A stretch of 64,000 nt of DNA, taken from assembly GCA_964397995.1 (NCBI GenBank), contig CAYNLG010000007.1, forward strand, positions 4,998 to 68,997, read 5' to 3'. Positions within the stretch are counted from its first letter, which is position 1, and every line of letters begins with the position of its first letter. This DNA comes from an uncultured Anaerolineales bacterium. Lineage in GTDB: Bacteria > Planctomycetota > Phycisphaerae > FEN-1346. The notes beneath the pieces were generated by a model. The model was not told the DNA's origin. It worked only from the letters and a program-made list of their open reading frames with translations, and did no database searches. Positions 1 to 64,000 of the stretch are shown here, piece by piece. A program made the position numbers and the translations under genes.

Positions 1-120
1 GACCCAGGTGGCGACCTTGTGGTCGGCGCGGGCGGCGGTCGGTGCGGCCAGAAGCAAGGCGGCCGCGGCCACGAAGGCGACGGTGGCGGCGCACGATGCA
101 CGACGGATGGACGTGGACAC
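1..120 (-). CDS. 5' end (first 40 codons) of a secreted-protein gene; the rest lies left of the window
   Basis: Hand translation of the reverse strand gives AAGGGAGGGG-N6-GTG (118-120), then STSIRRASCAATVAFVAAAALLLAAPTAARA/DHKVATWV. That is a basic n-region, an Ala/Leu core and an A-x-A type cleavage site. It is too short for the ORF track. Confidence 0.45.
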   Translation of the reverse strand, partial: MSTSIRRASCAATVAFVAAAALLLAAPTAARADHKVATWV

Positions 121-235
121 GGGTTTCCCCTCCCTTTGCGGGTCGGTGGGGCCGCGCACAACGGGCTCGGCCAGCCGGGCGGCGCAGGCCGCCGGACGTG
201 GACAGACTCCGAGAAACGACCCCTCGTTCGGGGGG

Positions 236-264
236 AGTGTACCCCAAGAACGGGCCGGAGGCAA
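236..264 (-). promoter_or_regulatory. candidate sigma70-like promoter for the partial gene at 1-120
   Basis: The minus strand reads TTGCCT (264-259), a 17-nt spacer, then TACACT (241-236). It sits in a local GC dip about 110 nt upstream of the GTG. Motif match only. Confidence 0.25.
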
Positions 265-355
265 ACCGGAGCGGGGAAACAGAGACTTGAGTGTTGATTT
301 GGGTGGGAAACGACAGTTAGGGTAGCGCCGGGTTGAGGCGGCCTTGCGCCGCCGC

Positions 356-1513
356 TCAGATCGTCGGGCCGATGCGGTAGATGGCGGCCTCGGTGTGGCC
401 GAGGCGTTCGGCGCGGGTCGGCGCCCCGCCGGCCGTGCGGGCCAGGAGGTCCAGGAGCGTCGCCCCGACGCCCTCGACGGTGTCGCGGCCGGCCAGGACC
501 GGGGCGGCCGAGAGGTCCACGTTCCCCTTCATGCACCGGGCGGTCCGCGGGTTGCCGGTGATCTTGACGACCGGGGCCACCGGGCACCCGACGGGCGTCC
601 CGAGGCCGGTCGAGAAGACGACCAGGTTGGCCCCGCCGGCGGCCATGCCGGTGATGGACTCGACGTCCTGGCCGGGGGTGTCCATGAACCAGAGGCCCGG
701 GCCGGGGACGGGCTCGGCGTACTCGACGACGCCTTCCAGGGGGGCGGTGCCGGCCTTGTAGATGCAGCCGAGGGACTTTTCCTCGATGGTCGTGAGGCCG
801 CCGCGGATGTTCCCCGGCGTGGGCTGGGAGCCGCGGATATCGACGCCCATGCGGCGTGCGGCGTCCTCGACGCGGGCGACCATGGCCAGGAGGCGGTCGG
901 CGACGTCGGGGCTGGCGGCGCGGCGGGCGAGGAGGTGCTCGCCGCCGATGATCTCGGTGGTCTCGGAGAGGATGACCGTGCCGCCCGCCTCGACGATGCG
1001 GTCGGCGGCCCAGCCGATGGCGGGGTTCGGGGCGAGGCCGCTGGAGAAGTCCGACCCGCCGCATTCGGTGCCCAGGACGAGGTCGGCCAGTGTGCCGGGT
1101 TCGCGTTCGTCGGCGTCGAGGTCGGCGGCCAGGGCGCGGGCGAGGCGGACGCCCTCGGCGACGGCCTTGCGTGAGCCGCCGGCGTCCTGGATGCGAAGCG
1201 CCTCGGCCCGGGTGCCGCGCGCGGTCGCCTCGGACGCCAGGGCCTCGGCGTCGACCTGTTCGCAGCCGAGGCCGACGACGAGGACGGCGCCGACGTTCGG
1301 GTTGGTGGCGAGGCCGAGGAGGGTACGACGGAACTGGGCGAGGTCGGCCCCGAGGAGGCAGCAGCCGGCGGTGTGGATGAGGGGCCGGGCCCGCTTGACG
1401 CGGCGGGCGATGCGCTCGGTGACCGTGTTGGCGCACACGACGGTCGAGAGGATGAGCAGGTGGTTGCGGAGGCCGGCGCGGCCGCCGGGGCGGCGGTAGA
1501 CGAGCAGGTCCAT
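356..1513 (-). CDS. UxaA-family (altronate/galactarate-type) sugar-acid dehydratase, large catalytic subunit
   Basis: Track ORF 356..2011 trimmed to the ATG at 1511-1513 (MDLLVYRRPGG...). Family-typical stretches are GLGCEQV, GTECGGSDFSSG and VVFSTGLGTPVGCPVAPVVKITGN. The 5' 165 codons of the track ORF are Arg/Pro shadow sequence. Confidence 0.85.
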   Translation of the reverse strand: MDLLVYRRPGGRAGLRNHLLILSTVVCANTVTERIARRVKRARPLIHTAGCCLLGADLAQFRRTLLGLATNPNVGAVLVVGLGCEQVDAEALASEATARGTRAEALRIQDAGGSRKAVAEGVRLARALAADLDADEREPGTLADLVLGTECGGSDFSSGLAPNPAIGWAADRIVEAGGTVILSETTEIIGGEHLLARRAASPDVADRLLAMVARVEDAARRMGVDIRGSQPTPGNIRGGLTTIEEKSLGCIYKAGTAPLEGVVEYAEPVPGPGLWFMDTPGQDVESITGMAAGGANLVVFSTGLGTPVGCPVAPVVKITGNPRTARCMKGNVDLSAAPVLAGRDTVEGVGATLLDLLARTAGGAPTRAERLGHTEAAIYRIGPTI

Positions 1514-1824
1514 CAGGCGTCCTCCGCGGCGGGCCGGTCGCCCCGGCCCCGGGCGCTCTCGACGTTGTGCGTGTGAACGTGCTCGCCGGGGGCGATGGGG
1601 GCGGTGGCGCGGCCGATGGGCTCGCCGTACTTGACGACGGCGTCGCCCGGGGCGAGCGGCGCCAGGGCCAGCTTGTGGCCGGCGGGAATCGCCTGGTCCG
1701 CGGTGAGCATGCACCCGGCGGTCGGGTGCTGGACGGCGACGTCGGCCCCGGCGGCGATTTCGGCCAGGGCGGTGGCGACGTTGTCGTCGGGATGGAGACG
1801 GATGGCGCGGCCGGCGGGGGGCAT
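1513..1824 (-). CDS. SAF-domain small subunit of the split UxaA-family dehydratase
   Basis: ATG at 1822-1824, product MPPAGRAIRLHPDDNVATAL...IPAGHKLAL...VVKYGEPIGRAT...GEHVHTHNV (SAF-like). Its TGA overlaps the next ATG (ATGA at 1511-1515), which suggests translational coupling. Confidence 0.8.
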   Translation of the reverse strand: MPPAGRAIRLHPDDNVATALAEIAAGADVAVQHPTAGCMLTADQAIPAGHKLALAPLAPGDAVVKYGEPIGRATAPIAPGEHVHTHNVESARGRGDRPAAEDA

Positions 1825-2057
1825 GGTCGGGCTCCGGGGGCGCGTGTTTGAACCGGCGCGGCCGGGCGGGGTTATTCGGAAACCGGCGGGCGCGGCCGCG
1901 TCGCAAGCGGTGGCCGCGCGGGCCGGCGGCGACGCGCCCCATAGAGAGGAACGGCCGCGCATGGGCCGGGGCGCCCGGGGTGGGAGGTCCGGGCGCCCCT
2001 TGCGGCCACACACAGGGGTGGTGGTACGCGTCTTGGGGGTACGGCTCCTTTCGCGCG

Positions 2058-5000
2058 CTACTTGGCGGCGGCCAGCACCGCCTCCCGGCCGGCCAGCCGG
2101 TTGACGAAAACGACGACGGCGCCCGGCACGGGCTGCTTCTTGAGCGTGTAGAAGGCTTCGGTGCGGAAGGCGTCCCAGACGGCGGCGCCCGCCTTCCGGG
2201 CCGCCAGGGCCGTCAGGACGACCCCGTCCGGGCCGTGCATGGCCCCGGCGACGGTCTTCTTGAGCGTGGCGGCGTCGGGCTGCTTCTCGGCATCGACGAG
2301 GACCGCGGCGACGGGGAGGAAGGCGGCCACCTGCGCGTCGAGTTCGTCCCCGGCGGGGAGGTCGGCCGCCACCTTCGCCGCGAGGTCCGGGTGGACGAGG
2401 GCGGCGTAGACGGCCGCGACGAGGAGCGTCGCGTCGGCCCCGACACCTTCGCCGAGGTGAGAGACGACGGCGGCCGCCGGCTGCGCGGTGGCCTTACGGA
2501 CCTCGGCGGCGAGGCGCGCGAGGTCCTCGGCCCCGGGCAGGCGGCGGCTCGCCTCGGTGACGGTCCAGGCGGAACGGAGCGCGAGGAAGACCGGGCCGAC
2601 GCGCGGCGCGGGGGCGGCCTCGCCCTCGGAGGCCTCGGGCGGCTCAGGCAGGCGGAGCAGCTCGCTCATCGGGCCGGCGTGCCAGGCGGCCTCGAGCGCT
2701 TCGAGGGCCTCGACGTCGAGCGATCCCCCGGCCGCCGACGCCAGCAGCCGCCACCCGAAGGCGTCCAGCGCCCCCGCGACGCGCCCGCACGCCAGGGCCG
2801 CGTCGAGCGTCTCGGCGGCCTCGCGGCGCTCGGCATAGCGGGCGGCCGTGGTTTTGCGCAGCTCCGCGAGGTCGCCCTCCAGCGCCGCATCCGGGTTGGC
2901 GAGGTCCGAGAGCAGCCGGGCGGTCTTCGCGTGCACGTCCTTCGGGCCGATGACCAGCACCTGGCCGGGACCGTACCACGCGACGGCCTTGGCGCCGGCG
3001 GCTTCGAGGTGCGCCCGGACGGGGTCCATGAAGGCGGCCGCGACCTGGCTGACCGAGGCGATTCGCTTCTGCCAGTCGCCGTCGGTCTTGATCTCGTTCT
3101 CGCGCGGCATGGCGAGGAGCGAGGCGTCGTAGACCCAGCCGCTGGGGCCGTCCATGCGGCGGACGGTACCAGCGACGAGGGTCTTGCCGTCAAGGCGCCA
3201 GGTCATGCGGACCGGGTGGAGGAGCCAGTCGAGGCCCTGGGCGACGGTCGCCCCTCGGAGGTCGAGATACGCCAGACGCGTCGGATCCTCGCCCTGGAGC
3301 AACTCGCGGGCGTCGGCGGCGCTGCCCACGAGCAGGTCGGCCCGCAGGCCGGCGGCGTCGGCAATCGTCGCGAGCGCCGCCTCCAGCGTCGTGCCGCGCA
3401 GCTCCACGTCGAGCGTCGTCTCCAGGTCCGGCCGAGCCTTCGTCCAGCGGTCGCGGAGGGCGGCGTCGGCCTTGCCGAACCCTTCCATGGCCTTGTCGGC
3501 CACGTCGGGGCGATGCCCCGCCGAGGCGAAGAGGTACGCCGCCCCGTAGGCCGCGCGGGCCTCGTCCAGGCGGCCGGCCTCGGCGGCCTTGGCGGCCGCC
3601 TCGAGCAAGACGTCGGCCTGCTTTCTGCGGGCCTCGGCCTCGGCCTTTTCGCCGGAGACGGCCTGGCCCCAGTACGCGAAGGCGTACCCGGCGCCCAGGG
3701 CCTCGCCGAGATCGCCCAGGCTGAAGTAGTCGTCCATGGTGAAGAGGTCGCCGCCGTAATGGTACGCCAGACCCGCGGTCCGTGGGGCCTTGGCGCCAGC
3801 CATGGGCGCGCGGTTGCCGCCGTGGTAGCCCCATCCGGCGTCGGGCGTCGGGCCGCTCGCCACCGTGGTGTCGGCACACCCGGCCCACCCGAACCAGCCG
3901 CCCATCTGCCCGGCCTGTCCGTCCTTGTCGGCACGATACCGGCGGAGCGACGCCGGCCGGGACGCCGAAGTCCGTGCCATGGGCGGCGCCATGCCCCCAA
4001 ACGCGCGACCAAGGGCGGGCAGCCCGAGGGCCAGGGCGTCTTTCGCCTCGCCCGAGCGTCCGTCCTCCCCGCCGAAGAACCCCTCGTACCGCGTTCCCTC
4101 GGGAATCGGCACGGGCACGAGCATGCGGCGCGGCGGCCGGGCGGGCGGGGTCATCTTGCCCAGCTCGCTCTCGTCGACGGCCACGAAGCTGGTGTACTGG
4201 CTCATCAGGCGGTACTCCAGGGCGATACTCGTCACGGCCTCCTCGACGGCCGGGCTCCCGGCGTAGTAGGTCTGGTGCATGAGGGATTCGATCTTCTGGC
4301 GGGCCCACACCTTGGCCAGCACGTCGTGCTGCTCCTGGCGCGCGGGCAGGGTGACGGGGACCGTCCAGGCGACCGGCTCGCCCTCGGCCTTGCCGGTGAT
4401 GCGGATCGTGTCGGTTCCGCCGCCCGGCTCGTACATGCCGTAGACGATGATCGGCCGTCCGGCCCACAGCTCGGGGATGCGGGCGGGATAGGTCCCGTGG
4501 ACGCCGAGGGTGCCCCAGTTGATGGCGACCTCGGCAAGCTGGGCCCGCTGGATGCGGTACATGATCTCGGTCGTCAGGGGCCCCGCCTCCTCGTTCAGGC
4601 CGAGGACCTTGCCCATGCCGCCCCCCTGCTTCGCCACGCCGTCCACCAGGTGCATGTTCGGGGCCTGGCCGATGCCGATGCACCAGAAGCGGATCCGGTC
4701 GCCGCACCGGCGGCCGACCTCCTCGATGATCTGGGCCTCGTTGCCGATGTAGCCGTCGGTCAGCATGACGACGATGCGGACGCGGTCCGGGTCGAGGGGG
4801 TCGCCGAAGGCGGCCTTGATGCCCTTGAGCATCTCGGTCCCCCCACCGCCCTTCAGGCCCTCGGTGAAGGCCAGGGCCTTGTCGATGTTCGCCGGCGTGC
4901 ACGCGACGGGCGTCTCGAAGAGCTTCTGGGCGCGGCCGGAGAAGGTGATGACCTGGACGGTGTCGATCGGGCGCGCGAGCTTCAGCATCCCCTTCATCGC

Positions 5001-6113
5001 CTCGATGACCTTGGCGGTCGGCTGGCCCGACATCGAGCCGGAGACGTCGATGAGGAAGGAGACCTCGCGCGGCGGGCTCTTCCTCAGGCGCTCGTCCTCC
5101 TTCGGCTGGACCATCAGCATCAGGTACCCACTGCCGGAGGGATCGGTGTGCGTCAGGACGGCCATCTCGGGCTTCGCCCCGACGACCGCGTACTTGAGGA
5201 CGAAGTCCTTATTGGGCAGCGTGTCGCTCTTGGCGATCTCGACGCTCGCGCGGCTCGGGCCCTGGCGCGTCAGGCGGACCTCGTGGTTCGGCGATTCCAG
5301 GTTCTGGATCGCCACGCCCGCGTCCACCCACAGCGACAGGCTGATGTCGTGGCCGTTGCGCATGTCGGGCTTCAGCACCGGCGGGCTGATCCGCGAGGCG
5401 TCCGGCACGGCCGTCGTGTCCGGCGACCAGCCGGTGCCCTTCGGCGCGTCGGGGCCTTCCTTGACCTCGGTCTTGTCGAGCTCGCCGACCTTGCCCTGGA
5501 GTTCCTCCGGGACGGGCGGGACGGTGGACGTGGGCGCCCCCGGCATGTAGCGCGGCCCGACCACCATCGGGAACCGGAAGGTGTAGGTGCCGAGGTCGTA
5601 GGCGAGGACGTCGACGTAGGAAATCTCGATGCGGATCGTCTCGCCGGGATCGATGTTGCCGACCGACTGGGTGAAGATGTTGGGCCGCTCCTGCTCCAGG
5701 AGGGCCGCCGTGGCGCCCTGGCGGAGGGCGGCCTCGTAGATGGCCCGGGCTTGGGCGCGGCGCTCGATGCGGCCGACGATGCGGCGGTCGCCGAGGACCA
5801 TGGTCATGTCGTCGACCGCCGCCTCGTGCGGCAAGGGGAAGACGTAGATCGCCTCAATGGTCTCCTGGAGCGGGTTCTGAAAGGTCTGGGTGACCGTGAC
5901 GCGGGCGATGAACCCCGAGACCTCGGCCTCGACGTCGGTGTGCTTCAGGGGACACTCGACGACCGACCCGTCCTCCCCGACGATCCGCAGGGCGCCCTGG
6001 GTCACGTCCTTCCGGGCGGCCTGGAACGGGTCGATCGGCTCGGTCTCGACGGCGCCGGCGACGCCAGCGAGGGTGACGGCCAGAGCAACGGTAAGGGCGG
6101 CGCGGCGGGTCAT
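2058..6113 (-). CDS. exported VIT + von Willebrand A domain protein with a ~650-aa C-terminal extension
   Basis: Track ORF trimmed to the ATG at 6111-6113, preceded by GGAGG. Signal peptide MTRRAALTVALAVTLAGVAGA. VIT-like N-terminus (GFIARVTVTQTFQNP...IYVFPLP). vWA MIDAS motif DVSGSMSG plus MLTDGYIGNE. The C-terminal half is Ala-rich helical with an STN-like module. Confidence 0.85.
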   Translation of the reverse strand: MTRRAALTVALAVTLAGVAGAVETEPIDPFQAARKDVTQGALRIVGEDGSVVECPLKHTDVEAEVSGFIARVTVTQTFQNPLQETIEAIYVFPLPHEAAVDDMTMVLGDRRIVGRIERRAQARAIYEAALRQGATAALLEQERPNIFTQSVGNIDPGETIRIEISYVDVLAYDLGTYTFRFPMVVGPRYMPGAPTSTVPPVPEELQGKVGELDKTEVKEGPDAPKGTGWSPDTTAVPDASRISPPVLKPDMRNGHDISLSLWVDAGVAIQNLESPNHEVRLTRQGPSRASVEIAKSDTLPNKDFVLKYAVVGAKPEMAVLTHTDPSGSGYLMLMVQPKEDERLRKSPPREVSFLIDVSGSMSGQPTAKVIEAMKGMLKLARPIDTVQVITFSGRAQKLFETPVACTPANIDKALAFTEGLKGGGGTEMLKGIKAAFGDPLDPDRVRIVVMLTDGYIGNEAQIIEEVGRRCGDRIRFWCIGIGQAPNMHLVDGVAKQGGGMGKVLGLNEEAGPLTTEIMYRIQRAQLAEVAINWGTLGVHGTYPARIPELWAGRPIIVYGMYEPGGGTDTIRITGKAEGEPVAWTVPVTLPARQEQHDVLAKVWARQKIESLMHQTYYAGSPAVEEAVTSIALEYRLMSQYTSFVAVDESELGKMTPPARPPRRMLVPVPIPEGTRYEGFFGGEDGRSGEAKDALALGLPALGRAFGGMAPPMARTSASRPASLRRYRADKDGQAGQMGGWFGWAGCADTTVASGPTPDAGWGYHGGNRAPMAGAKAPRTAGLAYHYGGDLFTMDDYFSLGDLGEALGAGYAFAYWGQAVSGEKAEAEARRKQADVLLEAAAKAAEAGRLDEARAAYGAAYLFASAGHRPDVADKAMEGFGKADAALRDRWTKARPDLETTLDVELRGTTLEAALATIADAAGLRADLLVGSAADARELLQGEDPTRLAYLDLRGATVAQGLDWLLHPVRMTWRLDGKTLVAGTVRRMDGPSGWVYDASLLAMPRENEIKTDGDWQKRIASVSQVAAAFMDPVRAHLEAAGAKAVAWYGPGQVLVIGPKDVHAKTARLLSDLANPDAALEGDLAELRKTTAARYAERREAAETLDAALACGRVAGALDAFGWRLLASAAGGSLDVEALEALEAAWHAGPMSELLRLPEPPEASEGEAAPAPRVGPVFLALRSAWTVTEASRRLPGAEDLARLAAEVRKATAQPAAAVVSHLGEGVGADATLLVAAVYAALVHPDLAAKVAADLPAGDELDAQVAAFLPVAAVLVDAEKQPDAATLKKTVAGAMHGPDGVVLTALAARKAGAAVWDAFRTEAFYTLKKQPVPGAVVVFVNRLAGREAVLAAAK

Positions 6114-6204
6114 GGCGTGGCCTCCGATTGGCGTGTACGGAGGTATGGACGCCGCCAGGCCCCGGCGGGTTTCGGGAAAATGGGAACGGGCCGGCGGCTT
6201 CGGC

Positions 6205-6412
6205 AGCACGGGCATCTTGTCCGTGGGTTTTGGCTTGCCGTTTTCACACGCCGTGAAAACATCGAAGAAAACTCATGGCCTGGAAGGCCATGCTACGTCG
6301 GCGCGCCGCCGCTTTCCGTAGCACGGGCATCCTGCCCGTGGGTTTTGGTTTGCCGTTTTCACACGCCGCGAAAACATCGAAGAAAACCCATGGTCTGGAA
6401 GGCCATGCCACG
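6205..6412. repeat. tandem direct repeat: two ~93-nt units with 115-bp period, each made of three short palindromes
   Basis: Unit 1 is 6205-6297 and unit 2 is 6320-6412, with about 7 mismatches by hand alignment. Each unit carries CACGGGCA-N3-TGCCCGTG, TTTTCAC-N5-GTGAAAA and CATGGCC-N5-GGCCATG type inverted repeats. It lies in the divergent intergenic region between 6113 and 6500. Confidence 0.85.
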
Positions 6413-6499
6413 CCGGCCGGCCATTGTCTCCGGGGGGTCAAGGCGAGGCCCCCGGAATCCATTTGGGCGCTTGGCGGCGCGCGGCTAGACTAAGGCCCC

Positions 6500-7906
6500 A
6501 TGGACGGGACCGACCGGACACGGCCGCGCTGGTGGCACCGCCTGGCGGACCTCTTCCCGTACGGCTTGGCCCCGTCGGTCATCCTGCTGCTCACCCTCCT
6601 TTCGGGCGGGTACCTGGGGTGGACGGGCCTGGCGGCCCTGGGGCGGCCCGAGGCGGACCTGACGCTGTGGACGTTCGCGCGGCACCATTACAACGCGTAC
6701 GTGCAGGCGCGGCCGTCGTTCGAGGCGGCCCGGGACGTGACGGTCGACATGCAGCTCGTCCACGGCGACACCGTCTCGCGCCGGCTGCGCTCGGCCTTCT
6801 GGGCCGGCATCGACGTCCCGGACGCCGTCGAGGTCGAGATCACCCGGGCCGGCAGCTTCTTCCGCGGGCCGGTCGAGGACGTCGGGTTCATCGACCTCGC
6901 GCCGTACCTGACGCGGCCGGACCCGGCCGACCCGCGGGGGCGGCCGCTGATGGCCCGGCTGGTCCAGTCGCGGTTCTCGATGTGCAGCCACAAGGGCCGC
7001 ATCTTCGGCCTCCCGCACGACGTCCACCCGGTGCTGCTGGCGTACCGGGCGGACCTCTTTGACGAGCTCGGCCTCGACGCCGCATCCCTCACCACCTGGG
7101 ACGCCTTCATCGAGGCCGGCCGCCGCGTCACCAACCACCGCGACCGCTACATGATCAACCTGTCGAAGCGGGCGGCGTACTCGCTGGAGGTGTTTCTTTT
7201 CCAGAAGGGCGGCCAGTACTTCCACGAGGACGGGTCGTTGGCCATGGACTCCGAGACCGCCGTCGAGGCGCTCCTCTGGTACGGGCCGCTGGTGGCGGGG
7301 CCGGAGCGGATCGCGGCGGACCCGGACATGTTCGGGGCGAACTTCGCCAAGAGCGTCCGCGATGGGTACTGCCTGTGCTCCATCGCGCCGGACTGGAAGA
7401 GCTACGGCATCGAGAAGGACGTGCCGGACATGGCCGGGAAGATGAAGCTGATGCCCCTGCCGGCGTTCGAGCCGGGTGGCCGGCGGACGAGCACCTGGGG
7501 CGGGACGATGATCGGCATCACGAAACGCTCGGCCGACCGCGACCTGACGTGGGCGCTGGTCGAGCACCTGTACCTGGACGAGGAGGACCTGGGCGAGCGG
7601 TTCCGGCACCTCAACATTCTGCCGCCCTACAAGGACGCCTGGGACCATCCCGCCTTCCACGAGCCGCGCCCCTACTGGAGCGGCCAGCGCCTCGGGGCCG
7701 AGTACATTGCCGTCGCCGACCAGGTCCCGCCGCAGTACGGCAGCCCGTTCCTGGAACTGGCGAAGTCGAAGATGGGCGAGGTGGTGGCGGCATGCGTGAA
7801 CTACTACGACGCGCGCGGCGCCGAGGGGTACGAGGCGTTCGTGCGGCGGCGCCTCGCGCAGGCCGCCGACGAAGTGCGCCGCCAGATGCGGAGGAACCCG
7901 TTCTGA
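6500..7906 (+). CDS. ABC transporter substrate-binding protein (family-1 sugar type), membrane-anchored
   Basis: ATG at 6500. N-terminal single TM (LAPSVILLLTLLSGGYLGW), then an SBP-like body (GLPHDVHPVLLAYRADLF, STWGGTMIGITK). It is immediately followed by two permease genes. Confidence 0.8.
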   Translation: MDGTDRTRPRWWHRLADLFPYGLAPSVILLLTLLSGGYLGWTGLAALGRPEADLTLWTFARHHYNAYVQARPSFEAARDVTVDMQLVHGDTVSRRLRSAFWAGIDVPDAVEVEITRAGSFFRGPVEDVGFIDLAPYLTRPDPADPRGRPLMARLVQSRFSMCSHKGRIFGLPHDVHPVLLAYRADLFDELGLDAASLTTWDAFIEAGRRVTNHRDRYMINLSKRAAYSLEVFLFQKGGQYFHEDGSLAMDSETAVEALLWYGPLVAGPERIAADPDMFGANFAKSVRDGYCLCSIAPDWKSYGIEKDVPDMAGKMKLMPLPAFEPGGRRTSTWGGTMIGITKRSADRDLTWALVEHLYLDEEDLGERFRHLNILPPYKDAWDHPAFHEPRPYWSGQRLGAEYIAVADQVPPQYGSPFLELAKSKMGEVVAACVNYYDARGAEGYEAFVRRRLAQAADEVRRQMRRNPF

Positions 7907-8802
7907 TGCGCCCCGCCGGACCGCTCGCGAGCCGTCGCCTGGCCCCGTACCTGTTCGTGGCCCCGTTCCTGGTGGTCTTCGCGGTCTTCGGGGTGTACCC
8001 GATCGCCAAGAGCATCATCCTGTCGGCGCACGTGACGAGCGGCCCGACGTCGCAGGTCTTCGTCGGGCTCGCCAACTTCCGGTTCCTCGTGACGGACCCG
8101 GCCTTTCACAAGGCGGTGTCGAACACGGCGGTCTTCGCGCTCTACTCGGTGGGGCTCCAGCTCCCGGTAAGCCTGGGCCTGGCGCTGTTGCTGAACCGGC
8201 CGGACGTGCGGGGGCGGAACGTCCTGCGGCTCTGCTTCTTCTCGCCGCGCCTTGTGGGCATGGTCTTCGTCGGGGTGCTCTTCTCGCTGATCTTCGCGAC
8301 GCGGTTCGGGTTGCTGAACGTGGCGCTGCACCACCTGGCGGGACAGCCGCTGGACCGCGAGTGGCTGAACGACCCGGACCTGACGATGCCGGTGCTGGTG
8401 GCGACGGCGCTCTGGCTCTTCGCGGGGCACAACATGATCTACTTCCTGGCCGCCCTTCAGGGGGTGGACCCGAACCTGTACGAGGCGGCCAAGATCGACG
8501 GGGCGGACGCGCTGGGGCGGTTCCTCCACGTGACGCTGCCCGGCATCCGGCACGTGGTGGTCTTCGTCGTGATCCTCTCGATGCTCGGGTCGTTCATGCT
8601 CTTCGAGATGCCGTACCTGTTGTATAAGAACTCGGCCGGGCCGGACGGCTCGGCCCTGACGGTGGTCATGTACCTGTACCAGAACGGCTGGGTGACGGGC
8701 GATCTGGGGTACGCCTCGGCCATCGGGTGGTCGCTGGCGGCGGGGGTGCTGGTGCTGGCGCTGGCGCAGATGCGCCTGCTGGGCACGTGGAAGAAGGGGT
8801 AG
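7906..8802 (+). CDS. ABC sugar transporter permease (MalF/UgpA-like)
   Basis: Track ORF 7375..8802 trimmed to the ATG at 7906, which overlaps the upstream TGA (TGATG). Six hydrophobic segments and the EAA loop YEAAKIDGADALGRFLHVTLPGI. Confidence 0.9.
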   Translation: MRPAGPLASRRLAPYLFVAPFLVVFAVFGVYPIAKSIILSAHVTSGPTSQVFVGLANFRFLVTDPAFHKAVSNTAVFALYSVGLQLPVSLGLALLLNRPDVRGRNVLRLCFFSPRLVGMVFVGVLFSLIFATRFGLLNVALHHLAGQPLDREWLNDPDLTMPVLVATALWLFAGHNMIYFLAALQGVDPNLYEAAKIDGADALGRFLHVTLPGIRHVVVFVVILSMLGSFMLFEMPYLLYKNSAGPDGSALTVVMYLYQNGWVTGDLGYASAIGWSLAAGVLVLALAQMRLLGTWKKG

Positions 8803-8806
8803 CCGC

Positions 8807-9754
8807 ATGCATCCGCTGGTGCGAATCGGGGCGCACGCGGTGGGCGTGGCGGGGCTGCTGGCGGGCGTGGCGCTCGTGGCGTACGGAGCGAGCCGCGCCA
8901 CCGTCGCCCTCGGGCCGCACGTCCCGAAGCGGGTGCGCCGGGCGGTCGGGGCGGGGCTGCTCTACGGCGTCCTGATTCTGGGGGCGGGCCTGACGCTGGT
9001 GCCGCTGGTGTGGCTGGTGGCGTCGAGCCTGAAGGGGCCGGAGGACTTCTTCGCCTACCCGTTCTTCCCGCCGCTCGGCAAGCTGACGCTGGCGAACTTC
9101 GCGCAGCTGATGGAGGAGATGCCGTTCGTGCGGCACCTGATGAACTCACTGTTCGTGACGGGGACGACGGTGCTGGTGCAGCTGTTCTTCGCGTCGCTGG
9201 GGGGCTTTGCCCTGGCGCGGTACGAGTTCCGCGGCAAGGGGCTGATCATGGTCCTGATGCTCGGGACGATGATGATTCCCGCCCAGGTGATGATGGCCCC
9301 GCTCTACGAGCTCATCTGCCGCGCCAGACTCGCCGACACGTACGCGGGGCTGATCGTGCCCGGGGCGGTAAGCGTCTTCGGCATGTTCCTCTTCCGGCAG
9401 TCGATGATGCAGCTGCCGGAGGAGCTGATGGAGGCGGGGCGGATCGACGGGTGCAGCGAGTTCGGGCTGTACTGGCGGATCGCGGTGCCGGTGTCGCGGC
9501 CGATGATCGGGGCGTTCTGCCTGCTGGCGTTCATGGCGACATGGAACTCGTTCCTGTGGCCGCAGATCATCCTCCAGTCGGCGGAGCACTTCACGCTGCC
9601 GATCGCGTTGAACCAGCTGGTGGGGCTTCAGTTCCAGGACTACGGGGTCCTGATGGCGGGGACGCTGCTTTCGATCCTGCCGGTGACGGTCCTCTTTCTG
9701 GTGCTCCAGCGCGAGTTCCAGAGCGGCCTGACGCTGGGGGCGGTGAAGGGGTAG
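8807..9754 (+). CDS. ABC sugar transporter permease (MalG/UgpE-like)
   Basis: ATG 4 nt after the upstream stop. EAA loop EELMEAGRIDGCSEFGLYWRIAVPVSRP. The N-terminus is about 40 aa longer than usual, so an internal start is possible. Confidence 0.88.
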   Translation: MHPLVRIGAHAVGVAGLLAGVALVAYGASRATVALGPHVPKRVRRAVGAGLLYGVLILGAGLTLVPLVWLVASSLKGPEDFFAYPFFPPLGKLTLANFAQLMEEMPFVRHLMNSLFVTGTTVLVQLFFASLGGFALARYEFRGKGLIMVLMLGTMMIPAQVMMAPLYELICRARLADTYAGLIVPGAVSVFGMFLFRQSMMQLPEELMEAGRIDGCSEFGLYWRIAVPVSRPMIGAFCLLAFMATWNSFLWPQIILQSAEHFTLPIALNQLVGLQFQDYGVLMAGTLLSILPVTVLFLVLQREFQSGLTLGAVKG

Positions 9755-9800
9755 TCCGGGCCCCGCCGGGGCCTGTCCCGGCGCCCGTGATCAAAGGTCG

Positions 9801-12386
9801 CTACCGCGGCGTGCCCTCGTGCAGGCCCACCTCCCGCGCCAGCGTCTCGTACTCGATCAGGTACCAGAGCGTGGGGCCGACGATCTGGTGCTTGTAGTGC
9901 GGCCAGGTGACGCGGTTCGACGCACACTCCATCGCGCGGTTCAGCTCCCCCGTCTCCGGGTCCTGGGCCATCAGCACGGCGGCGAAGAGGGCCCGCGCCT
10001 TTTCGAGGTGCAGGGGCCGCTTCGTATGGCGATACAGTGCCAGGTACACCAGCGCCAGCCGCGCGGTGAACGACGCGGGCGGCCCCGACGAGCGGTACCC
10101 GTCGCAGGAGCCGAATCCGCGCGGACGGACTGGCCCGCCCGGTTCCGGCTCGGCTCGGTCCCACCGGATGTTCCGGTCCTCGCTCCAGAGGGCCAGTTCC
10201 TCGGCCAAAGCCACGTCGCGCTCGGCCTCCCGCGCGTACGCTGCCAGGTACAGGGCGAAGTGCTGGGGCGACACGCTGTGGATGCGCAGCGGGTACGCCC
10301 AACAGTGGGAATGCGGGCCGACCTCGACCCAGAGGAACTGCTCCCGGACCCATCGCCGGAGATACGCCAGCGCCTTGGCCTCGACCTCGGCGAACTCGTC
10401 CGTCCCCAGCTCGTGCCGCAACCGCCCGAAGAAGCAGAGCAGCTCCGAGGGCTGGCCCTCGTAGTAGAGCGTCGCGCCGAAGGTGTCGGGCCACCGGTAG
10501 ACCTGGCCCCCGTTGGTCACCCACCGGAAGCCGCCGTCCGGCTTCTGCTGCCGCGCCAGGCCTCGGGCGAACCGCAAGGCCGCCTCCTTCCACCGTGGGT
10601 CCTTCGTGGCGGCATACAGGTTCAGGAAGGCGTCGCCCGCGACGTTGTACGTGTTGGTGTTGAACTTGTAGGTGTTGACAAGGTTGGTCTTGCAGCTGAG
10701 GGAGTTGATCTCGCCGGCCGCCCCGACGTGGCGGGCCCAGTCCAGGGCGTCGGCCCGTTCGCCCGGGTCGTCCGAGAACCGGTAGACCACCAGGTTGGTC
10801 ATCGAGTGGTCCATCAGGCGGTAGTTCTGCTTCCCGTCGCCACCCCCCGCCGTCAGCCCGGGGTACGGCGCCAGCCCCTTGTGCTGGCCGAGGTGCTGCT
10901 TCTCGCGAATGAAGCGTGCGGCGGCGAGGGCGGCGGCGTAGCCGTCGCGCGGCGGGTCGAAGTACGGCCCCTGGAAGGCCGGTCGCTTGGTCACGTCGAA
11001 CCCGTCGGGGATCGGCATGGAGACGGCGTCTGTCGTCGCCGGCTCCGGCGCCTTGCCCCGGACGGCCGCGTACGGCAGGTACCGGGCCTCGATTGGCGTC
11101 GCCAGCGTGTCACCATCGGGGCCGAGACCGACAACGGTCAGACGGTACGTCGCCGGCGCCATCGCGCCCCACACCGGCACGAGCGAGTGTGTCGGCGTGT
11201 CGGCCGTGAACGTGTGCGTGCCGCCTTCGCCGGTGAGGCTAAAGCGGTACGACGCCGCCCCCGCCAGGGGCGCGAGGTCAAAGGCCGGGGCGTGAATGGC
11301 CGCGAAGGGCCCGCCGCGCGGCGCCAGCGACACCGTCTCGCCGCGCGCGCCGAAGAGCAGCCGCCACGTCCAGAGCAGCCGCGTCGCCGTGGGCTGCAGC
11401 ACCCCCAACGGCTCCTGCGCCTGGGCCGCCGCTTCCTTCACGAGCGCCGGGTCGGGCTCCCGGGTATACGCGACGGTCCAGGTCCGGCGTGCCGGGGCGG
11501 CCTGCGGCCACGGGCGCTTCGAGAGGTTGACGCGGCCCAGCCCGCCGCACGACCACGTCTGATCCCCGTCGGTCATCTCGGCTTCCAGCGCGACAAACCG
11601 CCCCAGCACCGTCCCGCGCACCGTGTACGTGATGCGTCGCCGGACGCGCGCGCAGGTGGCGGTCCAGCGGCCCAGGAGCGCCGTCCCCTCGAACGTGACG
11701 TCGACCGCCTCGGCGGCGGCGGTCGGGTCGTCGCGCACACCGTAGTACATGAAGGCCCGGTCCGCCTTCCCGCCGCGGGTCGTCAGCCGCGTAAAGGCGG
11801 CGGCCCCGCCGCCGATACGCGGGAGCTGGTAGCCCCGGTAGACGGCCAGCTCGAACTGGACCGTCTCCGGCGGGGCGTCGAGCGCGCGGCGTGTGGCACG
11901 CACCGGCGTCGCCTCCACGCTCTCGGGGCGTCGCTCGCCCACCGAGCCGGAGGCCGTGCCGGTCCCGTCCTCGCCCGTGAAGGTCACGTCGAGGTCGTAC
12001 GTCGCGGGGATGTCGGGATGCGGCCGGTCCTGGTGCTCCAGGTTCATGGGCGTCCGCCAGACCACGCGGACTGTACCGGTCAGCCGGTCCCCCGCCAGGC
12101 GGAGTCCTGACGCGTCCAGCGTCCGCGCGGGCTCCGGGTAGACGTGCGGCGCCATGGCGAAGCCGTCCGCGACCCCCCCGCCGCGCACCCGGAGCAACAG
12201 CCGCACCGGCGCCAAGTTGCGCGGCCCGACGGCATGGCGGAGCTCGACGTCCAGGACGCGGTCGCCTTCCTCCCCGGCCGCCGGCGCCGCCGTGAGCGCG
12301 GCACCCCACGCGAGCGCCGCTGCCGCCACAAGGAACCGGGCGGAGCGAGCCACCAGCACTGGCAGAGCATGTCGGGTCAGGGCCAT
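9801..12386 (-). CDS. secreted hypothetical protein, 861 aa, beta-rich N-half and helical repeat (alpha/alpha-toroid-like) C-half
   Basis: This is only the 3' third of track ORF 9801..17777. ATG at 12384-12386 is preceded by AGGAGGGG. Signal peptide MALTRHALPVLVARSARFLVAAAALAWGAALTA. The C-half has mixed composition (KPDGGFRWVTNGG, WAYPLRIHSVSPQHF). No confident family call. Confidence 0.75.
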   Translation of the reverse strand: MALTRHALPVLVARSARFLVAAAALAWGAALTAAPAAGEEGDRVLDVELRHAVGPRNLAPVRLLLRVRGGGVADGFAMAPHVYPEPARTLDASGLRLAGDRLTGTVRVVWRTPMNLEHQDRPHPDIPATYDLDVTFTGEDGTGTASGSVGERRPESVEATPVRATRRALDAPPETVQFELAVYRGYQLPRIGGGAAAFTRLTTRGGKADRAFMYYGVRDDPTAAAEAVDVTFEGTALLGRWTATCARVRRRITYTVRGTVLGRFVALEAEMTDGDQTWSCGGLGRVNLSKRPWPQAAPARRTWTVAYTREPDPALVKEAAAQAQEPLGVLQPTATRLLWTWRLLFGARGETVSLAPRGGPFAAIHAPAFDLAPLAGAASYRFSLTGEGGTHTFTADTPTHSLVPVWGAMAPATYRLTVVGLGPDGDTLATPIEARYLPYAAVRGKAPEPATTDAVSMPIPDGFDVTKRPAFQGPYFDPPRDGYAAALAAARFIREKQHLGQHKGLAPYPGLTAGGGDGKQNYRLMDHSMTNLVVYRFSDDPGERADALDWARHVGAAGEINSLSCKTNLVNTYKFNTNTYNVAGDAFLNLYAATKDPRWKEAALRFARGLARQQKPDGGFRWVTNGGQVYRWPDTFGATLYYEGQPSELLCFFGRLRHELGTDEFAEVEAKALAYLRRWVREQFLWVEVGPHSHCWAYPLRIHSVSPQHFALYLAAYAREAERDVALAEELALWSEDRNIRWDRAEPEPGGPVRPRGFGSCDGYRSSGPPASFTARLALVYLALYRHTKRPLHLEKARALFAAVLMAQDPETGELNRAMECASNRVTWPHYKHQIVGPTLWYLIEYETLAREVGLHEGTPR

Positions 12387-12623
12387 GGGGGCTTCCCCTC
12401 CTGCAAGACGGCCTGGATGGGGGCCGGCCAGTCGGCGGGCCTTCCCCCCGTGAAACCCACCGCGGCCGCGCCCGACACGGGCATAACCGGGGACGGGACC
12501 GCCCGTCCCCGGCCCCCTCCGCACCCGGCGACAAGGCCGGTACCGCCGCGCCCGGGCCGGGTTGAAGGGGGGTCGGCCCGGGCGGCCGACGCACCCGGTC
12601 CCCCCTATCGGAAAGGTTCCGCC

Positions 12624-13682
12624 GTGACGACGCGCCTGCCTTCGTGCCCTTGCTTCGCACGAGCCGCCCTGCCCCGCCTGGCCGCCCTGGCCGCGGGGGT
12701 GCTCCTTGCCGCCGGGGCCGCCGGTGCCGCCCGCGCCGGGGCGCCCCAGGCCGAGACGCCGCCCCCGTACGAGCCGGTCGGCGGGGCGAACGCGCCGGAG
12801 CCGACGCCGCCGCCGACGCTCGTCGGTCAGACGACGGAGCTGGACTGCGGGACGTTCCGGGTGCGTGTGCCGTCGGGCACGTACACCGCCCCGGCGGGCG
12901 GGCCGCCCGACTACGGCGTGCCGGGGCCGATCGTGGCGTTCCGCGGGCCGGACGGCGTGTGGCGCGGACACGGCTACCTGGAGACGTGGCCGACGCTCGA
13001 ATCGTTCGAGGGCACCGTCGAGGGGACGAAGGCGACGCTCGCGTACCGGTTCGCGGGCGGCGCCCGGTACGACGTCACCCTGACGGCCGCCAAGGGCGCC
13101 CTCCTGCTCGACGAGACCTCGACCCTCGGGCCGCGCAACGTCTTCGTCTTTGACTGCTATTACAACTGGCAGCCGTCGGCGGGGTTCGTGACGAACCTGG
13201 GGGGAACGCGGCACGCGTTCGTGACGTTGCCGTGCCATTACGACCGGCCGGAGGGGACGCTCAACCCGGCCGCCCGTGGCCGCCCCGGCCCGGACGGCGC
13301 GGCACCGGCCAGGGAAAGCCTGCCGGGCGGCCTGGCGGTGGTGCACCCGGCCCCCGCGGCGCGCGACATCGCCGGCCTCTGGTGCCGCACCCCCGACACC
13401 TGGCAGAACGGCGAGGCCATGCCGGTGGAGCTGTGGCAGCGGCGTCAGCGTCCGGGCCGCCCGGGGACGCGGCACGTGCTGGGTCCGGAGACGAAGTCGG
13501 ACTCGACGCCGAACCCGCGGACGGCCGAGATGGTCGGGCCGAGCCTGTACGAGGGGCACGTGACGCTGGAGCTGCACCTCGGCGCGGGGACGCGCCGGCT
13601 GGGGTTCGCCGTGACGGCGAAGCCGGAGGCGAAAGCGGACCTCGCGAAACCGTTCGAGGCCGTCCAGCGGGCCCATCCGTAA
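12624..13682 (+). CDS. secreted hypothetical protein (~352 aa)
   Basis: Track ORF 12144..13682 trimmed to the GTG at 12624 (GAAAGG upstream). Signal-like N-terminus TTRLPSCPCFARAALPRLAALAAGVLLAAGAAGAARA. The body has mixed composition (FVFDCYYNWQPSAGF). The start is uncertain. Confidence 0.6.
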   Translation: MTTRLPSCPCFARAALPRLAALAAGVLLAAGAAGAARAGAPQAETPPPYEPVGGANAPEPTPPPTLVGQTTELDCGTFRVRVPSGTYTAPAGGPPDYGVPGPIVAFRGPDGVWRGHGYLETWPTLESFEGTVEGTKATLAYRFAGGARYDVTLTAAKGALLLDETSTLGPRNVFVFDCYYNWQPSAGFVTNLGGTRHAFVTLPCHYDRPEGTLNPAARGRPGPDGAAPARESLPGGLAVVHPAPAARDIAGLWCRTPDTWQNGEAMPVELWQRRQRPGRPGTRHVLGPETKSDSTPNPRTAEMVGPSLYEGHVTLELHLGAGTRRLGFAVTAKPEAKADLAKPFEAVQRAHP

Positions 13683-13856
13683 CCCCCGCCCGGGAGTTGC
13701 CGCATGCGATGCCCCGCTCTGATTATCCTGGCCGCACTCATTGCCGCCGCCCTTCTCGCGCCGGTTGGGCCACACGCGACGGCCACCTGCTGGCCGTCTA
13801 CGACATCCGCGCCCGGCGGGACTAGGCCGGGCTGAACGCATGGAGGGCCCCTGCCC

Positions 13857-16800
13857 ATGAAGCCGCTTGCCGCCCTGTTCCCTGCCGCGCTCCTTGTCTG
13901 TACCGCGCTCGCCCCGGCCGCCGGGGCCGCCGAGGTCACGCGGTTCGCCGTGAACGAGTACTTCGGCATCCCGTACGCCGACGAGCCGGTGAGCGTCGAC
14001 GTCACCTTGCCGCACCCCACACCGGCGAGCGAGATCGGTCTGGCGGAGACGCCGAGCCAGGTCGAGATCGTCGAGGGCACGCCCGAGGCAGTCACAAAGG
14101 CCCGCGTCTGGACGGCCGTCTCGTTCCCCTTCGTCGAGCAGGAGCGCGAAGTCCAGAAGAAGGTCGACGGCGAGAAGGTCACCGTCACCGAGACGGTGCT
14201 TGTGCCCGGCTCGGCCGAGGCGCGGCACAAGGTCCTGACGGTGATGACGGGGGGCGGCGCGGCCAAGGCGGGCCCGAGCCCGTTCACCGTCGAGCGGCAC
14301 CCCGCGAAGGCCGGCGAGGTCCCCCTTGCAACGATCTCCAACGGCTTCGTCCACGTCCGGGTCCCGTGCGGGAGCGTCCGGTTCGACGCCCCCGTTCGCT
14401 CGGTCGACGTCCCCGGGCCGGTCGCCAGCATCTCGCGCGACGGCAAGCAGTGGATCGGCCGCGGGTACCTCGACACGATGCGCGGCGTGCGTGGCGTCGA
14501 GTGCCAGTGGCGCGAAGGGCCCGTCTACGTCGAGTCGCGCCTGGCGTACGCCTTCGAGGGCGACCGGACCTACCGCGTCCGCGTCCGGCTCTACCGCGGC
14601 AAGCCGTACGTCCAGCTCGTCGGCGACTTCGACCTCGGGCGGCAGGCCCGGTTCATCTTCAACTACGAGGACTGGGTCGCCGACGGCTTCTTCCGCACCG
14701 GCGACCAGCGCCTCTACGGATGGGAGCGGATCACCAGCGGCAACCCGTGCGGCGACTTCGTCACGGTGCCCGGCCAGCGCGCCCTGGCGCGGATGGTCAT
14801 CTGGACCCAGTTCAACTACTTCGGCGGCAAGCAGGAGACCATCGCCCTGAAGGCTCCGGACCCCGAGGCCCATGAGGCGGGCTATCGCGAGGCCCTCACC
14901 CGCTACGAGCGCGACGTCCGGGACTACGCCACCGCCCGCAAGGCCTACGACGCCCAGGTCCAGGCCTACAAGGACGCCATGGCGGGCCACGAGCGGGACC
15001 TGGCGGCCTACGAGGCCCAGCTCAAGGCCCATGAGAAGGACCCCAAGGCCGCCGAGAAGCCGACGAAGCCCCGCGAGCCGCGCGAGCCCAAGGCCTTCCG
15101 CCGCCGCGAGCCGCGCAAGCCCACGCACGAGCCGTACGAGCCGATCACCGCGCACTTGGCGGGCGCCCCGTATCCGGCGGCCACGGTCGTGACGCCGGGG
15201 AGCGACGCCACAGCCGTCGGCGCGTTCTACGTGAGGCCGGACCGCTGGACGCGGGCGAAGGTCAACCACGTGGACCTGATGATGCGGCCGGAGGTGCCGG
15301 GCCGGCCGCTGACGCGCGGGCAGGTCGGCCTGACGGGGGCGAAGGCCCGCGTCGCGATGGAGGCCTGGCTCGTGGACGGGCACCGGGAGTGGGCGATCTT
15401 CGCGGTGGCCTCGGGCGACCGCGAGTGGCTTGCCAAGGCCCACGTCCGCGAGGGCGCCTGGCCGCTCGACCGGCTCCTCCGGACGCCCCTGGTCTGGAAC
15501 AGCGACGGAACGCCCGTCGCGCCGCAGGACACGAGACCCTCGGACGACGCGCCGGCCGGGGGCGACGCGCGGCGTGTGCTGATGGGTATGGGCGGCCGGT
15601 CGGGGCTCCAGGCCTACAACGGGTCGAACGGGGACATCCGCGGCACGTCCCCGCCGCGCGAGGGCTGGGACGGCTCCGTCGAGCCCCTCCGCGCCGCCGG
15701 CCACACCAACCGCATGGCCGGCGAGGCGATCACTCCCCACCTGGCCGCCGACGACTCGGCCTACCCGAGCGTGCGGGCGATGCTCCCCTGGCAGCATCCC
15801 GAGGCCCTGAACCCGTTCTACCAGGGCATGGAGAACATGAACTTCAACGCGGATCTCTACCGCTACATCTGCAAGCACGGGATGGACCTCGCGCGGATGG
15901 GGCACCCGGAGGCGCGGCGGTTCATCGACCACGCGATCACGAGCCTGGATATGGCTCTCGACCGGTACTGCTACCCGCAGAGCGGGTGCTGGGAAGAGAG
16001 CCACGGCTACGCCGGCCACACGATGAACGTGCTGGGGCCGATGGCACTCTCGCTCCGCAACTCCGGCCTCCGCGACTTCACGGAAGACCTCCGCTTCGCC
16101 CGGATGATGGCCTTCTACATGTACGTGCACTCGCCGGTGGACCCGGCGTTCGGCGGCCGCATCGTCCCGCCGATCGGCGACCACGGCCTTTCGAAGGCCG
16201 GGCCCGCCAGCCGGTTCGGCCGCGTGGTGGGCTTCTTCACGGAGGCGAAGAACCCCGCCATCCGCAAGATCGTCCGCCAGGTCGCCTGGATGATCCGCGA
16301 GGACGGCGGGGCCGTCCCGGCGGGGGTCGAGCCCGAGCGGCCGGACCTCACGAGCCGCTGGCTCCAGGGGTACGGGAGCGTGATGCGGGCCCGGGCCGAC
16401 GCCCGCGAGGCCCTCGTCCTGACCCTGAAGGGCGCCGTCGCCACCGAGGACCGCGGGAGCAAGGAACTCCTCCGGCAGGACCTCTACGTGACGCTCCGGC
16501 CGACGGAGGACGGCGGCTGGGCGGAGGCCGTGACCGGCACCTCTCCGGAGTACAACACGGCGCGGCACACGGGGACGGTGACGGCCGGCGGGGCGGCGGC
16601 CTCGCCGACGCTGAAGCTCGACATGACCCTCGCCGACGACAAGTGGGTGAAGGGCGGGCCGGCAAGCTACACCGTGGCCCTCCGCAAACAGCGCGCCGGC
16701 TGGGCCGGCACGTACACCGGCCGGTTCCGCGAGACGGACGTCGCCGGCGAGGTCGCGGCCCGGTCGGCGACGCGGAGCGACGAGAGCTTCCTCATCCTCC

Positions 16801-17699
16801 GGGCCGGCCAGAGCTGGGGCCACCACCACAAGGACAAGGGCTCCATGTGGTTCTGGGGCCGCAACGTCCACTTCTTCGGCGACTGCGACTGGGGTGGCCC
16901 GCCGGGCGGCACCTACGGCAACGCCTACAAGCAGGGCCCGGCCGGCGGGACGCAGATCGAGATGGTCGGCATCAACAACTGGCCCCTGCCCTGCAAGTAC
17001 CCCGCCCCCTGGGTCGCCGACGACGAGTACGCCCCCACGTATGACTATGCCATGGCCCGCTGTCTCTACCCGTACAACCCGGACCTGGACCTGGCGGCCT
17101 CGACACGGGTGGCCCTGCGCCAGGCATACGACCGGCAGGTCCTGTTCGTCCACCCGGACGTGGTCCTGGTGCGGGACACCGTCGAGGCGACCTGCCCGAC
17201 CGTCTGGCGGCTGCACTCGTATCAGCCGGAGGGGACGACCGTCCGCGGGCCGACCGCGACCCTCGTCTCGCCCCAGGGCCCGACCGGCCACCTCGCGATG
17301 CTCTATCCCGACGGGGTGACCTTCACGGCGAACGACCGCGACATCCTGAACCGACACACCGACCGCGACGGCAAGCCCTTGCCGCATGACGAGTTGCCGA
17401 CGTTCGACGGATCGCTGGAGTTGCGATGGCACATGCCGGGCGGGACCGACGCGACGTGGGCGTTCGTGGTGCGCGGCGAGGACGAGGCGGCGCCGGAGAT
17501 CGCCCGGCTGGATGACGCGGGACGCGTGACGCGGGTGCGGCTGGACGACGGGACGGAGATCGTCGCCCTGATGGCGCTGGAGCCCTTCACGTGGCAGGGC
17601 GCGGGGGTCGCTTTCGAGGGCACCGTCGGCCTCGTGATGACGCGCGACGGCAAGACGACGGTGCACCCGATCCGGGCAACCCGGCTCGAGGCGCGGTGA
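13857..17699 (+). CDS. secreted heparinase II/III-like (polysaccharide-lyase-like) protein, 1280 aa
   Basis: ATG is preceded by GGAGGG. Signal peptide MKPLAALFPAALLVCTALAPAAGA. The C-terminal motif WGHHHKDKGSMWFWGRNVHFFGDCDWG matches the G-H-x-H-x-D-x-x-S-F...D-x-G signature of heparinase II/III-type domains. CWEESHGYAGHTMN lies upstream of it. Confidence 0.7.
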   Translation: MKPLAALFPAALLVCTALAPAAGAAEVTRFAVNEYFGIPYADEPVSVDVTLPHPTPASEIGLAETPSQVEIVEGTPEAVTKARVWTAVSFPFVEQEREVQKKVDGEKVTVTETVLVPGSAEARHKVLTVMTGGGAAKAGPSPFTVERHPAKAGEVPLATISNGFVHVRVPCGSVRFDAPVRSVDVPGPVASISRDGKQWIGRGYLDTMRGVRGVECQWREGPVYVESRLAYAFEGDRTYRVRVRLYRGKPYVQLVGDFDLGRQARFIFNYEDWVADGFFRTGDQRLYGWERITSGNPCGDFVTVPGQRALARMVIWTQFNYFGGKQETIALKAPDPEAHEAGYREALTRYERDVRDYATARKAYDAQVQAYKDAMAGHERDLAAYEAQLKAHEKDPKAAEKPTKPREPREPKAFRRREPRKPTHEPYEPITAHLAGAPYPAATVVTPGSDATAVGAFYVRPDRWTRAKVNHVDLMMRPEVPGRPLTRGQVGLTGAKARVAMEAWLVDGHREWAIFAVASGDREWLAKAHVREGAWPLDRLLRTPLVWNSDGTPVAPQDTRPSDDAPAGGDARRVLMGMGGRSGLQAYNGSNGDIRGTSPPREGWDGSVEPLRAAGHTNRMAGEAITPHLAADDSAYPSVRAMLPWQHPEALNPFYQGMENMNFNADLYRYICKHGMDLARMGHPEARRFIDHAITSLDMALDRYCYPQSGCWEESHGYAGHTMNVLGPMALSLRNSGLRDFTEDLRFARMMAFYMYVHSPVDPAFGGRIVPPIGDHGLSKAGPASRFGRVVGFFTEAKNPAIRKIVRQVAWMIREDGGAVPAGVEPERPDLTSRWLQGYGSVMRARADAREALVLTLKGAVATEDRGSKELLRQDLYVTLRPTEDGGWAEAVTGTSPEYNTARHTGTVTAGGAAASPTLKLDMTLADDKWVKGGPASYTVALRKQRAGWAGTYTGRFRETDVAGEVAARSATRSDESFLILRAGQSWGHHHKDKGSMWFWGRNVHFFGDCDWGGPPGGTYGNAYKQGPAGGTQIEMVGINNWPLPCKYPAPWVADDEYAPTYDYAMARCLYPYNPDLDLAASTRVALRQAYDRQVLFVHPDVVLVRDTVEATCPTVWRLHSYQPEGTTVRGPTATLVSPQGPTGHLAMLYPDGVTFTANDRDILNRHTDRDGKPLPHDELPTFDGSLELRWHMPGGTDATWAFVVRGEDEAAPEIARLDDAGRVTRVRLDDGTEIVALMALEPFTWQGAGVAFEGTVGLVMTRDGKTTVHPIRATRLEAR

Positions 17700-17736
17700 G
17701 GCCGCCGACCCGCTTGCTTGAATCGGCAGCGGGGCG

Positions 17737-19233
17737 TTGCTAGGATGGAGTCCGGGCACGGGTGGCGGGCCGAACACCGTGGACCACGAGACGCGGAAGC
17801 AACGGGGGGCGTACTACACCCCGGACAAGGTCGTCCGGTCGCTTGTCCGGTGGGCGGTGCGCCGGCCCTCGGACCGGACGCTCGATCCCTCCTGTGGCGA
17901 CGGCCGCTTCTTGGCCTGTCACGCGAACAGCGTGGGTGTGGAGCAGGCACCCGAAGCGGCCACGTTGGCCCGGGGCCGCGCGCCGGGCCACACCGTCTGG
18001 AAAAGCGACCTGTTCCGGTGGGCCACCGAGACGGACGAACGGTTCGATTGCGCGGCCGAGAACCCCCCGTTCATCCGATACCAGCGGTTCAGCGGAGACG
18101 TAAGGCGGCGCGCGTTGGCGCTGTGCGCCCGGCATGGGGCGCGTTTCTCGTCGCTTACGTCCTCGTGGGCGCCGTTCCTGGTGGCCACCGCGACACTCCT
18201 GAGGCCGGGGGGCCGTATGGCCTTCGTCGTCCCCGCCGAACTGGGCCACGCGACCTACGCGAAGCCGGTCTTGCGGTTCATGGCGGACCACTTTGACCAC
18301 GTCCAGATTGTGGCGGTCGAGGAGAAGCTGTTCCCGGACCTGTCGGAGGACTACTGGCTTCTCTACGGCGCGGGGTACGGGGGCCAGACGGACGCCTTCT
18401 GGCTGGCGACGCAGAAACACTTCCGTTTCACTCCGTCGCCCCCCCGCAAGGGCACGTACGTCAGCCGCGAGGCGTGGGAGCGTTGGGGGGAGCGGTTGCG
18501 CCCGTTCCTGCTGCCCGAGGCGGTCCGGGGCGTGTACCGGGCGGCGGCGGAGGCCGACGGAAGCCGGACGCTGGGCAACGTGGCCACGGTGCGCATCGGG
18601 TACGTCACGGGGGCCAACGAGTTCTTCCACCTGAGGCCGTCAGAGGCCGGGCACTGGCGCATCCCCAAGCGGTTCCTTCGACCGGCGGCGCGCAACGCAC
18701 GGTCCCTGCCGGCCAAGGCCATCACGAAAGCCACCGTGGGCGCCTGGAGACAGCAGGATGACCGGTTCCTGCTGCTTCACTTGACACGTCAGGACCAGGT
18801 GCCCGAACCCGTGCGGCGCTATCTGGCGTCCCCTGAAGCGGAGGCCGCGCGCCAAGCCTACAAGGGCCGTACCCGCTCGCCCTGGTACGCGGTGCCGGAC
18901 GTGACCGTGCCCGACGCGTTCCTGTCGTATATGAGCGGCGCGGGGCCGACGCTGGTGGCCAACCGGGCGGGATGCGTGGCCACGAACTCCGTGCATGTCA
19001 TCACCCTGACCGACGGGATGAGTGTCAAAGACCTGCAGACACAGTGGCAGTCTCCCCTGACGCGATTCCGTTGCGAAGTCGAGGGGCACCCCTTGGGGGG
19101 CGGTATGCTCAAGATCGAGCCGCGCGAGGCGGCCCGGGTCGTCGTCACGCCGCCCTGGAAGACCTCGCCCGAGGAAGCGCACCTGCTCCGGGAAGGCATT
19201 GCCATCATGCGTGCATGGAGACACTATGGCTAA
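17737..19233 (+). CDS. type II N6-adenine DNA methyltransferase (gamma class)
   Basis: AdoMet motif LDPSCGDGRFL and catalytic motif AENPPFIRY, in that order, followed by a long C-terminal target-recognition region. The start is ambiguous: TTG at 17737 or GTG at 17779. Confidence 0.85.
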   Translation: MLGWSPGTGGGPNTVDHETRKQRGAYYTPDKVVRSLVRWAVRRPSDRTLDPSCGDGRFLACHANSVGVEQAPEAATLARGRAPGHTVWKSDLFRWATETDERFDCAAENPPFIRYQRFSGDVRRRALALCARHGARFSSLTSSWAPFLVATATLLRPGGRMAFVVPAELGHATYAKPVLRFMADHFDHVQIVAVEEKLFPDLSEDYWLLYGAGYGGQTDAFWLATQKHFRFTPSPPRKGTYVSREAWERWGERLRPFLLPEAVRGVYRAAAEADGSRTLGNVATVRIGYVTGANEFFHLRPSEAGHWRIPKRFLRPAARNARSLPAKAITKATVGAWRQQDDRFLLLHLTRQDQVPEPVRRYLASPEAEAARQAYKGRTRSPWYAVPDVTVPDAFLSYMSGAGPTLVANRAGCVATNSVHVITLTDGMSVKDLQTQWQSPLTRFRCEVEGHPLGGGMLKIEPREAARVVVTPPWKTSPEEAHLLREGIAIMRAWRHYG

Positions 19234-19960
19234 AGCCGCAGTGTGCCGGTGGGTGAGCTTGCGAGACACCCTGGCGGCATTCGTCACCTGCAAGGCGGTC
19301 CATCAGGGCCAGAAGCACATCAAGCCGCTGCACTGGTATGTGGCCTGCCGCCTGGTTCTGGAGGGCGGCTTCTTCCCGGAGGAGATCACGCCCAGGCCGC
19401 CGTTCACGGTGGAGCGGCACGACGGGAGCCTGGGTCTCGAGTTCGACCCGGACGCCGGGCGCGCCGGCGAGCGTACGGTGTTCGGCGGCCTGAAGACCAA
19501 GGACGTAGACGTGGTCGTCACCAAGGAAGGCATCGGGCCGGTGGTGGCCATCTCCTGCAAAGGAGCCCTCCGAGCCTTCCGCAACCTGACGAACCGGATG
19601 GAAGAGGCCATCGGCGACTGTACGAACCTCCACATTGCGTATCCGGCCCTGGTGTACGGGTTCCTGATGGTCATCCGGGCCAATCGCGAGGGTCCGGGGG
19701 TCCATCACAATGACGTGGCCGTCTGCCAGGACGGTTCGCCGTCGGACGCGATCCGGCGCTATCATGACGTGATGGCTCGCCTGACACACCGCCGCGACCT
19801 GCGCAACGAGACGAGCAAGTATGAGGCCGTGGCTCTGGCGCGATACGCCGACGAGGCCCTCCGGGCCCTCCTGGCCGGACCCTGGGCCGAGCGGCGCCTG
19901 GACGAGTTCCGCGCGGCGACGCGCGGCCTCTACCAGCCGGTGCAGCGCATCGCCCGATAA
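19226..19960 (+). CDS. putative cognate type II restriction endonuclease (244 aa)
   Basis: The ATG at 19226 overlaps the methyltransferase stop by 8 nt (ATGGCTAA). Possible PD-(D/E)xK-like core KDVDVVVTK...VVAISCKG. No other family motif recognised. The call rests mainly on context. Confidence 0.55.
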   Translation: MAKAAVCRWVSLRDTLAAFVTCKAVHQGQKHIKPLHWYVACRLVLEGGFFPEEITPRPPFTVERHDGSLGLEFDPDAGRAGERTVFGGLKTKDVDVVVTKEGIGPVVAISCKGALRAFRNLTNRMEEAIGDCTNLHIAYPALVYGFLMVIRANREGPGVHHNDVAVCQDGSPSDAIRRYHDVMARLTHRRDLRNETSKYEAVALARYADEALRALLAGPWAERRLDEFRAATRGLYQPVQRIAR

Positions 19961-19978
19961 CACGGAAGGAGAGACGCG

Positions 19979-21172
19979 ATGAAACGACGCGACTGGCTGG
20001 CCTTTTCGGCGGCCGCGGCCGCCGGGGCGGCCCTCGGCCCGGCGCGGGCCGCGATCGCCCAGAGCGGCAAACCGCCGATGCAGGCGGCCGAGGGCGAACT
20101 CCGGATCACCGACATCGAGGTCTACAATGCCGGCCGCCTCTTCCTCCGCGTCCGCACCGACGCGGGCCTGGAGGGCTGGGGCGAGGTCGGCGTCGCCCCG
20201 GCCGCCATCGCCGAGGCCATCCTCCATACCTACAAGCCCCTGCTCGTCGGCATGAACCCGACGCGCGTCGAGGCCATCTGGCAACTCCTCTACCGGGCCC
20301 ACCGGAACGTGCGCGGCGGGGTGCTGCACGCGGCGGCCATCGCCGGCCTCGACATCGCCCTCTGGGACCTCCTCGGCAAGGCCGCCGGCATGCCCCTCTA
20401 CCGTCTGCTGGGCGGGCCGTGCCGGGCGCGGCTGCGGCATTACCCGTCGCCGAAGGCCTTCAAGGTGACCGACCACCGGCTCCACCCGATGGTCGACACG
20501 CCCGCCCCTATCGACGCCATCGTCTCGGCCCTCGAGAAGAAGCGGGCCGACCTCGGGCCCGGCGGGTACCTGATGTACGACGGGCACGGCAAGTTCACCG
20601 CCCAGGTCGCCATCCAGGTCTGCCGCCGCATCGAGCACCTGGGCCTCCTCTACTTCGAGGAGGTGGTCCCGCCCGAGCAGAACGCGGACCTCGTGCGCGT
20701 CAAGCGGGCGACGACGGTGCCGCTGGCGGCCGGCGAGCGGATGGCGACCGTTTGGCCCTTCCGCCCGGTGCTGGAGGCCCAGGCGGTGGACGTGCTCAAT
20801 CCGGACATCGTCGAGGTGGGCGGCGTCAGCCAGATGCGGAAGCTGGCGGCCCTGGCCGAGGTCTACGACGTGCCCCTCGCCCCGCACAGCACGCACTCGG
20901 CGCTGGGCCTCGCGGCCAGCCTGCACGTGTGCGCGGCCATCAACAACTTCCTGATCCACGAGGCGTACGAGCACATCGCCCTCGGGGCCCCGTTCCTCTC
21001 GGGCCTGGCGTGGTCGAAGGGCGACGCCCTCGACCTCCCCGGCGGACCCGGCCTCGGCATCACCGTCGACCTGGACGGGCTGAAGGAGGCGGCGGCGCGC
21101 CGCGCCGAGAAGGGCGACCGCGGCATCGGCAAGGGCTACTTCCTGGACGACGGGTCCGTGGCCGACCGCTGA
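19979..21172 (+). CDS. enolase-superfamily (mandelate racemase/galactonate-dehydratase-like) enzyme with a twin-arginine signal
   Basis: RBS GGAAGGAGAG. N-terminus MKRRDWLAFSAAAAAGAALGPARA. Barrel motifs YDGHGKF (D-x-H), YFEEVVPPE, LAAGERM, NPDIVEVGG and LAPHS. Confidence 0.88.
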   Translation: MKRRDWLAFSAAAAAGAALGPARAAIAQSGKPPMQAAEGELRITDIEVYNAGRLFLRVRTDAGLEGWGEVGVAPAAIAEAILHTYKPLLVGMNPTRVEAIWQLLYRAHRNVRGGVLHAAAIAGLDIALWDLLGKAAGMPLYRLLGGPCRARLRHYPSPKAFKVTDHRLHPMVDTPAPIDAIVSALEKKRADLGPGGYLMYDGHGKFTAQVAIQVCRRIEHLGLLYFEEVVPPEQNADLVRVKRATTVPLAAGERMATVWPFRPVLEAQAVDVLNPDIVEVGGVSQMRKLAALAEVYDVPLAPHSTHSALGLAASLHVCAAINNFLIHEAYEHIALGAPFLSGLAWSKGDALDLPGGPGLGITVDLDGLKEAAARRAEKGDRGIGKGYFLDDGSVADR

Positions 21173-23787
21173 ATGGCCGCGGCGGCGGCTTCGCGGAGGC
21201 GGCGGGCGGCCTCGGGCGAGGCCGGGGCGTCGCCCAGGCACCGGTCGATGAACGCCCCGAGCTGCCCGCGCGTCCAGCCGCACCGCTCGCGCGCGAGTTC
21301 CAGGTACTCGATGTCCTGCTGGGCGCGGCGGAAGACCTTCAGGCGCAGGCTGTGGTGGAGGCGGGCGGGCCCGCCCTCGCGCGGCTCGAAGATGAAGAGG
21401 CCGAGCGTATCGGCCGTCGCCAGGGCCGAGCCGTCCTTGTCGATCGTCTGCCACGGCACCACGCCCGACGCCCCGCCGCGGTACCCCCCGAGGACCCACG
21501 CCCACGTCAGCCGGTTCGTGTGCTCGACCTTGCTCGTGGAGCCGTAAATCCAGGCGTCCAGACCGTCGAACTCCATCCGGTCGGCGACGACGCGCGGGTA
21601 CCGCTCGAAGGCGCTCGTCGAGACGACCCAGAGGTCGGCCTTGCCCCAGAGCTGGCCCCGGTCGAACTGCGGACGCGAGATGTCGATGCGGTAGCGCACG
21701 GTGACCGGCGAGCCGGGCGGGCGGGCGCGGCGGACGAGGTCGCCGTAGTACGCCAGGGCCCGGTAGTCGAAGTAGCCCGCGGGCTCGTCCAGCGTCCACG
21801 GGCCCTTGGTCGGGTCGTCCGGGCTCCCCTTGTTGTTGAGGTAGACCTGGAAGCCGGCGTCGGTCCAACCCGCGCGGCGGGCGAGGCCGAAGAAGTCGGC
21901 AAGCAGCGCGACCCACGTCCGGGCGTACTCGGGATGGTCGGCGAAGGCTTGGTACGCGTCCAGGCGCCCGTTCCAGTACGGCCGCATCGGCAGCGGCCAG
22001 CTCTCGTGGAACGTCAGGTAGAACCCGGGGGCGGCGACGGGCCCGCGATGGCCGCCCGCGTGCAGCGCCCCGGAGAGGTGCGGACCGAAGGCGGCGGCGA
22101 AGTCGGCCCAGTACGTGGTCGTCGCGCCCGGCTCGACGCCGTTGTAGCGGCGCTCGTCCATGCGCCGGCCGTCGGCCATCCGCATGTCCATGGTCGAGCG
22201 GCGGGCGTCCGCCGCGGCCGTCCGGTGCGAGTAGTGCAGCAGGTTCACGTGGACGCGGTGGTCGTACGCGACCCGCTGCAGCGCCTCGTACTCGCTCACC
22301 CGGTCCGGCAGGCCGTAGCCGTTCATCTCGCACAGGAAGCGCGCGCGGCGCGGCAGGGCGAACGGGCGGACCGCGATCTCGACGGGCAGGCGGCGGCCGT
22401 CGGAGAGCACCAGGGCGCCTTCGAGGCGCTCCCGGCGCTCGTCGAAGGCGACGTACACGTCCACAGCGAGCGGCGTCCAGGCGTTCTCGCGCAGGGCGAC
22501 GCCCCCCGCCGGCATCGGCACGAGCGGGTCGGGCAGGCGCCGGCCGTCGGCGCCGTCGACGTAGAGGGCACGGCGGACGTCGACCCGCAGGCCGCCCACC
22601 TCGCACGCCGCCGTCACCCGCCCCGTGCCCTTGACCAGGGCCAGGAAGCCGACCACCTCGCCGCGCGCGGCTGCCAGGCGCACGGTGCGGCCGTCGAAGA
22701 CGGCGTTCCGCGCGAGGTACCCGCGGGGCAGGTCGCCGACGGCGCGGCCGGCCTCGTCGAGCTTGTCGAGGAGCGGCACGGCCACGAGGCCCGGGGCGTC
22801 GCCCTTCGCGGGGGGCGGCAGGTCCGGCGCGGCCGGCTCCGGCACCGGGCCGGGGTCGGGCACGCGGCCGGAGACCGTGACGGCACGGCTGCGCTCGCCG
22901 CCGCGGCTCACGGTGCGAACGCTGACCCGCACGCGCGCCCCGGGAGCGAGGCCGAGGTCGCGGACGGGTATCATCTGGGCCTCGCCCGGCCGGACGGGCG
23001 GGACGTTCCACCGCGGGAGCGGGCGGCCGCTGACCTCCACCTCGTAGACGAACCCGCGCGCCGGCCCCACGAGGTGCAGCCGCAGGCTCTCCGGGTCGCC
23101 CGCGTCGGTCAGGCGCAGGCCGGTCGGCGGGAGCGGCGCGGGCGCCGGCGGCCCGAGGGTGACGAGAAGGTGCGGCTCGCGGCCGCGCGCCTCGCGGCTG
23201 TGGACGGTCGGGTTCCGCGAATAGTCGACGGTCCACTCGTGAACCGAGAGGCCGTGGGCGGCGCCGACGGCGCACGCGTGGACGAGGTCCGGCGCGACGG
23301 CCCAGCGGTAGACTCCCTCGGCGGCGCGGCTCTCGGCCTGGCACGTCAGGGTCCAGCCGTTGCTGCCGGTCATGGCCGGGAAGAGGGCGGCCGGTCGGCC
23401 CCAGCCGGGCTCGGGGCCGGCGCCGCTCGTCAGGGCGCAGCTCTTGAGTTCGTCCCACGGGCACGCGATGGTCGCGAGCGTGACGCCGTCGATCGCGTGG
23501 GCGGCCCGGTGGTAGACGAGTTCGGCCCGCGTGACGGTGCGGCCGGCAAGGAGGCGCGTGTCGAAAGCGACCGCCAGCAGGTGCTGGTTGCCCTTGATGC
23601 GGAGGCGCGGGGCGGCGCCGGCGTTCAGGTGCGTCTCGCCGCGGTAGAGGACGATGGAGTTGTCGGCCGTGACGGGGAGCATCAGGACCGTGCCGCCCTC
23701 CCCCGCACGGGCCGGCGCCACGCCCGCCGCGAGCGCGAGTGCCGCCAGCGCAAGGCCCGCGCGGCCCGGCCAGGTGACGCGTCGCAT
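21136..23787 (-). CDS. secreted DUF4091-like putative glycoside hydrolase (883 aa)
   Basis: ATG is preceded by AAGGGGGA. Signal peptide MRRVTWPGRAGLALAALALAAGVAPARA. The C-terminal half (GPWTLDEPAGYFDY, WIYGSTSKVEHTN, VVPWQT) resembles DUF4091/GH123-like proteins as I recall them. The family call is tentative. Confidence 0.7.
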   Translation of the reverse strand: MRRVTWPGRAGLALAALALAAGVAPARAGEGGTVLMLPVTADNSIVLYRGETHLNAGAAPRLRIKGNQHLLAVAFDTRLLAGRTVTRAELVYHRAAHAIDGVTLATIACPWDELKSCALTSGAGPEPGWGRPAALFPAMTGSNGWTLTCQAESRAAEGVYRWAVAPDLVHACAVGAAHGLSVHEWTVDYSRNPTVHSREARGREPHLLVTLGPPAPAPLPPTGLRLTDAGDPESLRLHLVGPARGFVYEVEVSGRPLPRWNVPPVRPGEAQMIPVRDLGLAPGARVRVSVRTVSRGGERSRAVTVSGRVPDPGPVPEPAAPDLPPPAKGDAPGLVAVPLLDKLDEAGRAVGDLPRGYLARNAVFDGRTVRLAAARGEVVGFLALVKGTGRVTAACEVGGLRVDVRRALYVDGADGRRLPDPLVPMPAGGVALRENAWTPLAVDVYVAFDERRERLEGALVLSDGRRLPVEIAVRPFALPRRARFLCEMNGYGLPDRVSEYEALQRVAYDHRVHVNLLHYSHRTAAADARRSTMDMRMADGRRMDERRYNGVEPGATTTYWADFAAAFGPHLSGALHAGGHRGPVAAPGFYLTFHESWPLPMRPYWNGRLDAYQAFADHPEYARTWVALLADFFGLARRAGWTDAGFQVYLNNKGSPDDPTKGPWTLDEPAGYFDYRALAYYGDLVRRARPPGSPVTVRYRIDISRPQFDRGQLWGKADLWVVSTSAFERYPRVVADRMEFDGLDAWIYGSTSKVEHTNRLTWAWVLGGYRGGASGVVPWQTIDKDGSALATADTLGLFIFEPREGGPARLHHSLRLKVFRRAQQDIEYLELARERCGWTRGQLGAFIDRCLGDAPASPEAARRLREAAAAAIQRSATDPSSRK

Positions 23788-23803
23788 GGTTCCCCCTTTC
23801 CGG

Positions 23804-26473
23804 TCAGGGCCGCTCCAGGACGGTGTACAGGCCGTCGGCGGGCAGCGTGACGCTCGTCGCGCCGCCCTCGCGGGTGACGGCCACGCGCACGTCGCGCGGG
23901 TAGCCGTGGGCGTCGAGGGCCCGGGCGGTCCACGGGCCGCCGCCCTTCAGCGTGACGGTCGCGTCGAGGTTCCGGACGAGCATCGGCGGGCCGCCGAGGT
24001 CGGCAATCGTGCCGCCCTCGACCCGCCACCCGTAGGGCTTCTCCTCGGTGACGGCCTGGACCAGGACGCGCGTCGCCGTCGCGAGCGGGGCGTCGTCGAG
24101 ACTGGTCACGGTGACGCAGGCGAACTCGTTCGCGCAGGCGATAGTCACGTTGCCGAGCTGCTGCGGGCCGGCCTGGCCGAGGAAGCCGCCGACCGCCTGG
24201 GTGCGCGGGGTGTCGATGAGGCAGACGCCGGTGCCGTAGTCCCAGCGGACGGCGCCGGTGGGGGTCGCGAGGCGTTTCGCCTTGCGGTCGATGAGCGTCG
24301 CGAGCGGGCGGACGAGGAGGCGCGAGCGCCCCTGGTCGTAGCGTTCGACGACGCGGCCGAGGGCGAAGGCGAACGGGTCGATGCTGCCGGCGGCGGGGAC
24401 GGCGCCCCCGGCGTCGGCCTGGCGGAGGGCGTCGAGGGCCGCCGGCGCGACGGCCGCCCCGCCCTTCAGGGCCCAGAAGTCCTCGACGGCGAGGGCCTGG
24501 CCGACGACCACGGGCCCTTCCTCCAGGTCGCCGCGTCGCAGCGCGAGCGCGAGGGCCGGGAACTGGCCGAGGATGGTCGGGGTGGCACAGGCGAACTTCC
24601 TGGCGGAGGTTTCCCAGCTGGGGCCGCCGACGGCAAAGAAGAAGAGCCCGTCGAGGCCCTGCGCGGCGGCGCATGCGGCCGCCAGGAGCGGGAACTCGGC
24701 CTTGAACCGGTTCGGGTTGGGCCAGCCGATCTCGGAGATGATCTGCGGGTGGTCGGCGGGCTGGATGCAGTGGGTCGGCAGGGCGCCGGGCTCGCGGACG
24801 CCGGCGCGGCTCTCGAAGGTGTCGCCGACGCTGACCGAGTAGCTCGACCGCGGGCCCTCGTGCTTGCCGCCGAAGTAGCCGTGGCGGTCGATGACGTCGC
24901 CGGCGGTGTAGGTCCACCGCTCGACCGGCCCGAGGACGCGGGCGTCGGCCGTCTTCCAGTTGCCGCACACCACGAGGCCGCCGTAGCCGAGGTCGCGCTT
25001 CAGATAGGCGGCGGTGGCGGCGTAGAAGGCGCGCTGGAGCTCGCCGAGGAAGCGAACCTGGTCGCCGACGCGGCGGCGCTTGCCGCCCTGCCCGTGGCCG
25101 TCGGCGGTCATGTGCCAAGCGTCGAAGAGGCCGAGGCGGCCGTCGCCGGGGGCGTCGCGCGGGTGCCCGGCGCCCTGCCAGGCGGCCAGGGCCTTCGCGG
25201 GCGAGCCGTAGCGGGCGGCGGCCCAGGCGCCGAAGCGGGCCTCCAGCTTGGCCATCTGCGGCGGGGGGACGTTCTTCGCGGTGAACGTCCAGAAGAAGAG
25301 GCTGTCCTCGTTGACGATCTCGACCATCGCCACCGCCGGGTCCTGGGCGAGCGGCACGCCCGTGTGCGGGTTCGGCGTCGCCAGCAGCGCCTTGGCCCAG
25401 GCCCGGTGGGCGGCCTGGAACGCGGGGTCGAAGAAGAGCAGCGCGAAGGGCTTCTTATTGTCCATGCCTTCGTAGCCCGCGAGGCCGTGCTCGGGCCGCA
25501 CCCGGAACCAGAGGGGGAAGTAGAAGGAGAGGTGCGCGTAGATGCCTTCGGCCTTCAGGACGGCCACCAGGCGCTGAAGGTCGGCCAGGTATCGCTCGTT
25601 AACGGCGGCGGGGTCGGCGGCGCCCTGGTCGAAGACGGCCCCATGGATGCGGACGGCGTTGACGCCCACCTTCGCGAGGCGCCGGGCGAGGTACCGCTGG
25701 GCGCCCTCGCCGAGACGGACGACGTCCGGGCCGACGTTGACGGCCCAGAATCTGAGTGGCGTGCCGTCGGCGCGGACGACGCGGTCGCCCTCGGCCCGGA
25801 CGAAGCCGCCCGCCCCGGCCTCCGCCTCGTTCCGCCCGCGCAGGTCGATCGGCGAGGCCGCGAACGGGTCGGGCGGCGGCTCCAGCGCCCACCACCCCGG
25901 CTCGGAGAGGCCGCTCGTCTGGCCCGGCTTCAGTTTGCCGCGCGGCACGAACGGCCCGGACGCCAGCGCGAAGCAGTCGAAGCAGGCGGTGCGTTTCTCG
26001 CCGGGGCCGGCCAGCAGCCGGAGCTCGAAAACGTGGACGCCCCGAGCGAGCTTCACCTCGCCCAGGGTGACCCAGTTGACGCAGAGGTGCTCGCGGATCG
26101 GGACGCTGTCGACAAGGCCGACGTCGCGGCCGCACACGCGCCAGTCGCCGCCGTCGAACCGCCAGCGGAACGGGCCGTGTTTCCAGAACTTGCGGCACCA
26201 GAGGGTGTAGGTGCCGGCCTCGGGGACGGCGACGCGGTAGCGCGCGAAGGCCTCGGGGCCTTTGCGCTCGCCGTCGTGGGTGAGCCAGTCGCCGCCCGAG
26301 AGGACGTCGCGCTTCTCGGGGAAGGTCGAGGCCGAGAACCAGGTCCGCGCCGGGAAGTTCGTCTCGGCGGGGGCTTCGCCTTCCCACCAGACGACGGCGG
26401 CGCGGGCGGCGCCGGCCGCGAGCGAAACCAGGGCCAGGGCGAGCAGCGGTGCGCGGCAAAGGGTGCGGGGCAC
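23804..26473 (-). CDS. secreted clan GH-A (GH5-like) TIM-barrel glycoside hydrolase with an N-terminal CBM-like domain
   Basis: Track ORF 23804..27067 trimmed to the GTG at 26471-26473 (AAGGAG upstream). Signal peptide PRTLCRAPLLALALVSLAAGAARA. GVNAVRIHG, acid/base-like EIVNEDS and nucleophile-like IISEIGWP. Confidence 0.72.
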   Translation of the reverse strand: MPRTLCRAPLLALALVSLAAGAARAAVVWWEGEAPAETNFPARTWFSASTFPEKRDVLSGGDWLTHDGERKGPEAFARYRVAVPEAGTYTLWCRKFWKHGPFRWRFDGGDWRVCGRDVGLVDSVPIREHLCVNWVTLGEVKLARGVHVFELRLLAGPGEKRTACFDCFALASGPFVPRGKLKPGQTSGLSEPGWWALEPPPDPFAASPIDLRGRNEAEAGAGGFVRAEGDRVVRADGTPLRFWAVNVGPDVVRLGEGAQRYLARRLAKVGVNAVRIHGAVFDQGAADPAAVNERYLADLQRLVAVLKAEGIYAHLSFYFPLWFRVRPEHGLAGYEGMDNKKPFALLFFDPAFQAAHRAWAKALLATPNPHTGVPLAQDPAVAMVEIVNEDSLFFWTFTAKNVPPPQMAKLEARFGAWAAARYGSPAKALAAWQGAGHPRDAPGDGRLGLFDAWHMTADGHGQGGKRRRVGDQVRFLGELQRAFYAATAAYLKRDLGYGGLVVCGNWKTADARVLGPVERWTYTAGDVIDRHGYFGGKHEGPRSSYSVSVGDTFESRAGVREPGALPTHCIQPADHPQIISEIGWPNPNRFKAEFPLLAAACAAAQGLDGLFFFAVGGPSWETSARKFACATPTILGQFPALALALRRGDLEEGPVVVGQALAVEDFWALKGGAAVAPAALDALRQADAGGAVPAAGSIDPFAFALGRVVERYDQGRSRLLVRPLATLIDRKAKRLATPTGAVRWDYGTGVCLIDTPRTQAVGGFLGQAGPQQLGNVTIACANEFACVTVTSLDDAPLATATRVLVQAVTEEKPYGWRVEGGTIADLGGPPMLVRNLDATVTLKGGGPWTARALDAHGYPRDVRVAVTREGGATSVTLPADGLYTVLERP

Positions 26474-26528
26474 GGGGGGCGGCTCCTTTCGGCGCGGGCC
26501 GCGCGGCGCGCGCGGCCTCGGTCCGCGC

Positions 26529-26984
26529 CTACCCGGCCTTGCGGTGGCGCGCGTCCTTCTTGCCGCGCCGCTCGGCCTTGGCGCGGCGGCGCTTCTCCTG
26601 CTTGAGGCGGCGCGCGGCGTGTTTCTTCTCCCGCTTGACCTCCCACCACGCGTCGAAGTCGGCGGGGGTGCGGAAGATGGTGGCGTCGACCTCGCCGTCG
26701 GAGGCCTCGCAGGTCTCGGTGTCGTAGTCGCGGCAGACGTCGAAGCGGCCGTCGTAGTTGGCGCAGCGGCCGTCGTCGGCCAGGTGCACGCATTCGTTGA
26801 AGACCTGAAGGTTCCAGGTCTTATCATCGTGGTCGATGTAGACCTCGATGGCCCGGTGGGCCAGCAGCCAGCGGATCTCGTCGCGGTCGGCCTTGGAGGT
26901 GGGCTTCGAGATCTCGACAACGACGTAGCGGCAGCACCTGGCGCCGCACGCCTCGCAGTCGCCGTGTCCGGGGTTGGCGGCCAT
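26529..26984 (-). CDS. YkgJ-family (UPF0153) Cys-cluster protein with a Lys/Arg-rich tail
   Basis: ATG at 26982-26984 (GGAGA upstream). CEACGARCCRY motif plus downstream C...C...C, then WWEVKREKKHAARRLKQEKRRRAKAERRGKKDARHRKAG. Confidence 0.8.
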   Translation of the reverse strand: MAANPGHGDCEACGARCCRYVVVEISKPTSKADRDEIRWLLAHRAIEVYIDHDDKTWNLQVFNECVHLADDGRCANYDGRFDVCRDYDTETCEASDGEVDATIFRTPADFDAWWEVKREKKHAARRLKQEKRRRAKAERRGKKDARHRKAG

Positions 26985-27088
26985 GCGGAGTCTCCGGCCG
27001 CGCGGCCGGGGGCGCCCCGGCCCGCCACGGCGCGGGGCATTAGAGCAGGCCCGCGCGGGGGGGTCAAGCGCAGGCCTCGCCCCGCCGC

Positions 27089-28513
27089 CTACTCCTCGGC
27101 CATCTTGCCCGAGGCCACGTGGATGGTCCGCGTCGGGAACGCGATCTCCAGGTCGCGCGCCACCAGCGCCCGCATGACGGCCAGGTTCACCCGCTCCATC
27201 GAGTCGAGGTAGTCGAGGTAGTCGGGCGAGACCGTGAAGTAGATGACCGTGAGGTTGAGGCTGGAGCCGCCGAACTCGGTGAAGCGGACGGCGATCCATT
27301 CGTTGTCGACGCCCTCGTCGGCCTCGAGGATGCCGCGGATGTCGGCCACGAGGGCCTCCATCTGGTCGGCGGTGGTGCTGTAGGTGACACCGACGGTCTG
27401 GACGACGCGGCGCATGTTCCGGGCGGACCAGTTGTCGATGGCCGCGTCCGCCACGTGCTTGTTCGGGATCGCCACGACGCTGCGCCCGAACAGGCGTACG
27501 CGCGTCGAGCGGAAGCCGATCTGCTCGACGGTGCCCTCGGCGTCGTTGATCTTGACCAAGTCGCCGACGCGGAACGGGTGGTCGAGGAAGATGAAGACCG
27601 ACCCGAAGAAGTTCGCGAGCGTGTCCTGCAGCGCCAGGGCGACCGCCAGCCCGCCGATGCCCAGCCCCGCCAGCAGGCTCGCGACGTTGTACCCCAGGAG
27701 CTGGACGACCCAGACGGCGGAGAAGGCCCCGATGGTGACCTTGAGCGACTTGCGAAGGAGCGGGACGATCTGGTCGTCGAGGCGCGAGTCCGTCCGCTCG
27801 GCCGCCTGCATGAGCTGGTAGACGACCACGTCCACCGCGCGGAAGAGGAACCAGACGATGTCCAGGGCCACCAGGACCTTGAGCGCGCCATACGCGAAGC
27901 CGCGCACATTCGGATCGACCGGCAGCCGCATCACCGCCGCCGCCCCGGCCAGGCCGGCCAGGGCCAACGCCCAGCCGATGGGCTTGGAGGCGGCCTCGCC
28001 CATCATATGGTCGAACTTGAAAGGCGTCTTCTTGAGCAGCGGGATCAGCGTGTGGTCCCAGACGACGTCCGAGACCTTGCGCATCACCAGGCCCAGCAGG
28101 ATGAAGAGGAAGGCGGCCAGGAACTGCCAGACCGCGACGCCGAGCAGTTCGATGAGGACCCAGCGGCCGAGGTACCGCTCCGCCAAGTACGAGAGGTCCA
28201 GCGCCGGGGCGTCGGGCTCGGGCGGCGGGGGCGCTTCCTGGTCGGCCGCCCAGGCCTCGGGGTCGGCGGACGGGTCGGCCGGGAGGGGGGCGGCGGCAGG
28301 CCCGGCCGCGGCGGCCTCCGCGGGCGGGTCGGCACCTTCTTCAGTGGCGGCCGGCGCCTCGGCGGGGGCCTCGCCGGCCAGGGCGCGCCCGGCGGTACTT
28401 CCCAGAAGCAGCAGGCCCCATCCCACAAGCGCCAGAAGGAGCGTCGCCGCGGCCAGGCGCACGGCCCCCCGGGCAACCAGGCGGTGCACGCGGCGGATGC
28501 GGGGGTTCGGCAT
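27089..28513 (-). CDS. MscS-family mechanosensitive channel
   Basis: ATG at 28511-28513 is preceded by GGAGGG. MscS core GDLVKINDAEGTVEQIGFRSTRVRLFGRSVVAIPN. The N-terminus has one TM plus an Ala/Pro/Glu-rich segment. Confidence 0.9.
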   Translation of the reverse strand: MPNPRIRRVHRLVARGAVRLAAATLLLALVGWGLLLLGSTAGRALAGEAPAEAPAATEEGADPPAEAAAAGPAAAPLPADPSADPEAWAADQEAPPPPEPDAPALDLSYLAERYLGRWVLIELLGVAVWQFLAAFLFILLGLVMRKVSDVVWDHTLIPLLKKTPFKFDHMMGEAASKPIGWALALAGLAGAAAVMRLPVDPNVRGFAYGALKVLVALDIVWFLFRAVDVVVYQLMQAAERTDSRLDDQIVPLLRKSLKVTIGAFSAVWVVQLLGYNVASLLAGLGIGGLAVALALQDTLANFFGSVFIFLDHPFRVGDLVKINDAEGTVEQIGFRSTRVRLFGRSVVAIPNKHVADAAIDNWSARNMRRVVQTVGVTYSTTADQMEALVADIRGILEADEGVDNEWIAVRFTEFGGSSLNLTVIYFTVSPDYLDYLDSMERVNLAVMRALVARDLEIAFPTRTIHVASGKMAEE

Positions 28514-28609
28514 GCGGCAGCCCTCCGGGGTATCTCGGGACAGCCCCAGCCTAGCGCGCCGGCGCGCCGGATGCAAGCGCGCGACCGCCGAAGCGCCGGC
28601 CCGCCCCGG

Positions 28610-29869
28610 CTACACGATCGACCCGTCCGGTCGTTTCAGGACGATGTACCCGGCGCCCTGTTCGCGGCGCGGCTTCGAGGCGAACTCCAGCTTGATCACC
28701 GTCACGCCGACCTGCTTGTCCGGGCTCTGGGGCGGCAGGCCCGTCAGGATGATCCGCCGCGTCTCCTGGACGAAGTCGATCGGCTTTCCGGTGGCCAGGT
28801 ACGTCGCCTTCTTCAGCGTCCCCTTCATGCCGCCGATCGTCAGCTCCTGGCCCGGCCAGCGGAAGACCCAGTAGTACGCCGTCTTTCCGCGCAGGCTCCA
28901 GCGGCCGAGCGGCAGGTTGCGCAGGCGGCCGTCGGTCCGGTCGAGCTTCCCGTAGACGGCCTCGCCGTTCTCTCCGAGCCACTTGCCGACCGGCAGGAGC
29001 CGCTCGGTCGCCTCGGGCGGCACGGAGCCGTCAGGCGTCGGGCCGATGTTCAGCAGCAGGTTCCCGTAGCCGGCCGCGCACGTCTGCAGCATGCCGACGA
29101 CCTCGCGGCTGCTCCGCCAGTCCGGCGAACATGGCATGTAGCCCCAGGAGCCGTTGAAGGTCATGCAGGCCTCCCAGGCGCGGCCGACCTCCTGGGGGTT
29201 GACGCGCCCTTCGGGGGTGCCGAAGTCCTCGGGCGTGGCCGACCGGTTGTTGATCAGGATGGCGGGCTGGAGGCGGCGGACCATGCGGTTCATCTTCTTC
29301 GATTCCCACCGCTCCGCGTCGAACCACGGCCACGAGACGTCGTACCACAGGATGTCGATCTGCCCGTAGTTCGACATCAGCTCGCGGACGCAGCCCTGGG
29401 TGAAGTCGAGGAACCGGCGCCGGGCGTCCTCGTCGGTGTAGCACGTCGCCCCGTCCGGGTGGTGCCAGTCCATCAGCGAGTAGTACAGGCCGACCTTGAG
29501 GTCAAACTCGCGGCACGCCTCGACGAACTCGGCCACCAAGTCGCGGCCCGGGCCGTAGTTGACGGCGCTATAGTCCGTCTGCCCGGTGTCCCAGAGGCAG
29601 AAGCCCTCGTGGTGCTTGGTGGTCATGACCATGTACTTCATGCCCGCCTTCTTCGCCAGCCGGGCCCACTCGCGGGCGGGCTTCGGCTTGGGCTTCCACG
29701 TGTGGGCGAGCTGCTCGTACTCCTCGACCGGAATCTGCTCGTGGTTCATCACCCACTCGTGGCGGCCGAGCTGCGAGTACAGGCCCCAGTGGATGAACAT
29801 GCCGAACCGGGCCTCCTGGAACCACTGGAGGCGCTTCTCCTGCGGGACGACGGCGGACCGTTTGGCCAC
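28610..29869 (-). CDS. alpha-L-fucosidase, GH29 (no signal peptide)
   Basis: GTG start is preceded by AAGGAGAG. ARFGMFIHWGLYS, MTTKHHEGFCLWDT, GLYYSLMDWHHPD and ILWYD are all typical GH29 stretches. Confidence 0.9.
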   Translation of the reverse strand: MAKRSAVVPQEKRLQWFQEARFGMFIHWGLYSQLGRHEWVMNHEQIPVEEYEQLAHTWKPKPKPAREWARLAKKAGMKYMVMTTKHHEGFCLWDTGQTDYSAVNYGPGRDLVAEFVEACREFDLKVGLYYSLMDWHHPDGATCYTDEDARRRFLDFTQGCVRELMSNYGQIDILWYDVSWPWFDAERWESKKMNRMVRRLQPAILINNRSATPEDFGTPEGRVNPQEVGRAWEACMTFNGSWGYMPCSPDWRSSREVVGMLQTCAAGYGNLLLNIGPTPDGSVPPEATERLLPVGKWLGENGEAVYGKLDRTDGRLRNLPLGRWSLRGKTAYYWVFRWPGQELTIGGMKGTLKKATYLATGKPIDFVQETRRIILTGLPPQSPDKQVGVTVIKLEFASKPRREQGAGYIVLKRPDGSIV

Positions 29870-29976
29870 GGGAACTCTCCTTCGTACGCACGTGAGGCGC
29901 CGGCGGCGCGCCGGCGCGGCGACCTTCTATACCACAGCCGCGGGCGGGGGCGGCAAGCGAAAAAGGGGCGGCAAAC

Positions 29977-31233
29977 CTACCTCGGCCAGCGCAGGCCCTT
30001 CGGCACCACGTAGCCCGGACCGAGTACCTGGCGGGGCCTCGAGGCGCACTCCAGCTTCAGGACCGTCACGCCAGCCAGCTTGTCCGGGCTGCGCTTCGGA
30101 AGGCCCGTGAGGACGAGGCGGTCCCGGGTCTGCTCGAAGGAGACCTCGCGGCCGGTCGCCAGGAGCGTCGCGCGCTTCACGGTCGAGCGCGGGCCGCCGA
30201 TCGCGATCTCCCGCCCCGGCCAGTGGAAGACCCAGAAGTAGGCCGTCTTGCCGCGGCTCGTCCACTGGCCCACGGGCATCTTCTCGAAGCGGCCGTCGGT
30301 GCGGTCCATGCGGCCGTAGACGGCCTCGGCGTTCCGGGCGATCCAGCGGCCGACGGTCCGCAGGCAGTCGGCCTCGTAGTCGGAGATCGTCCCGTCCGGC
30401 GCGGGCCCGACGTTCAGGAGCAGGTTCCCGTCGCCGGCGGCGCACTGGCGAAGCATCGCCAGCACGTCGCGTGTGCCGCGCCAATCGACCGCGCACGGCA
30501 TGTACCCCCACGAGACGCCGTTGAAGGTCATGCAGGCCTCCCAGGCCCGGCCGGGGTCGGCGGCCTTGATCTCCTCCTCGGGGGTACCGAAGTCCTCCTC
30601 CGTCCACGCCCGGTTGTTGATGAGGATGTGCGGCTGGAGCTCGCGGACCCGGGCGTTCATTTCGACGCTTTCCCAGGCCTCGGCCCCCTTCAGCGGCCAA
30701 GCGTAGTCGTACCACAGGATGTCGACGCGGCCGTAGCCGGTCATCAGCTCTTCGAGCTCGGCCCGCGTGTCGTCGAGGAAGCGGCGGCGCGCGGCCGGGT
30801 CCTTCCAGCAGCGGGCGCCGTCGGGGTGGTGCCAGTCCATGAGCGAGTAGTAGAAGCCGACCTTGAGGCCCTCGGCCCGGACGGCCTCGGCGAACTCGGC
30901 CACGAGGTCCCGCCCCGGGCCGCGCTTCCTCGCGCAGAAGTCCCGCCGCGCCGTGTCCCACAGGCAGAAGCCCTCGTGGTGCTTCGTGGTGAGGACGACG
31001 TACTTTGCGCCGGCGGCCTTGGCCAGGCGCGCCCACGCCCGGGCGAAGCCGGGCTTCGGGTGCCACGTGTCGGCCAGGGCCTCGTACTCGGCCCGGGGAA
31101 CGCGCTCGCGGTTCATGGCCCACTCGTTGCGGCCGAGTTGGGCGTAGAGGCCCCAGTGGAGAAAGAGGCCGAAGCGGGCCTCGCGGAACCATGCCAGGCG
31201 CGTCGCGGGCGGCAGGGGCGTGCGTCGGGGCAT
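29977..31233 (-). CDS. alpha-L-fucosidase, GH29, tandem paralog (no signal peptide)
   Basis: Track ORF 29977..32124 trimmed to the ATG at 31231-31233. Collinear with 28610..29869 and roughly two-thirds identical by eye (ARFGLFLHWGLYA, LTTKHHEGFCLWDT, FYYSLMDWHHPD). Confidence 0.9.
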   Translation of the reverse strand: MPRRTPLPPATRLAWFREARFGLFLHWGLYAQLGRNEWAMNRERVPRAEYEALADTWHPKPGFARAWARLAKAAGAKYVVLTTKHHEGFCLWDTARRDFCARKRGPGRDLVAEFAEAVRAEGLKVGFYYSLMDWHHPDGARCWKDPAARRRFLDDTRAELEELMTGYGRVDILWYDYAWPLKGAEAWESVEMNARVRELQPHILINNRAWTEEDFGTPEEEIKAADPGRAWEACMTFNGVSWGYMPCAVDWRGTRDVLAMLRQCAAGDGNLLLNVGPAPDGTISDYEADCLRTVGRWIARNAEAVYGRMDRTDGRFEKMPVGQWTSRGKTAYFWVFHWPGREIAIGGPRSTVKRATLLATGREVSFEQTRDRLVLTGLPKRSPDKLAGVTVLKLECASRPRQVLGPGYVVPKGLRWPR

Positions 31234-31259
31234 CGGGGCCTCGTCGGGCTCGCGGGCGC

Positions 31260-32195
31260 TCAGTGGTTCCGGCAGGCCCAGAGCAGCTCGTCGATCGTGC
31301 TTGTGGCCATGGCCTGGGTATCGTCGCCGGCGCCGTAGTAGATCTTGACCTCGCCGTCGGGCTCCGGCACGGCGGCGCAGCAGAAGATGACGTTCGGCAC
31401 GAGGCCGTGGCGTTCGTAGTGGGCCTCGGGCTGGAGGATGGGGTGCTCGGCCCGGGCGATGACCTTCGACGGGTCCTCCAGGTCCAGCAGGGCGACGCCG
31501 AGGGTGTACCAGGTGTTCGCGCAGGGCATCATGACGCCGTGGAAGAGGATGAGCCAGCCCTCGTCGGTGCGGATCGGGATGCTGCACGGGCCGATGCCGC
31601 TCGTGCAGAACAGGCCGCAGTCGGCCGCCTTCATGATCACCTTCGACCGGCCCCAGAAGTGGAGGTCCGGGGAGTAGGAGATCCAGATGTCGCCCTTGCC
31701 GGCGGGCTTGTTGGGGCGGTCGAGCCGGACGTACATCCCGTCCAGCTTCTCCGGGAACAGGACGATGTTCCGGTTGTCGATCTCGCCGAGCCAGTCGAAG
31801 AAGGCCACGTCCTCCCAGTCGGTCGTCCGGAACAGGGCCGGGCGGCAGCCCATGTGCCCGTGGACGGCCAGCGTCATGTAGTAGCACCCGTCCTCGGGCA
31901 TGTGCGTGATCCGCGGGTCGTAGACGACGTGCGTCGCGAACATGCGGAACTCGTCGTCGTCGGGCAGGGCCAGGGGCTCGGGGCGCGGCGTGAAGTGGAC
32001 GCCGTCGTCGGAGTCCGCCAGCCAGATGAGCGTGTACTGGCAGAGCTGGTTGACGCGGCAGGCCATGACGTAGCGGTCGCCGTGCTTGACGACGCCGGAG
32101 TTGTAGACGGCCGAGACCTTCCACGGGAAGGCGTCGGCGGTGAGGATGGGGTTCTCGGGATGGCGGCGGACGACGTCGCGGTCGGGCTTGCGCAT
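31260..32195 (-). CDS. GH130-family glycoside phosphorylase/hydrolase (beta-mannoside type)
   Basis: ATG at 32193-32195 is preceded by AAGGAGA. NPILTADAFPW, AVYNSGVVKHGDRY, DIWISYSPDLHFWG and EVKIYYGAGDD. Confidence 0.85.
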   Translation of the reverse strand: MRKPDRDVVRRHPENPILTADAFPWKVSAVYNSGVVKHGDRYVMACRVNQLCQYTLIWLADSDDGVHFTPRPEPLALPDDDEFRMFATHVVYDPRITHMPEDGCYYMTLAVHGHMGCRPALFRTTDWEDVAFFDWLGEIDNRNIVLFPEKLDGMYVRLDRPNKPAGKGDIWISYSPDLHFWGRSKVIMKAADCGLFCTSGIGPCSIPIRTDEGWLILFHGVMMPCANTWYTLGVALLDLEDPSKVIARAEHPILQPEAHYERHGLVPNVIFCCAAVPEPDGEVKIYYGAGDDTQAMATSTIDELLWACRNH

Positions 32196-32312
32196 CGGGT
32201 TCTCCTTCGGGCGGCCGCGCGGGCCGCGTCGCGTTCGGGGTGACCGGGGCGAAAGCCTACCGACCGCGTGGGCGGCGTGCCACAGGAAAACCCGCGCCGG
32301 CCGGCAAGCCGT

Positions 32313-32341
32313 TTGACGCAACGCGCTTTATGCGCCATAGT
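32313..32341 (+). promoter_or_regulatory. candidate sigma70-like promoter for the PEP-CTERM gene
   Basis: TTGACG (32313-32318), a 17-nt spacer, then CATAGT (32336-32341). It sits in a local AT-richer patch about 85 nt upstream of the ATG at 32425. Motif match only. Confidence 0.35.
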
Positions 32342-32424
32342 TACGTGCAGCCGGGGGAAAGGTGCGCTTGCGCCGGCCGCGCGGCCGGGGCGGCGCCGGG
32401 GTCGAGTCGCGGGGAGCGCAGGCG

Positions 32425-33759
32425 ATGAAACAGGGCCTTCTGGGTGTCCTTCTGGTGGTAGCGGCGGCCGGTCCGGCCGTCGCGGACGACGTCTTCACGG
32501 TCACAACGTCGGAGACCTCGACGACGACCTTGGGCGGCGACTACGTCGGCGGCGCGGCCCGCAAGGCCACCGTCAACGTCAGCGGCACCGGCACCGTCTG
32601 GACTGTCGACAGCGGCTGGAACAACGGCTTCACCGGGGCCAAGAGCTACTGGACCATGACCGGCGGGGCCGACATCGCCGTCTCGCCCGCGGCCCGGATC
32701 AACAACAACATGAGCGACCTCATCCACGCCCGCGACTTCCACGTCGCCGGCACCGGCACGGGCGAGGTCATCGAGTTCGACGTGAACTTCGACGCCGACC
32801 TCAGCCCGGACGGCACGCCCACCGGCGGCCTCTCCACCCTGACCGTCCAGCGGGCCACCATGGTCACCCACCACTCGCGGAACCTGCCGACCATCTGGAA
32901 GTACATCCCCGGGCCCACGCTCAGCCACCACGGCCTGCTCAACTTCACCACGGGCCCGGGCGCCCGCTGGGAGGTCCGCACCCACGACCAGCAGTACGAC
33001 GGCGGGACGTACTGGAAGTACGGCTGGACCCTCGACGTCGAGGCCGGCCGCACCCTCACCTACGTCGACACCTGGCACGAACGCCACGAGGTCGGCGCCG
33101 ACGTCGGCTTCGGCCCGTACGTCGGCACCACCGGCACGACCCTGACGAAGACGGGCGGCGGGACGCTGGAGCTGGCCGGCGAGACCGGCTGGCAGGCCGA
33201 TTCGACGCTGGCCGTCGACCAGGGCATCGTCGCGTTCACCGGCTACGACCCCGCCCTGGTGCACACCTACGGGTACATGAACGGGTCCGGCCAGGACCTG
33301 GCGGCCCGGGTCGCCCTCGGCGCCGCCTGCCGCTTCCTCCAGCCGAGCGACGCCGATGCCTGGGGCATCGAGGCCTTCGACCTGACCGGCACCGGGCAGG
33401 TGGGGCGCGGCACACTGAGCGTGCTGGACGACCTGACGTGCGCCCCGACGGCGGCAGTGGAACTCATCCTCACGGCCGCCGACCTGGGCCGCACCAAGGT
33501 CACCGTGGGCGGCACGGTGGCCCAGGCCGGGGACTTGGTGATCCTGAGCGACGGGACGGCCGGCCTCGGCACGTACGACCTCTTCGGCGGGACGCTGACC
33601 GGCGGGTTCGACCTCGTCCTGCCCGGCGGGTGGGCGGGCAGCTACGACGACGGCACGGGCGTGCTCACCGTTACGGCGCTGCCGGAGCCGGGGACGCTGG
33701 CGCTCGCGGCCCTCGGCGGGGTGCTCGCGCTGGTGCGGCGGCGGGCGCGCGGGGCCTAG
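32425..33759 (+). CDS. PEP-CTERM sorting-domain exported protein
   Basis: Track ORF trimmed to the ATG at 32425 (GGGGAG upstream). Signal peptide MKQGLLGVLLVVAAAGPAVA. The C-terminus LPEPGTLALAALGGVLALVRRRARGA is PEP motif + TM + basic tail. Confidence 0.82.
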   Translation: MKQGLLGVLLVVAAAGPAVADDVFTVTTSETSTTTLGGDYVGGAARKATVNVSGTGTVWTVDSGWNNGFTGAKSYWTMTGGADIAVSPAARINNNMSDLIHARDFHVAGTGTGEVIEFDVNFDADLSPDGTPTGGLSTLTVQRATMVTHHSRNLPTIWKYIPGPTLSHHGLLNFTTGPGARWEVRTHDQQYDGGTYWKYGWTLDVEAGRTLTYVDTWHERHEVGADVGFGPYVGTTGTTLTKTGGGTLELAGETGWQADSTLAVDQGIVAFTGYDPALVHTYGYMNGSGQDLAARVALGAACRFLQPSDADAWGIEAFDLTGTGQVGRGTLSVLDDLTCAPTAAVELILTAADLGRTKVTVGGTVAQAGDLVILSDGTAGLGTYDLFGGTLTGGFDLVLPGGWAGSYDDGTGVLTVTALPEPGTLALAALGGVLALVRRRARGA

Positions 33760-35141
33760 GGCGCTTCCTCGACCCGCTCAAACGTGTATCGCGCCTCGGG
33801 CAGCAGGTAGCTGAAGACCTGGCGCGTCCGGGGCGGGCGGTCGCTCCGCACGTCGTGGTAGACCATGGCGACGCGCGGGTCGCCCTCGCCGTCGACGGCC
33901 TCCATCAGCAGCTTCACGTTGACCATCTCGTCGCCGCGCCCGCTCTCGGCCGCCACCAGCCGCACCTCGCGCAGGGCCGCGTCCCGAAGCGGCAGCACGA
34001 GCCCGCGCACGAGGGCGTAGCCGATCCCCTGGAACCGGACGACGACGTCGCCGGCGTCCGACTCGGGCACAAACGTAATGACGGTCTCGGCGTCCGTGGG
34101 CCGCGCGACGATGCGCGTCGTGCCGCGGAACCCGATCTCCGGCTGCATCACGAACAGGTCCACCAGCCGCACCTCCCGCCCGGGCAGGACGGCCAGCGTG
34201 GCGGCCGCGAGGCTCTCCCCCCGATAGGTCCGCAGGGCCATCTCCAGGTGGTCCATCCGGTCCCACTGGCGCAGCAGGGCGACGAAGACGTCGATGGCGC
34301 GCGGCGTCCAGGCGAAGAGCTGGTCGCGGGTCTTGCGGAGGTCGCTGCCGGGCGGCATACGGGGCGCCTCGTCCCAGGAGACGAGAAGCTGCGCCTCCAG
34401 CCGCTCGACCAAGGCCCGCGGGGCCAGACCTTCGCCCATGGTCTCGACGACGCGCGGCACAAGGTCGAGGGGCTCGCGTTTGCCGACGACGGCGAAGCCC
34501 AGCCGGAGGACCGCCTGCGCGAGCGCCGTCCGCAGGTTGCCCGTGTCGCCGCCCGACGGCCCGCCGAAGAGGTCGTTGCCGAGGTGCTCTTCGATCCAGG
34601 CGAAGGCCATCTGCAGGACGGGGCCGCTTGCCCAGTCGACCGACACGCCGGCTGCGGCCTCCTCGGGGCAGTCGGGGCCGGGCGGCCAGCACCGGCCGCC
34701 GGTCGCCCCCTCGACCAGGCGGAGCGCCCGGGCGACGGAGCCGGCCCAGCGGTCGCGGTCGGCGCCCGTCGGGGTCTCGGCCAGGGCTTTCAGTTCCTCC
34801 ACGGCGGCCTTGACGTCCGTCAGCGTCGAGGCGATCTGCTCGGCGTGCCGGGGGCTGACGGCCAGTTCCACCGGGCCCGTATGCCCCCGGCTCAGCTTCC
34901 GGACGGTCTCGGCGATGGTCTCGGCCGAGAGGACGGCGTCGGGTTCCTGGCGGATGCGCCAGACGGTGGGGATGGTGCGGCCCTTGGCCTCGGCCTCCAG
35001 GGGCTCGGCCTCCGGCCACACTTCGGGGGTGAGCATCCAGACCCGCGCCAGCTCCGCCTCCGTCAGCGGGTGCCGCGCGATGCACCCCCCGGCCAGGGGC
35101 ACCAGCATCACTCCGAGCAGGGCAAGGCGGCGAAGGGGCAT
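33756..35141 (-). CDS. hypothetical lipoprotein (461 aa)
   Basis: ATG at 35139-35141 is preceded by GGAGG. Lipobox MPLRRLALLGVMLVPLAGGC. Mixed composition, no family recognised. Confidence 0.7.
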   Translation of the reverse strand: MPLRRLALLGVMLVPLAGGCIARHPLTEAELARVWMLTPEVWPEAEPLEAEAKGRTIPTVWRIRQEPDAVLSAETIAETVRKLSRGHTGPVELAVSPRHAEQIASTLTDVKAAVEELKALAETPTGADRDRWAGSVARALRLVEGATGGRCWPPGPDCPEEAAAGVSVDWASGPVLQMAFAWIEEHLGNDLFGGPSGGDTGNLRTALAQAVLRLGFAVVGKREPLDLVPRVVETMGEGLAPRALVERLEAQLLVSWDEAPRMPPGSDLRKTRDQLFAWTPRAIDVFVALLRQWDRMDHLEMALRTYRGESLAAATLAVLPGREVRLVDLFVMQPEIGFRGTTRIVARPTDAETVITFVPESDAGDVVVRFQGIGYALVRGLVLPLRDAALREVRLVAAESGRGDEMVNVKLLMEAVDGEGDPRVAMVYHDVRSDRPPRTRQVFSYLLPEARYTFERVEEAP

Positions 35142-35228
35142 GGGCAGGCCTCCAGGGACCACCTCCAAGGTAGGCCCCCCGCCCCGCCGGGTCAACGGCA
35201 AAGGCGCGCCGGCGGAGGCGGCAGTCCG

Positions 35229-35257
35229 TTGCGACCGGCCGCGCGCGGTGCTACCAT
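35229..35257 (+). promoter_or_regulatory. candidate sigma70-like promoter for the TPR lipoprotein gene
   Basis: TTGCGA (35229-35234), a 17-nt spacer, then TACCAT (35252-35257), 30 nt upstream of the GTG at 35287. Motif match only. Confidence 0.35.
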
Positions 35258-35286
35258 CGGGACGGTCCACACTGGGAGGGAGCCCC

Positions 35287-36201
35287 GTGCGACACGCCCT
35301 GCTCGTAGCCTTGACCGCCCTGGCCGCCGGCTGCGGCGCGCCTGTCCTTCAGATGCACCACGGACCGGTGGCGGACCTGCCCCTGCCGGCGACGGTGGAG
35401 ACGATCGGGGTGCGGCCGCTGGCGGTGACGGGGGCGGACGCGGCCTCCTGCACGGCGGCCGTGCGGGCGGCCCTGGCCCAGCGGCTGGCCGAGGGCGGCC
35501 TTCCGTACCGCGCCGCCGCCGGCGACCACGCCGACGCCTGGCTCGGCGGCTCGGTCGCCGTGACCGCCAGGGACACGCCCGGGACGCGGACGGTGCGGCA
35601 GATGGACCCGGCCACGGGCACACTGGGCCCGGTGACGCTCGAGACGCTCGTGCGGACCGTCGAGGTCGAGACGGCGCTGGTCCTCTCGGACGCGACGTCG
35701 GCCAAGCGGCTCGTCGCCGCCGCGGCCACCGAATCGTACGACTCGCGGCACGACCCGCGGGTGCGCGGCGAGTTGGGGCTGGACCGGCCGGCCGACCCGG
35801 CGCGTATCCCGCCCCTGGAGGCCATCCTCGACGACCTGCTCGGTCGCTGCGTCGGCACGTTCGTCGCGATGCTGGAGCCGGTGCCGGTGACAGGCGAGGT
35901 GGCGATGCGGCCGGTGGACGACCCGCTCGGCCAGCGGGGCCTGGGGGCGGCCGCCTCCGGCGACCTCCGCGCCGCGGTCGCCTACTTCCGGCGGGCCCTG
36001 GAGCGCGACCCGGGCCACCGTGCCGTGCGGTTCAACCTGGCGGCGGCGCTGGAGGCGTCGGGGTCGCTGGCGGCGGCGCGGCAGGAGTACCGGTTGCTGG
36101 CCGAGACCGCGGACGATGCCGAGGCCCAGGCCGGCGTGGTGCGCCTGACGCGGGTCCTGGGGGCGCCGCTGCGGCAGGAGCCGCCTAGCCCCGCGCCTTG
36201 A
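35287..36201 (+). CDS. hypothetical lipoprotein with a C-terminal TPR-like region
   Basis: GTG at 35287 is preceded by GGGAGGGAG. Lipobox VRHALLVALTALAAGC. The C-terminus AVAYFRRALERDPGHRAVRFNLAAALEASGSLAAARQEY is TPR-like. Confidence 0.65.
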   Translation: MRHALLVALTALAAGCGAPVLQMHHGPVADLPLPATVETIGVRPLAVTGADAASCTAAVRAALAQRLAEGGLPYRAAAGDHADAWLGGSVAVTARDTPGTRTVRQMDPATGTLGPVTLETLVRTVEVETALVLSDATSAKRLVAAAATESYDSRHDPRVRGELGLDRPADPARIPPLEAILDDLLGRCVGTFVAMLEPVPVTGEVAMRPVDDPLGQRGLGAAASGDLRAAVAYFRRALERDPGHRAVRFNLAAALEASGSLAAARQEYRLLAETADDAEAQAGVVRLTRVLGAPLRQEPPSPAP

Positions 36202-38386
36202 CGGCGGCCACGCGCTCGGCGAACGCCGCCGTCTCCTCCCGCGTCTGGCGGACGAAGCTGTTGCCCTCGGCCGACCCGAGGACGGCTTCCATTTCCTCGT
36301 CGGACGCGTAGCACATGCGGCGGAAGTGGCTCTCGAAGTCCTTGCGGCGGCTGTCGAAGGTCTGGTCGCAAATGTACTGCTGGATGCGGACGCCCTCGTC
36401 CAGGGCCGCCTGCCACGCCTCGGCCGTCAGGGCCCCCCCCGCCAGGTCGCGGAGCACCGCCAGCGCGTGCCGCTGCTTCTCGCCGGGATAGGCCTCCCAG
36501 AGGGCGTCGCAGGCGGCGTGGATGTCGTCCCAGGTCTGGAGCGTGCCGGCCTTGATGTCGGCCCGGAGCGTGGTGACGTCGGCGCGGCGGGCCACTTGGC
36601 CGCCCATGTTCACCCACTCCGTGACGCGCTCGCCGTCGAGGGCGGCCTTCATGGCCTCGAACCCCTCGCCGGGGTGGGCCTCCATCCACGCCAGCAGGTT
36701 CCGCACCGCGTAGCAGGTGAGCATGTCGCGGTAGGCCGCGTAGCCGGCGTGAACCTTGAGCACGAGGACCGGCCGGTGCGACTTCTCGACGTCCTCGGCA
36801 ATCACCTCCAGGGCGTCGACGGCGTCGGCGGGGCCCTCGAGCAGGGCGCGGCCGACATCGCGGAGGGCGGCGTCGTCGGCGCCGGCGGGATCCTCGCCGT
36901 CGGCCCGGCGCTTGGCCTGGCCGACCCAGCGCTCCAGCAGCACCATGCCGCGCGTCAGCGCCTCGGCCGTGTCCGGCGCCAGCGACTCGAACTCGACGTT
37001 CTGGACCTTGCGGAGCCGCTTGTCGCGCGAACCGAACTTCCAAGCGTTCCGCGCCAGGGCGTACATGTTGTAGAGCCACCAGTAGCCGGGCAGGAGTTGG
37101 CGGCGGTCGGCGGCCACGTCGGTCGAGAGCAGGCAGAACGGCAGGGGCACGTCCAGCTCGAGGGGGTAGTCGCCCTTGGCGATGAGGCAGAACGGGGCGA
37201 ACCGCGAGTTGTGCTTCAGGCTGACGCACAGGCCCGGCCAGAACCCGCGTCCGGCGTGGATTTCGCCGTCGGGAGCGCGGCTGTTGTGGTTGGAGCCGAT
37301 GGTGGCGCAGGCGGCGATGTTGGACTGGCCGTCGACCTGGGCGGCGATCAGGAACGAGTTGTTGTGGTGCTGTTCGTGGGCCGGGAAGATCAGGTTGTTG
37401 AGCAGTTCACAGCACGAGACGGTCGAGTTGTCGCCGAGGAACGAGTGGATGAGGCGGGCCCCGTACTTCAGGTTCGAGTTCTCGCCGAGGATGAAGCGGA
37501 CGGCCTTGCAGCCGTAGAAGATGTGGCAGCCGTAGCCGATGATGCCGTTGACGAGTTCGACGCCCTCGCCGATCTGCGACGGCTGCTCCGGGCTGGAGTT
37601 GATGGTCAGGTTCTTCAGCTTGTTGGCGCCCTTGATGTAGGCGTTCGGGCCGACCTTGACGTCCTTGATGATGCGGCAGGTCTTGATGACGCACTCGGCG
37701 CCGACGGTCCCGTAGAAGCCGCGCCGCGCGTCGAAGCTCGCCTGGGTCACCTCGCCGAGGCGCCGGACCAGGTCGGGGTCGTCGCGGTGGCGGGCCCAGA
37801 GCCAGGCGTCGCCGGTGGTCATGCCGTCGAAGGGCATGACCTCGCGGCCGCCGGCCTCGTTGACGAGTTCAAGCCAGATGCGGACGTCCTCGGCCTCGCC
37901 CTCCTTGACGATGCCGTTGCCGAACTTCGCGTGGTTCGTGCAGTGCATCTCGTCGATGTTGAGCAGGATGACACGGTCGCCGACGATGTAGTGGGCCAGG
38001 TACCGGACGCTGTGGATGGCCGCATCGTCGCCGATGTCGCAGGCAATGATGCGGCTGCCGGTGAGGCCGACCGGAACGCGGAGGTCGTGGTACTCCAGGT
38101 ACGCCTCGCGGAGGCGGCCGATGCGCACGAGGCCGTAGAACTCGCAATTGCGGACATGGCGGGGGCAGAACTCGTCCGTCACCAGGACCGTGTCCCAGTC
38201 GTCGGCCTCGTTGTCGTTGCGGACGAGGGCCTCGATCTCGTCGGCCCGCAGCCGCCGCCAGTGGTCCGGGGGGTGCGGCGACTGCTCGTTGCGGAGGTAG
38301 TATTCGTCGCGGCCCTCGGGCAGGTACGGGCCCTCGATGAAGTTGCGGCCCAGGGAGCCGCTCGGCACCACGCTCAGTTCGCTCAT
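36185..38386 (-). CDS. DUF4954-like protein: left-handed beta-helix (hexapeptide-repeat) core plus a ~280-aa helical C-terminal domain
   Basis: Track ORF 36185..39067 trimmed to the ATG at 38384-38386 (MSELSVVPSG). LRADEIEALVRNDNEADDWDTVLV N-terminus. Hexapeptide-like run IGYGCHIFYGCKAVRFILGENSNLKYGARLIHSFLGDNSTV. The DUF4954 assignment is from memory. Confidence 0.72.
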   Translation of the reverse strand: MSELSVVPSGSLGRNFIEGPYLPEGRDEYYLRNEQSPHPPDHWRRLRADEIEALVRNDNEADDWDTVLVTDEFCPRHVRNCEFYGLVRIGRLREAYLEYHDLRVPVGLTGSRIIACDIGDDAAIHSVRYLAHYIVGDRVILLNIDEMHCTNHAKFGNGIVKEGEAEDVRIWLELVNEAGGREVMPFDGMTTGDAWLWARHRDDPDLVRRLGEVTQASFDARRGFYGTVGAECVIKTCRIIKDVKVGPNAYIKGANKLKNLTINSSPEQPSQIGEGVELVNGIIGYGCHIFYGCKAVRFILGENSNLKYGARLIHSFLGDNSTVSCCELLNNLIFPAHEQHHNNSFLIAAQVDGQSNIAACATIGSNHNSRAPDGEIHAGRGFWPGLCVSLKHNSRFAPFCLIAKGDYPLELDVPLPFCLLSTDVAADRRQLLPGYWWLYNMYALARNAWKFGSRDKRLRKVQNVEFESLAPDTAEALTRGMVLLERWVGQAKRRADGEDPAGADDAALRDVGRALLEGPADAVDALEVIAEDVEKSHRPVLVLKVHAGYAAYRDMLTCYAVRNLLAWMEAHPGEGFEAMKAALDGERVTEWVNMGGQVARRADVTTLRADIKAGTLQTWDDIHAACDALWEAYPGEKQRHALAVLRDLAGGALTAEAWQAALDEGVRIQQYICDQTFDSRRKDFESHFRRMCYASDEEMEAVLGSAEGNSFVRQTREETAAFAERVAAVKARG

Positions 38387-38475
38387 CGGTCGCGTCCTCG
38401 GTTGGGGCTCGGGCGAGGGGGGGCGCGGCAGGCGCGCCGCCTCAGGCCGCCCCTGCCGCCCCCCCGCCACGCATC

Positions 38476-39246
38476 TTACGACGCCTTGGCCTGCTGTATC
38501 CAGCGGTAGTAGTCGGTCATCGTCAGGTCGGCCGCCGACGCCTCGTCGCAGAAGACCCGCGTGTCCGGGTGATACTGCAGGGCGCTGGCGGTGATCATGC
38601 AGGTGACGGGCCCTTCGAGCATGGCCGCCAGCGCCGGCGCCTTGTTGGCCCCGTTGACGACCATCACGCAGGTCCGGGCTTCCATGATGGAGGCGACGCC
38701 CATGCTGATGGCGTGGCGCGGCACGTCCTCGGCCTTCTCGAAGAAGCGGCTGTTGTCGTCGATGGTCTGCTCGGTCAGGGTCACCAGGTGAGTCCGCGAC
38801 CCGAGGCTCGTGCCGGGCTCGTTGAAGGCGATGTGGCCGTCGGAGCCGATGCCGAGGACCTGGACGTCGATGCCGCCCGCGTCGGCGATGGCCTTCTCGT
38901 ACTCGCGGCAGAAGGCGGCGGGGTCGGCGGCCGTGCCGGAGGGCACGTGAACGCGGTCTTCGGGCACGTTGATGGCGCCAAACAGGTTCTCGTGCATGAA
39001 CGCCCAGTAGCTCTGCGGATGGGCGTGGTCGAGGCCCACGTACTCGTCCAGGTTGAACGTCGTGCACCCGGAGAAGTCGAGGCCCTCCTCGCGGTGCAGG
39101 CGGATCAACTCCTGGTAGAGCCCCACCGGGCTGGAGCCGGTAGCAAAGCCGAGGACGGCGTTCGGCTTGGCCCTGACGACGTCGGCGACGACGGCGGCCG
39201 CCTTCGCGCTGAGTTCCTCATACGACGAACAGATTGCCACATCCAT
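38476..39246 (-). CDS. nagB: glucosamine-6-phosphate deaminase
   Basis: ATG is preceded by AGGAG. GFATGSSPVGLY, FNLDEYVGL, LGIGSDGHIAFNEPG. The length of 256 aa is typical. Confidence 0.92.
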   Translation of the reverse strand: MDVAICSSYEELSAKAAAVVADVVRAKPNAVLGFATGSSPVGLYQELIRLHREEGLDFSGCTTFNLDEYVGLDHAHPQSYWAFMHENLFGAINVPEDRVHVPSGTAADPAAFCREYEKAIADAGGIDVQVLGIGSDGHIAFNEPGTSLGSRTHLVTLTEQTIDDNSRFFEKAEDVPRHAISMGVASIMEARTCVMVVNGANKAPALAAMLEGPVTCMITASALQYHPDTRVFCDEASAADLTMTDYYRWIQQAKAS

Positions 39247-39440
39247 GTCGTGTCTCCTCTTGCGTGACCAGAACCGCGTGCGACATGCACTCCCGCCCGG
39301 GCCGACGCGGCCGCGGGACCGGGAACCGGGGCCTCGATGCTAGACCCGCTTCAAGAGGTGTGGCAAGCTTTTTCGAGGCGGTTGCGGCACAGCGTGCCGC
39401 CAGGCGACGCGCCCATGCGGCACCGGCGCCCGCAGCGCGC

Positions 39441-39468
39441 AAAAAGGTGGCCGCCGGGCGGCACTCGC
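39441..39468 (-). terminator. possible intrinsic terminator after the ABC ATPase gene
   Basis: The minus strand reads GTGCCG-CCCGG-CGG(C)CAC followed by CTTTTT, 6-10 nt after the stop at 39474. The stem is short and bulged. Confidence 0.3.
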
Positions 39469-39473
39469 GCCCG

Positions 39474-40355
39474 TCACGCCGTCCGGATGCCGCCCACCGA
39501 GATGGCCAGCTCGCCCCGGGCCTTGATGTCGGTGATCCGCCCGTCGGTCAGGTAGACGACGCGGTCGGAGGCGGCCAGCATCTTGTGGTCGTGGGTCGCG
39601 GTGATGATCGTGACGTGCATCTCGGCCTTCAGGTGCTCCAGCAGGGCGATGATCTCTTCGCCGGTCTTCAGGTCCAGGTTCCCGGTCGGCTCGTCCGCCA
39701 GGACGATGGCCGGGTCGTTCGCCAGGGCCCGGGCCACCGCGACGCGCTGCTGCTGCCCGCCGGAGAGTTGGACCGGCCGGTGCAGGATCCGGTCGCCCAG
39801 GCCGACGGTCTCAAGCAGGTCGGCGGCCTTGTGCTGGGCGTCGGCCTGGGTCACCCCGGCCAGGAGCATCGGCATCATCACGTTCTCCAGGGCCGACGCC
39901 ACGGGGATCAGGTTGAACGTCTGGAAGATGTAGCCGATCTTGTGGCACCGGAGCCAGGCGAGCTCGAAGGTGTCGAGGGCGGCGATGTCGACCTCGTCGA
40001 TGAAGACGCGGCCGGTGTCAGGCTTGTCGAGGCCGCCGATCATGTTGAAGAAGGTCGATTTGCCGGACCCGCTGGGGCCCATGATCGACACGTACTCGCC
40101 GCGCCGCACCGTCAGCGACACACCGGCCAGGGCGTGGACCTCCTCCTCGCCCATGCGGTAGACCTTGCGGACGTCGACCGCCCGCACCACGTGGGCCGCC
40201 AACAGCGCTTCGGCGGCCGCCCGGTCGTCGGCGTCGTGCGGGCTCTCGCCCGGGCCGAAGGGCGGCGCGGGGACGTCGCCGACCGGGTGGGCGGCGGGTT
40301 CGTCGGGGAGCGCCCGCGGCTCGGGCGTTTCGCGTCGGGCGTCGGCGTCCGTCAC
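39474..40355 (-). CDS. ABC transporter ATP-binding protein (MacB/LolD/FtsE type) with a ~55-aa acidic/Pro-rich N-terminal extension
   Basis: GTG at 40353-40355 is preceded by GGAAGGA. Walker A GPSGSGKST, signature LSGGQQQRV, Walker B IVLADEPTGNLD, H-loop ATHD. Confidence 0.9.
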   Translation of the reverse strand: MTDADARRETPEPRALPDEPAAHPVGDVPAPPFGPGESPHDADDRAAAEALLAAHVVRAVDVRKVYRMGEEEVHALAGVSLTVRRGEYVSIMGPSGSGKSTFFNMIGGLDKPDTGRVFIDEVDIAALDTFELAWLRCHKIGYIFQTFNLIPVASALENVMMPMLLAGVTQADAQHKAADLLETVGLGDRILHRPVQLSGGQQQRVAVARALANDPAIVLADEPTGNLDLKTGEEIIALLEHLKAEMHVTIITATHDHKMLAASDRVVYLTDGRITDIKARGELAISVGGIRTA

Positions 40356-40392
40356 AGCGTGTCCTTCCGCGTCGTCTTTCCGAGGGGGGAGG

Positions 40393-41124
40393 TCAGACTT
40401 CCGTGCGCAGAGCGTCGATGGGCAGCATCCGGGCCGCCCGCCACGCCGGGTACAGGGCGCTCGCGAGCGTCAGGCCCACGCCGACGACCACGGCCACGCC
40501 CACGAGCCTCGCCAGCCCGCCCCACGGGGCGTAGGCCCAGGCGGCCTCGCCGTAGAGGGCCCCGCCCTCGACAAAGGCCAGGGCGAGGCCGATGGCGACG
40601 CCGGCGGCGGTACCGAGGAGGCCCTGGAAGAGCGTCTCCAGGAGGAACAGCTCGATGATGAGCGAGTCGAGGGCCCCGAGGCACTTCATGGTGCCGATCT
40701 CGCCGTAGCGCTCCGTCACGCTCATGAGCATGGCGTTGAGGATGCCGACGAAGCTGACCATGAGGGCGAGGCCCACGAGCCACCACGTCTGGGCCCGGGC
40801 CTCGGCGTCGTCGAGGGCGGCAAGGACCCCCTTCCGCTGGAGCGTCTCCAGGAGCCGCTGGGGACCCTCGTCGGCGACGCTCCGCATCAGGGCGTCGCTG
40901 GCGAGGATGTACGTCAGGAACGCCAGGGCCAGCACGATGCCGCTGGTGACGAGCAACGACCGGCCGAGGCGGACGCGGATGCTCCGCCAGGCGATGCCGA
41001 CGGCCTTCGCGAGCGGCAGCTTGATGGCGCGGCGGATTTCGGCGTGGCTCGGGCCGCGCGCACCGTCCCCGGCCGCGCTGCCCGAGTGACCCGTGCTGGC
41101 CGTGTGGCGATCCATTCCGCGCAT
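40393..41124 (-). CDS. small FtsX-family permease (4 TM, minimal periplasmic loop)
   Basis: ATG at 41122-41124, 1 nt after the upstream stop (alternative ATG at 41115). TM1 follows AWRSIRVRLGRSLLVTSGIVLALAFL. The FtsX core is NAMLMSVTERYGEIGTMKCLGA...LYPAWRAARMLPIDALR. Confidence 0.8.
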   Translation of the reverse strand: MRGMDRHTASTGHSGSAAGDGARGPSHAEIRRAIKLPLAKAVGIAWRSIRVRLGRSLLVTSGIVLALAFLTYILASDALMRSVADEGPQRLLETLQRKGVLAALDDAEARAQTWWLVGLALMVSFVGILNAMLMSVTERYGEIGTMKCLGALDSLIIELFLLETLFQGLLGTAAGVAIGLALAFVEGGALYGEAAWAYAPWGGLARLVGVAVVVGVGLTLASALYPAWRAARMLPIDALRTEV

Positions 41125-41125
41125 C

Positions 41126-43126
41126 CTAGACCGGAAGCTTGATGACGCTCTTGCTCATGAAGACGATACCGAGGCTGAACATGGTCGCGAGGCCCACCCC
41201 CGCGGTGAACCCGGCGGCAAAGACGACGCGGACCTTCGGCCAGCGGTCGCCGAACCGCTTGCGCATGACGTAGCGCCCGATGAGGGCCCCGATGAACATC
41301 GGCACGATGGCGTGCGGGGCCGACTGGTCGAGACCCCGGATGACGCCGTACACCAGGAACACCGGCAGCCCGAACCGGCTGAGGAAGATGTAGGTGCCGA
41401 CGGCCAGAACGAACCCGAGGGTCAGGAACTCGGGCCGGAACGCCTCGTGGAACGGGCTGAACTCCTCGCCGGGCAGCGTGGCCGAGTACATGAGGCCGTG
41501 GTTGAAGGCCCGGAGCTCCCAGAACTTGTTCGCGTACGGGAACAGTTCGCTCGGGACCGAATCGATGGACCAGATGAACTGGCTGAAGAGGATGCGGCCG
41601 ACGATCATGATGGGGAAGATGAGGAGTTCGGCCTTGATGAGGCCCGTGAAGCGGGTGCCCGTCAGCTCCGTGGTCCGGAAGAACTGGGCCTGCTGGGCGT
41701 AGTTGTGGAGCGGGATCGGCGCGAACCAGATGGCCGCCCCCTTGTACCCGGAGAGGATGAACATGGCTTCGCGGATGAAGGGGACCTGGACCTGGCGGCC
41801 GACGATGCCCTCCATGCGGGTCGAGACGTAGTTGATGAAGGGCGTGTAGACGAAGCCGAAGAAGACGAGGATCCACAGGGGGAACTCGTGGCCCGGGACG
41901 GTGGGGGCGGCGTGGTTGACCAGGACATAGCTGACGGCGATGTAGATGAGGGTGGAGACCACGTAGATGCCGATGCCGACCCAGATGCTGAAGTCGCCGC
42001 GCGCCTTGTCCGGGCGCCAGAGGCGGCTCCAGTCGACCTGGGGGGCGTCGTCGCCCCCGGTCTTGCTGCGGCGGAGCTTGGCGACGACGTGCCAGATGCC
42101 GATGGCCGCCACCGCCAGCGCCAGGCCCAGCCCGAACGAGAAGTAGAAGTCCATCGTGTTCGACTGGATGGTTTTGATGCCTCCGATGCCGCGCTCCCAG
42201 TTGTCGAGCAGCCCGACATGGTACAGGACGGGGTTGGCCACCATCGTGATGAGGACGCCGATGAAGGCCCCGGCCATCGCCCAGAACGGCAGGACCATGC
42301 CGATGACCACGAACGTGAGGTCGAAGCTGATCATGACGGCGAAGGCCGGCAGCGCCGTGTCGGTGTACTCGGTCAGGTCGACGAAGGGGATGGGCAGGAT
42401 GTTCAGGCCCTCGCCGAACAGGGCGCTCGTGATGTTGGGCAGCGCCAGGTAGATCGCGCCGAAGACGGCCCCGGCCATCGCCCCGATGCTGAAGGTCCGC
42501 CACCGCCAGGTGTCCTTGCGGCTGGAGGCGTCGGCCAGGGCGGTGGTGCCCATGGCGTTGACGGGGGCCATCGGGAACGGGAGCTGCTCGACGTCGCTGG
42601 TCAGGCGAAAGAGGACGTACCCCAGGCCGAAGTGATTGAGGCGGCTGAGGGCGAGCGTCAGCAGGCTCAGGCCCACGGGCACCAGCCAGGCCCGCACGAG
42701 GAAGCTCCGCTGGGCCAGGACCGCCGGGTCGGACGGGGCGAACCACTCGGGGATGTGGTCGGTGATGCCGAGCTTGCGCATCTCCTCGCTCTGGACGATG
42801 AACTGCTGCCAGAGCAGCCCGCCGCCGAACCCCCCGAGGCCGGCGTGGACCACCGCCCCGCACATGTAGAAGAGCACGAAAATCTCGGGCCGGTTCAGCT
42901 GCTTGAACGCCCGCCGCGCCACCTCGACGTAGAGGATGACCGTCACCCACTGGGCCGCCGGGCCCATCTCGATGCCCGCCACGAGCTGCATGTACATCTG
43001 CGCGGGGGTCATCAGGAGGCCCACGAACAGGGCCATGACGACGGTCCCCCAGCCGAACCCCTCGTGGTACGTCTCGGGGGGCTCGACGAGGTTTCGGAAT
43101 TCCTGGAGTTCTTTGTCTTCTTTCAC
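41126..43126 (-). CDS. polytopic membrane protein, 666 aa, about 14 predicted TM, distantly OPT-like (possibly DUF6784/6785-type)
   Basis: GTG start (MKEDKELQEF). Hydrophobic segments run throughout. A LPFPMAPVNAMG stretch recalls the OPT-family LPFP-x-G-x-A motif. The family call is tentative and from memory. Confidence 0.78.
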   Translation of the reverse strand: MKEDKELQEFRNLVEPPETYHEGFGWGTVVMALFVGLLMTPAQMYMQLVAGIEMGPAAQWVTVILYVEVARRAFKQLNRPEIFVLFYMCGAVVHAGLGGFGGGLLWQQFIVQSEEMRKLGITDHIPEWFAPSDPAVLAQRSFLVRAWLVPVGLSLLTLALSRLNHFGLGYVLFRLTSDVEQLPFPMAPVNAMGTTALADASSRKDTWRWRTFSIGAMAGAVFGAIYLALPNITSALFGEGLNILPIPFVDLTEYTDTALPAFAVMISFDLTFVVIGMVLPFWAMAGAFIGVLITMVANPVLYHVGLLDNWERGIGGIKTIQSNTMDFYFSFGLGLALAVAAIGIWHVVAKLRRSKTGGDDAPQVDWSRLWRPDKARGDFSIWVGIGIYVVSTLIYIAVSYVLVNHAAPTVPGHEFPLWILVFFGFVYTPFINYVSTRMEGIVGRQVQVPFIREAMFILSGYKGAAIWFAPIPLHNYAQQAQFFRTTELTGTRFTGLIKAELLIFPIMIVGRILFSQFIWSIDSVPSELFPYANKFWELRAFNHGLMYSATLPGEEFSPFHEAFRPEFLTLGFVLAVGTYIFLSRFGLPVFLVYGVIRGLDQSAPHAIVPMFIGALIGRYVMRKRFGDRWPKVRVVFAAGFTAGVGLATMFSLGIVFMSKSVIKLPV

Positions 43127-43151
43127 GGTTCGGCCCGTGGTGCGCCGCCGC

Positions 43152-46100
43152 TCAGGCGGCCGGCGCGGGTCCCATCAGGTCCTTCGCGTCGCGAATATAG
43201 TCGAGGACGCGCTCCATCTTGAGCTGGCGCCAGCCCAACAGCTGCCGCCGCAGGTCCCCGAGGAAGACGCGGTTGAGCTTCCACCAGGACCGTTCCTGGC
43301 CGGATTCGCGGGTGAGGTCCACGTCGATTTCGTAGACGGCCTCGTCCTCGGTCGGGCGGATGACGAGGCGCAGCGTCTGGCGGACGCCCAGGTCGTACGG
43401 GGCCAGCCAGAGGGTCGCCTCCAGGCCCAGCGCGCCGGCCTCGGGCGGCAGCGGGCGCGCGTGGGCGGCCGTGAACGACCCGATGCTGCCCTCGCGGTGG
43501 GCGTCCAGGTACTCCAGCAGGAACGCCAGCACCCCGCCCGCCGTCTGGCCCGTCACGGTGAACGGGAGCGTGTCACGGATGCGGCCGTCCTCGGGCCGCG
43601 GGACGCGCCAGGTCATGCGGTTCGAGGGCACCGCCAGGCGCCCCGCGAGCACCGCCGGCACGAGCGACGACAGGACCACGATCCCGAGGACCATGAGCAT
43701 GACGGCCACGGCCTGGGTGCCGGAGTAGTTGAGCGTGATGCCGCCCAGCCACCCGAGCGACGCCAGGGCCGTCGCGACGCCCTGGCCGACGACGTAGCCG
43801 AAGACGGCGCCCATGAGGCCGTAGGTGGCGGCCTCGGCCAGGAAAAGGGCCCCGACATGGAGCGGCGCCAGGCCCAAGCTCGTGTAAATGTAGATTTCCT
43901 TCTTGCGCTCGGCGATCGAGCTCAGCATCGTGTTGAAGATGATCAGGCCCGCGATCACCAGCGGGATCAGCAGGCTCTTGGGGGCCTGCGGCAGAAGGGG
44001 CGTCGTGACGACCACGCCCGCCCCGGCCTCGGGCGAGCCGAAGTAGATCGGGAACGCCAGCCGCTCCGCCAGGGCGTCGGCCACCGCGTGGGCATCCTCG
44101 CCGTCGGCCGCCCCGACGACGATGCTTCGCACCGTCGTGTACTTGAGCGGGCGCAGCAACTCCGCCGGCGCGACGAGGAGCTGATTGCCCGGGACGGGCG
44201 GCAACGGCACCTCCGGCTCCAGGCCCTGGAGCTCCGACTCCAGCAGCGAGACGTCCTGCTTCGCGAGTTGCTGGCGCATCTCCTCGCCGAGGGCGGAGTA
44301 GTCGACCGGCGCGAGCGGCTCGCCGTCCAGGTCCTTCGCCTCGCGGTCGAACCGGCCCGCGTCGAACAGGCCCACCACCTCCAGCGGCCGCCCCGCCGCC
44401 ACCACCGTGTCCCCCGGGCCGACCCCGAGCGCTTCGCCGACCGACTCGGCCAGGTAGCAGCCGGCGGTATGCGGCAGACGGTCGGCGAGCTCGGCGAAGC
44501 GGTCCCAGTTCGGCAGCCAGCGGCCGACGCCCGTGATGGCGTCCTCTTCCGGCGCCAGGCCCAGCCCCGCCAGGAGGGAGACTTGGCGCCCGGTGGCGGG
44601 GTTGCGGACGTGGACCCGCCAGTCGCTCTTGTTCGGCCGCGTCCACCAGGCGCGGACGGCCTGGGGGCGGCCGGCGTCGAGCGCCGCCTCCAGCAGCCGG
44701 TCGGCGGCCCCCTCCAGCTTGCGCCGCCCCGGCTGCCGCACCAGCACCCCCGTGTACGGCGCGGGCGTGTCCAGGGTGCGGCGCCGGCGGCCGACGTAGC
44801 TTGAGGACGAGACGAAGCAGAGCAGCGCGAACGTCACGAGCACGACCGTCAGGCCCGTCAGGCCCGTCCGCAGCTTCCGTTTCCGCATGTTCGCGATGCC
44901 CAGCCGCAGCGCCGTCACCAGGACGCCGAACCGGCTCGTGCGGGCGCCGCTGGCCTCGGCCCGCCCCGTCCGCGCCTCCTCCAGGCCCACCTCAAACTTG
45001 CCGTACACCACCGAGAGCACCAGCAGGCTCATGAAGATGATCGCGAACGCCATCACGATCATCAGCGGCTGCCCGCTGATCCGGAACGCCGGGTGGAAGC
45101 TCCAGAGCAGCGCCGTCATCACCGCGAAGATCAGGAGCATCCCGGCGATCTGGCGGTAGATGTGCGGCGTGGCGATCAGGAGCCGCTCCATCGCGAACGA
45201 GAACGGCACCAGCGCCAACAGCAGCAGGATCGCCCCGCGGATCACGTCGTTCGCCATGTCGCGCACCGACTGGTACGCGCGAATCTCGTTGGACAGCGCG
45301 CCGGAGGCGGCGGCGTAGAGGGCGCGGCCGTCGTCGGCCCGGCCGGCCGCCTCGGCCTCCTCCAGCAGCCCGCCCGTCCGCGCGTGCAGCGCGTCGATCG
45401 CCTCGCTCGTCACCCCCGCCCGCGCGTAGGTCGACAGCCGCCGCCGGTCCAGACGGTACAGGTCCCGGGCCGCCTGGTGGGCGGGATGGCGCGGCAGGCC
45501 GCCGCCGGCGGGGAACCCCGGCATCAGGCCGCGCGTCGACACCGACGGGTGCGCCGCCGGGTCCAGCGTGTTCAGGAACGAGGTGCTGTTGCGGCCGGCG
45601 GCCACCTGGAGGATGAGCGTCCAGTGGAGGCCGTGCTCCGTCAGGGCCGCCATCTGCCCCTCGTAGAGCGCCAGCTGGATGCGCCGCGGCGGGCTGCCGC
45701 TCCGGGCGTCCAGCATCTGGCCCCGTCTCAACGCCGCCAGGAACCGCGGGTCGCGCAGGCCCGAGAGCGCCGTCTCCGTACACGTGAAGACCACGCCCCG
45801 GAGCGGCGTCGGGTTCCGGTCCGACGGGTTCAGCGCCAGGGTCGTCCCGCGCTCGACGCGCAACAGGTCGATCGCCCGGATCAGCCGCCCGTCCTCGGCC
45901 ATCTGGTACGCCAGCAGCAGCCGCTTCGTGTGCTGGTCACGCTCGTTCTTGTGGGTGCCGAACCGCTCGGGCAGCAGGTCGAAGTAGGCGGCCCCGTCGG
46001 CCCCGGTCCGCACCGCCTCCCAGCGGCGCAGCCCGAGTGTCTTGGCGGGGTAGGTGGGCAGGAAGCGCGGCCCCTGGATGTGGCCCGGGGCCAGCACCGC

Positions 46101-48098
46101 CAGGTACCCCTCCATCGCCAGCCGCGCCACCGGTTGCCCCGGCGCCTGGTCGACCACCCGGGCCCGCATCCGCTTGTACTTCGGCGTGGGCGGCGGCTCG
46201 AACGCGAAGTCCGTCGCGCGGACCAGGCGGCCGACCAGCACCCACGTCGCCCGCGCCTGGGGCCCGAGGCGCGCCCAGTCCAGCCGGTCGGCCCGGTCCT
46301 GCGGCGTGTCAAGGCGCCACTTGATCGCGTCCAGGGCCCCCCACGTCAGGGCCCGCTGCCCGAAACTCTCGGCCGGGCTGGTCACCGTGCCGATCCGCCC
46401 GGGGACGAACGCGTCACCGCTCTCCAGCGTCCGCGTCGGCTCCAGCTCGACCACCGGGCCAAGGGCGCCCGGCCACAGGCGGTCGGCTTCGTCGCGGCGG
46501 AGGGTTTCGAGCCACCGCATGAAGGACCGGGCATTCCGCGTCTCGCGCAGGGCCAGGTGCCGGCAGTAGGGGACCGGCCCGACCGCCGGCCCGCCGTCCG
46601 ACAGGTCGAGGCCCAACAGGAACCCCACCGGCCGCGCCCCCTCCGGGGCCGCCAGGCCGAGGGCCTCGGCCACCGCCAGCCGCAGCTCGTTCCGCCGGCT
46701 ATGCAATGCCAGCCGCCCTTGGGCCTCCTCGTACTGGCGCCGGATGACGCCGCGCACCCGACCCCAGAGCGCCCGTGCAAGCGGTTCGCGCTCCGCGGTC
46801 ACGGGGGTCTCGGTCACGAGCTGGAGCTGGGCGTCGCGGAAGGCGCGGCGCCGTCGGTCGAGCTCCGCGATCTCCTCCTGCAGGGCGGCCTTGGCGGGGC
46901 CCGTGGCCTCGAAGGCGGCCAGGCGCTTCGGGCGGAGGTCCGTCTCGATGGCGACGATCTCGCGGTCGACCTCGTCGCGCACGTAGCTGTGCAGCGTGCG
47001 GACCTCGTAAAGCCCGGCCAGCGGGTCGCCGCTCGCCTCCAGCTCGGCCGCACGGGCCTCCAGCTCGCCGTACTCGGCGGCGTAGCCCTCGTCTTCCTGG
47101 ACGTCGTCGGCCCGGTCCCAGGGGAGGACGGCCAGGGCGGCCAGCATCTCCCGGCTGCCGCGCTGGTCGATCGCGAACCCGTCCAGAAACGTCACGAACA
47201 CCGGGCGCGGCGGGGGCGCGGCCGCCAACTGCCGCACCAGCTCCAGGGCGAAGGCCGCGTCCAACGCCGCGTCGGCCCCCGGCGCCTGGTCGGGCACCAG
47301 GCTCATCGCGTCCACGGCGACAGCGAGGCCGAGGGCCTTGCGGCCGTCGGGACCGCCCGCCGGGGGGATGAGCACGTAATGGTTCACGGCCTCGACCTTG
47401 GCCCAACGGGCGCGCACCGTCAGCCGCCCCTCCGGCACCGCCCCGGCCCGCAGCGCCGCCGCCAGCGGCCCGTCCGACACGTAGGCGCGCGGCATGTTGA
47501 TGGGGATCCACACGCGGTGCGACCGGAAGTCCTCCGCCGTCTCGGCCTCCGAGCCCAGCAGGAGGACGGCCGACGGGCCGTACTCGACGACGTGTTTCCA
47601 GGCCCCGCCACCCGTCGATTCCATGACGGCAATCTGGCCGCGCAGGCTCTCGGCGGGGATGTCGTCCAGGCCGCCCTTCCCCACGTAGACGAGGCGGCCC
47701 GCGAGGCCCTCGGCCGGCGTCGTGTTCAGCCGCACCGCCGCCGGCCACAGGGGATGGACCGGGTGGCGGCCGGCGTGGGGCCCGCCGGCGACCTCCAGGT
47801 ACGCCTCCTCGGTCCGCGGGACGGTGACCGTGAAAGGGTGCGTCCAGACCCGGACGCCGCCGACCGCCCGGAGCCGCTCGCCGAGGGCGGCCACGGCCCG
47901 GTCGTGGGCCTCGGTCCCGACGACGCGCGTCGAGAAGCCCGCGAGCCATTCGGTGTCGCGGCGGACGGCGGCGAGGTCCGGCCCATCGGCACCGACGGGC
48001 GCGGGCGCGGCTTCGGCGCGCGCCGCCCCGGGCCCCGCCGACACGAGCAGCGCAAGCGCGAGCGCCGCCGTGACCCGTCCTATCCTGTCCGTGCGCAT
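43152..48098 (-). CDS. 1648-aa fusion: signal peptide + PA/M28-like periplasmic domain + coiled coil + ~470-aa periplasmic region + 3 TM + MacB/FtsX-type permease + ~160-aa cytoplasmic tail
   Basis: ATG at 48096-48098. Signal peptide MRTDRIGRVTAALALALLVSAGPGAARA. PA-like LRGQIAVMESTGGGAWKHVVEYGPSAVLLLG. M28-like AVAVDAMS...PGADAALDAAFALELV...FLDGFAIDQRGS. FtsX TM1 follows RLGIANMRKRKLRTGLTGLTVVL. FtsX core is FNTMLSSIAERKKEIYIYTSLGL. The hand-derived topology is self-consistent. Confidence 0.8.
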   Translation of the reverse strand: MRTDRIGRVTAALALALLVSAGPGAARAEAAPAPVGADGPDLAAVRRDTEWLAGFSTRVVGTEAHDRAVAALGERLRAVGGVRVWTHPFTVTVPRTEEAYLEVAGGPHAGRHPVHPLWPAAVRLNTTPAEGLAGRLVYVGKGGLDDIPAESLRGQIAVMESTGGGAWKHVVEYGPSAVLLLGSEAETAEDFRSHRVWIPINMPRAYVSDGPLAAALRAGAVPEGRLTVRARWAKVEAVNHYVLIPPAGGPDGRKALGLAVAVDAMSLVPDQAPGADAALDAAFALELVRQLAAAPPPRPVFVTFLDGFAIDQRGSREMLAALAVLPWDRADDVQEDEGYAAEYGELEARAAELEASGDPLAGLYEVRTLHSYVRDEVDREIVAIETDLRPKRLAAFEATGPAKAALQEEIAELDRRRRAFRDAQLQLVTETPVTAEREPLARALWGRVRGVIRRQYEEAQGRLALHSRRNELRLAVAEALGLAAPEGARPVGFLLGLDLSDGGPAVGPVPYCRHLALRETRNARSFMRWLETLRRDEADRLWPGALGPVVELEPTRTLESGDAFVPGRIGTVTSPAESFGQRALTWGALDAIKWRLDTPQDRADRLDWARLGPQARATWVLVGRLVRATDFAFEPPPTPKYKRMRARVVDQAPGQPVARLAMEGYLAVLAPGHIQGPRFLPTYPAKTLGLRRWEAVRTGADGAAYFDLLPERFGTHKNERDQHTKRLLLAYQMAEDGRLIRAIDLLRVERGTTLALNPSDRNPTPLRGVVFTCTETALSGLRDPRFLAALRRGQMLDARSGSPPRRIQLALYEGQMAALTEHGLHWTLILQVAAGRNSTSFLNTLDPAAHPSVSTRGLMPGFPAGGGLPRHPAHQAARDLYRLDRRRLSTYARAGVTSEAIDALHARTGGLLEEAEAAGRADDGRALYAAASGALSNEIRAYQSVRDMANDVIRGAILLLLALVPFSFAMERLLIATPHIYRQIAGMLLIFAVMTALLWSFHPAFRISGQPLMIVMAFAIIFMSLLVLSVVYGKFEVGLEEARTGRAEASGARTSRFGVLVTALRLGIANMRKRKLRTGLTGLTVVLVTFALLCFVSSSSYVGRRRRTLDTPAPYTGVLVRQPGRRKLEGAADRLLEAALDAGRPQAVRAWWTRPNKSDWRVHVRNPATGRQVSLLAGLGLAPEEDAITGVGRWLPNWDRFAELADRLPHTAGCYLAESVGEALGVGPGDTVVAAGRPLEVVGLFDAGRFDREAKDLDGEPLAPVDYSALGEEMRQQLAKQDVSLLESELQGLEPEVPLPPVPGNQLLVAPAELLRPLKYTTVRSIVVGAADGEDAHAVADALAERLAFPIYFGSPEAGAGVVVTTPLLPQAPKSLLIPLVIAGLIIFNTMLSSIAERKKEIYIYTSLGLAPLHVGALFLAEAATYGLMGAVFGYVVGQGVATALASLGWLGGITLNYSGTQAVAVMLMVLGIVVLSSLVPAVLAGRLAVPSNRMTWRVPRPEDGRIRDTLPFTVTGQTAGGVLAFLLEYLDAHREGSIGSFTAAHARPLPPEAGALGLEATLWLAPYDLGVRQTLRLVIRPTEDEAVYEIDVDLTRESGQERSWWKLNRVFLGDLRRQLLGWRQLKMERVLDYIRDAKDLMGPAPAA

Positions 48099-48105
48099 CG
48101 GTGCC

Positions 48106-50109
48106 TCAGAACGGTTGGACCTTGATCGCCAAGTACGTCTTGCCGAGGGCCACCAGGACGGCCGGGACGATGCCCCAGATGACCGCCGCGAAGACCTCGC
48201 CCATGATCAGCCCCATCACCACCGGCCGCGCCTGACGCAGCAGCCGCGCGCCCCCGTAATGGACGAGGCCGATCTTGACAAGCCAGCCCAGGAAGACGCT
48301 GGCGGTGGCCTCGCGGCCGTAGAAGGTCTCGACCATGAGCAGACCGATCGGGTGGACGGGCCAGTTCGGCGACGCCAGGCACGCCAGGTACAGGGCCAGG
48401 GCCAGCCCCACGCCGAACAGGACATGGGCCGGCTGGTTGTAGGGTGGCTGGCGGAGGTAGCCGTCCCGCCACTGCTGGAGGTCCTTGGCCCCGCCCTGTA
48501 ACCGCCCGACGCCCCAGCCCGAGATCGGCTGCTGGGTGCCGTCGATGGTGGCCGTGTGGTGGTACGTGCCCCAGAGGTGGACGGCGCCGCAAACGACCAC
48601 GCCGACCAGGAGGACGGCCAGCATCAGCCAGATCATCCGCCGGTGCCGGCGCGGGCCCGCCGTGTCGTCCAGGCTGAGGGCGTGGGTTGCCATGACCGTC
48701 GTGTTCACCCGCGAGGTCAGGTTGAAGAGCATGCACACCACCGCCTGGAACCAGAGGCTGGGCAGGCTGATCCACGAGACCGGGGCCATCTTGACGAAGG
48801 CCGTCTCGTACCCCGTGTCGACGCGGAAGAACGCCAGGCCCGTCTCGGCCACCACGCGCGTCGCGATGAGCACCACCATCAGCGCGAAGACCGTGTAGAA
48901 GACCGCCCACGGGAGCTGGACCCCCACCCACAGCATCCAGGCGAACATGCCAACGGTGCCCAGGCTGAAGAGCCAGCCGGCCCGCTGGTTGCGGCGGTCG
49001 ACCTCGTCGCGCGGGCGGCGAACCATGGCCCGGGCGACGGTCGCCCAGTGCGACCGGCCCAGGTACAGGATCACCGCCGCCACCGCCACCATCGCCCCCG
49101 ACCGGTGGTCCGCGACGGTCCGCCAGTGATGCGGCGGGTTATAGGAGGCCACCAGCATCCGGTGGATGCCGTAGGCCAAGCCGATGAACCAGATCGAGAA
49201 GCCGATGCGGCTGGGCATCAGGAACGCCACGCCCACGAAGACGAAGTAGATGCGGCTCTTGACGAGGTAGCCGGGGAAGTTCTGCCACGGCTCGTCCGAG
49301 AAGACCGACCGCAGGTTCCATTCGATGGGAACCGCCGGCACGCCCCCGGGGTCGTACTTCTCCAGGCCCGCCAGCACGTGGATGACCATGACGGCGCCGG
49401 CGGCGATCCAGAACCCCTTGCTGCGGAAGAGGGGCGGCAACCCGTGCCCCCGCCCGGGGTCCTCGATCAGCGACTGCTGCACCGCCACCAGCGGGAACGA
49501 CAGACGCTCGTTCTCCCGCCACTGGGGCAGCACGATCAGCGCCATCCCCAGCATCATCATCCACGAGGCCGCCAGGAACACCCCCCACGCCAGCAGCGGC
49601 GGCAGCCAGGCGCCCCACGGCAACGCCTGCCCCGGCTGCAACTCCGTCAGGAACGCCTCCGACACCGGCGTGTCCTTGCCGAAGCCGACCACGTCCGGGA
49701 ACAGGCTGGGCGGCAGGGCCATCTGCTCGTACGCCTCGGCCACCTCCTTGTTCCGGCTCACCAGCACCGGCACGTTGGCGATGGCGTACGGCAGCAACCG
49801 CAGGAGGCCCTGCCCCGGCAGGACCGACCCGACCAGCAGCAGGCCCAAGACGACCGCCAGCTCGCGCGACCGCAGCGCCCACGCCGACCTCAGCGCGTGC
49901 AGCAGCGGGTTGACCCCGAGGACGATGAGCAGCAGGACGAACAGGGCCGCCACCGGCAGGTAGCTGTCGGAAATGAAGGCGTTGCCCAGGATGAAGTTGT
50001 TGTAGGGGGTCCAAACCCAGACGACAAGGCACCCGGCCAGGCCGATGAGCACGGCCGGCAGCCAGCGGAGGCGGCCCTCGCCCCGGTTGTCGGCCCCGTG
50101 CCCGATCAT
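48106..50109 (-). CDS. polytopic membrane protein (~667 aa), distantly OPT-like (possibly DUF6784/6785-type); first gene of the operon
   Basis: Its stop lies 7 nt before the next start. ATG at 50107-50109 (MIGHGADNRG); the track start at 50190 is a TTG alternative. About 14 hydrophobic segments, with ERLSFPLVAVQQSL echoing the LPFP stretch of 41126..43126. Confidence 0.75.
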   Translation of the reverse strand: MIGHGADNRGEGRLRWLPAVLIGLAGCLVVWVWTPYNNFILGNAFISDSYLPVAALFVLLLIVLGVNPLLHALRSAWALRSRELAVVLGLLLVGSVLPGQGLLRLLPYAIANVPVLVSRNKEVAEAYEQMALPPSLFPDVVGFGKDTPVSEAFLTELQPGQALPWGAWLPPLLAWGVFLAASWMMMLGMALIVLPQWRENERLSFPLVAVQQSLIEDPGRGHGLPPLFRSKGFWIAAGAVMVIHVLAGLEKYDPGGVPAVPIEWNLRSVFSDEPWQNFPGYLVKSRIYFVFVGVAFLMPSRIGFSIWFIGLAYGIHRMLVASYNPPHHWRTVADHRSGAMVAVAAVILYLGRSHWATVARAMVRRPRDEVDRRNQRAGWLFSLGTVGMFAWMLWVGVQLPWAVFYTVFALMVVLIATRVVAETGLAFFRVDTGYETAFVKMAPVSWISLPSLWFQAVVCMLFNLTSRVNTTVMATHALSLDDTAGPRRHRRMIWLMLAVLLVGVVVCGAVHLWGTYHHTATIDGTQQPISGWGVGRLQGGAKDLQQWRDGYLRQPPYNQPAHVLFGVGLALALYLACLASPNWPVHPIGLLMVETFYGREATASVFLGWLVKIGLVHYGGARLLRQARPVVMGLIMGEVFAAVIWGIVPAVLVALGKTYLAIKVQPF

Positions 50110-50577
50110 GGCAACCCAGTACCCGTTCCCGGCCCCACTGTAGCAGCCCCACCCGCATAAGCCAGCATTTCCCGCGGGGGTTCCGCACAAATCGCGTGAG
50201 CGCGCCTCGGGCCGGGGCGGCCGCCGTTCCTTTTGGGCTAAGCCTTTCCGCGGGTCTATCCGATAAGGCTAGGGCCCGGGCGGAAAAGCGCGGCCTTTTC
50301 GGGCGCGCCCCGCAAGGGAGACGGCCGCGGCCCAGGGCAACAGGGCTCCTCGGCGGGGCCGGGACTCAGGCGTAAGTCCTTGTCAGAAAAGGCATTACAG
50401 GAGACAGCCCACGGCCACCCACCGCTCGGGAGGCACGGAGCGTTGACAGCCCCCTTCCCGGGCGCATCTTACCGATGACGCACCGGCCGATGGTCGCCCC
50501 TCGCGGGCCGACGCCTCGGCTGACCCCAGCGGCACCGCCACAACCTGCAACCTCCCCTACGCTGATGGAGTCACACG

Positions 50578-50847
50578 ATGACACTCTGGAACCGCACCGC
50601 TCGAGGGGTGATCACGCTCGCGGTGGTCGCCGCCGTTCTGGCAGCCACGGCCGGCTGCAACGAAACCGCGACCCGGACCGCGCCGACGGCGCGGCACCCG
50701 GTCACGACCCTGGTGGCGGCCGACAGTGTGGGCCGCGCCGTCTTCACCGGCGACCATGCCGAGACGATCCTGGCGGCCCGGCGGGCCGACGACGGCCCGG
50801 CGCTGCCCGAGGCGGACACCCCGACGGCGTACGCGTCGGTAGACTGA
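50578..50847 (+). CDS. small hypothetical lipoprotein (89 aa)
   Basis: ATG is preceded by TGGAG. Lipobox MTLWNRTARGVITLAVVAAVLAATAGC. Convergent with tpsA. Confidence 0.5.
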   Translation: MTLWNRTARGVITLAVVAAVLAATAGCNETATRTAPTARHPVTTLVAADSVGRAVFTGDHAETILAARRADDGPALPEADTPTAYASVD

Positions 50848-50922
50848 TCCGGCGCCCTGCCCGACCGCCGGCGTCCGCCGCCGGCCCGCGAATCGCGCCG
50901 GCCGCCGCCTGACCTGACGTCC

Positions 50923-50966
50923 GAAACAAAGCCTCCTCCGCATCGCCGAGGGGTTGCGGAGGAGGC
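50923..50966 (-). terminator. intrinsic terminator downstream of tpsA (may also stop the convergent lipoprotein gene)
   Basis: Perfect 12-bp stem GCCTCCTCCGCA (50931-50942) / TGCGGAGGAGGC (50955-50966) with a 12-nt loop. On the minus strand it is followed by TTTGTTTC (50930-50923). It lies 51 nt after the tpsA stop. Confidence 0.65.
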
Positions 50967-51016
50967 CTCTCTGCGCCGGTCCCGGCCGGGGCCCGGCGCG
51001 GTTCGTTCCTTCAGGG

Positions 51017-54000
51017 TCAGGGACCGGTGGCCACCGCGCCTTCGGCCAGGCTCGGCCCGCCGGCTTCCACAGCCGCCTGCAGCTGCGCCGGCGTCGGGCC
51101 GCCCTCCCACCCGTCCGTCAGGCGGCCGAGCAGCGCACTGGACGCCACGGCATACTCGCGGTCGGTCACGCCGATGGTGCGGATCAGGCGGAGCAGCGTG
51201 GCGAGGTTGTGCATCGTCTGCAGCGCCGGGCCGTGCTCGCCGCTCCGGGCCATGAGGAACCCCACGAAGCCTTCGGGCGGGGCACTGCCGCCGCCCTGAT
51301 ACGCGGACCACGCCTGCTGGAGGCCGGCCCGGATCGCTTCCGTGCTGTCCACCAGCACGGGCTGGCCCGTGACCGGGTCAAGCCGGGTGGTCTTGAAGAC
51401 GGCGTTGTAGGCCTGGACGAGACGGCCGAGGGAACTGCGTGAGAATCGCGGCAAGGCGACCATGACGCGGTCCTGGCCGAAGTTGGCGCCGTAGTCGTCG
51501 ATCTGGCCGCCCGCTTCGAGCACCGACAGGAGCTCGTCGAAGCTGAGGTCGCGCGGCGTAAGGTTGAGTTCCTGGAGGAGGCGGCGGCCGGCGTCCGACG
51601 GCGACGCCTCGCCCGGTTCGGGCGGATCGACGCTGGCCAGGGCCCCGGCCAGGGCGTCCGACGGGTTCATCAGGCTCAGACCCTCGGCCATCAGGTCGAG
51701 CACGACGTTCGTGTTCATGCCGACCAAGTTCTCGGCCGTCAGCGCCCCCTCGTACTCGATCAGGTTGGCCGGGTAGTACCCGCCCACGGCCGCCTGGGTC
51801 CCCAGGACGTCCGTGACGGCGAGGGTGGCGTCGGTGGGGGTCGGCGTGCCCGCCCCGTGGAAGTCCATCTTGCGGGCGATCCAGTCCGGCCTCGCCAGCG
51901 CCGGGTACCGGTTCTCGGCGATGGCCACCTCCTGGATGTTGAGGACCTCGCCGAGGTCGCGGCGGAGGGCCTGGATGTTGGCGGCCCAGACCTCGAAGAT
52001 TTCCAGGACGTTGACGTCGCCGAGGGTCACGTTGCCGCCGCCCACGCCGGCGTCGATGGTCAGGTACCCGATGATGGTCATCTTGTCGTTCTTGTTCATG
52101 CTGACGTTGCCGCCCTCGGTGGTGATGGTCACGTCGCCGGCGCGTTTGAAGATGGTGGCGATGGTGGGCGGGCTGGCGCGGTTGGTGTCGAACTCGAAGT
52201 TCCCGCCGCCGGTGTGGAAGTCGCTGAAGATCTCGATGAAGCGGCCGGCGTTGTAGAGCTGGTCGCCGACGGTGGAGACCTGGCGGAGGTTGATGTCGTT
52301 GCCGGCGTTGACCGTCACCGGGCCGAGGGGCCGGTCGTCGCCGAGGCGGTTGTCGTAGGCCCCGTTGACGCCGTAGCCGACGGGCGCGCCGAAGGTCGAG
52401 TCGATGGCGGCGTTGATGACGAGGGAGCGCGGCGTGAGGAGGGCGTCGGAGTTGATCGTGTTGAACCAGACGTTGAGGCCGTTCACCACGGTGTTCGCCC
52501 CGAGGATGTCCGGGTCGCCGTGGACCTGGTTGCCCGTGGTGGTCACGAGGCCGCCGTTGATCAAGGTGCGGCCGACGCCGTCGGTGAAGAAGCCGCCCAA
52601 GCCGGCGTTGTTGGAGAGCGCCCCGAGCGCGTCGCCGCCGACGGCGCCCTGGAAGATCGTGTCGCCCCCGCCGGGGGTGTTGACGGTCAGGGCGTAGGCG
52701 ACGCCCGCGATGCTGTCGACCGTCTGGTTGAACGTCACGTTGCCCGGGCCGAACTCGGTGATCACGACACCGCTGTCGAGCAGGACCGGGTCGTTGAAGG
52801 TGATGGACGCCCCGTCGGTGTTGATGACGGGGGTGCCGAGGATCGTGTAGTCGGCGGCCGCGTCGTTGTCGGTGGTGATCGACTCGAGGCGCCCCGCGCC
52901 GCCGACCCAGTCGGCCGCCCCGTCGCCGAACCGCGTGATGCCGGCCGCGTTGACCAGCAGCGTCCGGTCGTTGGCGGTCAGGTCGGCGTCAAGTGTCCCG
53001 AGGAACAGGACATCCGAGCCGGCGTCCAGGATCGTGTTGGCGCCGAGGACGACGCCGTCCCGGTAGGTCTGGTCGAGAACGGTGACCACGCGGCCACCGT
53101 TGATGCTGGTAACGCCGGCGGCGTCGGTCTCCACGTTGTTCAGGGGCACCGCCACGCCGACCAGTCCCTGGAACCCCGTCAGCGGCGAGTTGACGAGCAG
53201 CGTGTACGGGCCGGTGCCGTCGCCGTCGACGCTCTTGGCAAAGTCGACGCTCAGGGTCCCCGTGAGTGTGGTGTTCGAGGACAGGTCCACGTCGTCGTCG
53301 AAGTCCAGGGTCGAGCCCGTGACGACGTCGGTATCGAGCGTCGTGGTGCCGGCCGCGTCGGTCTGCAGCAGACCCAGGGCGCCACCGGCGGCGTTGCCGA
53401 CGCGGCCGTGGAACTGGGTCACGGGGGAGGTGATGACGAGGTCGTTGGCCTCGACGGCCTCGCTGTCGACGGTGCCCGCGAAGTCGACCGACGTCGTGCC
53501 GGTCAGGGCCGTGTCGCTACCGACGGCCACGTTGTCATTGAAGTCGAGGACATCGCCCTTGACAAGGGCCGTGTCCAGGGTCGTCGTGCCGGGCGCGTCG
53601 GTCTGGAGCAGGCCCAGGGCGCCGCCGGCGGCGTTGCCGACGTTGCCGCGGAAGCCCGTGGTCGGCGAGTTGACGACCAGGTCGTTGGCCTCGCCGGCCT
53701 CGCTGTCCACGGTGCCGCCGAAGTCGGCGCTCGTGGTGCCGGTGGCCGTCAGGTCGACGCCCAGCGTCACGGCATCGTCGAAGTCGAGGTCGGCGCCCTT
53801 GACGATGTCGGTGTCGAAGAGCGTCGTGCCGGCCGCGTCGGTCTGCAGCAGGCCGAAGGCGCCGCCGGCGGCGTTTCCGACGCGGTTGTGGAAAATCGTG
53901 TCGGGCGAGGTGATGACCAGGTCGTTCGCCTCGCCGGCCTCGCTGTCCACCGCCAGCGCGAAGTCCACGCTGGTCGTGCCCGTCAGGGCCGTGTCCACGC

Positions 54001-57000
54001 CGACCGTGACCGGGTCGTCGAAGTCGAGCGTCGCGCCCGTGACGAGGGCGGCGTCGAGGACGGTCGCGCCGTCGGCGTCGGTCTGCAGGAGGCCCAGGGC
54101 GCCGCCGGCGGCGGTGCCGACGTTGCCCTGGAAGCGGGTGGTGCCGCCGCCGTCGGTGTTGACGACGAGGTCGTTGGCCTCGCCCGCCTCGCTATCGACG
54201 ATGTTGGCGAACGTGACGTCGCCCGGCCCGGCCTCGGTGACCGTGAGGTCGTCTTCCACGACAAGCGGGTCGTTGAAGGTGATGGACGCCCCGTCGGTCG
54301 TGACGGCGGTCGTGCCGATGCGGGTGGAGCCGGCGGCGTCGGTCGTGAGCGACTCCAGGCGCCCCGCGCCGCCGACGGCGTCGGCGGCCTCGTTGCCGAA
54401 CCGCGTGACGCCGGCGGCATTGACGAGCAGCGTCCGGTTGTTGCCGGTGAGATCGGCGTTCAGGGTGCCAAGGAACGAGACGTCGGTGCCGGCCGTGAGA
54501 ACGGCGTTCGCGCCGAGGACGACGGCCTCGTTGTAGGTCTGGGCGAGGGTCGTGGTGACGGCGCCGCCGTCGAGGTTGAGCTGGCCGCCCGCGCCGGTCG
54601 TATCGGTCTGGAGGTACTCGATACCGTCGGGGTCGGCGCCGGCGACGAGGCCGCCGCCCACGATGCCGCCCAGGGTCGTGTTGCCGGCCGGGGTGTCCAG
54701 CGTCAGGCCGAAGTCGCTGGTGCCGCCGACGGCGTTGTCCACGGCGTCGATGAGGCCGAGGAAGGCGAGGTTGCCGGCAAGCGAGGTGAAGCCGGCATCG
54801 GCGCCGAGGAGAACGGAGCCGGCGTAGGTCTGGTTGCCGGTGGTGACGATGGTACCGTGGAAGGTGATGATGCCGTCGGTCCCCCCGCCGCCCGAGGTCG
54901 TGTCGACGTCCAGGTCGTCGATGTACTGGCCGCCGGGCGTGTTGTCGAAGTCGCCGAGGGCGACGTCGCCGCCATCGAAGGCGTCGGGCGTCGAGGTGTC
55001 GATCGTGAGGTCGACGAGCAGGGCCGAGGCCGAGACGTCGGCCAGCGAGAGGTCGACGGCCCCCGCGTCGTTGCCGCCGCCCGCCTCGGTGTCGATCAAC
55101 GAGGTCTCCGTCAGGACCCAGTTGCCGGCGAAGGCGATCGGGCCGCCGTCGGACTGGTAGGTGCTGGACGAGGTGATGGTGCCGCCCGCGGCCGCGGTGT
55201 AGCTCTGGCTGCCGGTGGTGGTGACGTCCTTGAGGGCGATGTCGAAGCCGTCGAAGTCGACCGAGGCCAGGACGTTGCCCCCGCCCCCGATGTCGGCCAG
55301 GCAGGTGATGTCGCCGGCGGCGCCGGCATTGACGACCAGGTTCTTCGCCACGGGCGACTGGACGGTGCTGCCGAAGGTGACGTCCTGGCCGGCGGCCCCG
55401 CCGGTCAGGAGCGTGGCGTCCTCGGTCAGGGTCACGGCCCCGGTGTAGACCTGGGCGCCGGTGGTCTCGACGGTGGCGTCGCCGGCGTCGCCGGCGGCAA
55501 AGGCCGTGGTGCCGGAGACGTCGACGCCCGCCAGCGGCGAGGTGTTGCCGACGAAGTCGCCCGCGCTGTTGCCGAAGACGGCGTTGCCGTTGACGTCGAG
55601 CGCCCGGGCCGTCCCGTCGCTGTTGACCGTGCCGCCGAAGGTCGCGGTGGCCGCCGTCAGCGTCACCGTCGGGTCGGCCAGGACCACGCTGTCGAGGAAG
55701 GTGAGCGTGGTGCCCTTCACGACGTCGGTGTCAAGGGTCGTCGTGCCGACGGCGTCGGTCTGGATGAGGCCGAACTCGCGGCCGGCGGTGTTGCCGACGC
55801 GACCGCGGAAGGCCGTGGTCGGCGAGGTGATGACCAGGTCGTTCGTCTCCGCGTTGCCGCTGTTGATGGCCACGTTGAAGTCGACGCTGGTCGTCCCGGT
55901 CAGGGCGGTGTCGACCTCGACGATGACCGGCCGGTCGAAGTCCAGGACGGCGCCCTTGATGACGTCGGTGTTGATGATTGTCGTCCCGCCGTCGAAGCAC
56001 TGCAGCGTATCCAGGGCGGTGGCCGGGCCGGCGTTGCCGATCTGGGCGTTAAGGTCGATGCCGCCGGCGCCGCTCGCGAGGCGCAGGTCCCAGGGGCCCG
56101 CGCCGTCGCCGTCGATCGTGCCGTTGAAGACCAGGTCGCCGCCGTCCAGGACCGTGTCGGCCGCCAGCGTCACCGCCCCGTGGTACGCCTGGGTGTCGGT
56201 GCCCGCGGTCTCGACGGACGGGTTGGCCACGGTGCCGGCGGCGCTGAAGAGGGTCGTCCCCGAGACGTCGACGGTATCCAGCGGGTTCGTGTCGCCGACG
56301 AGGCCGCCGAAGGAGGCGTTGCCGTTGACGTCGAGGTCCCAGGCGCCGTCCACGGTGCCGCCAAAGGCGGCGGTGGCCGCCCCGGGGTTGACCTGGACGT
56401 TGGCCGTGAGCACGAGCGGGTCGGGGATGGTGATCGGCCCGCCCACCGTCGCCAGGGTGTGGCCGAGGAAGACGGTGTCGGCGGCATCAAGCAGGAGCGT
56501 GCCGGCGCCGTCGGATTGGACGGGGCCGAGCACATAGAGGTCGGCCCCGGCGGGGGCGGCCCCGCCGCTCTGGAGCGTCACGTTCGAGTCCGCCCGGACC
56601 TGGACGTTGGCGCCGTCGGCGTCGATGCGGACGCTGTCGGTGCTCGCGGGGGCGCCGGCGTTGAAGACGTCGGACCCGGCGAGCGCGACGTGCTGGACCG
56701 AGTCGACCTGGGCGTCGCCGACGCTCTCGCGGAGCCACACGCCGCCCACGCCGTCGGCGTCGGTGTCGGCCGTCAGGTTGATGTCGTTGCCCGCGCCGGT
56801 GGTCTGGAGGACGGCGTCGAGGATGACGTCGCGGAGGGCCGACCACGTCATGGTCGCCGCCATGGACTGGTCGCCGCCGATGACGGTGTCGGGCGAGCCG
56901 CCGGTCAGGGTCAGGGTGCCGGCCCCGACCACAAGCGTGCCGTTGATGGTGGAGCCGGAGACGGCCAGGGCCCCGCCCGCACCCTTGGCGGTGCTGACGG

Positions 57001-60000
57001 TGTCGCCGGCGTTCAGGGTCAGGTTCAGGCCGGCCGTGCAGGCGATGTCGATGTTGCCGCCGTCGGTGCCGCCCGGATCGGGGGCGCCGCTCGTGACGTC
57101 GCCGTCGATGACGAGGTGGGCCCCCGCGACGCCGGTGTGGTCGAAGTCGATGTCGGCGCCGAGCGTCGTGAGGCTGGCGATGGTGGTATCGGCGGCGGCG
57201 GGCTGGTTGTTGCTGATCCGGACGTTGCCGGCGCCCGAGTTATCGACGTCGAAGCGCTTGGCCTGGGTCTCGAGGGCGTTCGCGGCGCCGATGCCGGTCA
57301 CGGCATCGAGGACCAGGCCGCCGCCCGGGGCGTCCAGGTCGTAGGTGCCGGTGTCGCCGCCGTCGAGGATGCCCGCCGCCACACTCTGAACGGTGATGGC
57401 GTCGTTGGCGGTGTGGGTGGTGACGGCGCGGCCGAGGGTGACGTTGCCGTCGCCGATGAGGGAGACCTTGCCGCTGCCGGCGTCGACGGCGGCCGTGTCG
57501 GCCATGGTGAGGACGGCCGTGTTGCCGGCGTTATCGGCGGTCAGGGAGACGTTGCCGCTCCCGGCCGAGGTGTCGATGCGGACGCCGGCGGCCATCGTGA
57601 CGTCGCCTCCGGCGGTGCCGATGACGGCGCCGTTGCCGGCAGCAACCACGTCGTTGGCCTGGCCGGTGTCATTGAGGATCAGGTTCGTCCCGGCGTTCAG
57701 GTTGATGTTGCCGTTGCCGCCCGAGGCCGCGACCTGGGCGTTGATCGTCAGGTGGTCGTCGTCGCCGCCGTCGTTGGTGGCCGTCAGGGTGATGTCGCCG
57801 CCCGCGCTGTCGGTGACGGCGCTCGAGACCGTGAGGGGGCTGGCGTTGGTGATGACGATGGTGCCGCCGCTCGGCGTCGGGTCGGCGTTCGTGACGCCCG
57901 TGACGCCGTCGAGCGTGCCGATGGTGAGCAGGCCGCCCACGTTATTGGCGATCTGGATGTTGCCGGAGGTGGTGTTGATGGCGGCCAGGTTGCTGACGGC
58001 CGTCTCGAGGGTCGTGCCGCTGGCGATGCCGGTGGTCGCGCGGAGGACGAGGTCGGTGGCCACCACGTCGTTGCCCGCGCCGTTGTTGTCGACGACGGCG
58101 CCGGTGACGTTGAAGTTGGCCTCGTTGCCCGTGACGTCGACGGTGCCGCTCAGGGTCAGGTCGCCGCCGGTATCGACGTCGAGGTCGCCGCTGACCGTCG
58201 AGGCGGCCAGTTCCAGGGCGCCGGCGTCCACCAGGGTCACGTTGTTGCCGCTGGTGATGGTGACGGCGCCGCCGAAGTCGTTCGTCGCCGTGTTAAGCTC
58301 GATGTGGTTGCCCGCCCCGGCCGCCAGCGTGGTCGCCCCCGCGACATCCAGGGCCCCCGTGTCGGTGATCGCCCCGCCGGTCTGCAGGTTCAGCGTGCTG
58401 TCGGTCCGGACCGAGGCGACGGCGACCTCGTCGGCATCGCGGTAGACCAGCGCCCCGGCCGCGTCGTCGTTGTCGGCCTGGTTCCGGGCCAGCAGCGTGA
58501 GGGTGTCGAAGTCGTTGGCGGCGTTGTTCATCGTGACGCCGGCGCCGGCGTCGTTGCGGGTCTTGACAACGAGGGTCGCTCCCTCGAACTGCTCGGCCGT
58601 GTTCAGGGCATTGCCGGCCGCGCCCGCGTCGCCGAGGTTCAGCGTCAGCGTCCCGAGCTCGCCGCCGGCGGCCGTGCCCACGCCGTCGCCGAAGACGACC
58701 GTCGGCGTGTTGACCGTCAGGTCGTTCGCCTCGGCCGCCTCGCTGTCCACGTTCTCGGCAAAGTCCACCGTCGTCGTGCCCGTGAGCGTCGTGTCCACGC
58801 CAACGACCACGTCGTCGTTGAAGTCCAGCGTCGCGCCGGTGACGACGTCCGTATTAATCGTCGTCGTCCCGACGGCGTCGGTCTGGAGCGTGGCGAGGGC
58901 GTCGGTGTTGCCGACCCGGCCGTGAAACGCCGTCGTCGGCGAGACCACCGCCAGGGTGTTCGTCTCCGTGGCCTGGCTGTCCACGGTGCCGCCGAAGTCG
59001 ACGCCGGTCGTGCCGGTCAGCGTCGCCGTGGCCGCGTCGATCAGCACGGCGCTGTTGAAGTCCAGCGTCGCGCCCTTGATGGTCGCGGTGTTGAGGACCG
59101 TGTCGCCGCCGTTGGTGTTGGTCTGGAGGACGTCGATCGGGTTGGCATTGCCGACGGTGTCGTTGAAGGTGATGTCATCACCGGCGCCGGTGGTCGTCAG
59201 GGTGAGGTCCCACGGCCCGCCCGCGCCATCCTCGATGGTGCTGTTGAAGGTGATGCCACCGCCCGTATCGGTGTGGGCCGTGTCGGCCACGAGGACCACG
59301 GGCGTGTTGAAGACGAGGGTGCCGGCGGAGGCGTGGATATCGGCGCCGAGCTCGGTGTTGCCCGCCCCGTCGGTCTGGACGTGGGCGAGCGGGGTGCCGA
59401 CGCTGCCGAGGGCGGCGTTGATGTCGATCAGGCCGGCCCCGCAGTCGAGGTACAGGTCGAACGTGCCCGTCACGGCCCCGTCAATGGTGAGGGTGCCGCC
59501 CGCCGTCGTCACGCTGGAGTCGCCGCTCAGCGTCAGCGACGTGTCGAAGTCGATGTCGAACGCCCCGGCCCCGGTGTCAAGGGCCGCGCCGAGCGTCACT
59601 CCGTCCAGCGTCACGTTCCCGGTGAAGGTGGCGGCGGTATGGAAGTTGGTGCCCGTGTACGTGCCCGCGGGCAGGCTGACCGGGTCGCCGCCGGGCGGCA
59701 CGGCGTCCAGGGCACCCTGGGCGGTGTCGGACCAGGCCACGACGGTCGCCCCGCCGCCCGTGGTCGCGCTGAAGTCCTCGGAGGCGGCGGTGGTGCTGCC
59801 GGTGGCGTACCAGGGCTGGAAATCGACCGTCCGCCCGCCGGGCGTCGTCACCGCGTCGCCCTGGGCGGCCGCGCCGTGCGGGTTGCCGGCGGCGTCCGGG
59901 CCCGTGGCGTGGCCCCACCAGTTCTTCTCGGCCGTCACGTCCAGCGTCGTATGCGCGTGCTGGAGGCCGGCCGTCGTGTTGCCGTCAAAGGTGTTGTAGC

Positions 60001-62332
60001 GGACCGTGAACTGGTCGGGCTTCACGTTGGCCCCGTCGCCGATCAACAGACCGATCGTGTTCGTCGTGAGCGTGTTGTTCTCGATCGTCACGGTGGTCAT
60101 GTCGCCGCTGGCGCCGGGCGAGTACTGGGCGAAACGGAGGCCGTTGACACAGTTGCTGATGATGTTGTCCTCGATCGTCAGGCCACTCGTCCCTGGGCCG
60201 TTCGAGACCAGGATGCCGTTGGCGTACCCGGTGACGGTGTTGGTGTCGATGGCGCTGGCGCCCGTGACGCCGGAGAACTGGATGGCGTACCCGCCGGCGG
60301 GCAGCCCGCCCGGACCGTTCATGAGGTTGGTCGAGACGGTGAGGCCCGAGAGGCTGGGCCCCCAGATGGACCCGTCGCCGACGTCGCCGGCATTGAAGGT
60401 GTTGTTGGAGACGGTCAGCCCCGCCGCCCCGGCCGCGCCGACCGAAATGCCTTGCGTGGCGGCGCCGGTCGTCGTGAACGTGTTGTGCGACAGGGTGACG
60501 TTCTGCGGCGCGTTCTCGAGCTGCACCAGGAACGTGGTCCCCACGCCGCTGGTCACGGTGAAGCCCCGGTCGGCGGCGCCGCCAAGGGTGAACCCGTCGG
60601 CCCCGGCCATCAGGTTGATGCCGACGCCGGCGCCCGGAGTGAGGGTGGCGTTGTCGCGGCCGGTCGCGGAGCGCAGCGTCAGGTTGGCCGTGTTGACGCT
60701 CAGGGTCTCGGCGTAGGCCCCGTCGGCGACGGTGACGGTCGCGCCGGCGGCGGCGACGTCGAGGCCGTTCTGGATGCGGCCGCTCGCGCCGACCGTGACG
60801 GTGGCGGGCGTCCCGCTCAGCGTGCCGCCCAGCGCGATCGCCTGGTTCAGCGCGACCGTCGGGGCCTCCAGCCTGAGGCTGGCCGTATCGGCGCCGGTGA
60901 CGGCCCCGTTGACGGTGATCGTCTCCTCGGCCGCCAGGGTCAGCGTGATGGCGCCCGTCAGGAGGGCGTTGACGCCGGCGTTGGTGATGATGCTGTCGGC
61001 GTCGGCGAAGTCGCCGATGGCGTTGTCGAGGTCGGTGAGGGCGGCTATGTCGTCGCCGAAGCCGCCGCTGCCGTCGATGTCGCCGTCGGCGGGGGTCGCG
61101 CCGCTCACGATGGTGATGGTGTCCGGGTCGAGCAGCAGGTGGCCGCCCGCCCCCGCCGGGGCCGCGAGGTCCGCGCCGCCGAGCATCCGCAGGGTGCCGC
61201 CGGAGACCTCGGCGAAGCCCCCGTCGCCGCCCGCCGCCCCGCCGCGCGCACTGAGGTCGCCCAGAAAGAGGGTCAGCTCGTCGCCCCAGACGACGATGGA
61301 GCCGCCGTCGCCGGCGCCGAGGGCGTCGGCCCGGAGAGTGGAGTCGGCGTCGACGAGGACGCGCGCGGCCGTGGGCAGGTCGCCGCCGCCCATCACGTCG
61401 CCGCCCACGCGGATCGCCCCGCCGCCCGCCTCGCCGGAGGCGTCGACGGTGGCGCCCTCGAGGACGACGCGGTCGCCGAGGACCTCGACGGTGCCGCCGG
61501 GGGCGCCGGGCGCCGCGTCACTGGCGTCGACGGTGCCGGCGAGTTCGACGCGGCCCTGGCCGCCGTCCACCGTCACGCCGCGCGCCTTCAGAAGGCCGTC
61601 GCTGCGGATCGCCAGCGAGAACAGGTCGCCGGCCGCCAGCACCATCCGGCCGCGCCCCGCGTCGGCCGACCCGGCGTTCTCGACGCCGACGCCCTCGGCG
61701 GCGGGGGCGGCGGCGCCTTCGATCTTGACGCCGACGCGGCCGAACTGTTCGCCAATGTAGACGTCCTCGCCGCTCGCCATCACCAGCAGGCCGTCGGTCA
61801 CGGTGACCGACCCGAAGTTGCCGACCTGCCGCCCGACCAGCGTCACGTCGCGGCCGGTGATGTCGCCGTAGTTCATGACGGCGCCGCCGGCGCCGGTGAA
61901 GAGATCGCGGCCGGCCAGGAAGTCGGCGTTGGAGATATGGGCCGCGGCGGCGTACAGGCCGCCCACGTCCACAATCGACGTCGGGCCGAACATCACGCCC
62001 GCCGGGTTCACCCAGTAGACGATGCCGTTGGCGCGGAGCGTCCCGTCCAGGTGGCTCGGTTGCCCGCCCAGGATGCGGTTCAGCACCCGGGCGCTCGCCC
62101 CCGGTTGGATGAACTGCACCGTCTCATGCGGCGCAATGTCGAACCGGTGGTAGTTGATGATGCTGTTATGGCTGGCCGTGACCGTGGTCGTGGCGCCCTG
62201 GCTCTCGATGGCCACGTTGCCACTCACCACCTGGGCGCCTTCCGGCCCCGCCAGGACCGCCGGAAGCGGGCCCACGGTGACCGTCAGCAGGACCGCCAGG
62301 CCAATCCGAACCCCTCGTTGCAGCGTATCCAT
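51017..62332 (-). CDS. two-partner-secretion exoprotein (TpsA / filamentous-haemagglutinin-like), 3771 aa
   Basis: ATG is preceded by GGGAGGTG. Signal peptide, then a TPS domain (VVSGNVAI...TASHNSIINYHRFDIAPHETVQF...ARVLNRILGG...GIVYWVNPAGVMFG). It then has about 3200 aa of Gly/Thr/Asp/Ala/Val beta-helix-type repeats and a non-repetitive ~420-aa C-terminus. Confidence 0.9.
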   Translation of the reverse strand: MDTLQRGVRIGLAVLLTVTVGPLPAVLAGPEGAQVVSGNVAIESQGATTTVTASHNSIINYHRFDIAPHETVQFIQPGASARVLNRILGGQPSHLDGTLRANGIVYWVNPAGVMFGPTSIVDVGGLYAAAAHISNADFLAGRDLFTGAGGAVMNYGDITGRDVTLVGRQVGNFGSVTVTDGLLVMASGEDVYIGEQFGRVGVKIEGAAAPAAEGVGVENAGSADAGRGRMVLAAGDLFSLAIRSDGLLKARGVTVDGGQGRVELAGTVDASDAAPGAPGGTVEVLGDRVVLEGATVDASGEAGGGAIRVGGDVMGGGDLPTAARVLVDADSTLRADALGAGDGGSIVVWGDELTLFLGDLSARGGAAGGDGGFAEVSGGTLRMLGGADLAAPAGAGGHLLLDPDTITIVSGATPADGDIDGSGGFGDDIAALTDLDNAIGDFADADSIITNAGVNALLTGAITLTLAAEETITVNGAVTGADTASLRLEAPTVALNQAIALGGTLSGTPATVTVGASGRIQNGLDVAAAGATVTVADGAYAETLSVNTANLTLRSATGRDNATLTPGAGVGINLMAGADGFTLGGAADRGFTVTSGVGTTFLVQLENAPQNVTLSHNTFTTTGAATQGISVGAAGAAGLTVSNNTFNAGDVGDGSIWGPSLSGLTVSTNLMNGPGGLPAGGYAIQFSGVTGASAIDTNTVTGYANGILVSNGPGTSGLTIEDNIISNCVNGLRFAQYSPGASGDMTTVTIENNTLTTNTIGLLIGDGANVKPDQFTVRYNTFDGNTTAGLQHAHTTLDVTAEKNWWGHATGPDAAGNPHGAAAQGDAVTTPGGRTVDFQPWYATGSTTAASEDFSATTGGGATVVAWSDTAQGALDAVPPGGDPVSLPAGTYTGTNFHTAATFTGNVTLDGVTLGAALDTGAGAFDIDFDTSLTLSGDSSVTTAGGTLTIDGAVTGTFDLYLDCGAGLIDINAALGSVGTPLAHVQTDGAGNTELGADIHASAGTLVFNTPVVLVADTAHTDTGGGITFNSTIEDGAGGPWDLTLTTTGAGDDITFNDTVGNANPIDVLQTNTNGGDTVLNTATIKGATLDFNSAVLIDAATATLTGTTGVDFGGTVDSQATETNTLAVVSPTTAFHGRVGNTDALATLQTDAVGTTTINTDVVTGATLDFNDDVVVGVDTTLTGTTTVDFAENVDSEAAEANDLTVNTPTVVFGDGVGTAAGGELGTLTLNLGDAGAAGNALNTAEQFEGATLVVKTRNDAGAGVTMNNAANDFDTLTLLARNQADNDDAAGALVYRDADEVAVASVRTDSTLNLQTGGAITDTGALDVAGATTLAAGAGNHIELNTATNDFGGAVTITSGNNVTLVDAGALELAASTVSGDLDVDTGGDLTLSGTVDVTGNEANFNVTGAVVDNNGAGNDVVATDLVLRATTGIASGTTLETAVSNLAAINTTSGNIQIANNVGGLLTIGTLDGVTGVTNADPTPSGGTIVITNASPLTVSSAVTDSAGGDITLTATNDGGDDDHLTINAQVAASGGNGNINLNAGTNLILNDTGQANDVVAAGNGAVIGTAGGDVTMAAGVRIDTSAGSGNVSLTADNAGNTAVLTMADTAAVDAGSGKVSLIGDGNVTLGRAVTTHTANDAITVQSVAAGILDGGDTGTYDLDAPGGGLVLDAVTGIGAANALETQAKRFDVDNSGAGNVRISNNQPAAADTTIASLTTLGADIDFDHTGVAGAHLVIDGDVTSGAPDPGGTDGGNIDIACTAGLNLTLNAGDTVSTAKGAGGALAVSGSTINGTLVVGAGTLTLTGGSPDTVIGGDQSMAATMTWSALRDVILDAVLQTTGAGNDINLTADTDADGVGGVWLRESVGDAQVDSVQHVALAGSDVFNAGAPASTDSVRIDADGANVQVRADSNVTLQSGGAAPAGADLYVLGPVQSDGAGTLLLDAADTVFLGHTLATVGGPITIPDPLVLTANVQVNPGAATAAFGGTVDGAWDLDVNGNASFGGLVGDTNPLDTVDVSGTTLFSAAGTVANPSVETAGTDTQAYHGAVTLAADTVLDGGDLVFNGTIDGDGAGPWDLRLASGAGGIDLNAQIGNAGPATALDTLQCFDGGTTIINTDVIKGAVLDFDRPVIVEVDTALTGTTSVDFNVAINSGNAETNDLVITSPTTAFRGRVGNTAGREFGLIQTDAVGTTTLDTDVVKGTTLTFLDSVVLADPTVTLTAATATFGGTVNSDGTARALDVNGNAVFGNSAGDFVGNTSPLAGVDVSGTTAFAAGDAGDATVETTGAQVYTGAVTLTEDATLLTGGAAGQDVTFGSTVQSPVAKNLVVNAGAAGDITCLADIGGGGNVLASVDFDGFDIALKDVTTTGSQSYTAAAGGTITSSSTYQSDGGPIAFAGNWVLTETSLIDTEAGGGNDAGAVDLSLADVSASALLVDLTIDTSTPDAFDGGDVALGDFDNTPGGQYIDDLDVDTTSGGGGTDGIITFHGTIVTTGNQTYAGSVLLGADAGFTSLAGNLAFLGLIDAVDNAVGGTSDFGLTLDTPAGNTTLGGIVGGGLVAGADPDGIEYLQTDTTGAGGQLNLDGGAVTTTLAQTYNEAVVLGANAVLTAGTDVSFLGTLNADLTGNNRTLLVNAAGVTRFGNEAADAVGGAGRLESLTTDAAGSTRIGTTAVTTDGASITFNDPLVVEDDLTVTEAGPGDVTFANIVDSEAGEANDLVVNTDGGGTTRFQGNVGTAAGGALGLLQTDADGATVLDAALVTGATLDFDDPVTVGVDTALTGTTSVDFALAVDSEAGEANDLVITSPDTIFHNRVGNAAGGAFGLLQTDAAGTTLFDTDIVKGADLDFDDAVTLGVDLTATGTTSADFGGTVDSEAGEANDLVVNSPTTGFRGNVGNAAGGALGLLQTDAPGTTTLDTALVKGDVLDFNDNVAVGSDTALTGTTSVDFAGTVDSEAVEANDLVITSPVTQFHGRVGNAAGGALGLLQTDAAGTTTLDTDVVTGSTLDFDDDVDLSSNTTLTGTLSVDFAKSVDGDGTGPYTLLVNSPLTGFQGLVGVAVPLNNVETDAAGVTSINGGRVVTVLDQTYRDGVVLGANTILDAGSDVLFLGTLDADLTANDRTLLVNAAGITRFGDGAADWVGGAGRLESITTDNDAAADYTILGTPVINTDGASITFNDPVLLDSGVVITEFGPGNVTFNQTVDSIAGVAYALTVNTPGGGDTIFQGAVGGDALGALSNNAGLGGFFTDGVGRTLINGGLVTTTGNQVHGDPDILGANTVVNGLNVWFNTINSDALLTPRSLVINAAIDSTFGAPVGYGVNGAYDNRLGDDRPLGPVTVNAGNDINLRQVSTVGDQLYNAGRFIEIFSDFHTGGGNFEFDTNRASPPTIATIFKRAGDVTITTEGGNVSMNKNDKMTIIGYLTIDAGVGGGNVTLGDVNVLEIFEVWAANIQALRRDLGEVLNIQEVAIAENRYPALARPDWIARKMDFHGAGTPTPTDATLAVTDVLGTQAAVGGYYPANLIEYEGALTAENLVGMNTNVVLDLMAEGLSLMNPSDALAGALASVDPPEPGEASPSDAGRRLLQELNLTPRDLSFDELLSVLEAGGQIDDYGANFGQDRVMVALPRFSRSSLGRLVQAYNAVFKTTRLDPVTGQPVLVDSTEAIRAGLQQAWSAYQGGGSAPPEGFVGFLMARSGEHGPALQTMHNLATLLRLIRTIGVTDREYAVASSALLGRLTDGWEGGPTPAQLQAAVEAGGPSLAEGAVATGP
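53100..54300 (-). repeat. five phased ~240-bp (80-aa) tandem repeats inside tpsA
   Basis: The anchor GTCGTTGGCCTCG(C/A)CGGCCTCGCTGTC(C/G)AC recurs at 53441, 53681 and 53921 (exact 240-nt phase) and at 54170. It encodes TALTGTTSVDF..VDSEAGEANDLV..SP.T.F.G.VGNAAGGALGLLQTDA.GTT.LDT..V.G..LDF.D. Diverged copies lie near 55700-56000 and 58650-59110. Confidence 0.8.
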
Positions 62333-62444
62333 CGCCCACCTCCCTACAGGAACGTGTCCGCCCTGCGCTAGCCGCGATGTCAGGTCTGTCCGTCCCGTCC
62401 CGCCGGGGCCGGCGGCCCGTCACGCCGGGCCGGGGCCGGCGGCG

Positions 62445-64000
62445 TCAGTACGAGATCGTCGCGATGACGTGAAGCCGCTGGTCGCCCGCGTCCACCTCGC
62501 GCGGATCAATGCCCCGCAACGCCACACCGTAGTCCAGCCGCACCGACAGGTTGTGCATCACCCGCAACTCCATCCCCACGCCGCACCCCATCAGTAGCCG
62601 GTTCTCCTCCAGCGGCGGGTCCAGCCGGTCGTACTGGTTGACCTTCGCCACGTCGAAGAACCCCTTCAGCACGAAGTCCCAGTCCGTCGGCCCGTAGACG
62701 TGCTGCGGACGGAACCGGAACGGCCGCCCGAGAACCTCGAACGGCTCGCGCGGCTCGTCGTAGGCGTTGCTGGGGCGGAAGGCGCGCGGCAGATGGTAGC
62801 GGTACTCGACGGTGCCGAGGTAGGCGGTGTCGCCGGCCACCACGCTCTCCGGGTAGCCCCGCACCCGGTACACCCCGCCCGCCGTCACCTGCTGCGACGG
62901 GATCAGCCGGTGCCCCAGCGAGTGCTGGCCGTGGAACCGCAGCAGCATCTCGTGGGCCAGGGTCGAGTTGTGCCAGGTGTCCGGGTCGCGCCACCCCGCC
63001 GGGTTCACCAGCGGTTCCAGGAAGAAGGCGTGCGCGACGTCCCACCGCACCAGCACCCAGTCGGTGTCCGGATTGAAGCGGCCGAACTGCATCAGCTCGT
63101 CTTCGTTGGTGGCGGCCACCTTCTCGTCAAGCCACTCGACGCGGGTCGTCCCGCGGAAGCTGCTGAGGTCGGTCTGCTTCTCCACCCGCAGGCCGACGCT
63201 GGGCAGCCACAGGTCCGCGTCCGCCTGGATCAGCGTGATCAGGTTGTCGATGCCCTCGTGCTGCCACCGCATCCCCGCCAGCAGGTCCACGAACAGGTCG
63301 CCCTGCTGCCAGCAGTTCCAGAAGACCTCCATGCCCGTCGACCAGACCTTGCCGAGGAAGACCTCCTCGCCGAGGCCCACCTCCGAGGCGGTGAACTCGC
63401 TGTACGTCCCGTAGAAAGCGTACCGCAGCCGCTCGTACCCGACGATCGGCGCCTCGTACGACACCGACGCCGCGTGCGTCGTGTTGAACTGGGCCGTCTG
63501 GTAATCCAGCGCGAGGACGTCGTCGTGGCCCGTGAGCTGGTTATGGATGAAGCCGAACCGGCTCCGCCACTCGCCCGTCTCCTCGGTGCCGGTGTTGCTG
63601 GTCTCGTGGTAGACGTACCACGGCTTGCTCTCGCTGACGTGGTAATCGAGGGTCATGTCGCCGGGCTGGTCCGCCCGGGCGACCGAGACGTCCACCTGCC
63701 GCCCCGGGTGCCGACCCAGGAACGCCAGGTACGCGTCCAGAGCCTCCTTCCGAAGCAGGCCCCCTTCGCCGTCGGGCCCGACCGGCTGGACCGGCGACCG
63801 ATTCCTCAGCCACGCGTGGGCGGGGTTGTCGACCCGGTCGTCCGGGTCGAACCGCTCCCCCGCCGCCAGCGTCCGCATCCCGACGACGCGGCCAACGAAG
63901 ATGAGGATCCGCAGCGCCGTCCGCCCCTCCGCCCGACGGTCCACCAGCTGCACCCGCGTGACGTTGCCGGCCGGGTCGTACGACCGCTCCTGGTCCACGT
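62445..64000 (-). CDS. TpsB (ShlB/FhaC/HecB-family) outer-membrane secretion/activation protein, 3' part (5' end beyond the window)
   Basis: The ORF is open to the window edge. POTRA-like region (ALDAYLAFLGRHPGRQVDVSVA...GDMTLDYHVSESKPW), then beta-barrel strands, ending ...RLHVIATISY. It lies 112 nt upstream of tpsA on the same strand. Confidence 0.85.
   Translation of the reverse strand, partial: VDQERSYDPAGNVTRVQLVDRRAEGRTALRILIFVGRVVGMRTLAAGERFDPDDRVDNPAHAWLRNRSPVQPVGPDGEGGLLRKEALDAYLAFLGRHPGRQVDVSVARADQPGDMTLDYHVSESKPWYVYHETSNTGTEETGEWRSRFGFIHNQLTGHDDVLALDYQTAQFNTTHAASVSYEAPIVGYERLRYAFYGTYSEFTASEVGLGEEVFLGKVWSTGMEVFWNCWQQGDLFVDLLAGMRWQHEGIDNLITLIQADADLWLPSVGLRVEKQTDLSSFRGTTRVEWLDEKVAATNEDELMQFGRFNPDTDWVLVRWDVAHAFFLEPLVNPAGWRDPDTWHNSTLAHEMLLRFHGQHSLGHRLIPSQQVTAGGVYRVRGYPESVVAGDTAYLGTVEYRYHLPRAFRPSNAYDEPREPFEVLGRPFRFRPQHVYGPTDWDFVLKGFFDVAKVNQYDRLDPPLEENRLLMGCGVGMELRVMHNLSVRLDYGVALRGIDPREVDAGDQRLHVIATISY

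Follow-up and report, generated by a model that had tools for sequence, protein, structure and literature searches.

The question raised by this locus is whether five closely packed minus-strand genes (A to E), which span 39474-50109 in the window (the whole 64-kb stretch of DNA analyzed), encode the parts of one machine and, if so, what that machine may do. The sequence-only reading had proposed a single operon built around a MacB/FtsX-type ABC engine. In the ORF reading of the window, all five genes were intact, and the ORF coordinates confirmed intergenic gaps of 7, 25, 1, and 37 nt (A/B, B/C, C/D, and D/E, respectively).

Composition of the five-gene locus

The features of the locus are listed in Table 1. 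A terminator-like site is located 12 nt past the stop codon of E, after the last gene of the operon, and, together with gene spacing, it suggests one transcript for the five genes. The non-coding stretch 5' of A is shared with a divergent small ORF; an Rfam search returned no match in this stretch, and no sigma-70-like site was found in it. The start of A was placed most likely at the ATG at 50109 because the GC3 of the ORF extension to 50190 was 0.74, in contrast to 0.95-0.97 within genes. A 56-aa N-terminal extension of E from a putative GTG start at 40355 is probably coded, since its GC3 is 0.93.

Table 1. Features of the locus; residue numbers refer to the product of gene B, and strand is given as - or. 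(none).
Feature	Coordinates	Strand	Basis or remark
Gene A, 667 aa, polytopic membrane protein, OPT/YSL fold	48106..50109	-	Pfam, AlphaFold2, Foldseek
Gene B, 1648 aa, pseudo-M28/PA ectodomain, 3 TMs, FtsX permease, cytoplasmic tail	43152..48098	-	
B 1-28, putative Sec-type signal peptide	48015..48098	-	hydrophobic core, ARA-EA; from sequence
B ~40-325, M28 fold part one with inserted PA domain, catalytically dead	47124..47981	-	
B ~326-479, long helical hairpin (coiled coil), ~150 aa, within M28 fold	46662..47123	-	
B ~480-630, M28 fold part two	46209..46661	-	invariant GLDLSD and DTPxD motifs
B ~641-841, beta-rich domain(s)	45576..46178	-	model strands 612-812
B ~872-954, three-helix bundle toward membrane	45237..45485	-	model helices 843-925
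B 948-1023, three extra TM helices	45030..45257	-	hydropathy; invariant columns
B ~1060-1486, FtsX/MacB-type permease module	43641..44921	-	Pfam, PDB sequence, PADLOC matches
B 1487-1648, conserved cytoplasmic tail, ~160 aa	43155..43640	-	alignment A9
Gene C, 666 aa, divergent OPT-superfamily permease	41126..43126	-	Pfam, intermediates
Gene D, 243 aa, minimal FtsX permease	40393..41124	-	Pfam FtsX; hydropathy
Gene E, 293 aa, ABC ATPase, LolD/MacB/FtsE clade	39474..40355	-	Pfam, NCBIfam
Terminator-like GC hairpin, then T run	39450..39462	-	match to consensus only
Non-coding stretch 5' of A, ~470 nt	50110..50577	.	presumed promoter region

Regarding the two membrane proteins that had been called OPT-like, this assignment was borne out for A by structure and for C through intermediate sequences. 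A matched DUF6785 (2.8e-88) and DUF6784 (1.7e-18) in Pfam, and its AlphaFold2 model (pLDDT 94, pTM 0.93) had barley Yellow Stripe 1 as its only significant Foldseek match in the PDB (7wst, 3.1e-10; 7wsr, 5.1e-9; TM 0.57-0.64), the runner-up being at E 0.03. Both proteins are approximately 650 aa in length, although identity is only ~14% and A is filed under the DUF families. C scored below the Pfam OPT cut-off (2.5e-4; 20.3 bits vs 25.8); however, it matched four sequences (P0384, P0405, P0420, and P0381) at 1e-46 to 1e-60 that themselves reach 42-64 bits on OPT, and these intermediates bridge C to PF03169. Both A and C are linked by gene order to an ABC engine, whereas characterized OPT carriers work without one.

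The predicted components of this engine also agreed with the earlier description. FtsX matches of 2.4e-11 for B and 1.2e-13 for D supported a large/small permease pair, in which the outside loop between TM1 and TM2 of D is only ~40 aa. E, proposed to be a MacB/LolD-type ATPase, has an intact Walker A, signature, Walker B-Glu, and H-loop, and matched ABC_tran at 1e-32; its best NCBIfam matches were LolD, MacB, YbbA, and FtsE, and also included the darobactin exporter DarD and bacteriocin exporters, although it remained below every equivalog cut-off (e.g., LolD, 232.9 vs 307.75). As in the type VII ABC systems MacAB-TolC, LolCDE, FtsEX, YbbAP, and YtrEF, B and D each have a 4-TM FtsX permease domain, TM1 and TM2 of B are separated by a MacB-like periplasmic domain, E is a member of the LolD/MacB/FtsE clade, and the two permeases are unlike each other, as are LolC and LolE. 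In contrast to these systems, B gains an ectodomain of ~920 aa, three extra TM helices, and a conserved cytoplasmic tail, D is nearly devoid of a periplasmic domain, and the locus has no MacA/TolC, LolA, or EnvC-type partner. We found no description of an OPT-fold permease partner for any type VII system, and profile and structure searches placed the system in no characterized transporter family, a result that agrees with the earlier description.

The giant fusion protein B and its dead peptidase head

Sixty-four full-length relatives of B were found at 35-54% identity. Hydropathy agreed with the domain order and topology claimed previously, with ~920 aa outside, three TM helices, FtsX TM1 at 1078-1096, an outside loop that spans 272 aa, and a tail of 164 aa. 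The family profile matched PDB 2ek8 at 6.5e-14 across residues 23-315 and nicastrin at 0.003. In the residue alignment, the M28 active-site motifs HHD and EE are replaced by pYD and Ay, and neither the first His ligand nor either of the two Glu residues (catalytic and ligand) occurs in any of 75 B sequences. Since zinc and catalytic residues are absent throughout, the head is a pseudo-peptidase, which upholds the initial proposal. The coiled coil that had been described is present, but is inserted inside the M28 fold rather than forming a separate segment after it; hairpin helices 297-450 of the model correspond to B 326-479, the M28 beta-strands restart at B ~491, and Foldseek alignments of the head with aminopeptidases of ~410 aa cover ~630 columns. 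The beta-rich region that follows had no Pfam match, and a motif in it may resemble a carboxypeptidase-regulatory/transthyretin-like sandwich.

The active relatives of the head are GCPII, BSAP, PaAP, and 2ek8. Similar to nicastrin in gamma-secretase and transferrin receptor 1, B has an M28 fold into which a PA domain is inserted, has lost the metal ligands and catalytic Glu, and is tethered at a membrane complex; unlike these proteins, it is bacterial, is fused to an ABC permease, contains the hairpin within the fold, and has beta-rich and helical domains after it.

The deeply conserved core of B begins at the helix bundle. A deep relative of 830 aa without an ectodomain (L092) aligns from B 862, and another (L091) has no hairpin; both retain the three extra TM helices, in which the PF..ERL and HPxF motifs are invariant. 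The permease module consists of an amphipathic helix, TM1, the MacB-like periplasmic domain of 272 aa, and TM2-4; its match to MacB_PCD was weak (1.9e-5; 25.5 bits vs a cut-off of 27), and its PDB sequence matches were YtrF, MacB, LolF, and LolC. In the tail, mean column identity is 51%, and the motifs APSxExxWxVP, LPFTV, WLAPYDLGVRQ, and QLLGWR are still kept by L091 and L092. Comparison of the tail with PDB sequences gave nothing credible (the best match, at E 0.045, was a designed protein), and the tail alone matched none of the PADLOC profiles.

EnvC comprises a coiled coil and a catalytically dead metallopeptidase domain and is driven by FtsEX. Considering that the layout of B parallels this arrangement, with a helical hairpin inside a dead M28 domain and an FtsX module homologous to FtsX, MacB, and LolC, B may be an adaptor fused to FtsX that activates a separate periplasmic hydrolase in cell-wall or polymer processing, the products of which would be recycled by the OPT-fold proteins. 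We regard this as rather improbable: in contrast to FtsEX-EnvC and its counterparts PcsB, RipC, and CwlO, B carries its hairpin and dead peptidase in one chain with the permease, the peptidase fold that has lost its activity is M28/PA and not M23/LytM, FtsX equivalog cut-offs were missed by far, and no amidase or other hydrolase partner is evident in the locus or conserved in the cluster. Moreover, the OPT pairing persists in L091 and L092, and deep relatives can do without the hairpin.

Synteny and conservation among relatives

The same gene set in the same order recurred in dozens of species that belong to five phyla (Planctomycetota, Verrucomicrobiota, Kiritimatiellota, Lentisphaerota, and Sumerlaeota), all represented by MAG or metagenome contigs, and this recurrence argues against a chance association. 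The usual cluster is A-B-C-X-P-D-E(-E'), with seven or eight genes, in which X is a ~315-aa protein, P is PqqD-like, and E' is a second ATPase. Among the 51 species loci with enough flank, C adjoins B in 46, D and X are each present in 42, E and the PqqD-like protein each in 40, and the second ATPase in 19. Therefore, the claim of a five-gene unit stood insofar as the genes co-occur across genomes; however, the usual unit is larger, and the window, from which both X and P are absent, holds an unusual, reduced variant. L091 carries DUF6785, M28-FtsX, and OPT proteins together (C identity 29%) with no D or E nearby, and in L092 the B core adjoins OPT, so that the B-OPT pairing outlasts deep divergence; the deeply conserved core is B and C rather than all five genes. 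Mean identity is high in E (66.9%), C (64.7%, pairwise in 28 species, the most conserved membrane component), D (51.5%), and the B core (48.4%), and lower in A (38.7%) and the B ectodomain (35.0%). A is a variable paralogue family, often multi-copy, with five tandem copies in L022 and three, standing alone, in L089. Glycan-degrading enzymes are abundant in the flanks of several relatives.

The occurrence of A-family genes on their own might suggest no joint system, with an ordinary MacB-type ABC transporter beside two independent OPT permeases. This is hardly tenable against the B-C order kept across five phyla and in relatives of 25-29% identity, the gaps of 1-37 nt in the window, and a conservation of C that equals that of the ATPase.

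The claim that the system is undescribed held in part: as far as we could find, the whole system has neither a curated family nor a solved structure nor a publication, but the B core is already partly catalogued in the PADLOC CARF_m8--CARF_LolE_TM profiles. PDLC01991 of this name matched B 941-1539 (helix bundle, three TMs, FtsX module, and tail start) at 6.5e-39 and L092 at 3.9e-68 (228 bits; profile positions 26-682 of 810), and a related profile, PDLC01990, is named CARF_m8--CARF_Beta-galactosidase_LolE_TM; we presume that these names trace to the 2020 CARF classification of Makarova et al. Together with the strong conservation of the tail, this match may indicate a ligand-regulated membrane effector akin to these candidate defense proteins, in which the tail would sense a nucleotide or other signal and gate the membrane module. 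Such a role is very unlikely because the final ~130 profile positions, which presumably contain the CARF part, were left unmatched, the tail by itself has no matches, and PADLOC likewise returned nothing for A, C, X, and P, while fixed synteny with transporter genes in five phyla suggests a housekeeping or nutritional system, not a mobile defense island. B also differs from these profiles in its M28/PA ectodomain. No CRISPR or defense genes were seen around the few annotated relatives, which do not constitute a systematic survey.

A possible machine for peptide-like substrates

The earlier reading had suggested extracytoplasmic capture of a peptide or protein, coupled to ATP-driven work, and such capture would also be part of the mechanism that we prefer, which was drawn by analogy from MacB, LolCDE, and FtsEX-EnvC. 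The engine would be an asymmetric type VII (MacB/FtsX-type) complex in which the FtsX module of B is joined by D and by E in two copies; many relatives encode E' in addition to E, and a heterodimeric engine would accord with the two unlike permeases and the two unlike ATPases. Binding and hydrolysis of ATP on the cytoplasmic side would shift the transmembrane helices of B and D, and this motion would pass to the MacB-like periplasmic domain of B and onward via the helix bundle and long hairpin to the dead M28/PA head, which may act as a receptor or gate and not as an enzyme, similar to nicastrin and the transferrin receptor. The work may serve the OPT-fold permeases, of which C would be the conserved conduit and attach to the B core, probably by way of the three extra TM helices, and A would be a variable specificity module. 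The conservation gradient is consistent with this division, in which C, E, D, and the B core are the engine and conduit and A and the B ectodomain face the substrate.

A peptide theme is suggested by three unrelated peptide-linked families occurring together, namely OPT, M28/PA, and, in most relatives, the PqqD-like P; however, the glycan-degrading flanks and the beta-galactosidase-named PADLOC profile indicate that the substrate could be a glycan instead. Characterized OPT/YSL proteins are proton-coupled importers, and the import direction was assumed only from this family, to which A is tied by its structural match to HvYS1. OPT carriers normally do not need an ATPase, which, together with the lack of D and E near L091, weighs against the preferred mechanism.

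The cytoplasmic location of P and X would better suit export or maturation. PqqD/RRE domains bind leader peptides in RiPP pathways, and P of most relatives matched PF05402 (2.9e-9) as well as the PqqD models for lasso peptides and PQQ, although it reached none of the NCBIfam cut-offs. Type VII ABC systems typically handle periplasmic or membrane substrates going outward. Hence, P with X may bind a cytoplasmic peptide or other precursor, which would cross the inner membrane through the OPT-fold proteins and be pushed outward or into the outer layers by the type VII engine, as in MacAB, DevBCA, DarBCD, and LolCDE. The frequencies of P and X and the exporters among the matches of E favor this envelope-assembly role, but it is unlikely, given that the window has neither X nor P, X has no catalytic-looking conserved residues, the OPT proteins characterized so far are importers, and the clusters have no conserved precursor peptide, modifying enzyme (maturase), membrane-fusion protein, or outer-membrane factor.

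The import reading thus remains our preferred one, as a tentative proposal to which we assign somewhat less than an even chance. The five genes may represent, in reduced form, a conserved machine of several subunits in the inner membrane of bacteria of the PVC superphylum and Sumerlaeota. In the periplasm, this machine would capture a peptide-like oligomer and, with the assistance of ATP, hand it off to C and A or gate its import through them.

Gene organization and flanking genes

The five genes of the cluster, which encode two polytopic permease-like proteins (A and C), a 1648-aa fusion protein (B), a small permease (D), and an ATPase (E), were all recovered as intact ORFs, and the coordinates and spacings (7, 25, 1, and 37 nt) given for them in the sequence-only reading were correct. 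GC3 was 0.95-0.97 in all five genes and only 0.74 in the stretch by which the ORF extends beyond the ATG at 50109, so that A most likely starts at this codon, and the 56-aa N-terminal extension of E, the GC3 of which was 0.93, is probably translated. Past the stop codon of E, at a distance of 12 nt, there is a GC hairpin with a T run, and the region before A consists of approximately 470 nt of non-coding sequence and a small ORF in divergent orientation. The product of the latter (88 aa) carries a lipoprotein-like signal (…VLAATAGC…) with GGAG before the ATG, and had no family match. An Rfam scan of positions 38000-52000 at E<=0.1 gave zero matches. The cluster is regarded as a putative operon on the basis of gene spacing and of one terminator-like site.

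Regarding the other genes in the window, a 3771-aa ORF is located upstream of the cluster beyond the small divergent ORF. It is a real coding sequence with a GC3 of 0.96, the 3504-aa ORF on the opposite strand being its shadow, and a strong hairpin is present past its stop codon. Gly, Ala, Thr, and Val are abundant in its product, for which Pfam gave no match at E<=0.001 and the N-terminal part of which (…NSIINYHRFDI…NGIVYWVNPAGVMFG) resembles a two-partner-secretion (haemagglutination-activity) domain. Downstream of E, the gene for a glucosamine-6-phosphate isomerase/6-phosphogluconolactonase-like protein is overlapped by a long DUF4954/DUF6819 ORF, and because of this overlap the true start of the DUF4954/DUF6819 gene is probably further in. 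The window also encodes a protein of 1385 aa in which VIT and von Willebrand factor A domains are present, and two further very long ORFs and their opposite-strand shadows had zero Pfam matches.

Coordinates of the features in the window and at loci of relatives
Feature	Location	Position	Strand	Remark
E	window	39474-40355	minus	intact ORF
D	window	40393-41124	minus	intact ORF
C	window	41126-43126	minus	intact ORF
B	window	43152-48098	minus	intact ORF
B tail (residues 1487-1648)	window	43155-43640		
A	window	48106-50109	minus	intact ORF
88-aa ORF	window	50578-50844	plus	divergent from A
3771-aa ORF	window	51017-62332	minus	
1385-aa protein	window	2058-6215	minus	
Very long ORF	window	9801-17777		
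Very long ORF	window	19205-23464		
Isomerase/lactonase-like gene	window	38476-39246	minus	
DUF4954/DUF6819 ORF	window	36185-39067	minus	
Five tandem DUF6785/DUF6784 copies	L022	1-9793		Kiritimatiellae bin
Three tandem DUF6785/DUF6784 copies	L089	5253-11974		
Two ~580-aa proteins	L003	17212-20683		
Second A-like and B-like pair	L021	20962-24795		Kiritimatiellota bin
~665-aa protein	L001	7681-9684		Tepidisphaerales-type locus
~665-aa protein	L003	7433-9424		Tepidisphaerales-type locus

Folds and families of the five products

E matched ABC_tran in Pfam (1e-32), and its best NCBIfam matches were LolD (2.9e-69) and MacB (5.2e-65), followed by YbbA, DarD, and FtsE, none of these scores reaching the equivalog cut-off. 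The Walker A (GPSGSGKST), signature (LSGGQQQR), and Walker B (LADEPTGNLD) motifs and the H-loop, as read from the sequence, are intact, and E has the features of a partner ATPase of the MacB/LolD/FtsE clade. The FtsX permease domain (PF02687, cut-off 25.5 bits) was found in both B (44.2 bits, 2.4e-11) and D (51.6 bits, 1.2e-13), and sequence matches of the FtsX part in the PDB were YtrF, MacB, LolF, and LolC. Hydropathy placed three transmembrane helices of B at residues 948-1023 and the first helix of its FtsX module at 1078-1096, followed by a 272-aa outside loop and a 164-aa tail, and the distribution of positive charges was consistent with this topology. The 272-aa loop gave a borderline match to MacB_PCD (PF12704; 25.5 bits against a cut-off of 27), for which the distant relative of B at locus L091 scored 44.5 bits. 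D (243 aa) has no large periplasmic domain, since hydropathy leaves only approximately 40 residues between its first and second helices. By these FtsX domains and the ATPase, the system is assigned at the sequence level to the type VII ABC superfamily. Membership in LolCDE was rejected (E 232.9 against 307.75; D 48.2 against 362.45 on lolCE; B 16.6 against 473 on LolC); LolCDE contains two full-size permeases that each have a periplasmic domain, whereas D has none. FtsEX was also rejected (E 196.8 against 264.85 on FtsE; D 19-25 and B 16 bits on FtsX models with cut-offs of 225-255).

The sequence-only reading had described A and C as OPT-like, and this description held by separate routes. A matched DUF6785 (297.1 bits, cut-off 25) and DUF6784 (67 bits, cut-off 26.4) and gave no match to the Pfam OPT profile. 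The only significant Foldseek matches of its model (pLDDT 94, pTM 0.93) in the PDB were two structures of barley Yellow Stripe 1 (7wst, E 3.1e-10; 7wsr, E 5.1e-9; probability 1.00; TM 0.57-0.64), the next match having an E of 0.03, which assigns the OPT/YSL fold to A. C scored 20.3 bits on Pfam OPT (PF03169) against a gathering cut-off of 25.8, and matched, at 27-31% identity (1e-46 to 1e-60), four full-length proteins (P0384, P0405, P0420, and P0381) that score 42-64 bits on OPT, above the cut-off; close relatives of C are labelled 'OPT/YSL family transporter' or 'peptide transporter' by NCBI. Since the direct profile-profile comparison of C with A was not significant (probability 4.9%, E 0.008, a shared E-x-L-P-F-P-like motif only) and did not establish homology, the link between them depends on the fold found for A and on the intermediate sequences that connect C to OPT. 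A and C appear to belong to the OPT superfamily by predicted fold and transitive homology and not by a curated cut-off.

The ectodomain of B was examined using a profile of 31 relatives, which matched 2ek8, an M28 aminopeptidase with a PA domain, in the PDB (6.5e-14) and nicastrin weakly, and using an AlphaFold2 model of residues 30-955 (pLDDT 84.9, pTM 0.85), for which Foldseek returned 2ek8 (9.3e-16), BSAP, PaAP, TfR1, and GCPII in the range of 1e-16 to 1e-9. Profile and model agree on a head with the M28 alpha/beta fold and an inserted PA domain, split in the model by a helical hairpin of approximately 150 aa (residues 326-479) and followed by a beta-rich region (~641-841) and a three-helix bundle (872-954). 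Pfam M28 did not match B in the window and scored 51.2 bits in the L091 relative. In the residue alignment with 2ek8, HHD is replaced by pYD and EE by Ay. Across 75 full-length relatives of B, the first His is never His, neither the catalytic Glu nor the ligand Glu is ever Glu, the bridging Asp is kept in 38, and the ectodomain contains no conserved His or Cys. B does not retain the co-catalytic zinc ligands (His, Asp, Glu, Asp, His; the last two mapped by motif only) and catalytic Glu, and because the first His and both Glu are replaced across the 75 relatives, the head is a pseudo-peptidase throughout the family, as had been proposed for B from its sequence; an active peptidase was rejected. 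A dead M28/PA head on a membrane complex is reminiscent of nicastrin and the transferrin receptor.

The C-terminal tail of B is among its most conserved segments, with LPFTV, WLAPYDLGVRQ, and QLLGWR being kept even at 25% identity. The tail profile had no credible match in the PDB, the tail alone had none in PADLOC, and it corresponded to no known domain.

Distribution, conservation, and distant relatives

There are 64 full-length relatives of B, with identities of 35-54%, and a scan of one genome per species with two exact peptide patterns, which gives a lower bound on prevalence, detected a relative in at least 146 species. The best 80 of these 146 are all MAGs, from Phycisphaerae/Tepidisphaerales, Pirellulales, Brocadiia, Verrucomicrobiota, Kiritimatiellia, Lentisphaeria/Victivallales, Sumerlaeota, and one Desulfobacterales bin, and all relatives seen are from MAGs or metagenome contigs. 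When six-frame ORFs of the loci were searched with the window proteins, the dominant order was A-B-C-X-P-D-E, often with a second ATPase gene (E'), in which X is a soluble protein of approximately 315 aa without a match in Pfam, NCBIfam, the PDB, or PADLOC, and P is a PqqD-like protein of approximately 125 aa (PF05402, 2.9e-9 in relatives). A is directly upstream of B in 26 of the 57 loci with enough upstream sequence.

Gene content of the 51 species loci in which 6.5 kb or more of sequence follows B, and mean pairwise identity among 28 species with all seven parts
Part or arrangement	Loci (of 51)	Mean identity
A		38.7%
B ectodomain		35.0%
B core		48.4%
C	46 (directly after B)	64.7%
X	42	33.8%
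P	40	40.9%
D	42	51.5%
E	40	66.9%
Two ATPase genes	19	
D directly after C	2	

The five genes had been read as a set in the order A-B-C-D-E; their co-occurrence was confirmed across genomes. A six-frame HMM search of the window at E<=10 found neither X nor P in any frame, and therefore the cluster in the window is a reduced variant with an unusual order. The presence of C directly after B in most loci runs counter to a chance assembly of unrelated neighbouring genes, which we find scarcely credible. Constraint on C equals that on the ATPase, and A and the ectodomain of B are the variable parts.

X showed no relation to the tail of B. Direct searches of PDB sequences with A, C, and X found nothing, solved structures include no protein close in sequence to A, C, X, or the B tail and gave domain-level matches only for B, and NCBIfam has no model for A, C, or X. 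The RiPP-type combination of a PqqD-like protein, a precursor peptide, and a maturase was not recognised: P is absent from the window, and the annotated neighbourhoods of the relatives, which have P, contained no maturase family.

Several loci depart from the dominant layout. At L003, two proteins of approximately 580 aa with weak dynamin/GTPase P-loop matches follow B and C in place of X-P-D-E. At L021, a second and far more divergent A-like and B-like pair lies approximately 4 kb downstream of A-B-C, which indicates paralogous systems in one genome. Five tandem DUF6785/DUF6784 copies are located upstream of B at L022, and three at L089, where ABC genes are absent nearby; the A-family genes may form a paralogue family of interchangeable modules. 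In the Tepidisphaerales-type loci L001 and L003, a conserved protein of approximately 665 aa without a Pfam match is encoded upstream of B, and profile comparison showed it to be unrelated to A; in both loci, genes for aldose epimerase and short-chain dehydrogenase are located just upstream.

Three distant loci bear on the history of the system. At L091, a C homologue (29% identity) adjoins a DUF6785 gene and a 1469-aa protein (Peptidase_M28, MacB_PCD, FtsX) that can be aligned with the head of B and with its residues 877-1627; in this protein the first His is kept ('MAHFDS'), and the Glu-Glu pair and helical hairpin are missing. At L092, on a contig of 43% GC with neighbour genes that look archaeal, an 830-aa protein corresponds to residues 862-1641 of B (25% identity, 3e-56) without the ectodomain, and adjoins an OPT gene. 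L088 contains a distant A homologue in the order A-X-PqqD-FtsX-ABC-giant FtsX. From these layouts, the ancient invariant is the B core (helix bundle, three extra transmembrane helices, FtsX module, and tail) beside an OPT-fold gene, to which the ectodomain and hairpin were added later. With its long hairpin and dead metallopeptidase head, B is reminiscent of EnvC, and an EnvC-like regulator of a hydrolase was considered from this likeness; with the hairpin missing at L091 and an OPT-fold gene as the constant neighbour, such a role appears improbable.

Residues 941-1539 of B also matched the PADLOC profile PDLC01991 'CARF_m8--CARF_LolE_TM' (6.5e-39, positions 63-603 of 810), as did the L092 protein (3.9e-68, positions 26-682), which covers the membrane (LolE_TM) part, and the B core matched PDLC01990 'CARF_m8--CARF_Beta-galactosidase_LolE_TM'. 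Positions ~683-810 of PDLC01991 were unmatched by B, L091, and L092, and the CARF part is assumed to sit in these C-terminal ~130 positions. A ligand-gated effector related to the CARF_m8 proteins would account for the shared membrane part, and we consider it very improbable. A known defence system was rejected, the membrane part of CARF_m8 being the only match found.

Possible mechanism and significance

The analysis establishes the parts with their folds, the loss of the active site, and the conservation of the linkage, and our confidence in the composition of the system and its conservation is much higher than in any mechanism. By analogy with MacB, LolCDE, and FtsEX-EnvC, the FtsX module of B and D may form an asymmetric permease pair with two copies of E or with E and E', in which ATP hydrolysis would drive periplasmic movement and not transport through the ABC part. 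By the same analogy, the system may act by mechanotransmission, i.e., by work in the periplasm on a substrate that the ABC part does not move across the inner membrane. The ectodomain of B would serve to capture an oligomer resembling a peptide, C would be loaded or gated by the ATP engine, and A would be the module that confers specificity. Such an uptake machine is the mechanism that we tentatively favour, at somewhat short of an even chance, because the conserved partner is an OPT-fold permease and the variable parts are the outward ectodomain and the multi-copy A family. An export or envelope-assembly machine would best explain P and X; the pattern of conserved and variable parts speaks for uptake, and we consider export rather unlikely. 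Peptides are suggested as the substrate of the favoured uptake machine since OPT, M28/PA, and PqqD are three peptide-linked families, and an oligosaccharide may be the substrate instead because of the glycan-rich flanks in several relatives and the beta-galactosidase-named relative.

Type VII ABC systems are known to function in efflux, lipoprotein extraction, hydrolase activation, and lipid extraction, and the OPT carrier family, which imports oligopeptides or metal chelates together with protons, is thought to be driven by proton gradients alone. An obligate partnership with OPT-fold permeases, if true, would represent a fifth type VII function, in which an ATP engine is wired to a proton-gradient carrier family. 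Physical coupling of a type VII mechanotransducer to OPT-fold carriers would be a new transport principle if real, which we regard as doubtful at present; a conduit of the secondary-carrier type would then be loaded or gated by an extracytoplasmic receptor that is powered by ATP hydrolysis. In B this receptor is a dead aminopeptidase, and relatives may use ectodomains of other types. Full-text literature searches, outside which most subscription journals lie, returned no mention of DUF6785 or DUF6784, of FtsX with PqqD, of OPT with FtsX or MacB, or of CARF_m8, and no description of this system. The present analysis provides a first structural and genomic context for DUF6785/DUF6784, with a predicted OPT fold, and the B head represents a bacterial counterpart to the nicastrin/transferrin-receptor type of dead M28 receptor. 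A conserved unit of five to eight genes thus offers genetics and cryo-EM a concrete target.

The PVC and Sumerlaeota groups are hard to culture, and their nutrient-uptake machinery is poorly understood. The system occurs widely in Planctomycetota, Verrucomicrobiota, Kiritimatiellota, Lentisphaerota, and Sumerlaeota, and, if the coupling to OPT-fold carriers is real, it would be an ancient modular uptake system, apparently extending past the PVC bacteria, that could explain the uptake of oligomers by PVC bacteria.
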